Shown here: one piece after another, positions 1 through 60,622 of the stretch
Numbering within the stretch: the first letter of the stretch is position 1
Layout: the number at the start of each line of letters is the position of its first letter
Virus record (IMG/VR): IMGVR_UViG_3300042301_003480
Coordinates: 1 to 60,622 of that record
Length of the DNA: 60,622 nt
Reading direction: 5' to 3' (one strand)
DNA from: a virus
Taxonomy: Duplodnaviria; Caudoviricetes
The notes under the pieces: model-generated
The model's database searches: none
What the model was told of the DNA's origin: nothing
What the model saw: only the letters and a program-made list of their open reading frames with translations
Program-made: the position numbers and the translations under genes

Positions 1-1
1 C

Positions 2-97
2 GATGTCCCACAGGGTGGTCAACGCCTTGTGGCCCAGCCGTGCGGCGTCGAACTCGCCCTGTTCGTCGGGCAGGTTGAAAGAGAGGGTGGCTTTCAT
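2..97 (-). CDS. Partial hypothetical protein (MKATLSFNLPDEQGEFDAARLGHKALTTLWDI), allele of 59529-59738
   Basis: Bases 1-80 align with about 59636-59715, giving a near-identical translation; the ORF runs off the window edge. Confidence 0.75.
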   Translation of the reverse strand, partial: MKATLSFNLPDEQGEFDAARLGHKALTTLWDI

Positions 98-200
98 TTG
101 GGGTGTGTATCAGGAGTGATACGTTTCGCTGCACACAACATGCGGCTTTCTGCAATCTTCCGTAGGCTCTTTATCTAACGCCGCACGTTATCACGTTCCG

Positions 201-218
201 CAGAAACACTGGTTCTCA
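201..218 (+). repeat. 18-bp CAGAAACACTGGTTCTCA, copy 1 of 3 (attI-like junction)
   Basis: Identical copies at 762-779 and 60125-60142; ends in the same GTTCTCA core as the attC-like sites. Confidence 0.85.
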
Positions 219-473
219 TCTTGACTTCCACCGCATGACTTTTGCTTCGCGCTCCCGACGCATCGCGTCTAGTACATTTGCCATCGCAAGCAGGTCAGAC
301 ATCTCTGACGCATCGGTTAGTTCTTGTTGTCCGCGCGCTCGCTCGGCGGCGTGAAGCCGGAGGCTTACTGCACCGTGCATCAACGCCCGTATTTCCGCGT
401 CGATCACCATTGTGATCGCCTGCCCGTGAGAACCACGCGATGCAGCGGACACCTCATCAGCCTCGTTTGTCAT
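216..473 (-). CDS. Hypothetical cassette protein, 85 aa
   Basis: AGGAG RBS and ATG inside attC 427-515; TGA inside GTTCTCA at 212-218. Confidence 0.7.
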   Translation of the reverse strand: MTNEADEVSAASRGSHGQAITMVIDAEIRALMHGAVSLRLHAAERARGQQELTDASEMSDLLAMANVLDAMRREREAKVMRWKSR

Positions 474-515
474 GGTCGCTCCTGTGTTCGATGCCGCTGA
501 TCGCTGGCGTTCTCA
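427..515 (+). other. attC-like integron recombination site (89 bp)
   Basis: TGAGAAC-CACGC-GAT[G]CAGCGG[A]CA ... TGCCGCTGATC-GCTGGC-GTTCTCA: R'', 5-bp spacer, L'', L', 6-bp spacer, R', with two unpaired bases at the usual positions. Confidence 0.8.
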
Positions 516-634
516 CTTTGTCCGTTCCAAGAGACGCTCCAGCACCTCGTCGGCAGCACTATGGAGCCGACTCATCTTGTAATCCTCAAACACAGAGCGA
601 GCAAGTCCGATGGCCGTCCGCTCCTCGTCGGTGA
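508..634 (+). repeat. 127-bp exact repeat of the window end (60496-60622); circularisation or assembly overlap
   Basis: Base-for-base identity; the length equals a common maximum assembler k-mer. Confidence 0.95.
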
Positions 635-737
635 GCCGCAGCCTGGCAACCTCTGCCTCTAGTTGCTGCACTCGCTCCATTGCCTGGATGAGCGCATCCA
701 GATCGTCGGGCATCATCGGCGGTATCAAATCACTCAT
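513..737 (-). CDS. Hypothetical protein, LTDxERxAI...LLERTK family
   Basis: GGAG RBS upstream; C-terminal module shared with 1280, 60140 and 1005 ORFs; stop in the R' box. Confidence 0.75.
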   Translation of the reverse strand: MSDLIPPMMPDDLDALIQAMERVQQLEAEVARLRLTDEERTAIGLARSVFEDYKMSRLHSAADEVLERLLERTK

Positions 738-761
738 GTCATGTCTCCCTTTCTACGCCCA

Positions 762-779
762 CAGAAACACTGGTTCTCA
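762..779 (+). repeat. 18-bp CAGAAACACTGGTTCTCA, copy 2 of 3
   Basis: Identical to 201-218 and 60125-60142. Confidence 0.85.
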
Positions 780-959
780 GTTCTTCCGTTTGGCTCTCCG
801 CGCGAACACCGGCACAACCGTTGCCCCGATGACGCGACGCCAACCAGCAACCAACACGCGGTTCTTTGACCGCCGCAAAACCTCACCAGAGCAGTTCTCT
901 ACCAACTCCCAAGACACCGGCATCTCGCTCTTTGCGCTTCCGCACTTTGGACACGGCAT
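777..959 (-). CDS. Hypothetical cassette protein, 60 aa (CPKC N-terminus)
   Basis: AAGGAG RBS; TGA in GTTCTCA 773-779; bounded by the mini-attC at 979-1007. Confidence 0.55.
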   Translation of the reverse strand: MPCPKCGSAKSEMPVSWELVENCSGEVLRRSKNRVLVAGWRRVIGATVVPVFARRAKRKN

Positions 960-978
960 CTCGCTACTCCTTTGCCCT

Positions 979-1007
979 TGAGAACCAAGCGATCCTGTTC
1001 GTTCTCA
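979..1007 (+). other. Collapsed (internally deleted) attC-like site, 29 bp
   Basis: TGAGAAC-CAAGC-GATC-CTGTTC-GTTCTCA keeps R'', both spacers and R' but lacks the L stem. Confidence 0.65.
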
Positions 1008-1283
1008 GAATAGTCTCTTCGCCAACCCGCGCAACGCATCGGCGTGTGCAGCGACCTCTGGGGTGTCTTCCTCGTCCCACTCGTCGGCCTCTCTCGCCGC
1101 CCATGCAACTGCGAGTTGCTCCGCTTCGGTGAGCGTGGGCGAGCGGCACAGCGGGACGACGCCGTGATTGCCCGTCACAACCGCGTCAATCGCCTTGGCT
1201 TCCTCTTCGACGGCGTAGACATCGTAGATGCGGTCGCCGTCCGCGAGCAGGACCGCCCACGCTATCGGCTCGTTGTGGCTCAC
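1005..1283 (-). CDS. Hypothetical protein (EPIAWAV N-terminus; TLTEAEQLAV module)
   Basis: GTGA overlap with the upstream gene; stop in GTTCTCA 1001-1007. Confidence 0.7.
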   Translation of the reverse strand: MSHNEPIAWAVLLADGDRIYDVYAVEEEAKAIDAVVTGNHGVVPLCRSPTLTEAEQLAVAWAAREADEWDEEDTPEVAAHADALRGLAKRLF

Positions 1284-1525
1284 TTCGTCCGCTCCAGTAG
1301 CGTCCGCAGCGTGGCGGGGTCACCGCATGTCTTGGCGTCAACCAGCTCGGCGGCTCTCTCAATCGCCTCCCGCTCCGCGTCGGTGAGCCTCGCTCGTTTC
1401 AGTGCGTCTGCCAATCTGTGAATCATGCAGTCGCGGTGCCACATATGGCAGCCGGCACTATGCGTTTTGATCGCCCTCGGCTGGGCGTCACTCCACTCAC
1501 GGTAGTCGGCAAGGATGTCAGGCAT
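1280..1525 (-). CDS. Hypothetical protein, LTDAEREAI...LLERTK family
   Basis: Shared C-terminal module; start chosen at MPDILAD. Confidence 0.7.
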   Translation of the reverse strand: MPDILADYREWSDAQPRAIKTHSAGCHMWHRDCMIHRLADALKRARLTDAEREAIERAAELVDAKTCGDPATLRTLLERTK

Positions 1526-1620
1526 TTTCCGCTGTCCTGTCAGGCGATCCCGGCGGGTTCGGCTTGCCGGATTATCGGGCCGGTGCCTGCCCGCCGGGAT
1601 CGCTGTTGCCACTCGTCGGT

Positions 1621-1679
1621 CGCCCCAATCGTATCGTATATGATACGAAAAGTGGTGACTTTTTCTTACGACTGGGGCG
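1621..1679. repeat. Nested inverted-repeat element
   Basis: CGCCCCAATCGTA ... TACGACTGGGGCG outer arms (1 mismatch) enclosing two smaller palindromes. Confidence 0.6.
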
Positions 1680-1699
1680 TTACTTTCCGTCCTCTAGCG

Positions 1700-2392
1700 T
1701 CATTGGGTCGCCGCGTACCTGACCAGCCGATCCCGGAAGTCCTTCACGCCGTCGCGGGTGTAGTTGGTCGGCAGTAGCGGGTTCACGGTGTTGTTTTGGT
1801 CTGCGATCTCTATGGGTGTGTATGAGAGCCTGACGAAGCACCGGCGGCTGCCGGCAGTTTCTGGCGGGCGTCTATGGATGACATACGGGTCAAGGACATA
1901 GCAAACGCTGGAGATGGTTCGCACAATCAACGCCGGGTCGATCCGCTCCTGAATCAGTAAGTGCAGGTTGTGGAATAGCGGATCGAAGTCTTCGGGGATG
2001 TCTACGCTTCCTTTGTAATACTCGGTTCCGCAAAAGTCTGACCAGATGTAGTTTTGCTCTGGGAGGTGGTGGTACTGCAACGAGAACCCGTCAACGTGCC
2101 ACTCGTCATCGCCCTGGCTGGCGACCATGCCATTGCGGACGGTGAGGTACAGAAACGGATGTCGGGCAATGTTCGCCTGCCGGGCCTCGGCCATGCCGAT
2201 CATCGGCAGCACCCATTGGAGCGAATGGGGCAACCGCAGCCCGTCGAATGGGCGGCGAATGAGCATCCGCAGGATGTGCTGCTCTTGCCTGGGGTAGTCC
2301 AGAAACAAATGGCCAAGAGATTCAGGGGCGTTGGCACCTTGAGCAAACGCCCGCAGGTCGATAGCACGCGCGGCTCGGCACTGGATACTCAT
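1700..2392 (-). CDS. Putative 2OG-Fe(II) dioxygenase-like protein
   Basis: WHVDG (HxD), GTEY, distal H in VIHRRP and RCFVRL fit the double-stranded beta-helix oxygenase motifs. Confidence 0.65.
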   Translation of the reverse strand: MSIQCRAARAIDLRAFAQGANAPESLGHLFLDYPRQEQHILRMLIRRPFDGLRLPHSLQWVLPMIGMAEARQANIARHPFLYLTVRNGMVASQGDDEWHVDGFSLQYHHLPEQNYIWSDFCGTEYYKGSVDIPEDFDPLFHNLHLLIQERIDPALIVRTISSVCYVLDPYVIHRRPPETAGSRRCFVRLSYTPIEIADQNNTVNPLLPTNYTRDGVKDFRDRLVRYAATQ

Positions 2393-2446
2393 GCCCGCCA
2401 TCGTACCGACCTTGGCAAACGAGTCTACGCCTGTTTCGGCCGCCTC
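2390..2446 (-). promoter_or_regulatory. Sigma70-type promoter module copy 1 (TAGACT-N16-TACGAT-N7-ATG)
   Basis: Imperfect direct repeat of 2533-2589 with the boxes conserved and the spacer diverged. Confidence 0.6.
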
Positions 2447-2535
2447 TAGCGTCTGCTGGCGATCCAGACTACGAGCGCCTGCCCGGCGAACAGCACCGCC
2501 AGCATCGCGACGCCGGGCCAAGTGATTTCGTCCAT
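2446..2535 (-). CDS. 29-aa hydrophobic peptide MDEITWPGVAMLAVLFAGQALVVWIASRR
   Basis: Translated by hand; directly follows the duplicated promoter; one TM-like segment and a basic tail. Confidence 0.55.
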   Translation of the reverse strand: MDEITWPGVAMLAVLFAGQALVVWIASRR

Positions 2536-2589
2536 GCCCGCCATCCTATCGCCGCCGTCCAGCGAGTCTACGCCTGTTTTCGCCCCTCC
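2533..2589 (-). promoter_or_regulatory. Sigma70-type promoter module copy 2 (TAGACT-N16-TAGGAT-N7-ATG)
   Basis: Shares CATGCCCGCCATC and CGAGTCTACGCCTGTTT with copy 1. Confidence 0.6.
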
Positions 2590-2689
2590 GTCGCCTCCCT
2601 CGCGTGGCACGCGAGATCATCAGCGACGGCAGGGCCATCTGTCCCTACGCATGGCAGGGCAGTCTGTCGTCACATTAGTGCGTCTAGCG

Positions 2690-3007
2690 TCAGAGCGGCG
2701 ACGGATCGGCTGGCAGCAGCGCCACCGCGTCGGCCCATGGCATGACCGTCACCGCCTGCCCTAACACTGCCTTGTCCGCGGCCTCCCACATCGCATGGAG
2801 CAAGCCGCCCGGCCCGACTTCAGTCAGAACGTCCGCGCAGAGCATCAGCCGCCCATCGGTCAGCACGCGAGGCAAGGGGACGCAGTTGGTGGAGCCGTGC
2901 AGGCCGTGCAGTTCCGCGAGCCTGCCAGCCAGTTGCGGCGTAAAGACGAGAGCCAGCGACTTGGCGGCTTCGTAGGAGATCGGCAGCGTGAGGTCTGCGA
3001 GCGTCAT
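2690..3007 (-). CDS. Hypothetical protein, 105 aa
   Basis: ATGA overlap with the upstream gene. Confidence 0.7.
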   Translation of the reverse strand: MTLADLTLPISYEAAKSLALVFTPQLAGRLAELHGLHGSTNCVPLPRVLTDGRLMLCADVLTEVGPGGLLHAMWEAADKAVLGQAVTVMPWADAVALLPADPSPL

Positions 3008-3870
3008 ACGTTTCGGCCCAGGGAGGTCTGCAATGCCTGCATGGCGGCGTAATAGGCCGACACCTGCGTGTCCGTCATGCTCGCGCCGATGCTGTACGAC
3101 AGGATCCTGTGGTTAGAAAACAATTGCGGCGTTCCCGCTGAATTGCTGGCATGGACAAACCAGCTATTTGCGTGTGTTGCCGGCGTTGTGTTGGCTGTTC
3201 CTGTCACTTTGCTTGTGGCATTGTTGTACGTCGTAATCGCAGTGCTGCTCGTCCGAGTGATCGTCCACAGTCCGCCTGGGAGGGTCGTTACACCGGCCGC
3301 GAAGGTGTCGTCGGTGTTTGCAGTTCCGCCCCATACGGCGCGTACCTGGACGAGGCTTGCGCCCGACAAGCGATGAGTGACCTGAAACTGGTGCGATGCG
3401 CTCGCTGTACCTAACAACGCGCGGCTACTGCCAGCGGCTAACGACGGGATGTATGCCGACAGGTGACCTGTTGCAATCCCAGGAATCGCGGCTGGCGTCA
3501 GTCCAGTAGAGAGGTACTTACTGGTGCCGTCGCCCAAGAGTCCGCCGCTCGCGCCCGTCTCGGAAAAGTCGCCGCTCACAAACGGCCCGTTGTTCGTGTC
3601 GGTGGTTCCGCCGTACTGCGTCCCGCCGAGTGACTGCCCGCGATAGAGCGGCACCAGACACGCCTCAAGGCCCGTGCCGCAGAAGAGATTCAGCCGGTAG
3701 AAGCGGTCGCGGATGCCCGCCAGGTCGATGGCGGCGCAAAAGGCGCTGACGGCTCGCATGGTCGAAGCCGACACGCTGCCTCCGTTGGCGACAACTGCCG
3801 TCCTCCAGGCGTTGGCTTCCGGGTGGACGCCAGAGGCGAGCGGACGCAAGAGGCGGGGATTCATCGGCAT
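3004..3870 (-). CDS. Putative virion or fibre protein with a ConA/LamG-like beta-rich domain
   Basis: G/T/S-rich; GDGTSKYLSTG and C-terminal MTDTQVSAYY pattern; start at MPMNPRLLRP. Confidence 0.55.
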   Translation of the reverse strand: MPMNPRLLRPLASGVHPEANAWRTAVVANGGSVSASTMRAVSAFCAAIDLAGIRDRFYRLNLFCGTGLEACLVPLYRGQSLGGTQYGGTTDTNNGPFVSGDFSETGASGGLLGDGTSKYLSTGLTPAAIPGIATGHLSAYIPSLAAGSSRALLGTASASHQFQVTHRLSGASLVQVRAVWGGTANTDDTFAAGVTTLPGGLWTITRTSSTAITTYNNATSKVTGTANTTPATHANSWFVHASNSAGTPQLFSNHRILSYSIGASMTDTQVSAYYAAMQALQTSLGRNV

Positions 3871-3908
3871 CGGCGCGTCTCTAGAGTGGTGATGTAAGGT
3901 CGGAGGGG

Positions 3909-4238
3909 TCAGCCCTTGGCCATAACCGTCATGGCACAGGTCGTCCCGCCCACAACGACGGGCACCACGTAGTTCACGGCAAAACAGGCGTCCGGGACCG
4001 GGAGAATCCCCACGGTCACCGCCGAGGTCACCGCCGCACCGTCTGCAAAGATCGCCCGCGGCGTCACGGACGGGTCTACAGTCCCGTGCCAGTTGATCTG
4101 CGTGCAGGAATTGGTGGCGGCGATCATGACGCACGCCCCGCCAAAACGGCCGAAGGGAATCATCCCTGCCGTTGTGGCTGCCGAGGAGTTGGCCGTAATC
4201 ACCGAGCCGGGAGAAAAGTGCCGTGCAATCTCGTTCAT
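3909..4238 (-). CDS. Small putative structural protein, 109 aa
   Basis: ATGA-coupled, beta-rich, A/V/T/G composition. Confidence 0.65.
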   Translation of the reverse strand: MNEIARHFSPGSVITANSSAATTAGMIPFGRFGGACVMIAATNSCTQINWHGTVDPSVTPRAIFADGAAVTSAVTVGILPVPDACFAVNYVVPVVVGGTTCAMTVMAKG

Positions 4239-4765
4239 AGCCGTCCCTTTACCTTGTAGGCGTGTTTTTCAATGATCTTCTCACGCAGCTCCCCGGTCTT
4301 GGCGGTCGGGTTCTTGCGCTTCTCCTTGCGAAGTTCGTCTTTGATGATGGATTCGGCCAGAACCACGCGCTTCGGCGGGGCCTCGCCGGGGTCGTAGTTC
4401 ACGCTGCCGGTTACGTGCAGGCGCCTCTTGCGGGCCACACTCAGAACGTCGTCGTTGCCCGTGACCCACGCGGCCGGGTCTTTCCAGCCCCGCTTGTCGG
4501 CTATCCCGGCGCAGTAGTATTTGCCCGAGATATTGATCCCCGCCTGGCGGGCTTCCCGCGCGACGTACTGAGCCTGACGCTTCGGCATTTCGTCCAACTG
4601 CTCGTTGTTCTGCCGCCCCTCCAGGAAGGCCCTGTCAGTGCCCTTGGTCCCAGGCGGCTGCTGAAGGGCAACCATGGCCGCCCAGCGCTCCCCGTACGGG
4701 AGCGCCTTTTCGTACGCGCTCTTGGCCCAGATGCCGGCGGCTTCGATCTCAGGCGGGTATGTCAT
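4235..4765 (-). CDS. Hypothetical protein downstream of portal, 176 aa
   Basis: Long ORF in the operon, preceded by a GGCCAATAGT motif. Confidence 0.8.
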   Translation of the reverse strand: MTYPPEIEAAGIWAKSAYEKALPYGERWAAMVALQQPPGTKGTDRAFLEGRQNNEQLDEMPKRQAQYVAREARQAGINISGKYYCAGIADKRGWKDPAAWVTGNDDVLSVARKRRLHVTGSVNYDPGEAPPKRVVLAESIIKDELRKEKRKNPTAKTGELREKIIEKHAYKVKGRL

Positions 4766-4771
4766 ATAGGA

Positions 4772-6751
4772 CTATTGGCCTTGGGGAGGGGCTTCGGGAG
4801 GAGGGCCAGGAGGAGGTGGCGGAGGTGGAGGGACCATGTATCGGCTGATATCCACGTTCATCGCCTTGCCCCAGTCCTCCAGCATGGCGTTGAAGATTTG
4901 CGGCTGTCCCGCCTGGAGCATGCCCTGCGCCACCGGCATCATGATCTGCATGGCGTTGTTCATGTTCTCCACCTTGGTGGCGATATTCGGCTTGCGTGCC
5001 GAGCCCGCCTCCACCCGGTAGGAATACTCCCGGACAATCGACTCCGGGTCTTCGCCCTGGACATGCATCTGCCAGGCTTGTGCAGCCATCGGTCCAAGAA
5101 CGGGCGCAACGTCTTGGGGGTAAATCAACCATCGGGCCAAGAGCGCTTCCTTCCTGGCCACCTCAGACAGGGCGTCCTCCAGGATGTTGGCGTAGTCGTC
5201 GGGCCTCACGGAAATCTGCTCAGACTTCACGGCGGCTTCTGCTGCCGACCTGAAGGAGGCCCTGGTCATACCGTAAATTAACTCTGTCAGACCGACGCGG
5301 CGGTCGAACAGGTCCGTCACGGCCTGGATGATGTTGTACATGTCCTGGGTGACACCAGGCATCTGGAAGACCGAGATCACATCATTGACTGACCGACCGA
5401 CAGACTCGCTGATTTCAACGATGTTGAAACCGCCCTCGTTCTTCTCCAGGATCTTGGCCTTGAGGTCCGGGTCGGCATGCTTGGCAACACCAATCAGCGT
5501 CTGGCTGGAGGTCGCAATCCGGGTCGCCAAGAACGACATCGCCCAGTTGATGAATCGCAACTCTCCAATTCCCGGACGAATCAGGGAGATCGGCCAGGAA
5601 TACCCGGGCTTGCCATGCCACGCCAAGGGGGTGAACGGCCAGCCGCTTGGCTCTGCCCAGAAGGGGATGGGCCACTGGGCCGCCATGAACAGCGCTTGCG
5701 GAATCCCCGTCTCGTCCACTTCCTCTTGCAACATAGCCGGAGGGATGTTCAGTGGAAAATCAACACCCTCCGCCACAACTATGTAGCAATTCGGACCAAG
5801 GGCATCGAACTTTCCTCGCAAGTCTTGGTCGGCGTCCTTGAGCCTGTCTCCGAATCCCGTCTTGGAGTAAATCTCCCAGTAGACGATCAGGTCGTTCGTC
5901 TTGCCGGTCTTCTTCTCATGCTGATAGCCACGCTCGGTGGAGTCAGCCTGGCGAGAATAGGATTCGACCGAACCCTTCAGGTCTTCCCGGGACAAGCCGA
6001 ACTTGGCGGCCACTTCATCGATGGGCTGGATTCTCCGCCTGGCCGCCCAGCGGATGTCCTCAAACTCATCCGCATCCGGATCCCAGACCAGATTGTCGAT
6101 GGTGTCGTAGAACGACCCGGCCATCCGCGTCTGCCCGCCGGGAGGGGTGTACAGCTCATGCCACCACACTCCCGCGCCTTTGATGAACGCTTCCTCCACC
6201 ACTTTGCGAGAGTGGTGCTTGAGGTTCAGTTCATTGGGGGTGTAGTTGAGATAATCTTCCAGGAGCTTGGCAATGACCTTCCGCCGCTCCAGCATCATCT
6301 GCTGCTGCTGGAACATCTGCTGGTACTGCATCATCCCCGGGTCGGGCATCATCACCGGCTGGCCATCCGGACCCATGACAGGCTGGCCGTCAGGCCCCAT
6401 CTGCGGGACCGGAGGCTGGGGAAAGATACCCAAGAGCTGCGGCCCGATGACCGGGTAGTCCTTGGGGGTCACCGTCCTGGTCGGATTGCGGTGATGGATG
6501 ACTGCCGTAAACAAACGGACGGCCTCCCAAACGCGGTTGACCATCATCCGGAACGGCGGCGGATCGATGCCCTTGTTGTACCCACGCTCTCCGCGGGAGT
6601 AGGAGTCCTTCCACATGAAATCGGGGTCGCCGGCAAAGAACCCCATGGCTTCGTCTGCATCGGCCTGAAACGCAGATTTATACTTCTGCGCCTGCTTCAA
6701 ACAGCTCAGCCAGCGCGCCACCAGTGGCTTTATCGGATTTTCCTGGCTCAT
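4772..6751 (-). CDS. Portal protein (P22-like podoviral type)
   Basis: 659 aa near TerL; AFIKGAGVWW, RSAAEA and YRVEAGS segments resemble podoviral portals; Pro/Gln-rich tail and MGPDGQPV x2 insert. Confidence 0.8.
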   Translation of the reverse strand: MSQENPIKPLVARWLSCLKQAQKYKSAFQADADEAMGFFAGDPDFMWKDSYSRGERGYNKGIDPPPFRMMVNRVWEAVRLFTAVIHHRNPTRTVTPKDYPVIGPQLLGIFPQPPVPQMGPDGQPVMGPDGQPVMMPDPGMMQYQQMFQQQQMMLERRKVIAKLLEDYLNYTPNELNLKHHSRKVVEEAFIKGAGVWWHELYTPPGGQTRMAGSFYDTIDNLVWDPDADEFEDIRWAARRRIQPIDEVAAKFGLSREDLKGSVESYSRQADSTERGYQHEKKTGKTNDLIVYWEIYSKTGFGDRLKDADQDLRGKFDALGPNCYIVVAEGVDFPLNIPPAMLQEEVDETGIPQALFMAAQWPIPFWAEPSGWPFTPLAWHGKPGYSWPISLIRPGIGELRFINWAMSFLATRIATSSQTLIGVAKHADPDLKAKILEKNEGGFNIVEISESVGRSVNDVISVFQMPGVTQDMYNIIQAVTDLFDRRVGLTELIYGMTRASFRSAAEAAVKSEQISVRPDDYANILEDALSEVARKEALLARWLIYPQDVAPVLGPMAAQAWQMHVQGEDPESIVREYSYRVEAGSARKPNIATKVENMNNAMQIMMPVAQGMLQAGQPQIFNAMLEDWGKAMNVDISRYMVPPPPPPPPGPPPEAPPQGQ

Positions 6752-7407
6752 CCCGCAGCCTGCCTCTCGTCGCCCACCAGTCCCTCAAGCTCCCTGACCC
6801 GCTCTCGTAGCGAACGCAACTCGCGCATCACATCAACGTGCAGTAGCTTGTGGTCCGACCCAGAAACCACCGCCAGATTCTCTGGCCGATTGTCGTCCTT
6901 AACGCCGTTGATGTGATGCACATGCTCGTCATCGCCAAGCATTCGGCCAAGCTTTTCCGCCATTACCAGGCGATGCTCCAGAACGTAGCCGTTTTTCCCA
7001 GACATAGGATGGTTGCGGCGAAGCAGATAGATGTACCCGCCCGCAGTAGATGTCCTTCCGCCCTTCCAGATCGGATTGTTCTCGCCCGCCAGACGCCAGC
7101 CTGGCGGGCGAGAAATTCCGAGCTTGCTGAGGCGGCGACTCACTGGCGAACGAGTCACCCCGTACATATCCGCGATCTCGTAGCTGCTCTTTCCGAGCCC
7201 TATGTACAGATGCCGAAGCTGCTGTTCGTCCAAGGCGTCCATGGCCCGGCGTCTGTCCCGAACGGCATAGCCACCCTGCCGCAGATGCCGCGACAGGGTG
7301 TTTACGCTCTTCGGCATGCCGTCCATGCGGACGATCTTATTCAGCGACAGGCCCTCGTCGTTGTGGAGTCGGTTGGCCTCGGCAACGTCAAAGGACACTT
7401 CTGGCAT
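6748..7407 (-). CDS. HNH homing endonuclease with N-terminal HTH motifs
   Basis: YVLEHRLVM...HVHHINGVKDDNRPENL; NPIWKGG. Confidence 0.9.
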   Translation of the reverse strand: MPEVSFDVAEANRLHNDEGLSLNKIVRMDGMPKSVNTLSRHLRQGGYAVRDRRRAMDALDEQQLRHLYIGLGKSSYEIADMYGVTRSPVSRRLSKLGISRPPGWRLAGENNPIWKGGRTSTAGGYIYLLRRNHPMSGKNGYVLEHRLVMAEKLGRMLGDDEHVHHINGVKDDNRPENLAVVSGSDHKLLHVDVMRELRSLRERVRELEGLVGDERQAAG

Positions 7408-7435
7408 TCTGGTTCTCCTACCGACTAGTGTCCGG

Positions 7436-7756
7436 TTAAGCCTTTTTCGGGGCTGTGGCGGCCACCTTCTTGTCCAGGAGGCTGACTTTCTCGCTCAGAA
7501 TGGAGATCGTCGGATCCTTGGGCTTGTGTTCCCAGTAGCCGTACCGCTTCCAATCCGGGAACTCGTTCACTCCCGGATCGGTCAGGTGGTGGACCGAGGG
7601 CTTCACCACGCCGCCCAGTTCGCCCGCAATCGCCCAGAGGGTGAGGGTGCGGGAGGCCAGGACCGACACAAACGCCGGGACCGGGGTGGCCCCTTCATGG
7701 GCGTAGAACAGCACAATGTCGCCCAACTCAGCCTTGGGCATGTCAAAGGAACTCAC
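7436..7756 (-). CDS. Hypothetical protein
   Basis: GTG start with AGGAG RBS overlapping the TerL stop. Confidence 0.65.
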   Translation of the reverse strand: MSSFDMPKAELGDIVLFYAHEGATPVPAFVSVLASRTLTLWAIAGELGGVVKPSVHHLTDPGVNEFPDWKRYGYWEHKPKDPTISILSEKVSLLDKKVAATAPKKA

Positions 7757-9441
7757 GGCAATCTCCTGCTGGGCCCGAGGATTACGTGGGGGTCGGTGGA
7801 CTCCCGCTGGCGGCGCTTGCGCTCCGACAGCCACTTCACCCACCAAGGATCGGGACCGTAAGTCCGTGGGGGTGCGTGGTATTTGGGTTCGTAGGCGCAG
7901 AGGTACTCAAGCGACTGGCAGGCGTGAACCTCGCCGCGGGTCTGCGGCTGGTCGGTCACAAAGACCTGCCCGTTGACCGTCGTCGTCTTCTTGCGATACC
8001 GCTTCAGTTCCCGAATCAGGTTGGGGCAGGAACCCTCCAGGATCTTGAGCCTGGTCGTCCCGTCGCCCTGGATATGGAGCAGTTGACGAACGATGGACGT
8101 TCTGGCCGGGATGTCATCGGAGCCCGGGATAAACCCATGCCCGCCGATGGTGAAGCGAATCTTCCGCTTCTTCAGCTCTTCGGAGTACAGCTCATGCGGC
8201 AATCGTCCTGAACCAAGATCACGGAGCAAACCACCGTGCATGTCCATGATCGCCGCGTGAATGTGCTGACTCAGAACCTTCACCCCAAACTGCTCGCCCC
8301 AGATCAGCGCGTTGCAGTTCCGGATGTACAGTTCGTCATACACAACCAGGAATCGCTCATGCGGCGGGACTGCGGCGAATAGCGTTGCCATCACCGCATG
8401 GCCAGGGTCAATCGCCACATACCGCGTCCAGTCAGGCGGAATGACCCCATCCTTCAACTCCGCCCGCGGCAGGATATGCACGCTGCGGTTGAACGTCGGG
8501 TACATGAGCGTGGATTCGGTGGTGAACTCACCCTCGGCACGCATCCGGACTTCGTCGGCGCCCAGAGCGGACCAGCGTTCGATGTTCTTTCGCTTTTCCT
8601 CAGAATCAATAAAGTCGTTGTCCAAAAATCTGAACGTGAACTTCTTGATGATTGGATTCTCTTGCCCCTCCTCCACCGCTCGGTCGGCACGTTCGCACAG
8701 GCCAAGGAGCGCATCGTTCCGGGACCAGGGCATGGCAGACCAGACGAAGCGACCCTTGCGGTCTGCCAAACGCGCCTGAGATTCACCGACGAACGCTTCG
8801 TTTGTAACGTCCTCGTCAATCCAAATTAGGTCGGCCTGGTAGCCTTGGGGGGGCTCTCCTTCTGAGGAGAAACACCAGATCGTCCAGCCGTTCGTCAGCT
8901 CCAGCTTGTTGAGGTAGCCGGCGTTCTTCAGCACCCAGGAGACATCCTTCACCAGCCGCGGCGGGATCAGCGGGGGAGCGGGCTTGCTCTTGCTCTTGTC
9001 ATCACCCGGGCGGATGGATCTCCACTGGCCCGTTTTCTCATCCTTGATGATCCGAAACGCCCCGGCTTTGAGGAGAATCGGATAAATCACCAAGCCAATG
9101 TGGGGCCAGTTCCGGCCGATGATTGCGAGGTTGCCGCCTTCTTTGGGGTACTTGCCGTATGGATCCTGCCCCGTAGCTGCGCGGGCCGCTTCCACCGCCA
9201 CGGCCAGAGTTTTCCCGCCTCGGTTACCACCCAGAACAATCCGCTCCGAGGCCAGGCACTTGTGGAACTCATCCTGGTGCGGCATGGGTTCATACAGCCG
9301 GAGCGACTCTAGCCGCCGCTCCGTGAGGGCGGTCTGGACATCCTTGAGCTGCCCTAGCTGATGCTGGGTGACGTTCCCCAGCGGACCTTCAGGAGTCGGT
9401 GGGGGCGGAATTTGGCGGGGGTGTTTCTTCATATTCGCCAC
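7753..9441 (-). CDS. terL: Terminase large subunit
   Basis: HQ adenine motif, Walker A GGNRGGKT, Walker B LIWIDE, RNase H-like YVAIDPG. Confidence 0.92.
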   Translation of the reverse strand: MANMKKHPRQIPPPPTPEGPLGNVTQHQLGQLKDVQTALTERRLESLRLYEPMPHQDEFHKCLASERIVLGGNRGGKTLAVAVEAARAATGQDPYGKYPKEGGNLAIIGRNWPHIGLVIYPILLKAGAFRIIKDEKTGQWRSIRPGDDKSKSKPAPPLIPPRLVKDVSWVLKNAGYLNKLELTNGWTIWCFSSEGEPPQGYQADLIWIDEDVTNEAFVGESQARLADRKGRFVWSAMPWSRNDALLGLCERADRAVEEGQENPIIKKFTFRFLDNDFIDSEEKRKNIERWSALGADEVRMRAEGEFTTESTLMYPTFNRSVHILPRAELKDGVIPPDWTRYVAIDPGHAVMATLFAAVPPHERFLVVYDELYIRNCNALIWGEQFGVKVLSQHIHAAIMDMHGGLLRDLGSGRLPHELYSEELKKRKIRFTIGGHGFIPGSDDIPARTSIVRQLLHIQGDGTTRLKILEGSCPNLIRELKRYRKKTTTVNGQVFVTDQPQTRGEVHACQSLEYLCAYEPKYHAPPRTYGPDPWWVKWLSERKRRQRESTDPHVILGPSRRLP

Positions 9442-9574
9442 AGAAATCAGTGGGCATCGTCTCGGGGAATCGGTCCCAAGCTCTCTGCCCGATGAGCGTC
9501 GGCGGATACCGGCGACACTCCCCGTGCATCTCCTCCGCCACTGGAATCCACCAACGGCAATCCTCGCACTTCAT
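9389..9574 (-). CDS. Small Cys-rich protein (CEDC...GECRRYPP...FCGE)
   Basis: GAGGTG RBS; four-Cys pattern; overlaps both neighbours. Confidence 0.55.
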   Translation of the reverse strand: MKCEDCRWWIPVAEEMHGECRRYPPTLIGQRAWDRFPETMPTDFCGEYEETPPPNSAPTDS

Positions 9575-10073
9575 CCACCACCTCAAAGTGTTTCATCGTC
9601 ATCGCTGCTTCGATCACCTGCCGCCGAAGCTCGGCTTCCAGCTCTTCCTCAGTCATCAGCTCCAAGGGCTTCTTGGCTCCACCCATGGCGGTGTTCGTCG
9701 TCACCAAGCGGACCACGCTGTCCAGCATCTTCGTCCTGAAAGCCCCACCTACAGGCGCATCGTAGAACTGCTTCATGTACAGATTGGCAAACCCCCGGAC
9801 GCCCCCGAAATACTCCATGAGTACTTCCAGGAGTTCCGAGGAGTGGGGGATGTTCGCCCCGCCAATCCTGGCCGCCGCCACAAAGTTTTTGACGGCCCCC
9901 TTTTCGATCTCTTCCAACTTGCTGTTCCGCTTGCCCTTGCGGTCAGTGCGGATCTTCTTGTTCCGGCACTTCCGGCAGCGGGCGTGGAAGCCATCCTTGG
10001 ACTTGTGGTAGTAGGCGGTTGTCGCGGGCCACGCTAGGCCGCACGCTATGCAGACCTTCTCAGCTTCCGACAC
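9447..10073 (-). CDS. Possible terminase small subunit with N-terminal Zn finger
   Basis: CxxC...CxxC; helical; immediately upstream of TerL. Confidence 0.5.
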   Translation of the reverse strand: MSEAEKVCIACGLAWPATTAYYHKSKDGFHARCRKCRNKKIRTDRKGKRNSKLEEIEKGAVKNFVAAARIGGANIPHSSELLEVLMEYFGGVRGFANLYMKQFYDAPVGGAFRTKMLDSVVRLVTTNTAMGGAKKPLELMTEEELEAELRRQVIEAAMTMKHFEVVDEVRGLPLVDSSGGGDARGVSPVSADAHRAESLGPIPRDDAH

Positions 10074-11463
10074 TCGCCACCCAGACGCTTCCAGTCACCA
10101 CGGGCTTCAAGCCGCTGCCCCGCACGGCCGCCTCCACGCCGTGGAAAACGAAGTAGTCATGTCCCGCCAAGAAGTATTTGGCCTTGCTCCGCCAGCCCCG
10201 GATGTCAGCCTCCACGGAAGCCTCGTCATGCTCGGCGTCCAAGTAGACGATGTCGAACTTGCCATCCGGGAACGTGGCGGCAATGTCCGGAGATCGGCCG
10301 ACCACATGGTCGATTGAGTAACCAGCCGTGTTGCGCAGGAACACCTCCAAGGGCTTCCCCCTGGAACCGTCGTACGCCTTGCAGCCGCCGTCGTTCTTGG
10401 AGCCCTCCCACGTATCGATGCAGGTCACCTTGGCGCCGGCCTGGGCCATGATGATCGCACTACGACCCGCCCAAGACCCAACCTCGCAGACATGCGGCGG
10501 GCGGCCGTGCTTAGTGGTGAAATCCTTCACCAACTCTTCCAGGGCTGCGACATCCTTCTCGGGCAGTTCCATTCCCATTCCATCGAACACACGCTTCTCC
10601 GGGATCCGAATCGCCACCGGAGACTGAAAGTCCACCAGCTTCACGCCACTTTGGACGTTGGCTTCCCAGCAGTCCTTCATCTTCTTAGACACGCCCTCGG
10701 CTGTAATGACCTGGGGCTTGCCGACGCACTTGGGCTTCCAATGACCCGCCCAAGCATCCCAGTTGCAGTAGACCGGGTTGTAGCCCAGCCTCTGCGTGCC
10801 GATCATGGACAAGTCCCTGGTCATGGTTACGTCTTCAGTGCTTGCCTTGTCAGCGCAGAAGTGGTCCTTCCACTCGTAGTAAAACCAGGGCTTGTCGTCC
10901 GTCGTCTTCGGCTCAGTGAGGTCAAAGGCCCGCATGTCGTACATGATCAGCCCGGTCGGCAAGGCCGCGCATTCCTGGATGCCCGCCAGCTTGATCGCCG
11001 TGTGGCGGTCGTACATCTCCAACTGGAAGTCTGGGTTGGGGTTCTCGCTGGCCAGGTTGTTCCAGCGAAACACGTACACGCACTCCACCGGGGGCGGGCC
11101 ACAGTACGGAGCCCCGATCACACACGGCCCCTTGGGATAGTGGTTGACCAAGAAGTCAAACGACGACTGGAAGAAGGGCTTGGCGTCCGGCTGGCCGTTG
11201 TTCAGGTCCGGCTTCATGTCCGAATCGACCATCACCAAAACATCCACGCCGTGCTGCCGGGCCTGGAGGACAGCCCGGTTTCTGGTCATGGTGATGGGCG
11301 TGTCGGCCAGGTTCCAGATGCGGATGTTCTCCACCCGCGGATCCCGGGAGAGATCAACGACAAGGGGAGTCATCCACTCCCGGATGTCCGGCACCTCAGA
11401 GGAGATGCCGCCGTTGCCACCGTAGCTAAACGTAACGATTCCGACGTTGAACTTCTGTTGCAC
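10060..11463 (-). CDS. GT-A glycosyltransferase fused to class I SAM methyltransferase
   Basis: TRN...LVMVDSDM (DxD), TG, ED in the N-half; CEVGSWAGRS, IDTW, VYLDAEH, AGHDY in the C-half. Confidence 0.8.
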   Translation of the reverse strand: MQQKFNVGIVTFSYGGNGGISSEVPDIREWMTPLVVDLSRDPRVENIRIWNLADTPITMTRNRAVLQARQHGVDVLVMVDSDMKPDLNNGQPDAKPFFQSSFDFLVNHYPKGPCVIGAPYCGPPPVECVYVFRWNNLASENPNPDFQLEMYDRHTAIKLAGIQECAALPTGLIMYDMRAFDLTEPKTTDDKPWFYYEWKDHFCADKASTEDVTMTRDLSMIGTQRLGYNPVYCNWDAWAGHWKPKCVGKPQVITAEGVSKKMKDCWEANVQSGVKLVDFQSPVAIRIPEKRVFDGMGMELPEKDVAALEELVKDFTTKHGRPPHVCEVGSWAGRSAIIMAQAGAKVTCIDTWEGSKNDGGCKAYDGSRGKPLEVFLRNTAGYSIDHVVGRSPDIAATFPDGKFDIVYLDAEHDEASVEADIRGWRSKAKYFLAGHDYFVFHGVEAAVRGSGLKPVVTGSVWVASVGS

Positions 11464-11526
11464 TGTGGTCGTCCTGGGGGGAGGGAAGACAGAGTGGACA
11501 AGTATACACCAAGCCGCCGGTTAGTG

Positions 11527-13212
11527 CTACCGCTTCCGGGGCTCCATGCCAGTGATTCCCTGGCCGGTCTTGGCGTTGCCGGCGCGGGCCATGTTCGCCA
11601 GCGGGCTTCCGCTCGCCGCCCATGAGTCGTCTCGGCCGCGGGACTTCCACTGCTCGGCTACCATGGCCTCGTAGACCCGCTGGTGCGCCGGGGACAAGGG
11701 CTTGGTCTGCGTGTTCGTCGTCGCCCTAATCTGGTTCCACTGGTCGGTGGCTGACGGCCCCTTGGGGGTAACAGCCCACTCCTTCTCCAGCTTGGCCCGG
11801 GCGGCAGCACGTTCCTGCTCCTCATACACACCCTGCTTTTGTTGCAGCCCCTGCATGGTGGCGGCCTGGTCAGGCATGGGCATTTCACGGTTCACCCAGG
11901 CGGCGGCGTCGGCCGGCGACATTCCATAGTCCCGCTGAAGGGCCTGGGAGGCTTGGGCTCGCTCGGTAATGCGGCCCTTGAGCTGCGTCACGGCGGCGTT
12001 TACGTCCTGCTGGCGTTGCCACGCAGCTTGGGTATTCGGGCGACTCAGGCTCTGGGCCAGGCCAGCCAGATCCTGGTACTGAGACACTGCCCCACGGATA
12101 TCCGCAGGCAGGCCAGCCAGTGCTTCCGGCCGGACCAGCGTCCCGCCTTGGCTGTTGTTAATCAGCCCCAGCATCAGCTCGTCCGTGGACGCTCCAGGCT
12201 GGAGGTTGGCACGGCGGTACAGGTCGTTCACGGCCTCCTTCTGCTTGATCTCCGTCTGCTGCTGGCGGAACTGCTCGGCAGTCGGCGGGCGATTGCTGGG
12301 GCGGGCGACCGGCATGTACGGAGTGGACGAGCCGTAGGGGTCTTGGGCGGGCTGGGCCTGGCCGGGGTAGGTAAACCCGCCGCGTGCGTCTGGAACCTCT
12401 GGCTTCCCGCCGGCCATCCGTACGTCCGGCATGCCGGGGCCAGACTGGTAGTAGTCCACTACTCCGTCGCTGTCCGCGTCCAGCATGTCCCGGGGAACAA
12501 TCGCACCCTCTGCAAGCCCGAGCCCGTACCGCCCATGAGGCTGCGGCCTTTGAATCAGGTCGCGGATGTTGCCGCCCGGGTCTTGGGGCTGCTGGGCAAA
12601 CGGATTCTGCCAGCCCTGCTGGAGCATCTCCATGCCCTGGTTGTAGGCCATCTGTGGGTTCAGGGATCCGAACTGCCCCTGGCCCATCATGCCCTGGCGT
12701 TGCTGGTTCAACGCCTGCGCCATAGCTCCTGTCTGGGCCATCATGGCGTTGGGGTCGGTGTACTGGTTGCCCATCCAGTCCGTGCCGCCAGCGAACTGGA
12801 AGGAGGGCATCTGCTGCTGGAAGGCGGGGGCCTGTGCAGGCTGGCTGGGCGCCTGGGCCTGCTGGGTAGCAGGGCTGTAGGCTTGGTACGGTGCGGGGCT
12901 ATTCGTAGCGCTCGGCCCGGCTGGCGTTGCGGGACGGCCCTGGCCTGCGGGCTGGCTGTAGAAGGAGTGCATCTGCCCGCCCTGGACGTTGGGCGTGTTG
13001 CTCACGGGCTGCCCGTATGCCGTGGAGTTGGCGTAGGGGCTCTGCTGAGACTGGGCCCGGCCAGGGTTGGTGCCCTGAACGATGGCCCCGCCGGCGGCTC
13101 GCCTAGTGCCATCGTAGGGGCCGGTGATGCCCCCGGCGTTGCGAGTCCTGCCTGCCTGGCTGCGGGGCTTCGGCTTCCACGCATTCAGGTCCATGCCGTT
13201 TGGGGAAATCAT
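11527..13212 (-). CDS. Gln/Pro/Gly-rich low-complexity protein, possible internal virion protein
   Basis: 561 aa in the head operon; composition only. Confidence 0.65.
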   Translation of the reverse strand: MISPNGMDLNAWKPKPRSQAGRTRNAGGITGPYDGTRRAAGGAIVQGTNPGRAQSQQSPYANSTAYGQPVSNTPNVQGGQMHSFYSQPAGQGRPATPAGPSATNSPAPYQAYSPATQQAQAPSQPAQAPAFQQQMPSFQFAGGTDWMGNQYTDPNAMMAQTGAMAQALNQQRQGMMGQGQFGSLNPQMAYNQGMEMLQQGWQNPFAQQPQDPGGNIRDLIQRPQPHGRYGLGLAEGAIVPRDMLDADSDGVVDYYQSGPGMPDVRMAGGKPEVPDARGGFTYPGQAQPAQDPYGSSTPYMPVARPSNRPPTAEQFRQQQTEIKQKEAVNDLYRRANLQPGASTDELMLGLINNSQGGTLVRPEALAGLPADIRGAVSQYQDLAGLAQSLSRPNTQAAWQRQQDVNAAVTQLKGRITERAQASQALQRDYGMSPADAAAWVNREMPMPDQAATMQGLQQKQGVYEEQERAAARAKLEKEWAVTPKGPSATDQWNQIRATTNTQTKPLSPAHQRVYEAMVAEQWKSRGRDDSWAASGSPLANMARAGNAKTGQGITGMEPRKR

Positions 13213-13385
13213 CGATCCTCCTGCGGTTCCGTAGTCATGGGTGCCCCCTGGTACTGGAGCATCCGCAGACGCTCCATGTCTTCGTAGGGCTGATCAGCGC
13301 GTGATTCGGCAATCAACTGCCGAAGGAAGTCCAGGTTCTGGATCGCCGCCTGATCGTTCATGAGCGAGTAAAGAAGTTCATCCAT
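13209..13385 (-). CDS. Hypothetical protein, 58 aa (MDELLYSLMNDQ...)
   Basis: Translated by hand; ATGA overlap with the next gene, whose RBS (AGGAGG) it supplies. Confidence 0.6.
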   Translation of the reverse strand: MDELLYSLMNDQAAIQNLDFLRQLIAESRADQPYEDMERLRMLQYQGAPMTTEPQEDR

Positions 13386-13390
13386 ATATG

Positions 13391-13425
13391 GAAACAGCCG
13401 GCGGAGGTTGCCCCCCTGCCGGCTG
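13391..13425 (-). terminator. Putative intrinsic terminator after the capsid genes
   Basis: CAGCCGGC/GCCGGCTG stem followed by a short TTT on the minus strand. Confidence 0.45.
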
Positions 13426-13451
13426 CCCCCCGAACCCCCGAAGGGGATGAA

Positions 13452-13712
13452 TCAACCTATGGTGCTATTCACCAGTCCTACGCTCGCCAGGCAGGCGTGC
13501 AGGGCCGTGACAGTGCTGGTGGTGCATTGCTGCCTCACCGCCCCAGCCGCCCCCAGAAAGCCCACCGTACCGCCCGTCACGCCGATCCGGGTGGTGGTCG
13601 CGCCCACAGTCAGCGCGCTGGCAGTGCCAGTCGCATGCTGAAGGACATCCGCCACCCGGCCGCCGATCTCCTCGTCAGCCAGACCGACAATCAACTTGGC
13701 CCGAAAACCCAT
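13452..13712 (-). CDS. Small putative capsid-associated protein, 86 aa
   Basis: RBS, follows MCP and the decoration-like gene, A/G/T/V-rich. Confidence 0.6.
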   Translation of the reverse strand: MGFRAKLIVGLADEEIGGRVADVLQHATGTASALTVGATTTRIGVTGGTVGFLGAAGAVRQQCTTSTVTALHACLASVGLVNSTIG

Positions 13713-13720
13713 TGCTCACC

Positions 13721-14275
13721 TCAAATCTGGACGACGTTGGCGACGATGCTGACGTTGTTGGTCGTACCCGACACCACCCGACCGAGCCGGCCGACCTGCG
13801 GGGCGACGGTCACGCTGACCGTGGCGCCGAGGCCGCCCGTGCCGGCCGAGTCCGTGGAGTTGGTGGTATGAGCAGTGGCCGCGGCCACAATGTCACCCAC
13901 CGCCACCGTCTGGCTGACGAGCAGCTCAGTCGGACCAGCGACCGTCACCCAGAACACATCGTTCGCCGCCACACCAGCGGTGGGCAGGAACTCATCGACC
14001 ACACCCGCAACCGCATCGTTCGTCAAGCGGGTGTAACCGCTGACGGCCGAGTAGCTGCCGGCCGCAAACGCCACAGCCCGCTTGGGGGCCAAGGCAACGC
14101 CGGAACTGTTGCGAACAGCGATGCAGGTCTTCAGGCGATTGCTCCGGATCTTGCCCGTCTTGGGGTCAACGTCCGGAAACACCTTCACCGCACCGACCCA
14201 ACCACCACCGTCAGCGGCGGACGAGACGCCCAGCGTCTGACCAAGAGCGAACGGCGGATCAACATACAGACTCAT
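13721..14275 (-). CDS. Putative capsid decoration (cement) protein
   Basis: Directly downstream of MCP; AGVV...FWVTVAGP...AVGD pattern; AGGAG RBS. Confidence 0.6.
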   Translation of the reverse strand: MSLYVDPPFALGQTLGVSSAADGGGWVGAVKVFPDVDPKTGKIRSNRLKTCIAVRNSSGVALAPKRAVAFAAGSYSAVSGYTRLTNDAVAGVVDEFLPTAGVAANDVFWVTVAGPTELLVSQTVAVGDIVAAATAHTTNSTDSAGTGGLGATVSVTVAPQVGRLGRVVSGTTNNVSIVANVVQI

Positions 14276-14293
14276 CTTCGATGTTCTCCTGGA

Positions 14294-15406
14294 TCAGACA
14301 ATGAGCTTAAAGAAGTTGCGCGGCGACTTGAACTTCAAGTTGCCGAGCGTGGACACCACGTACCTGAACTGTTGCGTCAGCTCGTCGTAAAACGGTCCCT
14401 CGCTCACCATGAGCTGGGACTCCATGCAGAGCAACTCAATGTTGCCGACCGCCAGGCCGTAGCCCGTGTTAGCCGGAACCGAGTTCTCCGCCGACACCTC
14501 AACGCCGTCCAGCTCAAACACATCCGTGAAGCCGTAGCTTCGCAGACCGTTCTGCCGGCTGACGATCACCCGCTCCTTGGCGTCCAACGTGTTGAGGAAG
14601 TCGATGAACAGCCTGCGGTCAAGCAGGACCATGTCCACCTGATCTTCCTTCGTATCGTTGCGACGGGTTTGGTGAAGCGCCTCGCGGACAGCCTTCACGC
14701 AGTTGTCCTTCCAGGTGCTGGCACCGAAGTAGGACGAGTCCGCATTCACAATCACAGGCGAGTAGAAGTCAAACTCAGGATCGCTGACGCCGTTGGGCCA
14801 GAAGCCCACCGGAGTCGCACTGCCACCGTACGCACCCAGGACGGTCGAAAGACCGGCGTAGGTGTCGTTGGGGTAGAAGAACGGATCCGCCGCATTGGCC
14901 GACCGCGGCGAGGCCCCAGTGACCGTGGAGTCAATCGTCTGGGTCGCGTTCATGAACGACTCAATGCCGTGGAAACGAAGCTCGTTGCCAGTGGCATAAC
15001 CGTCCTGAACCCACTCCTTGGCCAGGTACTGCTCCATCGAAGTGAGAAGGCGGGAAGCCATCTTACCTGCGACGTTTACAAGTGCCTGGGCCGAGCGGTT
15101 CTCCAGCATCTCACGCTTGTAAATAGCGTCAGTAACCTGGGCCCCCCGGTACTCCAGCTCCAACTTCTTCCAGAGATTCTCGCGGGCAAAGTTGCGAGGA
15201 GTCTCTCCGTTGTTGCCGGACGGATTGTGATTTCGATACTGAATTTCCCAGTCGAAACCGCGCCCCGACATGTTGGTCCGGATCTGACCGGCACCTTCCA
15301 AGGCGGCAAAAAACTTATACTTCCGCAACGACGAAATCTCCTCCTCGCGGAGATGATTGACAATCGTCGTTGCAATACTACGAGCCCAATCAACACTGCT
15401 GCTCAT
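14294..15406 (-). CDS. Major capsid protein
   Basis: 370 aa after the scaffold-like gene; HK97-fold-like segments (FHGIES, ELDGVEV, LGNLKFKSPR). Confidence 0.8.
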   Translation of the reverse strand: MSSSVDWARSIATTIVNHLREEEISSLRKYKFFAALEGAGQIRTNMSGRGFDWEIQYRNHNPSGNNGETPRNFARENLWKKLELEYRGAQVTDAIYKREMLENRSAQALVNVAGKMASRLLTSMEQYLAKEWVQDGYATGNELRFHGIESFMNATQTIDSTVTGASPRSANAADPFFYPNDTYAGLSTVLGAYGGSATPVGFWPNGVSDPEFDFYSPVIVNADSSYFGASTWKDNCVKAVREALHQTRRNDTKEDQVDMVLLDRRLFIDFLNTLDAKERVIVSRQNGLRSYGFTDVFELDGVEVSAENSVPANTGYGLAVGNIELLCMESQLMVSEGPFYDELTQQFRYVVSTLGNLKFKSPRNFFKLIV

Positions 15407-16410
15407 CAGATGACTCCATCAGTTACGAGCTGGCTTTTCAGCCGGTCTTCAAAACTCATCCTCTGGCGCGGTGCCCGAGGCTCACTGGTTCCTGCACTCC
15501 GATTCGGGGTACGGGTTGCACGCTCCCGAAGGAACTGCATGTTCTGTTGTGCCACCGGGTCAGCCGGGGGTGCCGGTGGCGCGGGTGCCGGCTCGGCGTA
15601 ACCCTGCGCCGGTGCAGATGACAACTGCTGATAGCGCATGTTCAGCAGGTCACGCTGGAGCATGGAAGTGGCGTACTTCCAGCGGGCCTCGGGGTTGGAA
15701 ATCCCGATCTCGGAAGCCTGCTGGATGTACGCCTGGATGGCCTGGCCTTCCCGACTCACGTTTCCGGCCTGGTCGTACAACCAGTCGGAGTTCTGCTGTT
15801 CCAGGGACTGAACGTAGTTCTTCGCCGTGTACTGCCCGAGCTGGGCCTGAACAAGCTCTTCGGCCTTCTGCCGAGCCACATCCTCAATGAAGGGCTTCAG
15901 CGTGTTCTCGGGGTCGGTGACGAACTTGCGGGCGAAGTCGGCGGTGTACGCCTGGTACTTCTGGAGGGCGACCTTGGCCTCATAGGGAGCGTCGGGAGCG
16001 ATGATCTCCTTGCCGGTGGACGGGTCGCGGATGATCCAGGACTTGTAGGAATCATCGACCGAGGGCGGGTTCCACCACTTCGGCTTCTCGGCCGGCTTCG
16101 GAGCCTGGGCCTGCGCCTGGGCGGCCTTCCACTGCTCGTACGCCTGCTTGTTCTGGAGGTATTCCGTGGCGTGCGGAATGATGTTTTGGTACTGCTGGAG
16201 CTGCCGCTGGGCCTCGCCGTACCCGTTGTATGCCTGATACAGGTTGCGGGCGATGGCCAGATCGTCTTGGCCGGCAAAATCGGGAAGCGACTTGAAGGCT
16301 TCGTAGGGGGTGGTGAACCCACCGTGATCCGCACTGCGCGGAGCGTCCGACACCGGGGCTTCGGGAGCCTCCGATACTGGCGCGTCGTTGAGGAGTTCTT
16401 CGTCAGCCAT
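15406..16410 (-). CDS. Scaffolding protein
   Basis: Acidic Pro-rich N-terminus, Q/A-rich coiled coil, C-terminal MSFEDRLK helix; TGATG-coupled to MCP. Confidence 0.7.
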   Translation of the reverse strand: MADEELLNDAPVSEAPEAPVSDAPRSADHGGFTTPYEAFKSLPDFAGQDDLAIARNLYQAYNGYGEAQRQLQQYQNIIPHATEYLQNKQAYEQWKAAQAQAQAPKPAEKPKWWNPPSVDDSYKSWIIRDPSTGKEIIAPDAPYEAKVALQKYQAYTADFARKFVTDPENTLKPFIEDVARQKAEELVQAQLGQYTAKNYVQSLEQQNSDWLYDQAGNVSREGQAIQAYIQQASEIGISNPEARWKYATSMLQRDLLNMRYQQLSSAPAQGYAEPAPAPPAPPADPVAQQNMQFLRERATRTPNRSAGTSEPRAPRQRMSFEDRLKSQLVTDGVI

Positions 16411-16496
16411 GGTCGTCCTAGATCGGGGGTTGGGGGGATCTAGAAGACCAATGCCTCGCAGGGTGCGATTTTGTTACGGCTCGCCCAATAGTCGTT

Positions 16497-17105
16497 GTGC
16501 GAGTGCTAGCGCTGGTTCTCTGTGCTGCGGTGTGCAGCGGGGAAGAACTCCCCGTGCTGTGGAATCCCCCTTCCGGTTTTCCGCCCACGCTCAGAGACAT
16601 AGCCTCCCGGTTACCCCGAGATACCGACGCCAAGGAAGCGTGCCTGATCACCTACACGCATGAGGGTTCCCACTTTCTCTGCCGGGGGAAGAAGGGGTAT
16701 CACTGCGTCTATGTCGGGGAGGGGAAGCGGTGGGAAATTCCCACTCCCCCACTGGTCACGGAGGAGGTGTTTGCGGCCTTCCCCGGAGAGATGAGAGGGA
16801 CGACGCTGTACCGCATCTACCTCCGGCAAGGACAGACGGAATACTGGTCTGCCCAGCCGCTGATGATCTTGGATGAGTGGCGGGCCTACACCGTTGGGTC
16901 ACAGACCAGGCAGGAACTGGACATGACTACCCGGGCCGAGTCAGTTCGATACCTGGAGTCGTTTACCGTGTACGCCAAGGTGTTGTATGACCTGGCCAAA
17001 GAGATCGAAGGCTACGACATCAGCGAACTGCGAGCGTTCTGCCGATGGAACCTGGAGGAGTGCCGGAAGATTCGGGACTTCCAGAGCGAAGTGGAGTTTG
17101 ACTAG
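16497..17105 (+). CDS. Secreted or membrane protein with HExxH motif (moron-like)
   Basis: Signal-peptide-like N-terminus; THEGSH and downstream DE; opposite strand to the operon. Confidence 0.6.
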   Translation: MRVLALVLCAAVCSGEELPVLWNPPSGFPPTLRDIASRLPRDTDAKEACLITYTHEGSHFLCRGKKGYHCVYVGEGKRWEIPTPPLVTEEVFAAFPGEMRGTTLYRIYLRQGQTEYWSAQPLMILDEWRAYTVGSQTRQELDMTTRAESVRYLESFTVYAKVLYDLAKEIEGYDISELRAFCRWNLEECRKIRDFQSEVEFD

Positions 17106-18547
17106 CGCTGCTCTTGTCCCAGGCGGTCGATGAGCTGATCCGCCCCGATCCCAATGGCTACTGCTGCGGGGATGCCTTCTTGGAGGATGCGGCGGCGCAT
17201 TTCGTCGGACATGAGGTAGCGTCTGGCAGGAGGCGGCACGCCATCTGAGAACTGCATCTCTTTCCTGGCTTCCATCCAGGCCCTCCTGGCCGCCGCCTCG
17301 CGTTCAGCCAAAAAGACAATGCGCGGCATATCGTTCGCGTAGACCGGGGTCGCCCGCTCGGCAAGCTCCGCCGCACGCTTTGCGATTATCTCCGGGCCTT
17401 CGTTTGTGATGTATGAATTCACAAGGTTCCGGTATGCGCCATCCGCCCGGTCGGGTATTGCCTGCATTGCTTGGTTGCGAAGTGGAGACAACTCCTTATC
17501 CCACGGCTCAAGCGTCCAGCCGGAGTGCGTGGATGGCGCATCCTCCACCAGTCCGCCCATCTTCCGCCCCAGCCGCTCCAGCGCACCAGGCACAACCTTG
17601 CCGTAGAAGTGTTCGTAGTTCTCAATGTTGCCGCCGACCTTGTCGGCTATTGCTCTAGGCGAGGCGACTTCGATGGCGCGGTGGCCTTTGCCCGCGGCCT
17701 CTAGGGCGATGCGTTTGATGAGGATGTCGGCCCAGGCGTCTTCTAGGGGGAAGGGGAGCGCCTCAGCGCCCGCGTTTGGAAGGCTCCACTCCTCGGGGCC
17801 GGCATACGACCCAGCCTGAAGTTCACGCTGCTTCCTGTTGTGAATCCCCAAGTCCGACTGGAGTTCATTGATTCGCAGGGCATCGCCATGGGTGTCGAAT
17901 CGGGCGTGGGCCACGGCGTCCTTAGTGTCACCCGACCAATGGCTTCCGTAGTTGACGCGAGGCGCGACCTGAAACACAGGATCAGTCCCGGCATCGGGGG
18001 GCGCAAGCAACCGCTCGGCACCCGGCTGCGTCAACAGAAGCTCTGTGTAGTCCTGCCCGCCGTGGCCGTACTGTTCGTACCGTGGCTTCCCGTGCGACAC
18101 GCCTTGCCCCAGCCTGGACACTTCTCCGGTGTCTGGAAATTGGTAGTCAGGCACAGGCCGCGTGTCATCCGGCAGCCTCACCGACGTGTCGGTTTCGGCG
18201 TCATAGCGATACGCCGTGCCGCCAGTCGGAACATGCTGGATTTGCGGCCTGCCGCCCAGGATCACTTCTCCGTGCGTATACACCGGGCTGCGTTCTTTGA
18301 CCCGTGCCAGGAGTTCTTCTCTCGGCACTACATCCCGGCCGGCGATGACCGAATCTAGGTCAGTCTCTTTCAACTCCCAGCCTGGAACGCCGTCCTTGTA
18401 TCGCTTCAGGAGGCCAGGAAGCTCTTGGGTGCGGACGTTCTCGGGCATGGCCTGGATAGCACGCTCTAGGCGAGAATAGATCCCGGGGCCTGGGTTGTAG
18501 GTCAGGAGGCCGGCAATGGCGCGGCCGTAGTCGTCTGGATTTGCCAT
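17102..18547 (-). CDS. Hypothetical protein resembling a domain of large phage polyvalent or ejected proteins
   Basis: YSRL...DYTELLL...HW...AHARF...INELQSD...FY pattern. Confidence 0.6.
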   Translation of the reverse strand: MANPDDYGRAIAGLLTYNPGPGIYSRLERAIQAMPENVRTQELPGLLKRYKDGVPGWELKETDLDSVIAGRDVVPREELLARVKERSPVYTHGEVILGGRPQIQHVPTGGTAYRYDAETDTSVRLPDDTRPVPDYQFPDTGEVSRLGQGVSHGKPRYEQYGHGGQDYTELLLTQPGAERLLAPPDAGTDPVFQVAPRVNYGSHWSGDTKDAVAHARFDTHGDALRINELQSDLGIHNRKQRELQAGSYAGPEEWSLPNAGAEALPFPLEDAWADILIKRIALEAAGKGHRAIEVASPRAIADKVGGNIENYEHFYGKVVPGALERLGRKMGGLVEDAPSTHSGWTLEPWDKELSPLRNQAMQAIPDRADGAYRNLVNSYITNEGPEIIAKRAAELAERATPVYANDMPRIVFLAEREAAARRAWMEARKEMQFSDGVPPPARRYLMSDEMRRRILQEGIPAAVAIGIGADQLIDRLGQEQR

Positions 18548-19590
18548 TACTGACTCGCCCCGTACCTGGCAGACTCAAGCAATCCCGTCAACACAGCAGG
18601 AGGAAGAACGAACTCGTTCGCCGCTGCCCGGCCCACACCCCGGAGGGCTGCGTTTCTTGCCGCCGGAGTGGCGGCTCGCATGGCCGTTTTTGCCCCCTGC
18701 ACCATCGGGCCGATGGCGGTGGTGAACGGATCCAAGGGGGCTTCGATCACCGCGCCCAGTATTTGGCGAGCCACGCCGGGCGGCATGCCCGCATCGCCCA
18801 GCATTTCGTCGCCGTAGACCGCTCCGTTTTGCTCGGCCGGCATGCGTGCCCGCAACTGCTCCCACGCGCGGGTCGGGTTCCCTTCTGACCCCAGCATGAG
18901 CGGATGGTCGAACCGCATCGCCTCCACAAAACGCTGCTCATCTGCCCACTGGGGATTTGGGTCTTCCCCGCGGAAGGCGTTGTACAGGCCGCCAGTCGCC
19001 TTGTTCATTTGCTTGGGCTGAACCTGCGCTGCCTTGTCCAAGTCCAAGAAAGGACGAACGATGTTGTTGCCAATCGCCGCAAAGGGGATGTTCATCACCT
19101 CCACGGCATTGGTGACGGGCTGGCCGGTCGCCAGGAATCCCCGGTGGCGATAGGGGGCGATAGGCTCGTATGCGCCGCGCGGCTTCGTTTCCCACGTTTC
19201 GCCCCAGAAGCTGCGATCCCGGATGGGCTCGGGGTTGGGGCCGTAGTGTTGCGCGGCAGGCGATTCCCCATACCTTGCCGGCTGCTCTTGCTGGATGGAC
19301 TGAAGCCGGCGCATCAACAGGTCGTATTTCGTAGCCTGCTGGTATTCCGGATCGGTCATCACCTGATAGCCGAGAACCCCGGGGTGGTCGGCAACCACGC
19401 TGGCCATGGAGGGGTATTCGGCATCGGGAAGATCCTTAACCTCCTCCGCCGCAGCAAAGATGCGTTCATCGACGCCAGCGCCCAGCGGGTAGATGCCGGT
19501 CTGCCGGCCAACATCCGCTGCGGCCTGCACTTCATCGGGCGTGCCCGTGCGGGTGAACGGCACCCGTTTTCGACCGTTGCGCTCGCCCAC
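18547..19590 (-). CDS. Hypothetical (possible internal virion) protein, 347 aa
   Basis: Coupled ORF in the late operon; LDPF and Ala-rich C-terminus. Confidence 0.65.
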   Translation of the reverse strand: MGERNGRKRVPFTRTGTPDEVQAAADVGRQTGIYPLGAGVDERIFAAAEEVKDLPDAEYPSMASVVADHPGVLGYQVMTDPEYQQATKYDLLMRRLQSIQQEQPARYGESPAAQHYGPNPEPIRDRSFWGETWETKPRGAYEPIAPYRHRGFLATGQPVTNAVEVMNIPFAAIGNNIVRPFLDLDKAAQVQPKQMNKATGGLYNAFRGEDPNPQWADEQRFVEAMRFDHPLMLGSEGNPTRAWEQLRARMPAEQNGAVYGDEMLGDAGMPPGVARQILGAVIEAPLDPFTTAIGPMVQGAKTAMRAATPAARNAALRGVGRAAANEFVLPPAVLTGLLESARYGASQ

Positions 19591-19862
19591 TACCAGCTCC
19601 AGTTACAGGACCAATACCCGGGCTTCAGCTTGTCAGTCTTCTCGTCGCAGTTGTGTCGGGCTTTGAAGTTGGCCCTCCGACCTTCATCCCCGTGGCCGGG
19701 CTTGGAGCCTTCCTTGTAGTGCCCCATGCTCGCATCGCCAAAGCGGACCAGACGCTCCTCGTCCCCGACCTTGGCGCGGACGACGAACTTCTTGCCGCCC
19801 TGCGTGTCCCTGACCGGACGGTTGGGGACCAGCTTACGAATCTTATCCCCGTCCCTGTCCAC
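19590..19862 (-). CDS. Small basic protein, DUF5754-like
   Basis: KKF.V...VRFGD...H.D..RR.NF.ARH...PGYWS..W. Confidence 0.65.
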   Translation of the reverse strand: MDRDGDKIRKLVPNRPVRDTQGGKKFVVRAKVGDEERLVRFGDASMGHYKEGSKPGHGDEGRRANFKARHNCDEKTDKLKPGYWSCNWSW

Positions 19863-20007
19863 TCAGCTTCCTCCACTGCTTCTTGTCGGGGTAGTCCTTG
19901 TCGCCGGGCTTGGCGGGAGCTTCTCCCCGTTCACGCTTGGCACGGATGTTGTCCCACAGCCCGCGCCGCAACTGGCGCACCCTGTCCCCGTCCTTATCGG
20001 TTGTCAT
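19843..20007 (-). CDS. Small basic protein, 54 aa (GLWDNIRAKRERG)
   Basis: Translated by hand; fills the gap between neighbours. Confidence 0.6.
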   Translation of the reverse strand: MTTDKDGDRVRQLRRGLWDNIRAKRERGEAPAKPGDKDYPDKKQWRKLSGQGRG

Positions 20008-20299
20008 AGTGGACGGTGGTGTTGCCCTGCGCGGGGATCGCCGGCGGGTCGAACTGATACCCCGAGCCGCGGGCCTGGGAGGCGCTGAGCTGATCCAAGA
20101 GCTTGCGGATCAACGCACCTTGGGGGTCGTCGGCAGATGCATCCGCCGCGAGCTGGTTATGCACCTGCTGCGTGCGGGAAAACTCCCCCGGGCCCATGTA
20201 CATCATGCCGGAACCGGAATACACCGGACGGCCAGCGGCATCCAGGCCAGCGCCTGAGTTGGCGATAAACCGATTCAGACGGTCATTGGGGCGGTCCAT
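19994..20299 (-). CDS. Hypothetical protein, 101 aa
   Basis: TAATG coupling. Confidence 0.6.
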   Translation of the reverse strand: MDRPNDRLNRFIANSGAGLDAAGRPVYSGSGMMYMGPGEFSRTQQVHNQLAADASADDPQGALIRKLLDQLSASQARGSGYQFDPPAIPAQGNTTVHYDNR

Positions 20300-20664
20300 T
20301 AGCTTCTCCCGGGTCGCCAGCCGGATTGGCGGGCTAGTTTGACTCGTTGCAATAAGGCATCCAGTTCTGCGCCTTGCCCTTGGGCCATCATGGAGGCACC
20401 GGCGGCGACCGGCCGCCCAAAGCGGCGCTCGTATGCCTGGCGGGCGCGCTCCATGCGAAGTTGCCGCAAGGCGTCTTCCGCCTGGAGCATCCCCGGGGCC
20501 GGGAGGTCGGTGATTTGCATCTGGCCGATGCGTTGCGTGACCGACTGGCCTTGGGGGATGCGCAGGGGTGGCGAAATGCGCTGCGGCATGGGTGGCCGCT
20601 GCGGCACGGCAGGCCAGCTCCTCACATCGGCATCAACTTCTTCCGGCGTCATGTTCACTCCCAT
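20299..20664 (-). CDS. Hypothetical protein, 121 aa
   Basis: Operon position. Confidence 0.6.
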   Translation of the reverse strand: MGVNMTPEEVDADVRSWPAVPQRPPMPQRISPPLRIPQGQSVTQRIGQMQITDLPAPGMLQAEDALRQLRMERARQAYERRFGRPVAAGASMMAQGQGAELDALLQRVKLARQSGWRPGRS

Positions 20665-20666
20665 AC

Positions 20667-21107
20667 CTAACCATTGCCCTTCTTCCTCGCCCGGCGAATC
20701 GCAAGGCGGATCAATGTCTTCCCTGCCAAGGAGAGGTAAGGCAACTTCCGTTTCTTCGCCTCCTCCGCCAGCCAGCCGTCAATCTCGTCAATGTGTTCCT
20801 CGCACCAGTCGCAGCCCTTTTCGTCCATGATCTTTGCTCGCTTGTTACAAGAGCAGTTGGGCTTGGCGACGATGCCGATGGTCCGCAAGAGGGCCTTCAG
20901 TTCCGTTCCTGGGCCGGGAGGTGGGCCGCCGTACTTTTTCCGCAGCCGGTCATACTCATGCCGGGGGATGAAGACATGCGTGTCCGTGGAGCGAGCAACG
21001 CACTGCATCACCTCGGCCTCATAGCCCGGGATCTGCTCGCCTCGCTTGGCAATCGCCGCCCGGGACACCATGGCGTGACTCATGGAGGCGGCTCCTCGGC
21101 CTGGCAT
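20667..21107 (-). CDS. Hypothetical protein with GPGTEL...CSC...MD motif
   Basis: Operon position; likely start about 21083 (ATGA overlap). Confidence 0.7.
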   Translation of the reverse strand: MPGRGAASMSHAMVSRAAIAKRGEQIPGYEAEVMQCVARSTDTHVFIPRHEYDRLRKKYGGPPPGPGTELKALLRTIGIVAKPNCSCNKRAKIMDEKGCDWCEEHIDEIDGWLAEEAKKRKLPYLSLAGKTLIRLAIRRARKKGNG

Positions 21108-21763
21108 TCGTAGTAGTCAACATCCACCTCCACGCACTCGCAACCGTCACAGCAAGACCCGGGGTAGTCGGGGTCGCAAACGCCGGAGCAGGTGCGCTCC
21201 GGATTGCAGTCGCCAGATACCCCCAGCGAGTTCAGGTCCAGGGACCAGTCGCCGCCCGGGGAAACACCGTCCCACCACGCCAGCTCATCGCACTCACCCT
21301 GCTGCTCCGTGGCGCAGGTCTTGCAGATGCGCTTGCCAAGCTCACTGAGCCCAGATTGCTGAAATCCCGATGGGCACGCATCCCCAACGCCTTCGCCATC
21401 CCAAACGACCTGGGCAGAGTAGTGGCAATATCCCGTGGCGCACTCCCCGTCGCAGCACTGTTCGCCCGCCGGGCAGTCGCCATTGTTCTCGCACGGGGTA
21501 GGACAAGGGTCAGCCTGACAAGTCCCATCACAGCAGTTAGGCCGCTCCTCTGGGCAGTAGCCCACCGCAGACACGCCGTCGCACTTCTCGCACAGGGAGG
21601 GGTTGGCCGGAGGGTCGCAGGGGCACTCATCCTCGCCCTCGCAAGTCGTCCCTACGCCCTGGAACAAACCACCTGCGTCTTCACAGTCGGCGCATGTCTC
21701 TTCGGTACACACGCCTCCATTGCAGCATGCACCCGTCGTTGTACAGCAGCGACAACAGCCCAT
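21080..21763 (-). CDS. Cys-rich acidic protein with GACC and CC.G.C repeats
   Basis: MGCCRCC...GACCNGGVC...FQGVGTTC; repeated CCDG.C. Confidence 0.7.
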   Translation of the reverse strand: MGCCRCCTTTGACCNGGVCTEETCADCEDAGGLFQGVGTTCEGEDECPCDPPANPSLCEKCDGVSAVGYCPEERPNCCDGTCQADPCPTPCENNGDCPAGEQCCDGECATGYCHYSAQVVWDGEGVGDACPSGFQQSGLSELGKRICKTCATEQQGECDELAWWDGVSPGGDWSLDLNSLGVSGDCNPERTCSGVCDPDYPGSCCDGCECVEVDVDYYECQAEEPPP

Positions 21764-22176
21764 CAGCAGTCCCAGTCCAGCCAGTCGATTTCGTCCGTCA
21801 GAGACTCCATACCGACCATTGCGACACAGAGGCCCCCAGCAACGCACAGGACGGCGATTGGAGTCAGGCGACACGCAGGAGACGGGGAGGAAACAACGGG
21901 CGGGAGACGGGAAAATGAGGGGCAGAGACACGTGGGGGATGGAGGGGTGAAAAAATCCAGGGGTGGATATGACCTGTAATGCGTGACGCGATGGGGGGCC
22001 TCGGGGGGTGTGTCGCTTGTCCCCGGCCCGTGCCGTAACCCCTTGCCCCGTCTAGGGTTACGATTGCGGGAACCATGCCGTTCTCAACCTTACGATTTTG
22101 CAAGGCGGCCCGGCGGCCCAAAATCGGCCGGGCCGGTTGTCGGCATGCATCGCCCCCCCTCCCCCATCAGCGCATG

Positions 22177-22209
22177 AAAAAGCCCGGGAGGCTTCTACCC
22201 CTCCCGGGC
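22177..22209 (-). terminator. Intrinsic terminator
   Basis: GCCCGGGAGG/CCTCCCGGGC stem plus T5 on the minus strand, just after the 22235 stop. Confidence 0.8.
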
Positions 22210-22234
22210 CTACCGTGCCGATGGTAGCGGTCTG

Positions 22235-22771
22235 CTACTCCGCTGCGAACCCACAAGCCTCCCGTACCAGTTCCCTCACGCCGGGGAGCCCGATACGCTT
22301 GGCGAGCCTATAGGCTTTCCGTCCTAACGCTGGGCTCCTCCCGATACGCTCAATGGCTTCCGCGACCATCGCGGGAGTGTAGGCCGCCCGTTCACGGATT
22401 CGCTCTTTCCGGGCCAGCATTCCCTCCGTGGTCGCCCGGTTGGCTTGGCGTCTGGCCCCCGTAAAACCCTGCCACCGGCTTTTTTCCATATACCGCCGGA
22501 TTCCTGCCATCGCGGAAGCGTGCGCCCCTCGCGGTATACGATCCGTCCGCAGTTCAAGCCATTTCATATAGGCCACACTTGCGGCTTCGCTCGCTCGCTC
22601 TTTCATTCCCGCCCGTTCGATTTTCGTCCGGGCTTCCGGGAGGAAAAAACGGTAGGCCGCCCGTTCGAAGTACGCCACTACCGCCAAATGGTATTCGGCC
22701 GGTAGGTCGCCCGGTACATACTTTTCCCGGGGCCAGACGCAGTACATACCCTCGCTTGCCATTGCCAGCAT
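22235..22771 (-). CDS. Hypothetical basic protein, divergent from the early operon (possible regulator)
   Basis: GAGGG RBS and its own terminator. Confidence 0.65.
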   Translation of the reverse strand: MLAMASEGMYCVWPREKYVPGDLPAEYHLAVVAYFERAAYRFFLPEARTKIERAGMKERASEAASVAYMKWLELRTDRIPRGAHASAMAGIRRYMEKSRWQGFTGARRQANRATTEGMLARKERIRERAAYTPAMVAEAIERIGRSPALGRKAYRLAKRIGLPGVRELVREACGFAAE

Positions 22772-22855
22772 TGTGATACCCTCGCTTTCACGGTTGCCCC
22801 CGGGATAACCTCCCGGGCGACTCTTTGAATGTACCATATACCATCGGTAGAACAA

Positions 22856-23194
22856 GCCCCGGAATATAGGCCGAAAAATATTTCGCAGATTTTTTTAGGC
22901 CAAGTGTGCATATACATATGCAAGCGAGCGAGTGTGAATCGCTCGCTTGTGGGAGTGTATGTGCGAGTGTCAATCGCTCGCTTTTCCCCACACTTTCGAC
23001 TCTGGCCCGCATTCTACGATGCGGCCTGCTGTCCCGTTACACTGGCCCGGATTCTGCGGCCAGCGCGCGGCCGGGAAAATCGCACAATGTGCCAAGATTT
23101 TTTCCGGTGAAGTGTGCATATACAATGGCGAGCAAGCCGCAAGCGAGGGAGTATACGGTATACTATCCGCATGCGGGCAGCGTAAGGGGGTTCC
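22856..23194. promoter_or_regulatory. Divergent control region with direct and inverted repeats
   Basis: AT-richer; AAGTGTGCATATACA at 22902 and 23110; CAAGCGAGCGA/TCGCTCGCTTG IR at 22921-22949; AGTATAC-G-GTATACT at 23150-23164. Confidence 0.65.
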
Positions 23195-23539
23195 ATGTCA
23201 AAAGTGGATCACTCCCTGGTAGTGATGGCAGCTCTTGCCGATCCATTACGGAAGCTCCGTGAGGGAGGGACTGTTGCGGTCCCCTCTGATGAGTTAGCCG
23301 TGCGGGCGGTGCGGGGTTGTCTGAATACCAGGACGGGCGGCTGGCGGGCTTCTAAGCCTGCCGATGAGGCCGCCGGGTTGTTGTGGACGCTGGTCAAGTT
23401 CCATCGGTCTGGGGGCAGTCTTTACGGCTGGCCCTGGTTCGCGGATGAGGCCATGCGTGACCAGCTTGACACTCTCGCCGTGGTTCTGCTCGGCGGGCAG
23501 TCGTCTGCCGCTGCCGCTTGGCAGCGTGCGCTGGGTTGA
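23195..23539 (+). CDS. Hypothetical early protein, 114 aa
   Basis: AAGGGGG RBS; first gene of the rightward operon. Confidence 0.7.
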   Translation: MSKVDHSLVVMAALADPLRKLREGGTVAVPSDELAVRAVRGCLNTRTGGWRASKPADEAAGLLWTLVKFHRSGGSLYGWPWFADEAMRDQLDTLAVVLLGGQSSAAAAWQRALG

Positions 23540-23681
23540 CGGGATCCGATCCCGGGCAGTGTGACAGGGCCGCTGGGCGTGCCCGTGCGGTTGGCATGAA
23601 TAAGAGCATGCCGCCAGCCGTGCTTCACTGTCCGGGTTCGGCTGCCGCTTCTGGTAGTCGGTTCTTTTCACGGAGGTGCGT

Positions 23682-24431
23682 ATGCGTCTGGCATATGCAC
23701 CGGCCAACGCCAAGCTCCGCCGTCTCGCGGAGCGCTTGTGCATCAAGGTCTACTCCTTTGACATGCTGTCAGGTGTGACCTGCCCCGCAGCCAAGGACTG
23801 CAAGTCTTGGGCTGAGGAGTATGGACGCGGCAAGCGCAGGATCAGAGACGGCAAGCACACGTTGTTCCGGTGCTTTTCGGCCTCGCAAGAGGCTCAGTAC
23901 ACGGATGTGTACAAGTTCCGTAAGGCCAACATGGATGCGGCCCTGTCGCTTGCGGCAGAGTCACCCATGAAATGTGCCTCGGCCCTGGTTGAGGCTCTGC
24001 CTGACCGGGCAGCGGTGATTCGCATCCATGTGGCTGGGGATTTCAAGATCCTCAACTACTTCGATGCCTGGCTGGAAGTGTGTGAGCGTAGGCCCGACAT
24101 GCGGTTTTACGCCTACACCAAGATGCTTTCGTTCTGGCAGAAGCGGCGGGACATCCTGCCTGCGAACCTGGCCCTGACTGCCAGCAGGGGTGGCCGATTC
24201 GACCATCTGATCGACAGTGAGGGATTCCGTGAGTCGGTAGTGGTCTATAGCGAGGCCAAGGCCAAACGGCTGCGGCTGGCTATCGACCATGACGACCACC
24301 ATGCGTATTCGCTCACGGGTGGTTCATTCGCCCTGCTGATCCATGGGACACAACCCAAGGGCAGCGAGGCAGGCAAGGCCGTTCGGGCCTTGCGTGGGGC
24401 GGGCTCCTACAACCGAAAGGTCAAGGTGTGA
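23682..24431 (+). CDS. Gp88-like phage protein
   Basis: TCP.A..C...CF, RIHVAGDF, FYAYTK; GGAGGTG RBS. Confidence 0.75.
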   Translation: MRLAYAPANAKLRRLAERLCIKVYSFDMLSGVTCPAAKDCKSWAEEYGRGKRRIRDGKHTLFRCFSASQEAQYTDVYKFRKANMDAALSLAAESPMKCASALVEALPDRAAVIRIHVAGDFKILNYFDAWLEVCERRPDMRFYAYTKMLSFWQKRRDILPANLALTASRGGRFDHLIDSEGFRESVVVYSEAKAKRLRLAIDHDDHHAYSLTGGSFALLIHGTQPKGSEAGKAVRALRGAGSYNRKVKV

Positions 24432-24432
24432 C

Positions 24433-27387
24433 ATGCGACGAATCGTAGATGCTTACTACTCCAACGACCTCAAGTGTTGGGTTCGTCTGGAAAGACAGGC
24501 GGATGGCGAGTGGTGCCATACGTCTGGCTTTTCGTCCCGAGAAGCGGCCATGCGTGGCCAGGAGGTGTGACATGCCGATGAGCCTGACAAGCCGCCTTGT
24601 GCATGCGGCTGACGATCTGCGTGAGCTGCGGGTGGACCTGCACAACCTTGCAATCCGGCTACTGGAAGACGATGCGGGCCTATCCGCAGAGTCGTACTGG
24701 CTGCTGGATCAGGTGTTTCAACGGGTAGGTGGGCTTGCAACCCTCACTGCCCGCAAGCGTGGCGACGGGCGGTTTTATCTCTCCCCTATGGCAAAGGTGA
24801 CACATGCCGGAGCTGACTGACCTGGAGCAGGGCAGGTGCTTTGTCCTGCTCAGTGATGGTGAGACATGGGACACGGTGTTGGACTGCGTGGTGCGGTTCT
24901 CCACCGCAGAGCAAGACGCAGAGCATGAATGGGGTGACCGGATCGAAGGATACCGGGATATCTCCATCGAAGAACTGGTGCGGCATTACCTAGCAACCAA
25001 GGGGTGAACCATGGCCTACAACGGCTGGACCAACTACGAAACGTGGTGCGTCAAGCTCCACATGGACAACGACGAATCCTCCCAGCGGTACTGGGACAGG
25101 CAGGCCAAGGAGGCCGTGCGGGATTTTGAAGGGCCGGAGGGGTGCATCGATGTGCTGGTTGACTGGCTGGAGGACTGGCACAAGGAGGACATGCCCAAAG
25201 TGAAGGGTGTGTATGCCGACCTGCTCAATGCGTCTCTGTCGGAGGTGAACTGGCATGAGATTGCCAGGAATCTGGTGGAGGAATACCGGGAGGAGGTGAG
25301 CGATGCCTAGCCCATACGACGAGCTGTACCGGATCGTCTGGTTTCACCTTCAAGGTGACCGGCCCCGCGTTCGGCTGCGAGATGTGCGTGAGGCTATCGG
25401 CCAAGCCCACTATTCCGACCGGCGGGACGGGGTTGTGGTGACCAATGACAACGCCGGATTGTTCCGCATGTACCGAAACAACGTGTCGCCTGACCCGCAT
25501 CGCCTGATTGCTGCGGCCAAGGCATACGGAAAGGAGGTGGCCAATGCGACTGGCTGAACTGGAGGAGTTCATGTCCCTGGCCGGCGACGAGGAGCATGGG
25601 TGCTACCCCTGCCGACATGGGCATACCGCATGCTCCGACCGCACGGGTGGCCGGTGTTCTGATGAGTTGTGGCAGCGACAGTGCAGCGATGAGTCCGATG
25701 ACGATTACCAACAGCGACTGGAGGACAACCAATGAGTTACCGACCGATGGTCTATGTGCAGGGCGAATGGGCTGGCAATGGGGTGCGGTTTGCTACCCCG
25801 GAGGAGGCCGAGGCGTCTGCCCGCAACCTCGCGGCCCGGTGGTTTCTGGTGGACGATATCCGGGTGGATGAGTCGGAGGATGAGGTCAACTATGCCTGGG
25901 ATAACGGGCTGAAGGAGGTGGTGCATGCCTGAAGCGAACGGGACTACCTATGACTCTGGCACCAAGCTGGAGATCATTGCCCTGCTAGAGAAGTGCCGGA
26001 TGCACAGGATTCGCATTCGTATCAGGTACGGCGACGAAGACGGCCAGGATTGGGGCGACTCATGCGGCATGGAGGGGTACATCAGCCGCTCCTGCGGGCC
26101 GTGCAAGGTGCCGCTGGTGATTTACAACAGCCGCACCATCGGCGGGCCTGCGATCCTCACGGCCCGGATTGTCCGCATCGAAACAACCAAGGGCAAGCGA
26201 GTTCTGTACACGCACCCTGCCTATCGCCGGAAGGAGACTGCCCATGTGCCCTCAATGTGACTGCTGCGAGGTGGCCTGGGCTGCCCCGCTTGGTTCTCTG
26301 TGGCATGCCTGCTGTAGGGCATGTGGATGGGTGTATACTATCGACGCGGAGGAGTTGGTCGATGACATCAGGTGACCTCGCCAAGATGGCCCGAGCCGCA
26401 GCCGTCATTGAGTTAGTGCTGGGCCGTGACTTTGTGTGCTATACCCGGTCGGAGTTCGATGGTGAGTATGGCAAGGGTGCCTTGCTCATCTTGCAACACT
26501 ACCGGGGTGATCCGCTCTGGCCGTATGTGAACTACGACGGCCAGCAGTATGAGAAGATCGAACAGTTGGCCGATGCGTTGTCGGCTGCTGGCTTCTGGGT
26601 GGAGGACTGCACCGGGTGGTACTCCGGTGTGTATGAGAAGGAGGCGGTGAATGAAACATCAGTATGTTGACGCAACTACCAACCGCTACCGCGAGTGGCT
26701 GGCACAACGAGCGAAAGATAACTACGCGGAATTGCCAAGGCTGGACGAGATTGAGCGGTGGCTTGGCGAGGATGAGGAGTATCGCGATCCCCTGCGTGCG
26801 TTGTCGCAGTTGTGCGTTGGGCTACGCGAGGCGGAGCGGCCGGGCATGATTCAGTGGATCGCCTGCGAACTGATCAGCGAACTGGAGAGCGAGCGTGCGT
26901 TTGGCCGCAAGGCCGAGTCGTTCTTTTCCGCCATGATCAGTCGATGCGGGGTCGAAGACTTTGACGTTGTCATGTTCGACAAGTCGCACCGCAAGTGCGG
27001 CACGTTGCATGACCACCACACCCAGGAGACTGCCGATGCCACAGATTGACTGGACTGCTGACGAGGCCGAGGAGGTGCGGCAACTGATGCTGGACCGCTT
27101 GGATCGCATGAAGGAACAGTCTGAAAAGGCCACGGATCCGCAAGACATCAGCCAGTGGACCTACTTCATCCATGAACTGCGGGGTATCCTCGCCAAACTG
27201 GAGGCTGCATATGCCAACCATTGAACTGACCGACGAGCAGGCCGAGGAGTTGCGTGACCTTCTGGCGTCTGAGATTCAGTACGTTGCTGACGTTTACGCA
27301 GACGACGAGGCCAACCCTGACGCAGTGCAAGAGCAGCACCGTGCGTCTGTCCTGTCCGACATCCTGGAACTACTGGAGGTTGCGTGA
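24433..27387 (+). other. Array of small coupled early genes (e.g. 24804-25007, 25011-25310 YNGWTNYETW, 25303-25557, 25732-25932, 25925-26260, 26651-27049)
   Basis: Back-to-back short ORFs, each with a GGAG(G) RBS and overlapping start/stop. Confidence 0.75.
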
Positions 27388-28076
27388 TGCGTGTGCTGGA
27401 CCTGTACTGTGGAGCCGGGATGGCGGCAGATGGGTACTACGATGCCGGCTTCGATGTGGTGGGGTGGGATGTGAGGTTCCAGCCCAGTTACCCCTTTCAG
27501 TTCCATCGGGGCAGCGCCTTGGATGCGTTAGAGGATCGGCAGTATCTGCGTGAGTTCGACCTGATCCACGCATCGCCGCCATGCCAAGCCCACACTAGGG
27601 CCAAGCACCTGCGGGAAGCGCAGGGTGGCAAGTGCAAGTACGACGATCTGCTCACCCCCACCCTAGAGCTGCTGCGTGACTGCGGCGTGCCGTGGGTTGT
27701 GGAGAATGTGGTCGGCGCACCTGGGATGGAGGGTGCGGTGATCGAATGCGGCTCGGCCTATGGGCTGCGGGTCCGCAGGCATCGCCTGTTCCTGGCGTCC
27801 TTCCCCTTGGTTGGATCAGGCTGCAAGCACAAGGAGCAGGGCAAACCCGTGGGCGTGTACCACACCATGGGCGACACATGCAAAGGGGTGTGCAGTAAGA
27901 CCGGCAAGTTGGTGATCGGCGGGTCCACTGCCAAGACGGTGGAGGAGGGACGCGCAGCGATGGGCGTGACCCGGGCAATGACTTGGAACGAACTGAAGGA
28001 AGGCTTCCCGCCTGCGTACACTCGCCACGTTGGCGAGCAGGCGATGGCCTATCTGTTGCAGAAGGAGGTGGCGTGA
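27384..28076 (+). CDS. DNA (cytosine-5) methyltransferase
   Basis: LDLYCGAG (motif I), SPPCQ (IV), ENV (VI), RHRLF (VIII). Confidence 0.88.
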   Translation: MMRVLDLYCGAGMAADGYYDAGFDVVGWDVRFQPSYPFQFHRGSALDALEDRQYLREFDLIHASPPCQAHTRAKHLREAQGGKCKYDDLLTPTLELLRDCGVPWVVENVVGAPGMEGAVIECGSAYGLRVRRHRLFLASFPLVGSGCKHKEQGKPVGVYHTMGDTCKGVCSKTGKLVIGGSTAKTVEEGRAAMGVTRAMTWNELKEGFPPAYTRHVGEQAMAYLLQKEVA

Positions 28077-28315
28077 TGCCATTCCCAGATTCGGAATACC
28101 CCAGCATCCTGCGGGGGAGAGACAAGAGAGAGAGCCAGCGGCTGATGGCGGCGGCGCCGGACATGCTGGCCGCCCTAAAGATGTGGATGGAACTAGAGAC
28201 TACGTGCGATGGTCGCCGCCCTTGTTATTGCGACGATCCAGAAGTAGCGCAGCACGGCAAGTGCTATGCATGCGTGGCCGATGCAGCCATTTCCAAAGCA
28301 GAAGGGAGGGAGTGA
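28076..28315 (+). CDS. Hypothetical protein, LxAAAPDML family
   Basis: RBS; motif shared with the next gene. Confidence 0.6.
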   Translation: MPFPDSEYPSILRGRDKRESQRLMAAAPDMLAALKMWMELETTCDGRRPCYCDDPEVAQHGKCYACVADAAISKAEGRE

Positions 28316-28620
28316 TGAGTCATACACCTGGACCGTGGACCGTGGAGTGGAGCGACGAGGAGGGAAACGATGGCGTGACCATCGAAGCGCCGGATGGTCC
28401 CGTTGCTTTCCGGGTGCTGGAGGTGGATGCCCGCCTCATCGCCGCAGCACCGGAGATGCTCGCTGCGCTGCGTGAGGTTGCGGATGGTTGCGCACGGCGA
28501 CTGCGGAAAGGCAAGGATCAAGGCGACCTGGACACGCTGCGGCTGTGCCGCACGGCCATCGAACAGGCGGAGGGAGTAACCACGGAGGGAACCAATGGCA
28601 AGAAGCGATCACTGGACTGA
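28315..28620 (+). CDS. Hypothetical protein, HTPGPW...ARLIAAAPEML family
   Basis: Common phage early-gene motif; TGATG coupling. Confidence 0.7.
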   Translation: MSHTPGPWTVEWSDEEGNDGVTIEAPDGPVAFRVLEVDARLIAAAPEMLAALREVADGCARRLRKGKDQGDLDTLRLCRTAIEQAEGVTTEGTNGKKRSLD

Positions 28621-28728
28621 TGACCTAGTTGACCGTGCCATCCGCCTGCTTGTGCTGGCGGAGGCTGCTGTGAAGGACGTTTCGCCGGATCTTTACCAGG
28701 AGATCCGGCGTTTTCTTTTGGAGGACGC

Positions 28729-30432
28729 ATGATCACAGTGACTTTGACTCTCACGCAACTCGCCTATCTGCGGGCTGCGGTGGAGCGGGACATGGAGGAT
28801 GCCCGAGACATCGTCATGTTCGGGGAGGATGAGTACGCCGAGGCTGCGTATGCCGCGGCGTTGGATATACTGCGGAAGCTGCCGACTGAGGCAGAGGCAA
28901 TCCCGTTTTGAGGAGGGAGTGATGCGTAGCAAGACACGCCAGACTAAGCGCGAGCATGCCCTGGAGGTCTGCGAGCAGCACCTTCAGATCCAACTGGAGC
29001 GGCTGCGGCTAGAGCTTGGGGCCGTGCGTGATGCCACTTGGCGTCTGGGCGTTTGCCCCGAGCATCGCATCTGGCCGCAGGCGATTGAGGAGTTTATCGA
29101 CACGGGGGTCATGCCCTATGGCCCCGACCAAAGGAGGTGAGTGATGGCTGACTTCTGGAATCAAGGCCCCGAGATCGACGGCATACCCGGCAAGGTTGGC
29201 GACATGGTGTTCTGGGTCGGCAACTCCCGGGTGCCGTGGTGGATTGCGGAGTGGCAGCCGCAGAATGGCAAGGTGTTCGCCATCATCAACGCCCTCGGTG
29301 ACGTTGGCACTGCACCGGCGGGGGAACTGAGCCGGAACTTCCGCGATGCACACGCTGGGCCAGTGTCAAGTTTTCTTGCAGAACAACATGACACACCACA
29401 TAGAGGAGGTGAGTGATGGCTGACGCCTGGAACGTATACGGCGGCCTGCGGGAGTGGGAGCGCGACCCACTGTACGCTGAAGCCCGCGCGCGGGTGCTGC
29501 GGTCGCCCCGGCTTCGGACGCACATGGCCATCATCCTGTCGGATGGATATGCAACCGACGAGGATCACCTGCGTTGGGTGATCCGCGGGAAGGTGAGTGG
29601 GATTGTGGCGTGGGCCGATCAGATCAGGAGGGATAGCGATGCTGACGGGTGACAAGACGATTGCGAAGCGTGGGCTGCGGGCATGCCAGCAGTTCGCGTC
29701 TGCCACCGGGCGGGATATCGATGAGGATCAGGGCGTGATCATGCAGGACTTGGTGGTGAGCGTCCTGCATCTGTGTGACCAGGAGGGGTGCGACCCTGCT
29801 GCGTTTGTGCATAAGGCGTTGAAGAAGTTCTACGACACCTTGGTTGAGGAGACAGACTGATGGCGTTCGGCAAGCACCGGAAGATTTGCTTTGACTACGA
29901 GCCCGGCCACAAGTACCCGTACGTTTGCTCTGCGTGGTGCGAGGTGGGAGGCATGAACATCGGGGATCGGTTCACCGAAGAGGTGGCCGATGTCCTCATT
30001 GAGGCATTCCGTGAGGACGGGATTGTGGTGGAAGTGGACGAGGCTGCGAATACACAGGAGGGATAGTTGATGGATGACCTAGATGTTGTGCAATGGTTCT
30101 TCGATCTGGACCGTGTCGGTACGTGTTTCAACTGGCCGGTCAGTGTGCCGTCGCTGGTGACTGGCAAGCGTGCGATTGATGCGGCCGTCGCATCCAGGGC
30201 TTCGGCTGATGAGGTGATGGAGGCATACAAGAAGCTCGCCAGTGCGGTTGGCCCCACGGTGATGACCTCGCTGCTGCAAAGCGACGACGCCTTCCCCGAG
30301 GTCAATCATTCCGGCAAGCCAACCCCGCCGGCCGATGGCAGGGTGACGTTGTATGTCGATCCCAATGGTAAGCGGGTGTTGGCCGAGGTTGTGTTGACCT
30401 ACGGTGTGCCATCCAAGTTCAGTGTTGCATAA
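28729..30432 (+). other. Further small early genes (28729-28911, 28919-29140, 29141-29416, 29413-29652, 29639-29860, 29860-30066, 30067-30432)
   Basis: Coupled ORFs with RBSs. Confidence 0.7.
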
Positions 30433-30592
30433 GGAGATACCCCATGGGCACGGATGCCCCGGTGATTCTGGAACTGGTGATCGTTGTCCTTCGTATCCTT
30501 GTGGAGATCATTCGATGAGCGAAGTTGCTGACTTCATGGTGGCAGTAGTTGTTATCGGTGGCATTTTGTTCTGGTCTTCCTACAGGTGACTC

Positions 30593-31363
30593 ATGCTGTA
30601 CGGATACTGTCGGGTTAGCACGGACATGCAGGACGCCTCATCAGAGGCACAGCGGGCGGCGCTGGAGGACTACGCCAAGCGTACCAACCAGACCCTGGCC
30701 GAGGTGTTTGTCGATGAGGATGTCAGCGGGTCCGTGCCCCTGAGAGATAGGCCAGCCGGCAAGCGGATGTGGGACCGGCTTCAGCGTGGGGATACCGTGG
30801 TTGTGACTACCAGGGACAGAGGCTTCCGTTCCCTGGTTGATGCGGCCACCACCCTCATGGCCTGGAGAGAGCAGGGCATCCGCCTGCATATCTGCGACTT
30901 CCCCATCGACCTATCCACGGACGAGGGGGAGCTGGTGTTTCTCCAGGGTGCGGTGTTCTCCCAGTACGAGCGGAAGCTGATCGGCCGCCGGATCAGGCGG
31001 GGGATCGAACACCGCAAGAAGACTGGTCAACCGTACGGTGGGACCAGGCCATGGGGCTGGATCCGCAAGGAGCAGAAGTGGGTGCCGCTACCCAAGGAGC
31101 GGGCTCACGGCAACCGCATGCTCACCATGCGCCGGGCGGGCTGCTCCTGGTACACTATCGCCGTCGCTTGCATGGATTGTCAGAAGCCCGCGGTGAGGAA
31201 GAACGGTTCCGGGTACTACCACGTTGCCGATGTTCGCACTCTTGTACGTGCGGCCGAAGCCGAATATCCAAAGCTAGCGCCAACTTTCTGGCGAGATCCC
31301 GACTGCGAACGGAAGCTAGTCGAACTGAAATCTGTTGCTCCTCTGCTATTCGTCGCAGAGTAA
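30593..31363 (+). CDS. Serine recombinase (resolvase/invertase family)
   Basis: GYCRVST catalytic Ser, Q, FVDEDVSG, DRP, GDTVVVTTRDR, ER..I..R...G. Confidence 0.92.
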   Translation: MLYGYCRVSTDMQDASSEAQRAALEDYAKRTNQTLAEVFVDEDVSGSVPLRDRPAGKRMWDRLQRGDTVVVTTRDRGFRSLVDAATTLMAWREQGIRLHICDFPIDLSTDEGELVFLQGAVFSQYERKLIGRRIRRGIEHRKKTGQPYGGTRPWGWIRKEQKWVPLPKERAHGNRMLTMRRAGCSWYTIAVACMDCQKPAVRKNGSGYYHVADVRTLVRAAEAEYPKLAPTFWRDPDCERKLVELKSVAPLLFVAE

Positions 31364-31772
31364 GCGAGTCTTCAAACCTGCTCTGCGCAAGCTCCTGCTC
31401 CTCTTCAGGCAGGTCTTCGATGGCCAGGCGCAGGTAGTCGGGATGCTCCATCACTGGCAGGAGTTGCTCTGCCTCCGTGAGGGAGAGCTTCCATTCGCAC
31501 GGCTGCCGGGTGGACCGTTTGATCCACTTGTACATGGCGTTCATGATCGCCCGTGCGAAGTAGGCTTTCGGGTACGGCAGCCTGCTCTGATCGTACGTGC
31601 GGGCCGCCTTGGTCAGGGCCAGGAATCCCTCTGACTGGAGGTCGGGGAACAGCACGCCACGCTGCCAGCTCGGGCGGGTCTGAACGAAAAACTTGGCCAG
31701 CATTGAGGCCAAGGGCATGTACTCAACGACGTACGCTTGTCGTTTCTTTGAGAGCTTGGATCTGACTCGCAT
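31155..31772 (-). CDS. Phage sigma-70 family sigma factor
   Basis: Region 2 DLQSEGFLALTKAARTYD; region 4 LPEEEQ...TLRRIAEE. Confidence 0.8.
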   Translation of the reverse strand: MRVRSKLSKKRQAYVVEYMPLASMLAKFFVQTRPSWQRGVLFPDLQSEGFLALTKAARTYDQSRLPYPKAYFARAIMNAMYKWIKRSTRQPCEWKLSLTEAEQLLPVMEHPDYLRLAIEDLPEEEQELAQSRFEDSLTLRRIAEEQQISVRLASVRSRDLARKLALALDIRLRPHVQECEHRQRGSTRNRSSSPRASDNPCKRRR

Positions 31773-31947
31773 GTTCGTTGAGTCGATGTTCATGCTCGCG
31801 CAGTATCTCGCGTAGCTCATCGACGACATCGGGCAGGTCTTGCACCGACGATGCGATCACCGCCACCTTGGCGTGGATCGAAAAGGCCCACGGTACGACG
31901 GCGCATACGCCCGTCAGGATCACCATCCACACCTCAATCTCCATCAT
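31723..31947 (-). CDS. Small membrane protein with coiled coil (holin-like)
   Basis: N-terminal TM segment followed by a coiled coil. Confidence 0.45.
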   Translation of the reverse strand: MMEIEVWMVILTGVCAVVPWAFSIHAKVAVIASSVQDLPDVVDELREILREHEHRLNEHASQIQALKETTSVRR

Positions 31948-32019
31948 CGGCCCTCCGAATCATGCTCACTAACATCAGCCCTGCGTACGGATGCAGGGAT
32001 CCCTCTTCCACATGCAGCT

Positions 32020-32394
32020 TCACCATTCGTCGGGCTCGGTCGGCTTCGTCGGGCGGGTACTGGTAGATGTGAGTGTGGCCGTCGTAGACGGCGATAGCTC
32101 TGCTAATGCGTCGAACGCCACGCTTTGAATCTGTTTCAAATCCTGACGATTCAAAATCCATTTCGTAATCCATGCGCTGATGACCGAGATCAGAATGGGC
32201 AGGACCAGGATGATGAACACCGACCCCACGTTGGGGTTGCCCAGGAGGAACGACTTCCGCATGGCCTGCCGTCGCTGCTTGCCGGCCAGTGGGCAGTAGA
32301 TCAACCCGAGCAGGGCGATCTCTTCGCTGTGCTTGCTCATGCCACGGGCGCCAGTGTCCCGCAGGCAGTCGTAGACTATCTCTTCGGCGCGCAT
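32020..32394 (-). CDS. Hypothetical membrane protein
   Basis: VFIILVLPILISVISAW TM segment. Confidence 0.55.
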   Translation of the reverse strand: MRAEEIVYDCLRDTGARGMSKHSEEIALLGLIYCPLAGKQRRQAMRKSFLLGNPNVGSVFIILVLPILISVISAWITKWILNRQDLKQIQSVAFDALAELSPSTTATLTSTSTRPTKPTEPDEW

Positions 32395-32651
32395 GTCCCG
32401 TCTGGGCAGGTCTGATGAACGATCACGGACGGGTGCTTCACCGCCTTGCACTCGCAGTCCGGAGGGCAGGGGCAGGGAGTCTTGTGCCCGTCACCGTGGA
32501 TGATGAACCCACCCTTGCACACGCCGCAGCATTTCTTGGAGTGGGTGTCCACTTGCTGGGTGTGGATCACGTACGCCGCATGGACGGCCACCGGGCCCGT
32601 CATGTCGGGGGCAGGGAAGAACGACAGGAACCAGGCGAGCAGTTCAATCAT
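32376..32651 (-). CDS. Small Cys-rich membrane or secreted protein
   Basis: Hydrophobic N-terminus; CC..C.GG.I.HGDG...CPC...C. Confidence 0.6.
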   Translation of the reverse strand: MIELLAWFLSFFPAPDMTGPVAVHAAYVIHTQQVDTHSKKCCGVCKGGFIIHGDGHKTPCPCPPDCECKAVKHPSVIVHQTCPDGTCAPKR

Positions 32652-33594
32652 GGCGGAGGAGTCCGATGGTGCCGTAGTCGGGGAGTTTCTGAGGCGGAAA
32701 ACCATCGACTGATCCGTATGCGTAGCAATCGCCGCCGCGGACGCACACCTCCCAGTCCTCTGCCTTGGTGACGATCATGCCAGGGACGTACTTCGGGTAG
32801 TCGGATGGCCACTCCTTGGGCGCCTGACACCATGGTCCCCAGCTATTTGCAATGAAGAACACATCGAACGGCCAGAACTTTCGGGTGAAGTCCATCCCAA
32901 CCGTAGCCATCGCGTGACTCCATCCGCCGGCAGCCCGAGGATGGATGTGATCCTTGTTGGGGGTGGGCGACCACGCAGCGAACTGTCCCGACGCTACGCA
33001 GTAGCCATTGAACAAGGCATCCACTGCGTCCTGGACGCGAGTGAGCTGTCGGATGATGCCGACCTTGTTCTGTCGGCAGAGCGCCTTCACATCTTCCGGA
33101 ACTCCACGCCCGCCCCAGCCTGCGCCGATGCTGGACTTGTAAACCGAGAGATCCACGGGCTCGTACTTCTTGCGAATGAGGAAGCCGACCTCGTTCTCAA
33201 ACGTCGCCGCTCGGGCAGGCGACATGCCCTGGCCGGTGTGACCGCGGGCACCATAGGTTGGTTCCGTGGCGCCACGCACAATGAAGTCTTCAGGCCGGCG
33301 CTCAACGAGGATCTGTGTCGCACGGCTTGTGTCTCGGGCATTCCGCGAGCAGTGGCTCGTACAATCTCCAGTAGTCTGGCGCTCAGTGAACGACAGCGGA
33401 TCCAGTGCTTGGGTGTACTGCCACAGCAAAGCACGCTGGCCCTGCCCGCTGCCCATGATGTTGGGCTCCGAATACACCGACTGCTTCTGTGATTCCGAGA
33501 ACAGGCCCCGCTCGCGCGGGCTATCGATGTACCCCTGCAAGCCCTCCTCGTAGGCGGAGAGCAACTGCATCGGATTGTCGAAGTCGTCACTCAC
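32644..33594 (-). CDS. Papain-like (C1A) cysteine peptidase
   Basis: Q..GDC, HAM, NSWG catalytic motifs. Confidence 0.85.
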   Translation of the reverse strand: MSDDFDNPMQLLSAYEEGLQGYIDSPRERGLFSESQKQSVYSEPNIMGSGQGQRALLWQYTQALDPLSFTERQTTGDCTSHCSRNARDTSRATQILVERRPEDFIVRGATEPTYGARGHTGQGMSPARAATFENEVGFLIRKKYEPVDLSVYKSSIGAGWGGRGVPEDVKALCRQNKVGIIRQLTRVQDAVDALFNGYCVASGQFAAWSPTPNKDHIHPRAAGGWSHAMATVGMDFTRKFWPFDVFFIANSWGPWCQAPKEWPSDYPKYVPGMIVTKAEDWEVCVRGGDCYAYGSVDGFPPQKLPDYGTIGLLRHD

Positions 33595-33988
33595 TCTGCT
33601 TCTCCACCGCCCGACATCCGGCTGCGATCTTGCCCGCCATCACCGGGTCGATGGGCAAGTTGTCCAGCGGGTAATGCTCTGCCAGTACCTTCTCCACCGC
33701 CTTGTCCAACCCCGGGTATTTCCCGACGAGGTCGGTGCCACCAGCGGCCAGCCGGAGCGCGTCTGCATAGATGGCGCGCCACACGGCGGTGGTAGGTATC
33801 AGCTTGCCACCATCCCGTTCGATCAGGTCGGCCAGCGAAGCGTAGATGCTGGCGACTCGGGCCCGTTCCGCGGAGGAAGCGGAGGACAGGGCCACGGCGA
33901 CGGGGCCGGTTGCGGCTGACCGCTGGGGCAGGGACACAAATTGCAGGGCGGCAAACAACACCGCACCTGCCAAGAGTAAGTGCTTTAC
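33587..33988 (-). CDS. Membrane-anchored hypothetical protein
   Basis: KHLLLAGAVLFAAL signal or TM; GTG start overlapping the upstream stop. Confidence 0.6.
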   Translation of the reverse strand, partial: VKHLLLAGAVLFAALQFVSLPQRSAATGPVAVALSSASSAERARVASIYASLADLIERDGGKLIPTTAVWRAIYADALRLAAGGTDLVGKYPGLDKAVEKVLAEHYPLDNLPIDPVMAGKIAAGCRAVEKQSE

Positions 33989-34182
33989 TGGAGTAGTGCT
34001 TGCAAGAGCTGCGTGCATGCCTTGCGTACCTCGGGGCTGGAGTTTGAGTCTCGGATAGCCAGTACGGATTCGATCTGCTTCATGCTGCTTGGCTTTGCGG
34101 CTGGCCATTTGATGCTCGGGAAGTACACGTACGCCGCCGCCAAGGCGACGACAACCAGACTGACGATCTGCATGGTGTTCAT
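33985..34182 (-). CDS. Small membrane protein, 65 aa
   Basis: N-terminal TM; ATGA overlap with the S8 protease gene. Confidence 0.65.
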   Translation of the reverse strand: MNTMQIVSLVVVALAAAYVYFPSIKWPAAKPSSMKQIESVLAIRDSNSSPEVRKACTQLLQALLQ

Positions 34183-35123
34183 AGAATGCGGGCCCCGGGA
34201 ATGAAGATGGTTACCCCCTCAATGCTGGCGGTGGCGGTGTAGGTCAGGAGTTTGTGCGGATCCAGCAGGCCCCAGCCGTACTCGGGATCCCGGCCATGGG
34301 GACCAGCGTCTCGGCATGTCTCACTGAGTGCTTTGAGGGCGGCAGATGCGTCCAGCTTCTTGCCTGATTTCTTGGCGTCGGATGCCCACAACGCAAGCAC
34401 ACCCGTGACGAACGGCGCCGCCATGCTCGTCCCGGAAATGGTGGCGTATCCCTCCGCCAGCCAGGTGCTGGTGATGTCCTGGCCCGGCGCCGCCACCACA
34501 ATCTCTTTCCCCCGGGATGAGAACTGGCAGACGTTGCCTTCCTTGTCCACCGCACCCACGGCAATCGTCTCAGTGAACGCGGCCGGGTAGTTCACTGCAC
34601 CACCGTCATTCCCAGCGGCGCACACCACAATCACACCAGCGGCCGTAGCCCTGCGGATCGCCTCATGCACCCTGGCGTCCGGCCTGGCACACCCGAGGGA
34701 CATGCACACCAGATCCACCTTGGCCTCGCAGGCATGCGTGACTGCGGTGGCGACAGCCTCGTTGCTGCCCATGCCTGAGTGACCCAGCACCTTCATGCTG
34801 ATGAGCTTGGCGCCGGGGGCGATGCCCTTGGCCAGACCGGACTTCGCACCGATCACCCCGGCTACGTGCGTCCCATGACCGAGGGTGTCGTAGACATCGG
34901 AGTCCGACGAGAAGTTCCTGTAGTCAACCACCACATCCTTGAGTGCGGTGTGTGGCGCCACCCCGGAATCAATCACGGCTACGGTCACGCCTTCCCCCTT
35001 GGTGTGCTTCCACAGCCCGGGGATTCCATAGCCGGCCACAGCCCAGTCCACCCCCTCCTGTACCGAATGTGGTACATGCTGGAGATCAACACGGTAGGGG
35101 GGGAGGTGGACGAAGTCATTCAT
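34179..35123 (-). CDS. Subtilisin-like (S8) serine protease
   Basis: VAVIDSG, HGTHVAG, AAGN, GTSMAAP. Confidence 0.95.
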   Translation of the reverse strand: MNDFVHLPPYRVDLQHVPHSVQEGVDWAVAGYGIPGLWKHTKGEGVTVAVIDSGVAPHTALKDVVVDYRNFSSDSDVYDTLGHGTHVAGVIGAKSGLAKGIAPGAKLISMKVLGHSGMGSNEAVATAVTHACEAKVDLVCMSLGCARPDARVHEAIRRATAAGVIVVCAAGNDGGAVNYPAAFTETIAVGAVDKEGNVCQFSSRGKEIVVAAPGQDITSTWLAEGYATISGTSMAAPFVTGVLALWASDAKKSGKKLDASAALKALSETCRDAGPHGRDPEYGWGLLDPHKLLTYTATASIEGVTIFIPGARIL

Positions 35124-35445
35124 CGGGCGACAACGCTCGCAGGATGGCAATAAGAATCGGCAGGATGACCTGGATCAGGCTCTGCCAGTCAACACCCATG
35201 GCCTGGACCTCGGCGCCTAAGGCAAAGGCAGACACCTCATCCGACTCCCAGGTGTCCGAGGCCAGCAGCGTGCCGGCGTCCACACCCTCACGCTCAAACA
35301 CCGGGATCACCAGGCGGGCGATCTCATCCACCACCTCCCACTGGGAGATGTAGTTGCCGTCGCGGTTGAACTTCTTGGCCGCGGCAATCACGGCCAGCAG
35401 GAGTTCACGGTGCTTGAGCAACCAACTAATCACCTTGATATTCAT
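35116..35445 (-). CDS. Hypothetical protein with hydrophobic C-terminus
   Basis: GAGG RBS; DWQSLIQVILPILIAIL. Confidence 0.65.
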   Translation of the reverse strand: MNIKVISWLLKHRELLLAVIAAAKKFNRDGNYISQWEVVDEIARLVIPVFEREGVDAGTLLASDTWESDEVSAFALGAEVQAMGVDWQSLIQVILPILIAILRALSPDE

Positions 35446-35830
35446 GCGAATTTTCCTCATGGTCTAGCACCGCTATCGCCACAACCGCGTGGCCCGCAAT
35501 GTCCAGTAGCGTTTCCCGAATCTTGTCATACTGCCCATCGACTATTGCCCCCCGAAGGCCACCGCAGCGGCGAACCTTTTCCCCGATTCGGGCGAGCTGG
35601 TAAACCCACGGGGGAATGCCCTGTTCTGCCACGCCCAGGGCGTTGTCCAATGGTCCCTCCTCCCGGCAGCCGTAGTAACCTCGCTTCCGGGTGAGCAGGG
35701 TGTGCAATGTCTCACAGATATCAAGGTACGGATCACCACTCCTGCTGTCGGGCAGCCTGCTGTATTCGTCCGTATTCGCTCCAGAAACTGGGATGGTGGT
35801 ACGGGTCTTCATCGTTGTCCTCCGTGTCAA
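35426..35830 (-). CDS. Nucleotide-modification-associated domain (DUF1599/MazG-like)
   Basis: K...YG, R..EK..R, ETLLDIAGH; start uncertain. Confidence 0.6.
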   Translation of the reverse strand: MTRRTTMKTRTTIPVSGANTDEYSRLPDSRSGDPYLDICETLHTLLTRKRGYYGCREEGPLDNALGVAEQGIPPWVYQLARIGEKVRRCGGLRGAIVDGQYDKIRETLLDIAGHAVVAIAVLDHEENSHEYQGD

Positions 35831-36083
35831 TTAAGTACACCGTGCGGGCATGTGCCCACTCCTCCACAAACGTATCGATCAAGCCTACGCGATCTTGGGT
35901 TTCCAAGATACTGATGACTCCGCGTTCTTCGTCGTCGTCAAAGGTAAAAAACCCGAGGTGGTTTTCCATCCTCGCCGGAGGTCGGAGGTACACCCGGATC
36001 GGGTAGGTGATCGGGAACCGCTCCTCCGCCCACAGCTTGAGCCGCTTGAGCAATCGCTTTCGCCAGTCTTGGGGCATCGTCAA
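35733..36083 (-). CDS. Putative zincin-like protein (EEWAH variant)
   Basis: DTFVEEWAHA...H...FW. Confidence 0.5.
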   Translation of the reverse strand: MTMPQDWRKRLLKRLKLWAEERFPITYPIRVYLRPPARMENHLGFFTFDDDEERGVISILETQDRVGLIDTFVEEWAHARTVYLIDTEDNDEDPYHHPSFWSEYGRIQQAARQQEW

Positions 36084-36360
36084 GCCTCACTATGAGCAGC
36101 CAGGGTTTGTTGTTCCGGCGGTGGAGTACGACCGGCGCGTTCTTCCCTGCATCTCGGACGGCCTGATCCATCCACACGTAGGGGTTGCCAGCCTCCACTC
36201 GCTTCACCTCTACATGAATGCCCGCCATGCCGGTGATCACATCCGGACTCTCTGTCCCGCCCGCAAATTGCTGGCCTCTCCTGGCGGCCACGCCGAACAC
36301 ATCCGTCCAGGCACGGGCTGCTTCCCGCTCCCCTCTTGCGCCTTTGGATCGACTATTCAT
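35938..36360 (-). CDS. PD-(D/E)xK Holliday junction resolvase-like nuclease
   Basis: SRSKGARGERE, PDV, VEVKR, QA. Confidence 0.8.
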   Translation of the reverse strand: MNSRSKGARGEREAARAWTDVFGVAARRGQQFAGGTESPDVITGMAGIHVEVKRVEAGNPYVWMDQAVRDAGKNAPVVLHRRNNKPWLLIVRLDDAPRLAKAIAQAAQAVGGGAVPDHLPDPGVPPTSGEDGKPPRVFYL

Positions 36361-36599
36361 TTCCGCATCCTCGCCAAGGGGCCATTGAAGGAGATCGCAT
36401 CCAACTCCTGGAGATCCTGGAACTGCTCGGCCAGGAGACGCAACGCTTCGCTGGGACGCTTCTTGTCCAGGACTTTGGCGTTCTGCCCCACCCAGGTGCC
36501 GACCTGGCTGGCGAAGGCGAAGTCTCTGTTGTCCCCGAGGGAGGGCCAGAAGAAGATGAACTTGTAGTTGTTGGTCTTGGCACTGCTCCCGATCAGCAT
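36357..36599 (-). CDS. Hypothetical protein, 80 aa
   Basis: GGAG RBS, ATGA coupling. Confidence 0.6.
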   Translation of the reverse strand: MLIGSSAKTNNYKFIFFWPSLGDNRDFAFASQVGTWVGQNAKVLDKKRPSEALRLLAEQFQDLQELDAISFNGPLARMRK

Positions 36600-36967
36600 T
36601 GGTCTGGCTCCTCGCTGGCAACCATCGTTCGTAGGATTTCCAGGTAGTGATCTGGCCGGGAGTCAGCCACATGGCGATCCAGCAGCCACTGGGTCAGAGT
36701 CTCTCCGCTCTGGATGTCGGCCAGATCCCCGAGCAGGCGGCCGTAGGAATCTCGGAACCACTCCCAGGTGATCAGCCTCAGTCGCTCGGCGTCGGCGTGG
36801 ATCTCAACCCAGTCCAGGATTTCCTGCTTGGCTTCTGGCTTGCAGGCCACGCCCTCAAGGACGAGGTAAACGTGTACGCTCGCCATCACCTGGGGGCAGT
36901 ACGTGCGAATCAGAATGGTGTCCGGTCTGGTGACGCGGATCACCTGGCAAGTCATGGCTTCCGGCAT
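36593..36967 (-). CDS. Degenerate SNase (thermonuclease)-like protein
   Basis: VIRV..PDTI, L.GV, RDSYGRLLG. Confidence 0.55.
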   Translation of the reverse strand: MPEAMTCQVIRVTRPDTILIRTYCPQVMASVHVYLVLEGVACKPEAKQEILDWVEIHADAERLRLITWEWFRDSYGRLLGDLADIQSGETLTQWLLDRHVADSRPDHYLEILRTMVASEEPDQC

Positions 36968-37407
36968 TTGCCGACGTTCCTCTCCCGCTCTTCCAAGTAG
37001 TAGGGGTCGATGGGCTGCGGGTCGTAGCCCAGGTGTTTCCGATGGCGCAACCATGCGAGGTACTCCGGGTCGTAGTGATCGGGATCGCATTCCTTCTTGG
37101 CCGTGAGGATCATGGCCTTGGTGATGTCAGGAAAGTTGCCGTCGATCTTTCCGTTGTGGTACACCCCATGGCAGCGCGAGCAGGTGGTCAAAAGATTCCG
37201 CCGGTCATGCTTGCGGGCTGACCCGCCGCAGATGTGGTGGATCTCCATTCGGCGCCGCATGTCAGACTCAGGCCACCAGCAGATGGCACAGCTACGGAAC
37301 TCCGCAGCGAACTCCTGGAACAGGAGCTTGTCTTCCTTGGTCAGCCGGGCCATCCAGTTATTCGATCTACCCTCCAGGGCGAACGAAGTGTACCAGTGTT
37401 CACGCAC
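36952..37407 (-). CDS. HNH nuclease
   Basis: CAIC...HHI...NL...C..CH. Confidence 0.75.
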   Translation of the reverse strand: MREHWYTSFALEGRSNNWMARLTKEDKLLFQEFAAEFRSCAICWWPESDMRRRMEIHHICGGSARKHDRRNLLTTCSRCHGVYHNGKIDGNFPDITKAMILTAKKECDPDHYDPEYLAWLRHRKHLGYDPQPIDPYYLEERERNVGKCRKP

Positions 37408-37701
37408 TCACGCCACGGCAGGTCAAACGGTGGTGATGGGCGCATAGCGACTCCGAGAAATCTCGGGGTCGCCAGCAGCTCAAACGGCGGAGCCAGGGCT
37501 GCATAGCGGGCGTGCGTAGTTGTTTTCGGGGTCCACGGCCTTTGCGTCCTTCGCCCCGTGCGGCGGGCCCTCGGCCTTTACATCCAGGGTCGGAGTCGTC
37601 AGCGCACCCTGCATTCCGCAAGCGAGACCCCATTATCGCTGTGCTTTCGCCTCGGCGTGTGGGCGGGGTCTAAATACACCCTTGGCAACAGAGCCTGTTA
37701 G

Positions 37702-37884
37702 TTAGCGACGGTTCTCCAGTTCCGACCGGAGTGCCGAGATCACTGCGTCTCGGGCCCGAAGGTCACGCTGGAGGGATTCGATCTGCTCCAAGAGCCGGCC
37801 GGCGTACAGGGACATCTGCTCCGAGGAGCGGTGAGCCGCCCTCAGTCGGTCGATGTAGTCCCTGTTGCGGCGCTTCTTGGCCAT
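37702..37884 (-). CDS. Small coiled-coil protein, 60 aa
   Basis: Preceded by a GGGCAATAGT motif. Confidence 0.55.
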   Translation of the reverse strand: MAKKRRNRDYIDRLRAAHRSSEQMSLYAGRLLEQIESLQRDLRARDAVISALRSELENRR

Positions 37885-37943
37885 AGTAACTATTGCCCGC
37901 GAGAGGCCCGTATTGGACCTGTGCGGGGCTTTGGTAATTTAGG

Positions 37944-38582
37944 CTACACCGGGTGGTCCGCCCCTGGATCGCCCGATCTGGGGCAAGCCTGGGCCTCGTA
38001 GATGTAATTGGTGTCCAGGCTGGCGTCGAACCCGGCGTCCTCGGCCTGCCAGACCTCCTCTTGGACGGTGTACTGTCGGGCTCGGGGGTCGGGGTTCCGG
38101 CCAATGAAGTACCCATCCCGCCAGGCGATCCGATTGGTGGGCAGGGCACACAGATTCCCGTCGTCCAAGGCCAGGACATGGGCACATTTGTTCTGCTCGG
38201 GCAAGTGAGTGAATCCCGGGCCCTGGTCGTCGGGAAGCCAGTCCACGGTAAACAGGTACACCCCGTCCTCAGTGCCACCTCTCAGGCCGCATCGGGCCTG
38301 ATGATCACGGAGGTAGTTGTAAACATGGACGGTCGGCCGGGCCGTGAAACAATCCCATAGCTGAAGCTCGCCCACGTTCCTTACAGGAGCGTCAGGGTGT
38401 AACGCCAGGGCGTGGATCGGGACGCCCCGGTAATGAGCGCCACTCTTGAGCATCACATGGAACGCCAGCGCTCTCCCCGGGTAGGACTGGATGGCAAACG
38501 CATACCCCTCCTCCATGCCCGACTGGCGGGAGACGAAAGGGAGTCGCACCCAGACACGGAGATAGGGGATGTCAGCGTTCAT
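37944..38582 (-). CDS. Phage hypothetical protein, 212 aa
   Basis: GA.Y..VPIHAL, QLWDCF, YLFTVDW, KCAHV, P.NR; ATGA coupled. Confidence 0.75.
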   Translation of the reverse strand: MNADIPYLRVWVRLPFVSRQSGMEEGYAFAIQSYPGRALAFHVMLKSGAHYRGVPIHALALHPDAPVRNVGELQLWDCFTARPTVHVYNYLRDHQARCGLRGGTEDGVYLFTVDWLPDDQGPGFTHLPEQNKCAHVLALDDGNLCALPTNRIAWRDGYFIGRNPDPRARQYTVQEEVWQAEDAGFDASLDTNYIYEAQACPRSGDPGADHPV

Positions 38583-38808
38583 TCAGTCATTAACCACAGG
38601 CCGATATTCGCCACACCATACGAACTCCAGAGTATGAGTCCAGCGAAATTCCCTTTGAGCCCCTGCTCCGCACCCACATAGAAGTAGATGCACATCGTCA
38701 CCAGGATCAGCGGCTTGCTCATTTCGCCAGCCCCATCCCAATGTGAGCCCACAACGCTTCGACCAACTTGCGGAGCGCGGCCAGCTCTTGCCAGAGTTCC
38801 TTCATGCT

Positions 38809-39477
38809 TCACCCCATGTGCTTACAAGTTTTGCCTGGAGGCGGAGAAGTTCTGCCTCCAGCATCCGGATGCGTTTTCGCAACGTAGCGTTCTCGTTCTT
38901 CAACCTCTCCACCTCCGGAGACGAAGGCTCCTGTTTCTCCATCGACTAGGTCCAAGTAATGGTGCGGATAGATCAGATCAATCAGTTCTTGGGCTGGGCG
39001 GAGATGAGACTTCGGCGCCACCAAGACCGGCACCTCATGGCCCCGCCCGCGGTCGAACGTAGTCTCCTCTGTCCATGTCTCGTCACGGTCCAAGACGCAC
39101 AGCCACACCCACTGGCCAGTCGGCTTTGAGAGATAGACGTAGGCAAAGTGACCGAAGCTCTCGCGGGCAAGACCCCGACAGTCGTCAACGAACACGGTGT
39201 CGTATGGGTAATCCTCGGGAGAGGTGAAGGACAGGGAGCGTTCCTTGATCTCCACCGAGAACAACAAGCAGGCGTCTGGTGTTTCGACATGATCCTTGTT
39301 CTTGCAGTGTTTTTGGATTCGTAACTTCAGACCGTGAGCCACCGCCCGGCCGAGGGCCCGAAGGCCATCGACCCAGCGGCGTTCAGCGGCCTGGCCAGTT
39401 TTCAAAGCCGATTGAAATGAACGATGCATTGCGGCCATCCCAGGCGAAGTGACGCATCCCGCCCTGCGTCTGGGCAC
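38809..39477 (-). CDS. Putative PD-(D/E)xK nuclease-like protein
   Basis: G...E, PD, VEIK; start probably about 39428. Confidence 0.55.
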   Translation of the reverse strand: MPRRRAGCVTSPGMAAMHRSFQSALKTGQAAERRWVDGLRALGRAVAHGLKLRIQKHCKNKDHVETPDACLLFSVEIKERSLSFTSPEDYPYDTVFVDDCRGLARESFGHFAYVYLSKPTGQWVWLCVLDRDETWTEETTFDRGRGHEVPVLVAPKSHLRPAQELIDLIYPHHYLDLVDGETGAFVSGGGEVEERERYVAKTHPDAGGRTSPPPGKTCKHMG

Positions 39478-39985
39478 TGATCGGACGACCCCTCACGGAC
39501 TGCGTCCAACCCTTGTCACGCCGAGCCCTGACTTCAGCGGCCCGGCGGTACAGCTCTTCGGGGCACGGGTCGTAGGGCAGCAGGCCCTCGTCCACGTACT
39601 CCAGGTGCTTGGTGATCGGCTCCTGCTGGCGAAGCCTCGCAGCGTCAGCCCGCACCTGGGTCGCCCATTCCGTTGGGCGTCCCCACATTTCCGCAATGTC
39701 CTCATCCTCCAGGCCCCAGTCGTTCATGACGCACAGCGCCAGCCGCTCGGGACTCGGGACAGAACCGACACTCCTGATCAGGCGCACTGAGCCCTTGCAC
39801 TGGGCAAAGGGAAGGTCAAGCCTTCTTGCCACGCTTGGGATCGACTCGCCGTTGACGATCACCCTTCGGTGCAGATCGGCGGCGTAAGCCAAAGCATGAC
39901 GCAATACGATTCCACAATCTTTTCCAGAACCCATCTCGCTTCTCCTCCTTGATGAACGCCTTGGGAAAGGCGTGCGAAACCTCAA
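39383..39985 (-). CDS. Hypothetical protein with HTH-like segments
   Basis: SIPSVARRL, EDIAEMWG; start probably about 39934. Confidence 0.5.
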   Translation of the reverse strand: MRFRTPFPRRSSRRRSEMGSGKDCGIVLRHALAYAADLHRRVIVNGESIPSVARRLDLPFAQCKGSVRLIRSVGSVPSPERLALCVMNDWGLEDEDIAEMWGRPTEWATQVRADAARLRQQEPITKHLEYVDEGLLPYDPCPEELYRRAAEVRARRDKGWTQSVRGRPISAQTQGGMRHFAWDGRNASFISIGFENWPGR

Positions 39986-40026
39986 ACACCTCCGTGATTT
40001 GCTGGACCGTATCCTCCAGCAGTAGG

Positions 40027-41538
40027 TCAGACCGCTTTTGCGAGTTCACGCCTGCGGCTCCTTTCCTTGAGAAAGTTGTTCTTGATCCAGCCCTTGATGC
40101 CGGGGTTGGTGCAGGCCCACTCCACGTAGTGACCAGGGAGTTGGCTCATCATCAGCCCGCCGTACTTGCCCTTGAGCGGATTCATGTAGGTGCCGATGTT
40201 CCGGCTCCCGCCCGCGGCCAGCTCAAACTCCCGGCCAACCACCCGGCCCGCAGCCTGCCCGAGCATCTTCTGCCGGCGGGCTTCGATCTCCTGGGCGGCC
40301 AGGCGGCGCTCCAACTCCTTTTGAGCCAGGGCGTCCATCTGCTCCTGTGTCAGCGGCTCCTTCGCCGCCGCCTTCTTGACGACCTGCCGAATCTCCTTGT
40401 CGTCGGCCGTGCAGAACATGTCCACGGCTGTGACAAGTCGGTGATCAAGGCTTGCATCTGTGCAGTCAACAATCTTGAAGCGAGGCTTTCCAGATCCTGC
40501 GATCCGCTCAAGACGGCCGGGTGTATCCGAGCCTGCGTAGTCAACAACTCCGGCGAGAGGACGAGTGGCTCGTCCGATACACTGGAGCCAGAAAGACCGG
40601 GACTTAGTAGGCCGCCCCAGAATGAGGGTGGCTGTGGGAGGGTAGTCAAAGCCAACGGCAACAACTTGGCAGTTGACAAGAACCCGCGCCTCCCCAGTCT
40701 TAAACCGTCTGATGGCATCCTTGCGCTCCTCCTCGTCTTGGGTGCCGTACACATAAACTGCGGGAATCTGATAGTTATTGTTGAGGTAATGGCAGACCCC
40801 CTTGGCCGACGCCACCGAGGGCGTGAAGACCACGGTCGGCCCCTCCATCTCCTCCTGTGTAATCAGGGCGATGCGGTGCAGATTGGCCTCCTTTTCCACG
40901 GCCGCCTGCAACTGAGTCTGATTAAAGTCCCCGCCGCTGACCGTCACCCCCGAGAGGTCCAGGCCCTGCACCTGGGCCAGCTTGCAAACCGGCTGCACCG
41001 CCCAGCCGTTGGCGATGGCCCACTGCACATCTTTGTTTCCGATCTCCCGCTCATAGAACTCCCGCATCGGCGTGCCGTCCATCCGAAACGGCGTGGCAGT
41101 AAACCCAGCCACCATGGCGCCGTGATCCTGGAACCACCGAAACATCTCTAGGCAGGCGGGCGAGAACTGCATGTGAGCCTCGTCAACAATCACCAGCCGG
41201 ATGTCCTTGAACTTCTTGTACCGCCCGCGGATGAGGGTCTGCTTGCAAGCCACCACCACCTTCGGACTCCACCACTCATCCTCCTGGCTGCGGTACTCCG
41301 CCATCTCCAGGGCCGGGTCAACGCCGATGATGTCTCGTACCTTGTCTGCTGCCTGCCAGACCAGTTCCCGGAGCGGGGCCAGGATGAGTGTCCGGCCAGA
41401 GATACGGTTGGCCGTTTCGACAAACACCACGGTCTTCCCCGCCCCGGTGAACAGGCCCGTCAGCGTTGAGCGAACCCCCTCTGCGAGCGCACGCAGGTGG
41501 GCGTCAACGATCTCGGCTTGGTAGTCACGCAGTTGCAT
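40027..41538 (-). CDS. SF2 DEAD/DEAH-box helicase
   Basis: LRDYQ, TGAGKT, DEAH, TAT, GFDYP, QCIGRATR. Confidence 0.92.
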   Translation of the reverse strand: MQLRDYQAEIVDAHLRALAEGVRSTLTGLFTGAGKTVVFVETANRISGRTLILAPLRELVWQAADKVRDIIGVDPALEMAEYRSQEDEWWSPKVVVACKQTLIRGRYKKFKDIRLVIVDEAHMQFSPACLEMFRWFQDHGAMVAGFTATPFRMDGTPMREFYEREIGNKDVQWAIANGWAVQPVCKLAQVQGLDLSGVTVSGGDFNQTQLQAAVEKEANLHRIALITQEEMEGPTVVFTPSVASAKGVCHYLNNNYQIPAVYVYGTQDEEERKDAIRRFKTGEARVLVNCQVVAVGFDYPPTATLILGRPTKSRSFWLQCIGRATRPLAGVVDYAGSDTPGRLERIAGSGKPRFKIVDCTDASLDHRLVTAVDMFCTADDKEIRQVVKKAAAKEPLTQEQMDALAQKELERRLAAQEIEARRQKMLGQAAGRVVGREFELAAGGSRNIGTYMNPLKGKYGGLMMSQLPGHYVEWACTNPGIKGWIKNNFLKERSRRRELAKAV

Positions 41539-41809
41539 GGGCCACCTCCCTTCGGAGGCTGGCCGCCTGCCTCATCAACGCAAGTGCAAACTCCTCAACC
41601 TTGTCAGCGGCCACCATGTCGGCCGCCTCGGGCGTGTCATGCCAAGCGGTGTCGAATCGCAGCATGTGATGTCCGCAGCGGACGAACGACTCGCCGCCGA
41701 CATCAACCACATCACCCTCATCGCGGAATACATGGGCACCACTCTCGCCAATCCGGTCATAGACCCAAGACCTGTACACCCTCATGTCAGCCTCCATGCT
41801 CCCTCCCAA
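41525..41809 (-). CDS. Hypothetical protein
   Basis: GGAGG RBS; supplies the RBS for the helicase. Confidence 0.6.
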   Translation of the reverse strand: MGGSMEADMRVYRSWVYDRIGESGAHVFRDEGDVVDVGGESFVRCGHHMLRFDTAWHDTPEAADMVAADKVEEFALALMRQAASLRREVAHATA

Positions 41810-41811
41810 AC

Positions 41812-41855
41812 AAAAAGACCCGGGACGGGGGTGGAGGGAGAGCCCCCGCCCCGGG
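41812..41855 (-). terminator. Intrinsic terminator after ssb
   Basis: CCCGGG.CGGGGG stem plus TCTTTTT on the minus strand. Confidence 0.7.
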
Positions 41856-41870
41856 CGGCGCGCACACTCG

Positions 41871-42203
41871 TCAGGCGAAGTCCGAGGCGAACTCGGGCTC
41901 TGCCTTTGTTTCCTTCTTGCCGGTCAGTTGCAGCGTCCGAACCTTCAGCACCTTCTTGCTGCGCTCCTGGCCGTCCTTCATCCACTTCTGGGTCTGGATC
42001 TCGCCCGAGCAAAACACCGAGGTTCCTTGGGCGACATAAGCCAGTGCCCCATTCGGCTCCCACCACTCACAATCGAAGAACTCCACGGAGTCCTTGTAGC
42101 CATTCACGGCTACAGAAAACTTGGCAACCTGCTTCTCCCCGACTTGTCGAATGTCCGGGTCTTTGGTCACGTTGCCGAGAATCATCACGCACTGGTAACC
42201 CAT
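41871..42203 (-). CDS. ssb: Single-stranded DNA-binding protein
   Basis: ILGNVTKDPDIR, FSVAVN, G..V...G.IQT..W, acidic tail. Confidence 0.92.
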   Translation of the reverse strand: MGYQCVMILGNVTKDPDIRQVGEKQVAKFSVAVNGYKDSVEFFDCEWWEPNGALAYVAQGTSVFCSGEIQTQKWMKDGQERSKKVLKVRTLQLTGKKETKAEPEFASDFA

Positions 42204-42832
42204 TACTTGGCCTCCTTTTGCCAGACCTTGTTGAACTCTTCCTCACACCGCTTGAACACCTCGGGCGGGACCGACTTTTCCTTGGCCCGCAACCTGACCG
42301 TGTCCAAGTGTTTCTGCGCCTCGGCCTTCGTCTCGGCCTCGGCAATCGCCTTCTTGGCCCCCTGTTCGTAGGCCAGGGACTTGTACACATCGCCTGTCTT
42401 CGGGGCCGAGGACTGGACGGCATTGCCGTCGTCATCAGGCTCACCGCTGAACCCGCCCGTCAGGGCCATGAGCAGGGTCCGCTTGGCGTATGTCATCGCC
42501 GCACCGAACCCCTGCATGTCCCCCTTGGGATTGATCAGCGGAGCGCACCCCTGGATGTACTCACCGCTGGTATGCCGAAGCGTGCCCACCAGCACCCACT
42601 GCCCAGCCACCAAGCCTGGGCGAAAGTCAGGCAGGCACAATCCATGCGCAGTGAGCGGACCCCGAAGGGACTCGCAGCACTGCTGGTAACTAGCAAACCG
42701 GGACTTAAAGTGCGGGTTAGCACTGTCCAGCTTTACCGCCTGGTACTCAGCCTGGGCCTTGGCCAACGCCTCGGTCAGCTTGCCCGTAGCCGGGGACGAT
42801 GACGGCCCCAGGATTTCCGTGTGATCAGTCAT
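42203..42832 (-). CDS. ERF-family single-strand annealing protein
   Basis: ALAKAQ, NPHFKS, LRHTSGE, Q.FGAAMTYAKR, DDDGN. Confidence 0.9.
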   Translation of the reverse strand: MTDHTEILGPSSSPATGKLTEALAKAQAEYQAVKLDSANPHFKSRFASYQQCCESLRGPLTAHGLCLPDFRPGLVAGQWVLVGTLRHTSGEYIQGCAPLINPKGDMQGFGAAMTYAKRTLLMALTGGFSGEPDDDGNAVQSSAPKTGDVYKSLAYEQGAKKAIAEAETKAEAQKHLDTVRLRAKEKSVPPEVFKRCEEEFNKVWQKEAK

Positions 42833-43689
42833 AGTTCGACAACCTCCTCCTGCCGCATGGCCCACTGCGGGAAGGCCATCTCCTGAATCTCCTCCGCATC
42901 CGCGGGCACATACATCCCCGTCGAACGCCGCAGTCGGACCTCTTCCATAGTGCTGATCAAACGCCTGCCAGCAGCCGCCACCATCTCCTCCGGCAGGACG
43001 AACGCTCGGCAGGCGTAGGGGGGCATGGTCTGGACGAAGACAAAGGGCATGCGGAACGGCGGATAGCCAATCGCATACGCACCCTGCTGGTACAGCCAGT
43101 CCTGTTCCAGGTAGCCGTAGTCCAGCGCACTGCGGTGGATGCGATCCCACGGCGACGAGGTGGTCTTGAGATCCCACCACTTGTCATCACAACAAGCGTC
43201 CGGACGAACCTTCAGCTTGTGACCGTACGCCTCAAAGAACACAGACAACTGCGTCCTGGTGGTCTTGGTCATCAGCTCGTAGACCGCATCGTTCCCCCGC
43301 ATGGAGTCCAGCATCTTGCCGTACTGCCACTTCTTGTCGGCAGTGATGCAGATGCCGGTCTGGCCCGCAGCCCATTCCTTGTACGCCTTGGTGCTGCGTG
43401 AGCCGTTGGCCCCGAGAACCTCGTCGGGCGGAACCACAACGACATCATCAAACCGCTTGCCGCCCAAGATGGCCGTAACGATCTCGTCAAACTCGCTGCC
43501 CGTGGTGGTCGCAGAGTTCCCCCCAAAAAGGGAGTGGCCCGTGTCCATCCACAACTGGGCTTCCCCGCCGCCCTTCTGCACCGAGCAGAGGAACGAACGG
43601 CCGTCGAAAGGCTTCTTCTGGTGGTAAGCCTGGTTCGACATCCCCGTGACCGTCACGGGCAGGTCGTCCCAATTAATCTCGCTGTCCAT
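42829..43689 (-). CDS. RecE/DUF3799-like PD-(D/E)xK exonuclease
   Basis: MSNQAYH, KVRPD, DLKTT, Y..Q...Y, FVFV...PPY. Confidence 0.85.
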   Translation of the reverse strand: MDSEINWDDLPVTVTGMSNQAYHQKKPFDGRSFLCSVQKGGGEAQLWMDTGHSLFGGNSATTTGSEFDEIVTAILGGKRFDDVVVVPPDEVLGANGSRSTKAYKEWAAGQTGICITADKKWQYGKMLDSMRGNDAVYELMTKTTRTQLSVFFEAYGHKLKVRPDACCDDKWWDLKTTSSPWDRIHRSALDYGYLEQDWLYQQGAYAIGYPPFRMPFVFVQTMPPYACRAFVLPEEMVAAAGRRLISTMEEVRLRRSTGMYVPADAEEIQEMAFPQWAMRQEEVVEL

Positions 43690-43913
43690 GCGTATAGTCC
43701 TCCTAGTGAAAAGCCCCGTCCGTGGGGCGAACGCGATCCCTCTTGCCCCTCCATGGGCGAACCAACTCCAAATACGCTTTGCCAAACTGTCCAAGGGAGA
43801 ACAGCAGGCACGCAGTGCCGAAAGCAGAGAGGTAAACGCAGACCGTCAGACAGACGATCCAGGCCGCGCGGAGAATGGGCCAGCGGCGGTAGGTGAGCCA
43901 GACCGCGAGGCAA

Positions 43914-43936
43914 CTAACCAACTGAGCTAGCTGCCC
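43914..43936 (-). other. tRNA 5'-end fragment GGGCAGCTAGCTCAGTTGGTTAG; candidate attP core
   Basis: Acceptor 5' strand plus TAGCTCAGTTGGTTAG D-arm consensus, with no anticodon or T arm; about 90 bp from the integrase start. Confidence 0.7.
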
Positions 43937-44023
43937 GCGGCCCTGAGTTTGCCGGTTATACCGCATCTCCAGCCGACTTGAAGCCCCCAAGGAGGGCGGC
44001 ATACTGGCCCGCCCGGTGTCCCC

Positions 44024-44851
44024 ATGACCATCCTTGATCTCGCCAGAACCTACTGCAACCGCGTCGGCGGAAGTCCCGGCTACCTTGAGCAGCTTGAGGT
44101 CTTCGTTCGCCGTCTGCCTTGGCAGGCTCGGGACTTGACTCCCGATCTCTGTGACGACTACCTGACCAAAGCTCTGGCCCATCTCGCACCCTCCACGGTA
44201 TACAACCACCGCCGCATGCTCGGCCGTCTGCTCGCCTTCGCTGCCGCTGAAGGAGTGGTGGACGCGAGTATACTCCGGCCCCTGCGCCGCGTCAAACGCC
44301 TTCCTCCCAGCCCAATTGCGTGGTCCCACGCCGAGATTCGCAGGCTTCTGGCGGTAGCCGCGAAGCTGACTGGGGGTGTGAAGTGCCCTCACAGCACGCT
44401 CATGCAGGCATGGCTGCTGGTGGCCTACTCCACCGGGCTGCGCCTGGCAAATTTGCTGGAGATTCAACATAGCCAAATCCGTGGCCACAGGCTTCTGATC
44501 CGTCAGTTCAAGACCGGGGAGCCGCATGTCTGCTACTTGGACGACCATGCCCTAGCAGCGATTGCCACGCTCCCGCGGCGAGGCCCGAGAGTATTCGGTG
44601 ACCTCATTTGCCGAGACAAGATTCTGGCCCAAATGCGCCGTCTTTGCAAGACCGCCGGAATGTCGGGCAGCACTAAGTTTCTGCGGCGATCCGGGGCAAC
44701 TTACGCAGAAATCGCAGGGAAAAATGCCAGTGGACACTTGGGGCACAAGACCCCCGGCATGAAGGTCTACTACATAGACAGGCTGCTGCTGGCGGAGGAA
44801 AAGCAGGAGGGGGCAACGGCCCCGCCGCTGGAGTTAGCGGACAGCCCCTAG
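44024..44851 (+). CDS. Tyrosine recombinase/integrase
   Basis: STGLR (R), FKTG (K), KFLRR (HxxR variant), HLGH, YY; STV..H in the core-binding domain. Confidence 0.9.
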   Translation: MTILDLARTYCNRVGGSPGYLEQLEVFVRRLPWQARDLTPDLCDDYLTKALAHLAPSTVYNHRRMLGRLLAFAAAEGVVDASILRPLRRVKRLPPSPIAWSHAEIRRLLAVAAKLTGGVKCPHSTLMQAWLLVAYSTGLRLANLLEIQHSQIRGHRLLIRQFKTGEPHVCYLDDHALAAIATLPRRGPRVFGDLICRDKILAQMRRLCKTAGMSGSTKFLRRSGATYAEIAGKNASGHLGHKTPGMKVYYIDRLLLAEEKQEGATAPPLELADSP

Positions 44852-47800
44852 CACTTCCAGCGGGTCCAGTGCCGTCTTCTTCCGCTCCCGGGCCCGCTTG
44901 GCGGCATCGCTCTGGAGAATCCGGTACAGCAGGTACATCTGCCGCTGATCTTCCGGCATCGACCGCAGGGCATCGTCCGGCACGGTGATGTTCTCGTACG
45001 TCCGGACGCCGGGGGTAGTCTCCAGGATCTGGTTCAGCATGCCCCGGGCGGCCTGCCGCTTGGTCCGCTCCTCGTCAACGTCGGTGAGCTTCACGCCGGC
45101 CAGGACGTTGAACGCTGCCTTGAGGCGGGCATCGGCGGGGTCCAGCCGGTCATCGTTGAACTGGCGGTACATGCTGATCCCGCGGGCCCCGAACGGGACG
45201 AAGTTGATGATCGCCTGCTCCAGCGGCCGACCGATGGGGCCAAGGTCTTGCTCTAGGACAGAGTACAGATCCGACATATCCCGGCCGGTGTAAAGCTGCC
45301 GGTTGGTGATGTACTCCAGCGGGGCTTTGATGAGGGGGTTGGCCTGCCCCAAGATGTTGCTGCCCGTCTTCTGAACGGTGTCTGCGAACCTGGCCGCGGC
45401 CGTCGTACCCACCCCCGGGGTGAACAGGTTCAGCGTGGACTCAAACGGCAGGTCGATGTTGGTGATGTACCGCTGCAACCCCTCTGCCGGCTCGCCTCCA
45501 AGGAGCGAAGGCCAGCCTTCCGGGAGAGGAATCGCAGCCGACTGTCGGAGGTACTCGGGGATGAAGTTGTCTTCGCTGGGCTCCGTGCCCCGGGTGACAG
45601 CGCGGATGGTTTGACCCTGCAATCCGCCTGGGCGGTACAGGGTGTTCTCCGCAATGCTGGGCAAAATGCCTTTCTGGAAACTGTAGAACGGCGCCACCCG
45701 CTTCATGACGTTGCGCTCAAAGCCCGTAAACGCTTCGGGCGAGTAGTCAACGAGCAGGCGACGAACCGTATCACCAGCCTCGGCCGGATCGACCCCCTGG
45801 CGGATGAGTGTCAGGAACGTGCCGATACGCAGCGCATCTTCTGACCGGCTCCCGACCGCGTCGTTCATGGCCAGGAGGGGATTGGTCTGGTACGGCCTGG
45901 GCTCTCTGGTAATCCCGACGCCTCGGAAAGACGCCAAGTCGCCAAGGAAGTTGCGCCATGTCCGGTTGGCCGGGTTCGCTCTGCGGCCCTGCTGCAATGC
46001 CTGGCGGGTCGATTCGGCAATCGTCGGCCCCGAGCCGACATACATGCCGCCCACCTTCCCGGGATCTTCCACGCCCGAGATGTCGCTGATCACATTGCCA
46101 GACGCAAGCCGCTGGCTGCTAGAGTCTGCGATGAACTGGCGCATCGCCTCATCGGAGGACAAGTTGCGGTACGGCGACCGCCCCCCCTGAATCCGGGAAG
46201 CCAGTGCCTCGTAGTTCCCGCCGCTCGCCCTGCCAGCGGCCCACGTATCCAGCGGATTGAAAGCCCCTTCGGTCGCCGCGTTGTACATGCCGCTGTACAG
46301 ATTACGAACATGAAAGGCGGGTGAGGCGAGAGCCCCGATCTTGAACGCACTGGTGAACTGATCGAAGGCGTTCATCAGGCCACGCTCCGGAAGAGCCAGG
46401 CGGCTCTGCGGAGTCAGGACACGCATGGCATCTACGAACTGGCGTGGGATCGACAGCTCATCTAACGGCAGGCGTTGCGCTGGAGGGGCCTGTTGCATCC
46501 AGCGGTTGGCGAAGTTCTGCGGGTCAAAGCCCAGTTCCCGGGCCGCGTCTGCAAGAGAGACACTCTGCCCGCCGACCACTCTTCCGGCCGGAGTCGGATC
46601 CACCCTGCGGGCGAGCATCGCAAAGAGCTGGTCTGCGTTTGCGAGGTTCTCCGCCTGGCCGCGCTCATATCGGAGGGCGTTGTTCCAGGACGGGGTGTCG
46701 AAGATTCCCAGCCCTTGGTCGGCAAACTGCGTGTCGGCCTTCATGACAAGCTGGCCGAGCTTCTCAAAGTTGGCGTTCACCTCGCGCTGGGCGGTGGCCA
46801 TCATCGCAGCCTGCTCGGCCGGCGTGGCGGCTTGATAAGCAGGGGAGTTCCGCACATTGTCCGTGATGTAGCGGTAGGGGTTGGTCTGGCCGTCAAAGGT
46901 AAACGCTGCGTTGTCGATTCCGCCGAGCGTGCGCAAGGCTCGCCGCAACCGGACGCGCCGGGCCTGGTCGGACGGTGCGGTGATTAAGTCCTGCTGAAGG
47001 GCCCGAGAATCCAAGCGGGGATCGACATTCCCCGTCAGGTAACGGAATGCCCGAATCCCACCTGGCAGATCGTAGGCAGGATCCCGGGAGCGGCCGAAGT
47101 TGTCTTGGACAGAGAATGCCCGCTCGTCCCGGCCCCAAGAGCGAAAGTCATACGGCTCGCCGCCAGGGATGTCTGGTGCAGAGGGGTCTAGGAAGCGGCG
47201 AAGTTGCCTGGGGATAAACCCACCAGCTCCGCGGGACTGCGCCACGGGGGTGGCAAGACCAGCCTCCCGAGCGGCAAGCACAGCCTCTGGCCCCAGGTCC
47301 GCAAACCGATCCCGGATCGCACGGAACTCAGGCACGTTCTCCAGGACATAATCAGCAACGTCGTCGCCCGTCGTCTTCAGCGGGGCACCCGTCAGCGTCG
47401 GGCCTTGGAGGGGACGAGACTCTACGTAATCAGCCAGCCGATCCCATAGCGTCTGGCTGTCGAACGTGCGGAGTTCTTCCGGGATGGCTGCTGCCCCGCC
47501 GGGGAGATACGTAGCCGGCAGGGCGTCCGGAACGGTGGCATTGCGGGCGTCATACTGGAGCAGGGCATAGGCCCGATCAACGGCCTCTTTGCGGTTTCTG
47601 GCGTCCCTCGCGGCGACACGCTTGGCAAACTGAAGATCATTCGTCAGCTCCATGTTGGAACTGACCGTCCCTAATCCGCCGACGTTCTGGTCGAACAACG
47701 CCGCGGCCGTGCGAGTCGCAGGACCAAGAACGGGAGCCATCTTGGTGAAGTTGCCGAACCTGTCCAAGCCTTCGGCAATCGCATCGCCAATCGCCCCGCC

Positions 47801-48565
47801 TCCGACCGAAAACCCGATGTTGGTTCCGGGGATCCGGAAGTCATCCAGCACCCCGGCGCGTTGCGTCATGCCTTCCACGGCATCGACGCCGAATCTCTCA
47901 AATTGAGACTGCAACCTGGCGGTAGCCGCAGCCTGGTCAGCCGGGTCTAGGAACGCAATCGCCCGCTCCGGAGTGATCCTGCGTTGATACTCACGGACTC
48001 GCGGTGTTGGGATAGCATCGGGGCGGAGCGGCAGGTTGTCTTGGAACCGCAGCGCATTGAGCCGGCCGGCAGAGTCAACGGCACTGTCTCGGAGCAAGCC
48101 GGCGGCCTTCATGGCCTTGCCAACCGGGCTCAATGCCCCGCGCCCAAGCATCGACAGCCCGAGCGTGCCGTAGGTGAGGGGATCTAAAAGTGTCTCAGCC
48201 AACACCCCGCCTGAGAAATTGCCCCAATTGTCTTGACGCCCCACCATGCCGTACTGACGCAGCAGCTCCCGGCCGGTCACGCGGTCTTCGCTGGATCCAA
48301 AGACGGAGAGAGGATCGCCAGCCAGGATGCCGCGGACCAAAGCGCCGGGGGTGTCCAGGAGATACCCCGCCGTAGCCAGGCCGGAAGACCCCATCTCGGC
48401 CAGCGTGTTCAGCCAGCCGCTCTTCTCCTCCTCGGGCATGAGGTCGGAGAGGGTGGGCTTGCGGCGTTCTGATAGCGGGTCGTCCGCGTCCAGGAGGCCC
48501 AGCCTGGCGCGCTCCTCCAGCTCCCCATACGGATCGTAGATGTCAAAGAGGGGGGAACGCATCAA
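44834..48565 (-). CDS. Large internal virion (ejection) protein, 1243 aa
   Basis: LDPLTY, SPAFHVRN, DY....FER..MKR..PFYSF, NPLIKAPLE..TNR typical of podoviral ejected proteins. Confidence 0.7.
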   Translation of the reverse strand: MMRSPLFDIYDPYGELEERARLGLLDADDPLSERRKPTLSDLMPEEEKSGWLNTLAEMGSSGLATAGYLLDTPGALVRGILAGDPLSVFGSSEDRVTGRELLRQYGMVGRQDNWGNFSGGVLAETLLDPLTYGTLGLSMLGRGALSPVGKAMKAAGLLRDSAVDSAGRLNALRFQDNLPLRPDAIPTPRVREYQRRITPERAIAFLDPADQAAATARLQSQFERFGVDAVEGMTQRAGVLDDFRIPGTNIGFSVGGGAIGDAIAEGLDRFGNFTKMAPVLGPATRTAAALFDQNVGGLGTVSSNMELTNDLQFAKRVAARDARNRKEAVDRAYALLQYDARNATVPDALPATYLPGGAAAIPEELRTFDSQTLWDRLADYVESRPLQGPTLTGAPLKTTGDDVADYVLENVPEFRAIRDRFADLGPEAVLAAREAGLATPVAQSRGAGGFIPRQLRRFLDPSAPDIPGGEPYDFRSWGRDERAFSVQDNFGRSRDPAYDLPGGIRAFRYLTGNVDPRLDSRALQQDLITAPSDQARRVRLRRALRTLGGIDNAAFTFDGQTNPYRYITDNVRNSPAYQAATPAEQAAMMATAQREVNANFEKLGQLVMKADTQFADQGLGIFDTPSWNNALRYERGQAENLANADQLFAMLARRVDPTPAGRVVGGQSVSLADAARELGFDPQNFANRWMQQAPPAQRLPLDELSIPRQFVDAMRVLTPQSRLALPERGLMNAFDQFTSAFKIGALASPAFHVRNLYSGMYNAATEGAFNPLDTWAAGRASGGNYEALASRIQGGRSPYRNLSSDEAMRQFIADSSSQRLASGNVISDISGVEDPGKVGGMYVGSGPTIAESTRQALQQGRRANPANRTWRNFLGDLASFRGVGITREPRPYQTNPLLAMNDAVGSRSEDALRIGTFLTLIRQGVDPAEAGDTVRRLLVDYSPEAFTGFERNVMKRVAPFYSFQKGILPSIAENTLYRPGGLQGQTIRAVTRGTEPSEDNFIPEYLRQSAAIPLPEGWPSLLGGEPAEGLQRYITNIDLPFESTLNLFTPGVGTTAAARFADTVQKTGSNILGQANPLIKAPLEYITNRQLYTGRDMSDLYSVLEQDLGPIGRPLEQAIINFVPFGARGISMYRQFNDDRLDPADARLKAAFNVLAGVKLTDVDEERTKRQAARGMLNQILETTPGVRTYENITVPDDALRSMPEDQRQMYLLYRILQSDAAKRARERKKTALDPLEVLGAVR

Positions 48566-50158
48566 TCACCGCGAGGGGTAGGCGGGATTGCCAGAGAAGA
48601 AGTTGACGACGCCGGAGATTGGGCCGCTCCGCCCGCCGGGCCCACTGGCCGACATGGCCCCCAGGCCGTATGTGTCCACCAACCCCTGCCGCACGGTTGG
48701 GTCCGTGATTAGGCGTGAAAGGATGGCATCTAGTCGCACCGCATCAGAATTGTAGAAGCCGGTCCAGGACTTGTCCGCGTCGTAGGCCATCGCAGCAAGC
48801 GACTCTTCGGCCTCGGGGGTGTCGTAAATGTTGTCAGCAATCTGCCGCACGCCGGGGCCGTACTTGGCCTCCAAGGGTTGCAGCAGTAGTTCACGCGCGT
48901 CCTTGGCTTGGGCGTCTGCGAGCGCCTTCTGCTTGTCCTCCATCTCCTTCTTATCTAGTCCGTACTTGGCATCAAACTGCTTCATCCGTTCTTCGGCCTG
49001 CAAGCGAGACTCGGACAAGGAGGCTTCATGGCGGCGTTGCGCCTCGGCGCCCTGGCGCTCCATCGCGGCCATTTGCGCATCATGCTCCAGGCGGCGAGCA
49101 TCTAGGTCGGCCTGCAATTTGGCGACGACATCGCTGCTTGCCCGATTGCCAGACGCGGCTTGGGCATCGCGGTCCAGTTGCTTCTGCTCGGCATCGAAAT
49201 CCCGCTGGACCTTGGCGTTGGCTTCTGCGCGGGCAGCAGCGCGTTCCTCGGCTTCGACCCGCATGCGCTCTTGCGTGGCCGCGGAATCAACATGCGCCTT
49301 GGCATTAATCTCCGCCACCCGAATGCGAGGATCGTCGCCAGGCCGCCGTCGCCCCTGCATGCGCTGGGTCACAAGTTCGCGTTGTTCATTATTGAGGTCG
49401 TCGCGCCCAAGGTAGCCCATCGGGTTCTGGGCGAGCATCGCCCGCTTGGCCACCTCCGCCACCCGGGCGGCCTTGTCTTCGGCCCGCTTGTCCCGCACGG
49501 CGTCCCGCAGCCCCGTGTAGGCATCGCGGAACTGGTCGAAGTCGGGCGGCACGGATCGGTTCTGGCCATCAACCTGCCACGCGGCGCTCGCGGGGATGCC
49601 CCGATCTGCCGCCGCCTGGTCGTAGCCCTGTTGCACCATGGCCCGCGCTTCGGCCATCGACACGCCCGCCCGCTCCGCCATGCGGGCGATCCGCTGTTCC
49701 TCTGCGTAGGGACTGTGGCGACGAACATCCTCACGCTCTCGGCGGCGCTCGCGGGCTTGGAGTTGCTCGGAGGTCACATCGGCATTGCGGGCGCCGATGG
49801 GGCCAAACTCGGCCTCGTACGCCTGCCGCTGCTGGTCGTAGAACGGACCGCGCTCCTCAAAACTGCGCGCAGCCTCGGCCTCCCGCGCCGCAAGCAGAGA
49901 TTCGCTGCTCCCGGGCAGCAGATCCCGCTCCATGACAATGGGGGTGCCGGCGGCCTCAAGGTTATCAACATCGGCCCCATTGCCGTAGGAGAGATCCTGC
50001 CCCATGGCCATCGCCATCTCAGCATCGAAGGCCGCCTCTTGCTCATTAAGCGCAGGCCGACCATCGGGAGTGCGTGGCATGCCCTCCAGGGCAAGGGCCT
50101 GCTTTGCGCGCAGGATGCGCATGGCCTCTTCTCGCTCTACTGGGCTGATGCCTCTCAT
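48566..50158 (-). CDS. Coiled-coil putative ejection protein, 530 aa
   Basis: A/E/R/Q-rich; position in the tail block. Confidence 0.65.
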   Translation of the reverse strand: MRGISPVEREEAMRILRAKQALALEGMPRTPDGRPALNEQEAAFDAEMAMAMGQDLSYGNGADVDNLEAAGTPIVMERDLLPGSSESLLAAREAEAARSFEERGPFYDQQRQAYEAEFGPIGARNADVTSEQLQARERRREREDVRRHSPYAEEQRIARMAERAGVSMAEARAMVQQGYDQAAADRGIPASAAWQVDGQNRSVPPDFDQFRDAYTGLRDAVRDKRAEDKAARVAEVAKRAMLAQNPMGYLGRDDLNNEQRELVTQRMQGRRRPGDDPRIRVAEINAKAHVDSAATQERMRVEAEERAAARAEANAKVQRDFDAEQKQLDRDAQAASGNRASSDVVAKLQADLDARRLEHDAQMAAMERQGAEAQRRHEASLSESRLQAEERMKQFDAKYGLDKKEMEDKQKALADAQAKDARELLLQPLEAKYGPGVRQIADNIYDTPEAEESLAAMAYDADKSWTGFYNSDAVRLDAILSRLITDPTVRQGLVDTYGLGAMSASGPGGRSGPISGVVNFFSGNPAYPSR

Positions 50159-51732
50159 CCTGCTCTCCTAGCGGTAGTCCTGGCATTCGCCTGCTCGTCG
50201 GCCTGGCGATAGAGACGCTGCATTTCCGCCTGCGCTTGCGCTCGCTGGGCGGGAGGAATGCGACCGGCATTGAGGTCTGCCAGAATGCGACGGGCGCCGG
50301 ACAGAGGATCAGCGCCTTGCGGAGCGACACCCTTTCTGGCGGAGGCGTTGGTCTGCGCATCCGACATGTCGAACAGACGCTGAATCTCCTTCCGCATAGC
50401 CGCGGCTTCTGGCACCTCTCCGCCAGCCTTCGCCCGCATTTCGTTGAGCTTCTCCTGGAGTGCGTGGGCCTGATCCCGCGGGCTAATCGGCTCCGGCTCT
50501 TGCGTCATCACGGAGGGGGGAGGGGAGGTTTCGGCCGCCAGGTCGGCGGTGCTGGAAGGCTTGGGGCGGGAGGTGGTGTCTGGACCAGACGCCCCCTCCT
50601 CGTCGGCTACACCAACGGGGGACATAAAGTCGCTTCCAAGCCGCCACAGGCCCGCACCCGCACCGGCCACGCCAGCCGCCAGGGCCGCCTTCCAGTTGCC
50701 CCCGCCGCCACCAGCGGCCTGGGCTTGGCCGGCGGGAGGTTGCCGCGGAGGAGAGCCTCCCCTACTGCGCCGACTAATGGACTCAGCCAGTTGCTCCAAG
50801 GCGCGGCGCTCGGCTGCGGCATCAAGGGACTCCAGCCGCACAGGCTCCGCGGCCCGCGGCATGTTGTCAGGCCAGCCCAAGACACTGCCTTCATCCATCC
50901 CCATCATGTTGATGTCCGGCGCGGCGTCTGCCCGAAAGCTACTCCGTGGCGTCACCTCGCCAACCGGCACGCCAGCCGTCGTCCCGATCCTCCGCTGGGG
51001 AGGGCCGGGAATACGCTGCCGCGGCGTCACCCGCGTAGACAGCCCAGTCGGGCCAGGGACGATAACCCCAGAGCCAGTGGGCCCACCAACCGGCACGCCA
51101 GCCCCTCGGCCCCCAACCGGCACAAGGCCACCACCAGCCTGCGGCAAGCCGGCCCCTGGCAATACATCGGCCGCAAACCCGCCGGGAACCGACTCGGGCA
51201 AGCCAACCAGGGAAAGTTGACCATCCGGGAAACGAGGGGCCGGCAGCGGGAAAAAGCCCCGGCCCGCAACATCCTGCGTGACCGCCGAAGTATCTCCCCG
51301 CAGGGGCAACTGATACGCCCCGCGAGGGGCTAGGCTTTGGGCATTCAGAATGTCAATAAGCTCATCGCCACCCATGGTCGGGCCAAGCAGCGACTGGGCG
51401 TCTTCGACCTGCTCCATCGGCGCTTCACGGAAAAAGGGGCCAAGCTCTTCGGCAACACCATCCCGAGCCGCTTGCTCCACTGACCGGCGACCGGGCATGC
51501 CACGCTCGCCGTAGGCCATGGCCGCACGGTCCATGGCCGGCGGCTCAAACTCAGCAGAGATGCGAGCGAAGACTCGGTTGGGCGTGTCGGACGTAGCGGC
51601 CTCGGCCAGCAGGGCCTGGAGGCGAGGATTAGATGCGGCCTCTTGGGCGATATAGGAGGTGCGTCGGCTGGCCCCACCCATTAACTGGATGTAATCAGCA
51701 AGCCCTTGGGCGACGGCGGCGGGACTAGCCAT
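50155..51732 (-). CDS. Putative ejection protein, 525 aa
   Basis: Coupled ORF with a G/A hydrophobic stretch. Confidence 0.65.
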   Translation of the reverse strand: MASPAAVAQGLADYIQLMGGASRRTSYIAQEAASNPRLQALLAEAATSDTPNRVFARISAEFEPPAMDRAAMAYGERGMPGRRSVEQAARDGVAEELGPFFREAPMEQVEDAQSLLGPTMGGDELIDILNAQSLAPRGAYQLPLRGDTSAVTQDVAGRGFFPLPAPRFPDGQLSLVGLPESVPGGFAADVLPGAGLPQAGGGLVPVGGRGAGVPVGGPTGSGVIVPGPTGLSTRVTPRQRIPGPPQRRIGTTAGVPVGEVTPRSSFRADAAPDINMMGMDEGSVLGWPDNMPRAAEPVRLESLDAAAERRALEQLAESISRRSRGGSPPRQPPAGQAQAAGGGGGNWKAALAAGVAGAGAGLWRLGSDFMSPVGVADEEGASGPDTTSRPKPSSTADLAAETSPPPSVMTQEPEPISPRDQAHALQEKLNEMRAKAGGEVPEAAAMRKEIQRLFDMSDAQTNASARKGVAPQGADPLSGARRILADLNAGRIPPAQRAQAQAEMQRLYRQADEQANARTTARRAG

Positions 51733-52001
51733 TACTTCTTCCCCTTCTTCTTCGGAACATCCGGCAGTTCATCGTCGCCGTCGTACTCATAGTCATCGTC
51801 CGTGACCGTGGGAGCGGGATGCTTGCCGTGCATCTCCTCGTCCAGGTCAGCCAAGTCATTCTTGGCCGGCTTGCCGTTGAGCTTGGTAAGCAGCTTCTTC
51901 TCCTCCGCCTCGCTGGCAGTGAGGAGCTTCTTGACGAACTTCTTCATTCCGTCGCGGGTGAAGCCTTCCAGCATGTCGTCCAGATCCAAGTCCAGTTTCA
52001 T
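51732..52001 (-). CDS. Small charged protein, 89 aa
   Basis: GAGGAG RBS. Confidence 0.7.
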   Translation of the reverse strand: MKLDLDLDDMLEGFTRDGMKKFVKKLLTASEAEEKKLLTKLNGKPAKNDLADLDEEMHGKHPAPTVTDDDYEYDGDDELPDVPKKKGKK

Positions 52002-52012
52002 TTCAACTCCTC

Positions 52013-52405
52013 TTACCCGAGCAATCCGAACAACGCGCCCATTTGCTGGAGCATGGCCATCTGGTCAGCGTAGGCGTTCTGCTGCTGCAATCCGCCAAGC
52101 GCCTGGCCGAACCGCTCGCGTGACACCTGGGAGCTGAGATCGGTCATGGCGTTGTACTGCTGGTCATCGATCTGGCCCTGATACGCGGCGGCGATCCCAT
52201 TGGCCATGTCTTGCGCGCCCTTAATCCCGGCCTGGTTGGTCTGCGCCCCACCCCGGGAAAACCCGGCGCGGTCATACTTCTTCATTTGATAGCGGGGGTC
52301 GCCGGCCGCCATCGCTTGAGCCATGGAGTTATTGAACGCACCAGACTGCTGGCGGGGCGTGTACCCCCGGGGCAGCCGCTCGTTGTCGATAGACACCTGA
52401 TTCAT
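52013..52405 (-). CDS. Gln/Ala/Gly-rich putative internal protein
   Basis: ATGA coupling. Confidence 0.7.
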   Translation of the reverse strand: MNQVSIDNERLPRGYTPRQQSGAFNNSMAQAMAAGDPRYQMKKYDRAGFSRGGAQTNQAGIKGAQDMANGIAAAYQGQIDDQQYNAMTDLSSQVSRERFGQALGGLQQQNAYADQMAMLQQMGALFGLLG

Positions 52406-52707
52406 AGGAGGCCCTCCAACAGCATCCGCATCCGGCCCGTCTGAAGATCCCGTTCGTTGCCGCGTGCCTGATACATCTGCGACAGGCCATTCAGGGCCAG
52501 CTCACGCTGTGCTTGCGAGGCGGCCGACTCATACTCGTCCCGCTTCTTCTGTGCGTAGCGGTCCATGTCTACGGACTGGGCCTGCATCTGGGCATTGAAG
52601 ATGTCTTGGTGGTTCTGACCCGGATAGGGAGAGGGCTGCTTCGCCATCTCCGGGTATTGCGGAGTCGGGAACTGGGCGTTGGAGTGATAGTTAACCACGG
52701 CCTGCAC
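52402..52707 (-). CDS. Gln-rich putative internal protein
   Basis: Operon position. Confidence 0.65.
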   Translation of the reverse strand: MQAVVNYHSNAQFPTPQYPEMAKQPSPYPGQNHQDIFNAQMQAQSVDMDRYAQKKRDEYESAASQAQRELALNGLSQMYQARGNERDLQTGRMRMLLEGLL

Positions 52708-54262
52708 CTCTGGCGGGTCGGTTAAAACTGGCGAACAGATCCGACAACGCCCCGCCCGTCGGAGCCGGGGCTGGCTGCGGGAACCGGCCCATCAAGCCAC
52801 CAAGCCCGCCCAGGCTCTGCGTGAGATTCCCAAGGCCCTGCCCCACGCCGGCAGCCTGAGTGAGGCCGGAACGGAAGTCTCCGCTCATCCGGCCGCCCAG
52901 GTTGCGGAGGTCGCGGGACGATGAGAAAAATCCATCCCGGGCGTTGTTCACCATGGGGGCGAAGTTGGCCCGGTTGGCGTTGACGTTGCCATAGAACTGA
53001 TTCATGCCGCCCATCAACTGGCCGTACCCGTCACCCGCAAGCTGGCGGAAGTTGCCGAAGGAGTTCTGGAACATGTCCATCGGCATGCTGCGGGACGAGG
53101 CGTGCTGGGCGTCAATCGCCTGCGACCCTTGATCCAGCATTCGGTTGGTGTCAGCAAAGCTGCGGTTCAGGTTGGTGTATCCCTCGTCTACCTGTCCGCG
53201 GGCCGCGTCGTAGCTGCGTCCAAGACGGTTCATCCCCATGGCGTTGCCAGACGACAGGTCCGACAACACAGAGGAGTCCATCACGCCTCCCTGAAGGCCG
53301 CCCATGCCGGCAAAGCTGCGGTTGGCGATCCCAGCAAACTCTGGCCCGGGGCCACGGTAGGACGAGCCCCCCATGTCGCCACCACCGCCGAAGCCGCTGA
53401 AGGATCCAGAGGCCACCGGACCCGAAGGACTGGAGGCCCTGAACCCGCCACCGCCGCCACCAGAGCCACCGAAGCCCAGGTTGACATTGGACACCTGGCT
53501 GGCGCCCCCAAGCCCAGTCCCCAGTTGCGCCATCGACCCACCAAGCCCAGCCAGGGCCTGGTTGCGAGACTGGCCAAGCTGGGAGGTGGCCATCTGGTTG
53601 GAGCCCTGCATCGCCGCCAACGCTTGAGCATTGGCCCCAAAGGCGTTCGATGCCGCACCGCTGACGTTCGCCACAGCCGGCGACATAGCCCCGAAGGCGG
53701 CGGCAGCCGACTGGCCCATGTTGGCTCGGGCCTGGTTGTACGCCTGCTGATTGCCCAGCCACGCGCTCATGGCGCTGTTGCCCAACGCACCGTAGGAGGA
53801 CAGGGCCTGGTTGGCGATGTTCCCGGCGGCGAGCTGACGGGCGCTCTCCGACTGTGCCATGGCGGCCATGGCTGCGGCCCGCTCGTTAGCCTGGGCGTTG
53901 GCGATGCTCCCCATGGAGCCGGCGTAGGCCCCGTAGTTGTTGGCCGTAGCCCCGCCCAGACCAGCTAGGGCAGCGGAGTGCTGTCCTGATGCGTTGGCCA
54001 TGGAGCCGCCCAGGTTGCCATAGGCACCAGCAATTCCTGCAATGCCTTGGCCGTAGCCCTGGCCAATGCCAGCCATGGCGTTGCCGGCCCCCATGGCTCT
54101 TCCCGATTCAGCCTGACCAGCCGCGGCCGCCCGGGCGGCGTCCACCTGCGCAGCGGCGTTGACTTGCGCAGCCTGGAGGGCGGCGGCATTGTTGGCCGCG
54201 TTGGGGTCATAAACGTGCCGGATGACGCCGCCACCGGGTAGTTGTCGCTCACGGATCTGCAT
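52691..54262 (-). CDS. Gly/Ala/Asn-rich DNA pilot or ejection-like protein, 523 aa
   Basis: Composition; AGGAG RBS and GGACATTAGT motif upstream. Confidence 0.7.
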   Translation of the reverse strand: MQIRERQLPGGGVIRHVYDPNAANNAAALQAAQVNAAAQVDAARAAAAGQAESGRAMGAGNAMAGIGQGYGQGIAGIAGAYGNLGGSMANASGQHSAALAGLGGATANNYGAYAGSMGSIANAQANERAAAMAAMAQSESARQLAAGNIANQALSSYGALGNSAMSAWLGNQQAYNQARANMGQSAAAAFGAMSPAVANVSGAASNAFGANAQALAAMQGSNQMATSQLGQSRNQALAGLGGSMAQLGTGLGGASQVSNVNLGFGGSGGGGGGFRASSPSGPVASGSFSGFGGGGDMGGSSYRGPGPEFAGIANRSFAGMGGLQGGVMDSSVLSDLSSGNAMGMNRLGRSYDAARGQVDEGYTNLNRSFADTNRMLDQGSQAIDAQHASSRSMPMDMFQNSFGNFRQLAGDGYGQLMGGMNQFYGNVNANRANFAPMVNNARDGFFSSSRDLRNLGGRMSGDFRSGLTQAAGVGQGLGNLTQSLGGLGGLMGRFPQPAPAPTGGALSDLFASFNRPARGAGRG

Positions 54263-54296
54263 GCTGTACTCCTACGGACTAATGTCCGAAAGGCGG

Positions 54297-55223
54297 CTAT
54301 GGGTAACCGGCCTTGGGCTTGAGCGTGTAGAGGATTTGCCCAAACACCTCCGGAGCCCGGTCGATTTGCAGTTGCACGTTGACGTTTTCTTCCACCGTAT
54401 CCACGCCGTCAGGGACCAGCTCGCAACTGTCGGCGTCAAAGCGATATTTCGGAACATCCACAGAAACAGTGGCCGCCTTCACGGTTACGTTCTGGACGAG
54501 GTTTACCTGGAAGCGGCCGTCCACCTGGCGGAGTTCGTAGCCGCCCCCAATCCCGGGCAGGCCGGGCAGGCCGGGAATGCCGGGAAGCCCAGCAACACCC
54601 GCCGCGCCGGCGGGGCCAGCAGCACCAGCCGCACCAGCGGCACCAGCCAAGCCCGCCGCACCAGCCGCGCCCGCCGGCCCAGCCACGCCCGGGGCTCCGT
54701 CCGCTCCAGCCGCACCTGCCAGTCCGGCGGCACCAGACACGCCCGGCTGACCATCCACGCCATTAAAGCCGTTGATCCCGTTGATGCCGTCCGAACCGAT
54801 CACGCCGTTGATGATGGTGGTGGGGAACAGGTTGGTGTTGTAGTTGGCGTTGGTGTTGAACAAAAACTCGTCGCCAGCGAAGTTGTTGTTCAGGGTGTTG
54901 AAGTAGTTGTTGTAGGTGGGGATGTCGATGAAGGAGTTGTTGTTGAACACCTGAGAAACATCAGTGAACTGGTTGATCAGGTTTTGATTCCAAACGCCGC
55001 CATCGCTGTACACCCCTGGCCCGAAAGAGCCTCCGCCGCCCTGGCCGCCGCCCAGGCCCAGCTCGTTCTGTGGCGTCCTGGTAGTGGGGCGGATCGCAAC
55101 TGGCCCCCGGTGTTCCAGGGGCTGGTTGCAGTTGCCCAACGCCTGCATCATCCGCCGCACGGCCATTTGGGGCATCACGCCCTGCATGGCCTGCGCTAGC
55201 GCCGGCATGGCCTGGGTAAGCAT
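54297..55223 (-). CDS. Collagen-like (Gly-X-Y) fibre protein
   Basis: About 28 consecutive G-X-Y triplets preceded by an Asn/Phe-rich segment. Confidence 0.8.
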   Translation of the reverse strand: MLTQAMPALAQAMQGVMPQMAVRRMMQALGNCNQPLEHRGPVAIRPTTRTPQNELGLGGGQGGGGSFGPGVYSDGGVWNQNLINQFTDVSQVFNNNSFIDIPTYNNYFNTLNNNFAGDEFLFNTNANYNTNLFPTTIINGVIGSDGINGINGFNGVDGQPGVSGAAGLAGAAGADGAPGVAGPAGAAGAAGLAGAAGAAGAAGPAGAAGVAGLPGIPGLPGLPGIGGGYELRQVDGRFQVNLVQNVTVKAATVSVDVPKYRFDADSCELVPDGVDTVEENVNVQLQIDRAPEVFGQILYTLKPKAGYP

Positions 55224-58018
55224 TACTTGACCCCCATGATGCGGACGCCAAACAGAGCCACTTGGTCAGCCGCCTGCGTGCCTGCGACCTGCACGGCAAG
55301 ATGCTGATCTCCGCCGGCGCTCCGCTCGCTCTTGCGGCCAGAGTAGTGCGCCACTGCCGTGCCGGTCGCCTCGCCCAGAGCAGACCGCGTCCGCTTCAGA
55401 TTGATCGTCGCCGGCCCGCCAGCGGTCACCGTAAAGCCTGTGCCAGTGTTGGACTGAATGGCATTCTGCCGGGCGGTGTCGGAGTTGTTGAAGTGCAGCG
55501 ACACGTTCAGGTTGCTGTCCCCCGTGGTGGGCTTGTACTGCACGGCGATGCCCCGGTCGGGTTCGTCGGTGAGCGACATGTTGCCAGTGCGGAGCGAGTA
55601 GGAGACACCCGTCCCGCCGTCCTGCGTCCCGGACTCCTTGCGCCACGCGCCATCGCCCCCGCCGGAAGTCAGTCGCAACTGCCCGCTGATTGTCGGCACG
55701 GAAGTTGCCGTGACTGCCGTGGCGTACGACTCTTCCCACCAGGCTTGCGTGGCAGTGCAGTAGCAGAGTGCCCGCACGGGCTCGGAGTCGGTGGAGCGGC
55801 AGTAATAGAACCGCACCGTGCGAGTCAGGGGGTCGCAGGCAACGTGGAACTTGTCCGACTTGGAGAAGTCGATGATCCGGTCCCGCCAGTAGTTATCGAC
55901 GGCGACAGAGATGCTCTGCTCGGAGTTGCCGTCGAAGGCGTACAGGCCCACGGAGTCCACCAGAAAGGCCACCCCTGACAAGACACCCCAGCAGCGGCTG
56001 TTCAGTACGCCACGGTGCGCGGCCAGCAGGATGGAGGCATCCAGGACGGGCTGGGCCACGTACATCATCTGGTAGATGTGCGAGGTCTGGCAGACCAGCA
56101 GCATGGAGCCGAAGGGGACGAGGGCCACAATCCTGTCTGGGAGCCCTGTGTTTTCTTGCAGCACCAGCTCATTGGCCGCCGGCACGCTTTCTGGCTCGTC
56201 AATCTCGGAGTAGTACAGGCTGTTGGGGGCCTGGCCAGAGGTGTCCACGGCGTACCAAGTGCGGTCCTGGAACATGACGCCCACGGCAAACTTGCCCGAT
56301 GGCACTTCAAATCGCCGGGCGTTGATCTGCCCGCTGGGAAGCGTGACCGGCATGAGGCCGTAGCCTTCCCGCTTGGGGTCGGTCAGGTCGGGGTCGCTCA
56401 GTGTGTCGGTGTAGGTGGTGGCCCAGTTGGGGTCGGTCTTCTGGATGGTGGCCACGCGGAACAGCACAACCGCCTGGTCGCCCGATGTCCTCCACAGCTC
56501 CATCGCCGTGACGCGGTCGTCCACGTAGGGGTGCGCAAACGTCCACAGCACCTGCCCGGATCCCGTCCCTGCCTCTAGTTCGACCAGATGGGAGATAGAG
56601 GAGGCAAGCGGCCCGCCCACCTCGGGGTCAGTGTTGTCGATGTAGCGGATGGCACACAGGTACTTCCCCCGCATGGGCTCGGCAACGCTAGCCTGTGCGC
56701 GGGCGTGCGTGTCGGCAATCAACGCGGTGGGCGGGGCCGTGTACTGACCTCCCCGGGCCACGGTCACGGATGCGATCTCGCCGGCCGTGTTGACCGTAGC
56801 CTCTAGCTCTGCACCGCCTCCGAAGGGATCGGTGGCGGCAGGCCGGACGGTGATGAACGGGGCAGTGAAGAACCCGCTGCCCGCGCTGGTCGCAGACACG
56901 GACACCACGGAGTACGTGACATCGCCGGCGGCCGCAGCGCCGGACCCCGTCCCCGCGCCGATGGTGAAGGTCGGCGTGGTGGTGGCACCAGAGCCGGGGT
57001 TGAGTACCTGGATGCTATCGACCAGCCCGTCGCCGTTGACCACCACGGAGCCGACGAAGCCCGTTAGGCCATTGCTGGTGTTCACGGCAATGGTCGGGGC
57101 CTGGGTTCCGGACTGCACGTACCCAGAGCCCCGGTTGGTAATCCGGAGGCCAGAAATGACCCCATTGACCCCCACGCCGAACGCAGCCCCAGAGCCCAGC
57201 CCGCCTGAAAACGACACGGTCGGGTTGGACTGGTAGCCAGAGCCAGGATCGGACACCCGCACGCCCACCACGGAGCCGTTGACGATCAGGGCCTGGGCCG
57301 TGGCCGGGCGGGTGGGCGTGCCGCCAGAGATCGTCACCGTGGGCACAGAGGAATAGCCCCGCCCACCGTCTACCATCTGGATGGACGACACTCGCTTGCC
57401 GGCGGAGGTGGAGCCCGCCGTGACCACGGGAGCCCGGGCGGGCTTGTGCAGACCAATGGGCTGAACCGACGCTGCCCCACCTGGCCAGCGGATGCCCCGG
57501 CCCATGCCGTCCACGCCGTAGACCGTGCCAAACCGCCCTTTGAAGAAGCTCATGGGACGCAGGACGCCCGTGTGGGCGTATGCCACCGCTGACGCCCCGG
57601 AACCCAGGTGCATAAGGGTCGCCGCGCCGGTCGTTGCCGTGGTGGCGGCGGTGAGTTGCGTGGTGTTGAAAAACACCGCATTGGCCGTCACGCCACCGCT
57701 GATGAGCTTGGGCCAAGACAGGTCTGTGACTGCCGACGCCAGCGTCACCGTCACAGAGGCGGTGCCTGCCGTGATGGAGGAAATCGTCACCCCGGCAGAC
57801 GGGACGGTAAACGACACAGTCGGGCTGGCCGTGTGCCCAGTTCCGCCGTTGGCAATGATCACAGAGTCCAGCCGCGTGCCAGCCATCACGGCCACGGCAG
57901 AAACGCCCGTCCCGCCAGCACCGCTCACCACCACCCCGGGGGCGGAGGTGTAGTCCTTGCCCCCGGTGACGATACGGATCGACGCCAGTTGCCCCGTGGT
58001 ACGGTTGCCGATCAGCAT
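55223..58018 (-). CDS. Tail nozzle/stabilisation-like protein with Gly-rich beta repeats, 931 aa
   Basis: Repeated G.GY...P.V..SGG units; C-half LYYSE..EPES, HRG..NSR, G.YAFDG fit a P22 gp10/T7 gp12-like propeller. Confidence 0.65.
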   Translation of the reverse strand: MLIGNRTTGQLASIRIVTGGKDYTSAPGVVVSGAGGTGVSAVAVMAGTRLDSVIIANGGTGHTASPTVSFTVPSAGVTISSITAGTASVTVTLASAVTDLSWPKLISGGVTANAVFFNTTQLTAATTATTGAATLMHLGSGASAVAYAHTGVLRPMSFFKGRFGTVYGVDGMGRGIRWPGGAASVQPIGLHKPARAPVVTAGSTSAGKRVSSIQMVDGGRGYSSVPTVTISGGTPTRPATAQALIVNGSVVGVRVSDPGSGYQSNPTVSFSGGLGSGAAFGVGVNGVISGLRITNRGSGYVQSGTQAPTIAVNTSNGLTGFVGSVVVNGDGLVDSIQVLNPGSGATTTPTFTIGAGTGSGAAAAGDVTYSVVSVSATSAGSGFFTAPFITVRPAATDPFGGGAELEATVNTAGEIASVTVARGGQYTAPPTALIADTHARAQASVAEPMRGKYLCAIRYIDNTDPEVGGPLASSISHLVELEAGTGSGQVLWTFAHPYVDDRVTAMELWRTSGDQAVVLFRVATIQKTDPNWATTYTDTLSDPDLTDPKREGYGLMPVTLPSGQINARRFEVPSGKFAVGVMFQDRTWYAVDTSGQAPNSLYYSEIDEPESVPAANELVLQENTGLPDRIVALVPFGSMLLVCQTSHIYQMMYVAQPVLDASILLAAHRGVLNSRCWGVLSGVAFLVDSVGLYAFDGNSEQSISVAVDNYWRDRIIDFSKSDKFHVACDPLTRTVRFYYCRSTDSEPVRALCYCTATQAWWEESYATAVTATSVPTISGQLRLTSGGGDGAWRKESGTQDGGTGVSYSLRTGNMSLTDEPDRGIAVQYKPTTGDSNLNVSLHFNNSDTARQNAIQSNTGTGFTVTAGGPATINLKRTRSALGEATGTAVAHYSGRKSERSAGGDQHLAVQVAGTQAADQVALFGVRIMGVK

Positions 58019-58281
58019 CAGGATGGCCCCTTACCGACACGGATGGCACCCGCAGCGTCCTGGTAGACCAGGCCGTTTTCGTCGGGGTATCGCATCGCAG
58101 ACCGGATGGCCGTTGTGCCTGCGGTGATGGAGGTAAACGACACGGCATTCAGTCCCGGCCTGCCGGTAAGCTGGCCGGGAGACAGCACCTGGAGGTTGAC
58201 CTGCGTCACCGCCGCCCCGGGAGGCAGGGTGTACGGCGAGGCATTAGTCACCAGGCCAACCCACTTGTCGATGACGATCAT
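58018..58281 (-). CDS. Small protein resembling the N-terminus of nozzle proteins
   Basis: W.GL.T.ASP..LPPGA.....N......GQL..RPG. Confidence 0.55.
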   Translation of the reverse strand: MIVIDKWVGLVTNASPYTLPPGAAVTQVNLQVLSPGQLTGRPGLNAVSFTSITAGTTAIRSAMRYPDENGLVYQDAAGAIRVGKGPS

Positions 58282-59414
58282 CCAACATCCGCCTGTAAGG
58301 GGCTACGCCAGCCGCCGTCATGCCACACATTCCGCGAGCGGCCAGAAAGCGGCGCAAGCTGGTCCTGCTCCATGGCGAGGCGGAGATCACGCTGGTACAT
58401 GGAAAACGCCTTGTCCTCTCCCGTGCCCCGGATCCGCGCCAGCCAGTAGTCGCAGGCAGAATCCATGGCTCCAGCCATATGCGAGGCGACATCGATGGGG
58501 TCGGTGATGAGGTACTTGGTGGGCGTCAGCAGCTCCAGCGAACCCTGAGTGGTCAGCTCTTCGTTGTCGTTAACGGACAGGATGAGCATCTCGGCCGTAT
58601 ACGGGGTGAGCGACTCTATCGGCCCCGGGTGGTTTGATGCGTCACCGATTCGCAAAATGGAGCCCGCCATGCTGGCTTGGAAGTTGGTGCCGGCGCCGTT
58701 AACATCCAGCACGGGGGCGACGTACTGCGAGGTGATGGTACCCGCCCGGGCGTTCGTTTCATGCCCGCTCCAGCGAATCGGCCGTGCCGTCCGGCGGTAG
58801 GTAAAGTCCAGGGTCTGGGTGCCGGTTGGATACCCAATGACCTTGATTGCCCAGCCGGTGGAGTCTGGATCTTTGACGACCGTCCAGTGGTAGGGCTCAC
58901 CAGAGGAGTTTGACACCCGCTCCAGCTTCATGGCCTGGTCGGGCGTCACATACAGACCGCTCCACCAGTTGTATTCGTCGGAGGGCTCGTCCAGGTTTCG
59001 GAAGTCACTGGGCAGGGGGTAGACCGTGCGGTACAGGATGTACGGAGAGGCGGTGACATTAGCCTTTAGCGACAGGGCGGAGTCCAAGACGATGACGCTG
59101 TTGGACGTTCTGGTGGCCACCCGGCAGATTTCCTCGCCCACCTTCAGGTAGGCGCCAGTGGCCGCCCAGGAGGGCCAGGTGCCACCCGTGAGCGTTACGG
59201 TGACGCCGCTGGAGGTGACGCTCCCAGTGTCGTACGGGGCCTGAAGAATGACCCGTCCGTGAACGTGGTAGTACGCCCAGTCGCGGATGGTCGTCAGCTC
59301 GTCGTACGCCCGGTGGATGGCCGTGCGAATGTCCCGCTGCTCGGCGTCCTGGGGACCGCCGTAGGAGGAGACGATCAGCGATTCGACAAGATCGAAATAC
59401 GTGGTGTATGCCAT
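58278..59414 (-). CDS. Head-tail adaptor-like protein, 378 aa
   Basis: AI.RAY.EL....DW.Y, YPLPSDF, GEP..W, with inserted beta domains. Confidence 0.6.
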   Translation of the reverse strand: MAYTTYFDLVESLIVSSYGGPQDAEQRDIRTAIHRAYDELTTIRDWAYYHVHGRVILQAPYDTGSVTSSGVTVTLTGGTWPSWAATGAYLKVGEEICRVATRTSNSVIVLDSALSLKANVTASPYILYRTVYPLPSDFRNLDEPSDEYNWWSGLYVTPDQAMKLERVSNSSGEPYHWTVVKDPDSTGWAIKVIGYPTGTQTLDFTYRRTARPIRWSGHETNARAGTITSQYVAPVLDVNGAGTNFQASMAGSILRIGDASNHPGPIESLTPYTAEMLILSVNDNEELTTQGSLELLTPTKYLITDPIDVASHMAGAMDSACDYWLARIRGTGEDKAFSMYQRDLRLAMEQDQLAPLSGRSRNVWHDGGWRSPLQADVG

Positions 59415-59433
59415 GGCTCTAGGGACTAATGCC

Positions 59434-59532
59434 CTAGAACGCGGACCTGAGAAACACCAAGGCCCCGGCCAGGGCCAAGGCCAGAAGACCGGCAGACAGG
59501 GCCATACTGAGGAGAAAAAGCCGCAGTTTCAT
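59434..59532 (-). CDS. 32-aa hydrophobic peptide
   Basis: ATGA overlap; one TM segment. Confidence 0.45.
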   Translation of the reverse strand: MKLRLFLLSMALSAGLLALALAGALVFLRSAF

Positions 59533-59738
59533 GCTTCCAGCATCTCCCCGTCTATCATCCCCCGTATCTCCTCTGCCAGCCGTGCCGTCTCGTCGCTCGG
59601 CTCGCCATGCTTGAGCAGCGACCTGCACCGCTCGTCGATCTCCCACAGGGTGGTCAACGCCTTGTGGCCCAGCCGGGCAGCGTCGTAGTCGCCCTGCTCA
59701 TCGGGGAGCGTGAATCGGAGTGTCGCTACGGGAGACAT
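59529..59738 (-). CDS. Hypothetical protein (ATLRFTLPDEQ...)
   Basis: Protein conserved with the allele at 2-97. Confidence 0.75.
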   Translation of the reverse strand: MSPVATLRFTLPDEQGDYDAARLGHKALTTLWEIDERCRSLLKHGEPSDETARLAEEIRGMIDGEMLEA

Positions 59739-59790
59739 GTCAGATGTGATGTGTTGCGGAAACGGATTGCGGGCGACAACACGCAAACTG

Positions 59791-60009
59791 TCACTTTTCG
59801 CCACTATCTGTGCAGGCCGTGAACGTACACGCCAACTCCTGCATCGCCAGCGACTCCGGGTAGCCCTGGCGAATCAGCCACTCGGTCATATCGCCATCCG
59901 TCGCGGGATCGTACAGGCGCGGGAACCCGTACCTGTGACCGCCAGCCGGATCGACCCAGTACGGGCGTGAAAGCCACGCGGGCGGGATTGGTGTGGCAGT
60001 ATCGCCCAT
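59791..60009 (-). CDS. Hypothetical protein (WVDP..G.RYGFP...WL...GYP)
   Basis: GAGG RBS; absent from the alternative allele. Confidence 0.7.
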   Translation of the reverse strand: MGDTATPIPPAWLSRPYWVDPAGGHRYGFPRLYDPATDGDMTEWLIRQGYPESLAMQELACTFTACTDSGEK

Positions 60010-60124
60010 GTCTCAAGCCTCTTTATCTAACGCCGCAATAGCACCGGGCGACCGACATTTTCCCCGTGCGTCGGGCGGTGGCGGTGCGCGTTATCACGTT
60101 TGAGTCCGGGTTTATCGGGAGCCG

Positions 60125-60142
60125 CAGAAACACTGGTTCTCA
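60125..60142 (+). repeat. 18-bp CAGAAACACTGGTTCTCA, copy 3 of 3
   Basis: Identical to 201-218 and 762-779. Confidence 0.85.
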
Positions 60143-60472
60143 CTTCGTCCGCTCCAACAGCGAACTGAGTACTGCGGAGTCTACGCCGGCAGCCCGATAC
60201 ATCGCGCGAAATATCGCCTGCCGTTCCTCGTCGGTGAGCGTGGGCTTTGTGCCGCCGCCATCCACCCCGCGAGCCGTCGCATGGCCGGGCCGCAACCCAA
60301 GGGCATCGCGGAGCGTGGCCCACATGGCGTCGGCCTTGTCTCTCGGCACATCGGCCGACACCCAGCGGCCAACCTCGTAAAGGGCAAGGGCTGCAGCGCG
60401 AACCGCGTCCCCGTGAGAACCAGCGGATGCAAGAGACGGCTCGGCTTTGTCTTGCGTGTTGTCGTTGTCCAT
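60140..60472 (-). CDS. Hypothetical cassette protein (GSHG N-terminus; LTDEERQAI...LLERTK)
   Basis: AGGAG and ATG inside attC 60414-60503; stop in GTTCTCA 60136-60142. Confidence 0.75.
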   Translation of the reverse strand: MDNDNTQDKAEPSLASAGSHGDAVRAAALALYEVGRWVSADVPRDKADAMWATLRDALGLRPGHATARGVDGGGTKPTLTDEERQAIFRAMYRAAGVDSAVLSSLLERTK

Positions 60473-60503
60473 ATCTCGCCGCTCCTGATCCTTCACGTTC
60501 TCA
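60414..60503 (+). other. attC-like integron recombination site (90 bp)
   Basis: TGAGAAC-CAGCG-GAT[G]CAAGAG[A]CGGC ... GCCGCTCCTGATC-CTTCAC-GTTCTCA; same geometry as 427-515; the one stem mismatch is G:T on the bottom strand. Confidence 0.8.
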
Positions 60504-60622
60504 CTTTGTCCGTTCCAAGAGACGCTCCAGCACCTCGTCGGCAGCACTATGGAGCCGACTCATCTTGTAATCCTCAAACACAGAGCGAGCAAGTCCGATG
60601 GCCGTCCGCTCCTCGTCGGTGA
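60496..60622 (+). repeat. 127-bp exact repeat of 508-634
   Basis: Base-for-base identity. Confidence 0.95.

Follow-up and report, generated by a model that had tools for sequence, protein, structure and literature searches.

A probable integrase-less integron platform in a putative Planctomycetota phage, with two alleles that differ by the cassette next to an attI-like site

The window, i.e., the entire stretch of DNA analysed, is a whole virus record of 60622 b (CheckV 100%). Its last 127 b (60496–60622) are an exact repeat of positions 508–634, so that the segment 508–60495 closes as a circle and positions 1–507 represent a second version of 59636–60495. The version at 1–507, joined to the circular genome through the repeat, is called path A (or allele A), and the version belonging to the circle path B (or allele B). 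The first 92 bases showed 84% identity with 59636–59727, and the parts followed each other in the same order along both paths. The preliminary description had recognised two versions of one locus at these places, and the exact overlap, the similar flank and the common order of parts show that they are real.

All the genes of the locus lie on the minus strand. A conserved gene at 59529–59741 flanks the region on the side of the attI-like junction described below, and its counterpart in path A occupies positions 1–96 with 84% DNA identity. Path B additionally contains a 72-aa gene (59791–60009), absent from path A, and two further insertions, one of 21 and the other of 51 bases. The gene that distinguishes the alleles is oA in path A (216–473, 85 aa) and oB in path B (60140–60472, 110 aa). 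The latter belongs to a small family of paralogues ending in LTDEER..LLERTK, and the next gene, o513 (513–737, 74 aa), which is common to both alleles, is a paralogue of oB and of o1280. It is followed by o777 (777–959, 60 aa), the stop codon of which lies within a TGAGAAC motif. Neither oA nor oB could be assigned to a known family, and eight small ORFs gave nothing above threshold in Pfam and PHROGs. In the ESM Atlas, oB reached a top score of 0.85 with hypothetical viral clusters, which is a lead only. The segment 58000–60622 had no match among the INPHARED phages, and a 15-base scan of viral contigs returned 110 stretches, most of them unrelated.

A global alignment of 1–634 with 59501–60622 showed islands common to both paths at 163–184 (60015–60037 in path B), at 185–196, and at a 21-mer located at 198–218 and 60122–60142. 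Over 219–507 and 60143–60495 the paths were dissimilar, aligning only at a 13-mer near 427/60414 and at scattered bases. Identity restarted at 508 = 60496, one base ahead of a GTTCTCA motif, and this confirmed the merging point reported previously. When the paths are cut by the G|TT rule, the exchanged units are oA read backwards plus its attC (213–509) and oB read backwards plus its attC (60137–60497), both on the plus strand of the window, which corresponds to the attC top strand. The preliminary description had placed the divergence exactly at the GTT core. The boundaries fit this core, but on the left side the identity continues for 6 bases past G|TT, and on the right side it begins 1 base earlier; they are compatible with a G|TT core without pinpointing it. 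Because the 7-base R boxes of the window alleles, described below, are all identical, the crossover is located no more finely than within 7–8 shared bases. A 17-mer within the shared left boundary was present in three copies in the window (positions 202, 763 and 60126) for 0.08 expected, a number reached in 0 of 100 shuffles. The locus also holds six of the nine GTTCTCA sites and three of the five TGAGAAC sites of the window.

The 21-mer at the left boundary was identical in path A (198–218) and path B (60122–60142). Read on the minus strand, it is composed of the variable end of a cassette, ...AAC, followed by the constant CAGTGTTTCTGCGG. A second copy with one base different is found inside the array, between o777 and o513 (759–779, minus strand). 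The first four bases of the core change along with the hairpin that precedes it (TGAG, ACAG, ATAG or GCAT), and the remainder is constant. Two other readings of the 21-mer, as a LexA-type GAAC-N4-GTTY box or as a stoperator-like repressor site, were dropped when these first bases proved to covary with the neighbouring hairpin. A similar arrangement exists in two planctomycete integrons. In the genome G007, positions 6611–6631 read ...AAC-N6-TTCTGCGG, where the initial 7 bases show complementarity to the last hairpin's 3' arm. In G008, a 16/20 match to the core lies approximately 220 b past intI and adjoins the start codon of a cassette; as about two chance matches are estimated, this match takes its weight from its position. 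In sequence, the 21-mer common to both paths is similar to the attI junctions of these two integrons. Of the two GTT cores previously proposed for the swapped unit, the right one belongs to an attC, whereas the left one is that of an attI-like junction and not of an attC.

On the right side, both alleles possess a hairpin of 89–90 bases on the minus strand of the window, corresponding to the bottom strand of an attC. These hairpins were searched for with a covariance model, R1, built on the phage hairpins (17 phage copies aligned). The allele A hairpin (427–515; 90.6 bits, E 4.5e-21) starts with the arm TGAGAAC, followed by 5 nt and 10 nt and by a loop holding a ribosome site, the ATG and 8 codons of oA. 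Its 3' arm consists of 11 nt including a single bulged C, then 4 nt, and GTTCTCA. The TGA stop codon of oA coincides with bases 1–3 of the 21-mer. The allele B hairpin (60414–60503; 84.7 bits, E 1.9e-19) has a variant L stem with compensatory changes and one G.T pair. A truncated attC (979–1007, minus strand; 21.3 bits, E 0.03), in which both R boxes are present 15 nt apart, lies between o1005 and o777; in the related contig L054 a full 90-nt hairpin is found at this place. The closed circle, with allele B, contains only one full attC and one truncated attC. In 66 phage sources totalling 672,131 b, R1 gave 36 matches (28 distinct), and all the phage matches with E ≤ 0.03 were on the gene strand. 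Two relatives, L051 and L181, showed 8 and 7 matches, respectively, which corresponds to the definition of a CALIN (at least two attC on one strand, with no intI nearby).

The hairpins are formed of an R stem of 7 bp and an L stem of 10 bp. Of the L-stem cells, 97.8% were paired, seven of the ten L pairs were changed on both sides, and the covariation of the L stem was 0.278 as compared to 0.123 in shuffles (reached by 0 of 500), with at most 47% of pairing in slid controls. The single-sequence folds were modestly better than shuffles (z from -2.1 to -0.8; 9, 16, 18 and 45 of 200 shuffles did equally well). Since single folds of two hairpins surpass the shuffles only weakly, the case for the structure is based on covariation. 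For a hairpin-like insertion found in path B only (60024–60097), the fold had no advantage over those of shuffles (z -1.1 and -0.1). No Rfam match was found in the window, the attC models of IntegronFinder and HattCI not being part of Rfam. The R and L stems are separated by unpaired spacers, 5 nt long on the 5' arm and 4 nt long on the 3' arm, and the single bulged C is on the 3' arm of the strand which is the bottom strand in G007. Canonical attC sites have two or three extrahelical bases, usually G and T. The loops measured from 5 to approximately 48 nt, and the terminal structure of the attC sites ranges from 20 to 100 nt in the seed set as described in PMC4889954. The inner R pairs were A-T in 27/28, A-T in 26/28 and C-G in 27/28 of the distinct copies, so that the AAC/GTT triplet, conserved at the attC crossover point (PMC4792948, PMC4889954), is present. 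According to the description in PMC4792948, this AAC triplet and the folded structure are all that attC sites conserve. The R' box GTTCTCA departs from GTTRRRY, as do those of planctomycete arrays linked to IntI (for example GTTCGGC, GTTCTGC and GTTAGGC). Types of attC conserved within taxa, including the Planctomycetes, have been described (Ghaly et al. 2021, PMC8352920).

The orientation of the phage genes differs from that of integron cassettes. They are on the attC bottom strand, which is the strand matched by R1, and the hairpin is in front of the gene; the arrangement of an attC behind a gene on the top strand was not found. Most of the long loops contain a ribosome site and an ATG, and the stop codon of the upstream gene opens the 5' arm. 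The only non-Watson–Crick pairs of the L stem were G.T pairs on the gene-sense strand (6 cells, for 0 A.C). Copies with a short loop or with a non-coding loop are also present in phages.

Relatives of the hairpins exist in bacteria. A scan of species genomes with a 20-base pattern returned at least 120 stretches, 80 of which were searched with R1. Matches with E ≤ 0.01, 88 altogether, were obtained in 24 of these loci, among which 18 carry the label Planctomycetota, and they were organized in same-strand arrays with a spacing of approximately 350–1100 b. The integron integrase, tested with TIGR02249 (cut-off 265 bits), was above the cut-off in 8 of 10 genomes possessing an array, as compared to 0 of 14 control genomes. 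In contig C19 of G007, intI (6754–7890; 454 bits against the cut-off of 265) begins at most about 650 b after the last of ten hairpins (667–6106). Seven of the nine cassette ORFs tested in this contig matched Pfam families (HicA, MazF-like, ParE-like and DUF), on the strand opposite to R1. These Pfam matches were used in place of a longest-open-frame test of the coding strand of the bacterial arrays, which was uninformative (25 versus 22). At the protein level, a tblastn search with 13 phage proteins in 133 bacterial loci detected only two relatives.

The R boxes were compared between neighbouring sites by asking whether the outer 4 bases of each 3' arm pair with the 5' arm of the next site. 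In the MAG arrays all four bases paired with the next site in 36/51 cases, and with their own 5' arm in 17/69; random pairs gave 8%. In the phage contigs the corresponding values were 17/22 and 10/24. When a site's own arms were mismatched, the neighbour still fitted in 25 of 30 cases in the MAGs and in eight of nine in the phages. This complementarity of the outer R bases to the neighbouring site, in phage and bacterial arrays alike, is the footprint of a crossover inside the R box. Together with the covarying hairpin family and the arrays found beside IntI, it supports the earlier proposal that the swapped unit is a cassette of the integron type.

No intI was found in the phage. The only ORF with PF00589, at 44024–44851 on the plus strand (28–29 bits), is a tyrosine recombinase other than an integron integrase, as its best NCBIfam score was 26.8 bits, far below the respective cut-off (220), and TIGR02249 gave no match at E ≤ 1. 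As a catalyst of the exchange it was set aside, being present in five of five complete relatives, four of which are devoid of the hairpin. Given the absence of IntI and the lack of coupling between this recombinase and the hairpins, we infer that catalysis must come from outside the phage. The genome also encodes an ERF-family single-strand annealing protein (42203–43180, minus strand; PF04404, 39.1 bits for a threshold of 25), a candidate agent of homologous exchange at short repeats. PDDEXK-type genes are present as well.

The search for more alleles, suggested in the preliminary description, was successful, and the differences were of the size of a cassette. Haplotype A, consisting of oA, the 21-mer, the short spacer and the next gene, was found at approximately 95% identity in the IMG/VR contigs L052 and L056. 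In L052 the oA cassette lies behind a different upstream gene, and in L054 the oB cassette is joined to an A-type downstream flank. In Logan contigs of two runs, position 507 was joined to position 1000 via the shared 8 bases CGTTCTCA, and in three of four runs contigs departed from the allele A hairpin at 512–513 into unrelated sequence. In three contigs (L006, L050 and L053) the break falls within o513, at positions 609–610 of the window. We then made a census of the 96 distinct ends of identity in 31 related phage contigs: 6 were in the R boxes of hairpins, 5 in the attI-like core, 28 in the 27-base LTDEER coding repeat, and 40 elsewhere. In other alleles, the LTDEER codons of o513 are thus a hot spot of recombination. 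Many breakpoints were at the edges of conserved patches of 20–30 bases, including coding ones. The breakpoints were therefore not concentrated at GTT, only 11 of 96 being at the R boxes or core, and the scattered pattern which the preliminary description had named as contrary to its reading was observed. As 85 of the 96 ends are away from the R boxes and the core, homologous recombination also shuffles the locus.

This raises the question of whether homologous recombination alone could be responsible. The elements would then be derived from attC, but the swap would be an ordinary exchange performed by ERF or the host RecA through o513 and the 21-base core, with no integrase acting in the phage. 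The distribution of the breakpoints, those inside o513 in particular, agrees with such an exchange, as do the L252 hairpin at position 1553, whose two L arms differ in type, and the presence of ERF and PDDEXK-type genes in a genome without IntI. On the other hand, the chimeric R boxes of the phage neighbours need one fixed point within a 7-base box, exchanges through 89-base hairpins would not fix the crossovers at that point, and the L stems have remained almost entirely paired. The footprint could nevertheless predate the capture by the phage and stem from an integron of the host. Taken together, we consider it unlikely that the alleles arose in this way.

A second alternative is that positions 1–507 are not an allele, but part of another phage genome joined during assembly through a shared repeat. 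The linkage of 1–507 to position 508 onward was taken from the record's own assembly, and public runs were compared as pre-assembled contigs. Among the Logan contigs listed, which were short and broken at many points across the region, none had at least 31 bases on both sides of 507/508, and the longest overhangs of allele A at this junction (19, 15 and 6 bases) were within the repeated hairpin arm. This arm is a high-copy repeat in lake metagenomes, the word depth over 457–513 exceeding, in four runs, the depth of the next bin by a factor of 2.5 to 12. The repeat and the fragmented contigs would favour an artifact, and so would the different gene upstream of oA in L052. The homology of 1–92 with the path B flank gene and the equal order of the parts nevertheless indicate the same locus, even if from another strain; the 127 identical bases are needed only on the o513 side, where the paths are identical by construction; and L054 joins an A-type flank to the oB cassette. 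We regard an artifact as very improbable. The earlier idea of a population-level exchange captured as an assembly bubble is based on the geometry of the record, i.e., the 127-base overlap.

It is hardly credible that the hairpins are RNA elements only, involved in translation start, coupling or processing (cf. T7-like early genes) and similar to attC by convergence: the G.T pairs and the start and stop codons described above would suit such elements, but R1 also finds arrays beside bacterial IntI with genes on the other strand, phage copies with short or non-coding loops exist, and nothing at the RNA level accounts for the chimeric R boxes. A second role of the hairpins at the RNA level is compatible with an integron platform.

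The locus is thus likely to be an integrase-less integron platform in a phage of Planctomycetota, with alleles differing by the cassette next to an attI-like site. In the model that we propose, the platform would be made of the attI-like junction followed by gene cassettes with planctomycete-type attC hairpins. The alleles would differ by an exchange between oA with its attC and oB with its attC, with crossovers inside the R boxes, at ...AA|C on the bottom strand and G|TT on the top strand. During infection, the integron integrase of the host may act in trans, using the bottom strand in its folded form, and both alleles would coexist in a single phage population. The hairpin is probably also a translation-start module holding the ribosome site and start codon of the gene, because the genes are on the attC bottom strand with a hairpin ahead of each of them; the 5' arm of the hairpin opens with the stop codon of the gene before it. 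In parallel, the region is rearranged by homologous recombination at other short repeats.

CALINs and parts of integrons are known in phages, and 17 CALINs have been tabulated (Qi et al. 2023, PMC9892861). As presented there, they likewise consist of attC sites and cassettes in a phage without intI, and the proposal is made that bacterial integrases have access to these cassettes. Compared with that account, the present phage differs by the planctomycete type of its attC, by the attI-like junction, by genes located on the attC bottom strand with the start codon in the loop, and by a single record showing two alleles one cassette apart. The sedentary chromosomal integrons of Planctomycetota, represented by contig C19 of G007, share with the phage the hairpin family, the GTTC... 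deviation of the R box and the complementarity of R boxes between neighbours, and their junction next to intI has a similar core. In these integrons the arrays are beside intI and the genes are on the attC top strand, whereas in the phage intI is absent and the genes are reversed.

Tailed phages are mosaics in which exchanges take place at short conserved boundary sequences. The breakpoints at 20–30-base patches are of this kind, but such mosaicism leaves the R-box chimerism and the kinship with the IntI arrays unexplained. The PeSL cassettes of T4-type phages were reportedly treated by Comeau et al. in 2014. These mobile regulatory cassettes, located in hyperplastic regions of T4-type phages, have been described by Arbiol et al. 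(2010, PMC2839356). From that description, the likeness lies in repeated stem-loops flanking small non-essential genes in a hypervariable region, with gene-sized insertions, deletions and replacements between them. PeSLs as described there associate a sigma-70-type promoter with a terminator stem-loop and are exchanged by homologous recombination, whereas the repeats found here are sites of the attC type, and their crossover footprint is fixed. Promoter-terminator cassettes of the PeSL type were rejected for the present locus, with no promoter-like site in 1–2700 and 59300–60622 and no terminator-like structure at any junction element.

Integrons are treated as gene-capture devices of bacteria, and the attC clusters of phages, reported recently, as static features. 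The difference of one cassette between the alleles, the further combinations in related contigs from many lake metagenomes and the R-box footprint point to a turnover of cassettes in phage populations. We tentatively suggest that a lineage of lake phages may maintain the platform amid a block of structural genes and use the host IntI to draw, drop or swap accessory genes, the reversed attC having been co-opted as a translation-start module. The cassette pools of phage and host would then be linked, and the cassette content would vary within a phage population. If the host IntI acts in this manner, phages could both draw on and feed the chromosomal cassette pools of planctomycetes, the host phylum of a phage without a cultured host would be revealed by its attC type, and a recombination site would double as a signal for gene expression.

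Positions 508-634 are repeated exactly as the last 127 bases of the window, so that 508-60495 closes on itself and 1-507 forms a second route into the same point. The first genes of the two routes, path A (1-507) and path B (59636-60495), are homologous (84% DNA identity over 92 bases), and short islands are common to both, among them a 21-mer at 198-218 and 60122-60142. The paths are dissimilar over 219-507 and 60143-60495, respectively, and become identical again from 508 = 60496. Together, the overlap, the 21-mer and the regained identity confirmed the two alleles of the preliminary description. A 17-mer inside the left boundary had three copies in the window versus 0.08 expected. All the genes at the locus are carried by the minus strand, and the TGA of each TGAGAAC motif serves as the stop of a small gene. 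Path A encodes oA (85 aa), and path B encodes oB (110 aa) and an additional gene at 59791-60009. Neither Pfam nor PHROGs provided a name for the small genes of the locus. The paralogues oB, o513 (beside the swap and common to both alleles) and o1280 share the ending LTDEER...LLERTK. On the gene strand, the phage cassette consists of a C, a hairpin body with the translation start, the gene, and a stop-TGAGAA; this is exactly the unit differing between the alleles, located on the top strand at 213-509 in allele A and 60137-60497 in allele B. The R boxes of the window (one of the paired boxes of the attC-type hairpin) are all alike, and the join is resolvable no finer than the shared bases. In the closed circle, just one attC is full-length; a truncated attC lies at 979-1007, and the attI-like core is present twice. 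Between the attI-like core and the gene at 59791-60009, path B has a 51-base insertion (60046-60096), also present in the related contigs L170 and L181, which could form an imperfect hairpin with ...TAAC and GTTA... at its boundaries; the surrounding 60024-60097 segment folded no better than shuffled sequences and was not matched by R1, the covariance model described below.

The 60622-base IMG/VR record is classed as linear with a CheckV completeness of 100%, and PHROGs matches placed a large terminase at 7753-9441, a portal at 4772-6751 and a virion or tail protein at 55223-58018. The phage also encodes a helicase, PDDEXK-type nucleases, an ERF annealing protein and one weakly matched tyrosine recombinase. 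A recombination module (42203-43794 and 35938-36672) comprises the ERF protein, above the Pfam cut-off, a DUF3799 PDDEXK-like ORF below it, and a PDDEXK_15 endonuclease. A 467-aa ORF at 10060-11463 matched a DNA methyltransferase (PHROG 2675, E 5.7e-10). The INPHARED phages included no sequence resembling the locus. In 24 public runs, all lake or freshwater metagenomes, 80% or more of the words sampled from 1-1300 were present. Logan contigs from four runs, whose support is indirect, were compared with the alleles. The region was shattered: contigs of run X1 stopped precisely at 507|508, those of two runs joined 507 to 1000 via a shared 8 bases, those of three runs departed from the allele A hairpin at 512-513, and short-loop hairpin forms were included. 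Among the contigs listed for the four runs, none crossed 507/508 with sufficient unique sequence to its left and right.

The hairpin is conserved. On the gene strand, its 5' arm consists of TGAGAAC, 5 nt and 10 nt, and its 3' arm of an 11-nt segment with an extra C, then 4 nt, then GTTCTCA. Three kinds of loop occur: one of 5 nt, one of about 46 nt that is non-coding and extends the stem, and one of about 44 nt in which the next gene has its ribosome site, ATG and first codons; with this last kind, the 3' arm is translated as ...S.GSHG. Searched against 672 kb of phage loci, the R1 model, built from 17 copies, gave 36 matches, 28 of them distinct, and all were on the gene strand except a weak one (E 0.17). 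The L stem was 97.8% paired, with both sides changed in seven of ten pairs and a covariation score higher than all 500 shuffles and all slid controls; its only non-Watson-Crick pairs were six G.T, on the gene strand.

When the pattern of the 3' arm was scanned against species-representative genomes of bacteria, at least 120 stretches were obtained, and the model, run on 80 of these, gave 88 matches in 24 loci labelled Planctomycetota (18), only "bacterium" (three) or otherwise (three). The matches were arranged as same-strand arrays with up to 10-12 members, spaced at intervals of a few hundred bases. The NCBIfam integron-integrase model scored above its curated cut-off in 8/10 array genomes versus 0/14 control genomes. 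In contig C19 of G007, intI (6754-7890; 454 bits) comes about 650 bases or less after an array of ten hairpins (667-6106). Seven of nine tested cassette ORFs had Pfam matches (HicA, MazF-like, ParE-like and four DUFs), all seven running against the model strand and in the direction of intI. The model thus describes the bottom strand of attC, and the plus strand of the window is the attC top strand, as had been assumed. An intI running in the direction of its cassettes has been described for planctomycetes. Reversed cassettes starting inside attC are not restricted to phages: four Planctomycetota MAG arrays have hairpins with a bottom-strand ribosome site and ATG in the loop (L202 2666-2754, L210 2165-2253, L213 1592-1680 and L255 1866-1957), opening the frame MPTDFIASPLHRLVL... 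At 5298-5447, L229, a 7456-base Pirellulales MAG contig, encodes a copy of the small phage gene o777 (94% identical) beside two hairpins; this contig is either phage DNA that was misbinned or a prophage, and it offers a lead to the phage host. On the 1.7-Mb planctomycete contig C18 of G006, three partial tyrosine recombinase matches stand in a row (1619022-1630280), a few kilobases from an integron integrase; two weak hairpin matches nearby have an orientation unexpected for this intI.

Relatives of the phage were gathered through a neighbouring 378-aa protein (39 contigs), an 18-mer (13) and a flanking 70-aa protein (20). The small-gene block, bordered by a conserved 105-aa gene on one side and by the 378-aa gene on the other, was hypervariable, and wholly missing in many of them. 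Further alleles, which the preliminary description had suggested seeking, were found: oB occurs beside an A-type flank in L054, oA is carried by L052 and L056, and L006, L050 and L053 break within o513 directly after the LTDEER codons (609-610). In a census of 124 high-identity matches from 31 contigs, 96 distinct identity ends were counted. The commonest breakpoint (28/96) was the LTDEER coding repeat, a 27-base repeat at 1362-1389, 610-637 and 60213-60239 encoding RLTDEER.AI in three paralogous small genes. The hairpin R boxes accounted for six ends (one doubtful), the 21-mer edges for five, the GTTAGATAAAGAG patch for six, a second coding patch for six, the TAGAGGCGG patch for five, and 40 lay elsewhere. 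The TAGAGGCGG repeat, upstream of the small-gene block (2420-2440 and 2552-2579), also occurs in L050, L168, L174, L175, L180-L182 and L184. Breakpoints were thus not confined to GTT, and their scatter, with 6/96 at R boxes and 5/96 at 21-mer edges, is what the preliminary description had itself counted against its reading. Taken alone, the census fits homologous exchange aided by the phage ERF protein.

Such exchange through 89-base repeats would not, however, confine the join to a single position within a 7-base box. The outer bases of each R' box in an integron array come from the neighbouring cassette. Each 3' arm was examined for pairing of its four outermost bases with the 5' arm of the following site. 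In bacterial arrays, all four bases paired with the next site in 36/51 cases and between own arms in 17/69, versus 8% of random pairs; in phage contigs, the values were 17/22, 10/24 and 35%. Where own arms were mismatched, the neighbour fitted in 25/30 bacterial and 8/9 phage cases. In L051, for example, GTTATGC is followed by GCATAAC at the next site; in L181, the 21-mer, which begins with ATAGAAC, comes after GTTCTAT. The first four bases of the 21-mer change with the preceding hairpin and ...AACCAGTGTTTCTG is constant. The G007 cassette adjoining intI ends with GGCTAAC, complementary to the GTTAGCC of the last hairpin, and GCCTTATTCTGCGG comes next. In genome G008, a loose search with about two chance hits estimated gave a 16-of-20 match, whose weight comes from its position about 220 bases beyond intI, beside a cassette start codon. 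The 21-mer is a putative attI-like junction.

The phage encodes no IntI, the integron integrase. Its tyrosine recombinase was rejected for this role, having no TIGR02249 match and being present in 5/5 complete relatives (30-89% identity), of which 1/5 has the hairpin. This ORF (44024-44851, plus strand) overlaps a 281-aa ORF on the minus strand (43703-44548), which carries most genes there. A host integron integrase may act in trans on the phage sites.

Earlier papers describe phage integron parts, including 17 CALINs (attC clusters without integrase) and attC sites recombined by IntI1 (Qi et al. 2023, PMC9892861), models of taxon-specific attC types, Planctomycetes among them (Ghaly et al. 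2021, PMC8352920), the definitions of CALIN and attC anatomy (Cury et al. 2016, PMC4889954), and the AAC crossover with the role of folded single strands (Escudero et al. 2016, PMC4792948). The nearest phage analogue is the PeSL cassettes of T4-type phages, with gene shuffling between stem-loops (PMC2839356); PeSLs are promoter-terminator modules, whereas no promoter or terminator signals were found at this locus. Among the papers listed in the literature search, none described reversed phage cassettes with a start codon in the attC loop, or cassette polymorphism within a phage population. The integron-cassette reading of the preliminary description is supported by the hairpin family, the bacterial intI arrays and the R-box footprint, with corrections: the phage has no IntI, its genes are reversed, and many breakpoints lie away from GTT. 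The evidence supports an integron platform of planctomycete type that is carried by a phage, lacks an integrase and has reversed genes, and whose two alleles differ by one cassette.

Follow-up and report, generated by a model that had tools for sequence, protein, structure and literature searches.

The small genes at the two ends of this phage genome are led by hairpin sites, and the question raised by the locus is whether such genes are shuffled through a site-specific recombination system of the integron type, as the original prediction held. The window, which is the whole stretch of DNA analyzed, is a complete IMG/VR virus record of 60,622 bp, classed as linear and with a CheckV completeness of 100%. 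Pfam and PHROGs searches identified a P22-like portal, terminase, tail proteins, a serine recombinase, and one small tyrosine recombinase. Taken together, the evidence makes it probable that the small end genes form an integrase-less, CALIN-like array of integron-type cassettes in reverse polarity.

The minus strand carries all genes at both ends of the window. Read on that strand, the left end runs from gene 1280–1612 through gene 1005–1283, a 29-nt site, the Zn-ribbon gene 777–959, an 18-mer junction, gene C (513–737), an 89-nt site, gene B1 (216–473), and a further 18-mer junction to an intergenic region and the start of gene A'. The right end runs from gene C, here cut by the contig end, through a 90-nt site, gene B2 (60140–60475), the 18-mer, and an intergenic region to gene X and gene A. 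The cassettes and genes of the array are:

213..509, minus strand: cassette B1, 297 bp, consisting of site 1 and gene B1 (216–473, 85 aa), bounded by the G/TT points of the GTTCTCA boxes at 212 and 509
60137..60497, minus strand: cassette B2, 361 bp, consisting of site 2 and gene B2 (60140–60475, 111 aa)
510..773, minus strand: gene C unit, between site 1 and a type 1 junction, with a gene (513–737, 74 aa) whose product ends in LLERTK before the stop
60501–60622: partial second copy of gene C
774..1001, minus strand: Zn-ribbon cassette, gene 777–959 (60 aa), with a collapsed site in front
1005..1283, minus strand: upstream array gene, 92 aa, its stop codon inside the R box 1001–1007

The two ends of the window repeat one another in part. 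The last 127 nt (60496–60622) are identical to 508–634, positions 198–218 are identical to 60122–60142 with no identity beyond, and positions 1–92 match 59636–59727 at 84% identity, while the B1 and B2 segments enclosed by the shared stretches 198–218/60122–60142 and 508–634/60496–60622 are unrelated. A length of 127 is a common assembler k-mer size. From this overlap and these identities it follows that the sites at 427–515 and 60414–60503 represent one slot in two variants. We infer that positions 1–507 are a second haplotype of 59636–60495 left attached by the assembler and that B1 and B2 are alternative cassettes of this slot, present in two co-assembled haplotypes. As the two full sites are allelic, the true genome would hold one full and one collapsed site per haplotype. 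One contig (L011/L012) joins the Zn-ribbon, C, and B2 units to the left-type intergenic region. Neither window end matched the phage collection by megablast. The sequencing runs containing the left 3 kb of the window are lake-water or freshwater metagenomes deposited under separate study codes, and no RNA run is among them.

None of the cassette proteins could be assigned to a family in PHROGs, Pfam, or NCBIfam, and a search for loci related to the 273-aa gene adjoining the array gave no relatives. The product of 1005–1283 belongs to a protein group marked by the motif P(V/I)AWAV, which in relatives is found behind full hairpins. A C-terminal LTDEER...LLERxx domain is common to 39 of 55 upstream array proteins, and many of the array genes are paralogues, a relationship that duplication fits as well as capture.

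Three hairpin-type sites stand in front of these genes:

427..515, minus strand: attC-like site 1, 89 nt, identified by sequence, fold, and covariance model, and a member of alignment A1
60414..60503, minus strand: attC-like site 2, 90 nt, with the architecture of site 1 and a different inner stem (GGAG-CGGC)
979..1007, minus strand: collapsed site, 29 nt, made of R box, spacer, GATC, spacer, and R box, lacking the inner hairpin

On the minus strand, the 5' arm of site 1 consists of the R box TGAGAAC (515–509), a 6-nt spacer, the L arm GATCA (502–498), and a covarying stem. The loop holds AGGAG and the ATG of B1 (473–471), and the return arm carries a bulged T (449), a bulged C (442), a 5-nt spacer, and the R arm GTTCTCA (433–427). 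In site 2, the bulged bases are T 60436 and C 60429, and the ATG of B2 (60475–60473) again lies in the loop. The two sites had been predicted to share one architecture, and they do: on the plus strand both read TGAGAAC, a 5-nt spacer, GAT[G]CA, and a stem with an extra A, followed by the loop, TGATC, a 6-nt spacer, and GTTCTCA, with the extra bases at G442 and A449 in site 1 and at G60429 and A60436 in site 2. It was likewise correct that the R boxes depart from RYYYAAC/GTTRRRY outside the core, as TGAGAAC/GTTCTCA of the window fits AAC/GTT alone. A covariance model built for this analysis (R1) matched site 1 at 87.4 bits (E 1e-18), site 2 at 94.1 bits (E 3e-20), and the collapsed site at 24.4 bits (E 0.0013); these are exactly the three sites that it recovers in the window, all on the minus strand. 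A weak match at 46435–46511 (E 0.15) is regarded as chance. At the junction of the collapsed site, a fuller hairpin is present in one lake-metagenome contig (joint 993->493).

The box GTTCTCA itself is over-represented, with 14 copies on both strands of the window against 5.8 ± 2.5 expected (0 of 100 shuffles reach 14), and 9 of the 14 fall within 212–1007 or 60136–60503. Six plus-strand copies had been placed at gene boundaries, and each indeed overlaps the reverse complement of a TGA that ends a minus-strand frame. These frames span 39 to 139 codons, the 39-codon one running off the contig end. Three of the six copies (212, 773, and 60136) have no hairpin and are part of a conserved 18-mer. 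The prediction also expected the bottom strand to fold preferentially, and here it failed: sites 1 and 2 adopt a like fold on either strand, and their single-stranded DNA energies show no strand bias and are no better than those of shuffles (z -0.5 to -1.4).

These unremarkable single-stranded z-scores, along with the position of both long sites in the self-overlapping part of the contig (the 127-nt exact end overlap), are what might be said for chance inverted repeats or an assembly artefact. That reading has a vanishingly small probability, as it is opposed by hundreds of independent covarying copies on other contigs and in lake metagenomes of separate study codes. A search pattern with the outer boxes fixed found 57 IMG/VR loci comprising 49 distinct sites of 49 or 88–91 nt; patterns restricted to the inner stem found 111 loci in one scan and at least 131 in another; a metagenome scan yielded 33 matches, about 21 of them judged true members, and added short forms of 49–56 nt; and a relaxed scan of all collected DNA recovered 505 sites, which lie in lake-water viral and metagenome contigs. 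Relatives carry up to seven or more sites, and both half sites and split sites exist among them.

The inner stem covaries among the copies. In 47 distinct long sites, 97.4% of the stem cells are paired, compared to 87.8% after shuffling (0 of 500 shuffles reach the observed value) and 30–45% when the partners are slid, and 97 cells are changed on both sides versus 35.8 in shuffles. Six pairs show such two-sided changes, and one pair occurs in all four Watson–Crick forms (pair 24/25: G-C 20, A-T 13, C-G 9, T-A 3). The bulged C is present in 47/47 of these sites and the bulged T in 44/47, and the spacers are constantly 6 and 5 nt. When the boxes were left free in the search, AAC was retained in 88/92 and 99/120 sites and GTT in 90/92 and 112/120, while the outer box positions vary, the 92- and 120-site sets containing 29 and 41 distinct 5' boxes, respectively. 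Some relatives have boxes nearer to the RYYYAAC consensus, such as GGCTAAC and GCATAAC. The L box GATCA/TGCATC is constant in all sites, a constancy to be read with the fact that the search patterns themselves required most or all of it. The hairpin structure is under selection, and AAC/GTT is the only conserved part of its outer boxes.

This pattern of conservation can be set beside that of integron attC sites. According to Nivina et al. (2016, PMC5027507), AAC/GTT is the only stretch conserved among all attC sites and is the point of strand exchange, the bottom strand being cut between A and C. In the same account the R box spans 7 bp, the unpaired spacer is 6x5, and the arm facing AAC bears two extrahelical bases, named G16 and T23 in attCaadA7. 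The phage sites match the R box, the spacer, and the two extrahelical bases of that description, so the proposed integron attC geometry holds. Like attC, they fold into an imperfect hairpin in which an unpaired spacer separates the R box from the L box, one arm bears the extrahelical bases, and the terminal loop varies; loop size sets the length of the site (29, 49–56, or 88–91 nt). On the coding strand, the 5' arm carries AAC and the 6-nt spacer, and the 3' arm carries the 5-nt spacer and the extra bases, which stand at positions 16 and 23 counted from its outer end, the positions they occupy in attCaadA7 if our reconstruction of the position counting in PMC5027507 is right. Base 16 in the phage sites is C and not G.

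Since the extrahelical bases lie opposite the AAC arm, as described in PMC5027507 for the recombining bottom strand, the coding strand has the geometry of the attC bottom strand. This is the reverse of classical integron cassettes, in which genes are on the top strand and attC follows the gene, whereas here the hairpin precedes it. The company kept by the hairpins agrees with this order. Among 1225 pairs of sites, hairpin and downstream flank are alike while the upstream flank differs in 12, and the converse occurs in 1. Of 33 pairs that share a gene, 3 clear and 2 moderate cases keep the upstream hairpin and differ in the downstream one, and 2 borderline cases show the reverse. Both sets of counts are small and non-independent. 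Within them, the downstream gene is the more frequent companion of the hairpin.

Placed in this way, the site also carries translation signals for the genes on either side. In 45 of 49 distinct sites, an upstream frame of 48 codons or more terminates at the TGA of the 5' box; the loop offers a start codon in one fixed frame in 44 of 55 contexts, 37 of which open a frame of at least 50 codons; and a Shine–Dalgarno sequence lies in the stem or loop. Both long sites of the window hold their start codon in the loop, and every site found shares the orientation of its genes. The possibility that the UGA is read through, or that the hairpin has a SECIS-like role, was considered and rejected, as the stop shares its frame with the loop ATG in the 89-nt sites and not in the 90-nt sites.

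Such signals invite an alternative in which the hairpin is chiefly an mRNA element, serving stop/start translational coupling, processing, or stabilization, and the mosaicism of the DNA is a by-product. RNA folding of the two long sites is in keeping with this, as the z-scores on the coding strand (-2.9 and -2.7) exceed in strength those on the antisense strand (-1.25 and -0.87). The signals are not universal, however, for 11 of the 55 loops have no start codon and the 49-nt and 29-nt forms have no translation signals at all. Neither end of the window matched an Rfam family at the gathering score or at E values up to 10. Additionally, the 13 inner-stem pairs of the 47 sites include 8 G-T and 5 A-C cells; therefore wobble pairs are not enriched on the coding strand. 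Near-equal rarity of G-T and A-C is unusual for a purely RNA structure.

The test that decides between these readings concerns the boxes on the two sides of a gene. If R3(i) is the GTTNNNN that ends site i and R5(i+1) the NNNNAAC that starts the next site, with a gene between them, then an RNA hairpin needs R3(i) to pair with R5(i) of its own site, and a cassette that has passed through a circle would carry the pairing across the gene. The relatives provide 157 consecutive site pairs, 115 of them informative. R3(i) is complementary at 4/4 positions to R5(i+1) in 81/115 and to its own R5(i) in 12/115, and shuffling gives 22.8 ± 3.7 across-gene matches with a maximum of 35 in 2000 shuffles. Where the gap is at most 450 nt and a single gene lies between, the boxes flanking the gene are complementary in 74/91 cases and the arms of the same hairpin in 3/91. 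After collapsing to 69 gene clusters, the counts are 54/69 and 3/69 (shuffled: 12.2 ± 2.7, maximum 24 in 5000). The perfectly complementary pairs represent 13 distinct box pairs. As all box pairs in the window are identical, this signature comes from the relatives alone.

When a circle with one perfect site is opened at AAC/GTT, a half-box is left at each end of the inserted unit. On this analysis, the across-gene complementarity is the signature of integron cassettes, with exchange at AAC/GTT that would proceed through a circular form. The proposal that small accessory genes are shuffled by attC-type recombination is thus supported in the relatives by 54/69 against 3/69 gene clusters. Conversely, it is quite unlikely that the hairpin is chiefly an mRNA element, given that its own arms so rarely match. 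The hairpin is surely also present in the mRNA, and a secondary effect on translation is likely to remain, so that any such effect may be ranked as a secondary role of a recombination site.

The integron-type reading predicts gene exchange at the boxes, and several instances are seen. B1 and B2 replace one another at the boxes, cassette B1 follows a different upstream gene in L008/L009, and in L011/L012 cassette B2 runs into an intergenic region of the left-end type. Sites of the family also cross a wide gap in base composition: a 58% GC island with three of them lies inside a 122-kb contig of 29–50% GC, and one of the three is near-identical to site 1 of the window. A comparison of cassette order among relatives, called for by the original prediction, gave a divided answer. 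The B1/B2 swap is bounded by the boxes, but only 1 of 56 cassettes was seen with two successors, and no case of one cassette cleanly inserted or deleted emerged from the 56 compared. The breakpoints are similarly mixed with respect to the GTT cores, as the B1/B2 switch falls at the boxes and other switches fall at conserved coding motifs.

Those other switches belong to an alternative in which no site-specific recombinase is involved and the repeats are conserved linker or regulatory modules shuffled by homologous or illegitimate recombination, an arrangement resembling the PeSL elements reported for T4-type phages. Relatives do recombine at the LTDEER and LLERxx coding motifs, neighbouring genes are fused in L006 and L010, and lake contigs show joints at the same motifs. 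In 118/1225 pairs, the hairpin interiors are 85% or more alike and both flanks stay below 85% identity, split and half sites occur, and no integrase stands beside any array. General recombination does not, however, make 13 box pairs complementary across genes or switch exactly at AAC/GTT, and it leaves the fixed extrahelical bases and the spacer asymmetry identical to that of attC unexplained. We therefore consider it unlikely. As a separate observation, four lake runs contain short-hairpin contigs (joints 450/451->493) and a joint 507->1000 sharing 8 letters; these have flanks of just 20–24 letters and probably derive from other genomes.

The arrays also contain a junction that has no hairpin, present three times in the window:

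201..218, minus strand: type 1 junction, identified by sequence, the 18-mer TGAGAACCAGTGTTTCTG on the minus strand
762..779, minus strand: second copy, between the Zn-ribbon gene and gene C
60125..60142, minus strand: third copy, after B2, the allelic counterpart of 201–218

On the minus strand, the 18-mer is built from an R-type box holding a stop codon (that of B1 at 201–218), 4 nt, and GTTTCTG. Exact copies of the 18-mer are present in 13 IMG/VR contigs, where they come after stop codons belonging to different genes. It sits at the downstream end of arrays, in most contigs with GATAAC-type boxes following it, and it does not obey the box-pairing rule. Its role may be that of a double-stranded landing site of the attI type whose overlap is 6 bp. 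Eleven matches in bacterial genome contigs came from unrelated taxa, with about 17 expected by chance, and were treated as chance.

A recombination system requires an enzyme, and the phage encodes a single tyrosine recombinase:

44024..44851, plus strand: tyrosine recombinase, 275 aa, the only one of the phage, 15 kb from the array

Its product matches Pfam PF00589 (28.3 bits) and the PHROGs integrase phrog_1 (E 9e-24), and it has no match to the integron integrase model TIGR02249 and no PDB sequence match. By these profiles it is a divergent phage-integrase or Xer-like protein, and is a candidate enzyme only. TIGR02249 had no matches in the window or in any of five related records, three of which are at least 98% complete. 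PF00589 occurs in 3 of the 5 related records, never beside an array, and is absent from one relative that is 100% complete. True integron integrases were found in two bacterial genomes, reached through the chance loci, and once in IMG/VR, and no sites of the hairpin family lie near them.

These elements can be arranged into a working model. On the coding strand, the minus strand of the window, a cassette would read C, hairpin, GTTNNNN, gene, NNNNAA. When single-stranded, this strand would fold into an imperfect hairpin mimicking a double-stranded recombination site, its parts being an R box of 7 bp whose 5' arm holds AAC, a 6x5-nt unpaired spacer, the L box GATCA/TG[C]ATC, extrahelical bases 16 and 23, and the variable loop. 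Cleavage of AAC between its A and C would be the work of an integron-integrase-type tyrosine recombinase; because the phage encodes none, the enzyme is most likely supplied by the host. The cut would free the cassette as a circle, which could re-insert at another R box or at the hairpin-less 18-mer. As the hairpin precedes the gene, its loop and return arm usually carry the ribosome-binding site, the ATG, and the first ~15 codons, and its R box gives the preceding gene its stop codon.

Several known systems resemble parts of this arrangement. The PeSL elements of T4-type phages are described as promoter and stem-loop cassettes that precede small accessory genes and are shuffled among related phages by homologous recombination; AAC/GTT cores, extrahelical bases, and box complementarity across genes, all three present here, are not known from them. 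In the repeats of Vibrio cholerae, which exemplify the homogeneous attC families of sedentary chromosomal integrons, near-identical bodies serve many unrelated cassettes, in arrays that lie beside intIA on one chromosome. The phage sites are like these in that one site family serves many cassettes, and unlike them in being spread over many phage contigs with no integrase. In length, VCR2 is 133 bp (PMC5027507). Compared to integrons in general, the phage arrays have neither IntI nor a recognized attI, and many of their cassette genes are paralogues. A CALIN is a cluster of at least two close attC sites without intI, and this record, which has no IntI and contains two allelic full sites and one collapsed site, falls under that definition.

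It should be noted that integrase-less attC clusters in phages are already known. Qi et al. (2023, PMC9892861) give 17 CALINs in 10,705 phage genomes, with IntI1 able to recombine some of the phage attC sites, and describe the arrays of TJE1 and PH101 as having a structure typical of bacterial arrays. The sites of those CALINs, found with IntegronFinder or HattCI, fit the standard model. Set against the CALINs described in that text, the present family is far larger, departs from the consensus in this phage, and has the opposite orientation with respect to its genes. Term searches of titles and abstract openings returned nothing on this site family, on reversed phage cassettes, or on start codons in attC loops.

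A wider picture is offered tentatively, at somewhat less than an even chance. Freshwater phages may share a mirror-image cassette pool, in which each gene is led by a site that supplies its own start and the stop of the previous gene, and genes are traded between unrelated phages across a 30-point GC gap. The phages would provide no integrase for this, the exchange being carried out by a host IntI or an unrecognized recombinase, with the 18-mer acting as an attI-like site.

Should the sites recombine as proposed, integron-type exchange would be more than a bacterial device that phages sometimes carry, and would be a routine means of single-gene trade among lake phages. It would supply a mechanism for part of the gene-by-gene mosaicism of phages and link the cassette pools of phages and bacteria, and a single 90-nt element would act at once as recombination site, stop codon, and translation start. 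With hundreds of sites, 13 box types, and genes on the ‘wrong’ strand, the family allows for a direct test of how an integrase chooses its strand.

The two ends of the contig share an exact self-overlap of 127 nt (508-634 = 60496-60622), and positions 59636-59727 are 84% identical to positions 1-92. By this comparison of the ends, positions 1-507 appear to represent another haplotype of the right-end region, in which cassette B1, without gene X, would take the place of the alternative cassette B2 plus gene X. Naive circularisation of the contig would yield an in-frame ORF joining A', the gene starting at the left end, to gene C (513-737), and this fusion is probably an artefact. Past the hairpin-less 18-mer junction, most of the contigs compared (the window and the relatives L002-L013) carry at least one GATAAC, CATAAC or TATAAC box, an arrangement that by analogy is reminiscent of accessory recombinase-binding repeats. 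The phage encodes two recombinases, both distant from the array, and in the tyrosine recombinase the usual H-x-x-R box is replaced by F-L-R-R.

99-215 and 60010-60139, and L002-L013: region after the 18-mer junction, with NNNTAAC boxes in most contigs
30593-31363: small serine recombinase of the resolvase/invertase type, 256 aa
44024-44851: divergent tyrosine recombinase, 275 aa

Outside the phage, three sites of the same attC-like family lie in an island of 58% GC at 9000-10100 of L101, a 122-kb metagenome contig whose remaining 1-kb bins range from 29 to 50% GC. A further match to the site model within the window lies antisense within a gene of 1243 aa and is probably due to chance. The left end also holds an inverted repeat that differs in type from the attC-like sites, with an AT-rich stretch on its upstream side and a likely start of gene 1280-1612 just downstream; a role as terminator or regulatory hairpin is possible.

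46435-46511, plus strand: weak site-model match, 15.8 bits, E 0.15
1544-1603: perfect 14-bp inverted repeat, arms GCGATCCCGGCGGG and CCCGCCGGGATCGC, loop of 32 nt

Four array proteins (encoded at 513-737, 1005-1283, 1280-1612 and 60140-60475) have in common a C-terminal module of about 40 aa, LT[DE][DA]E[RQ]xAI ... LLERTK or a weaker form of it, which matched no known family in Pfam, NCBIfam or PHROGs. Among the relatives, L-x-x-[RQK]-x-x forms the terminal residues of 39 of the 55 proteins encoded upstream of sites. Two close relatives carry gene C fused in frame with gene X or a B2-like gene, with breakpoints at the coding motifs LTDEER and LLERxx; the fusions have lost the stop codon together with the hairpin's 5' arm.

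L006 3039-3429 and L010 577-1347, reverse strand: gene C fusions

Thus, the units of the array can also occur as domains within one longer protein.
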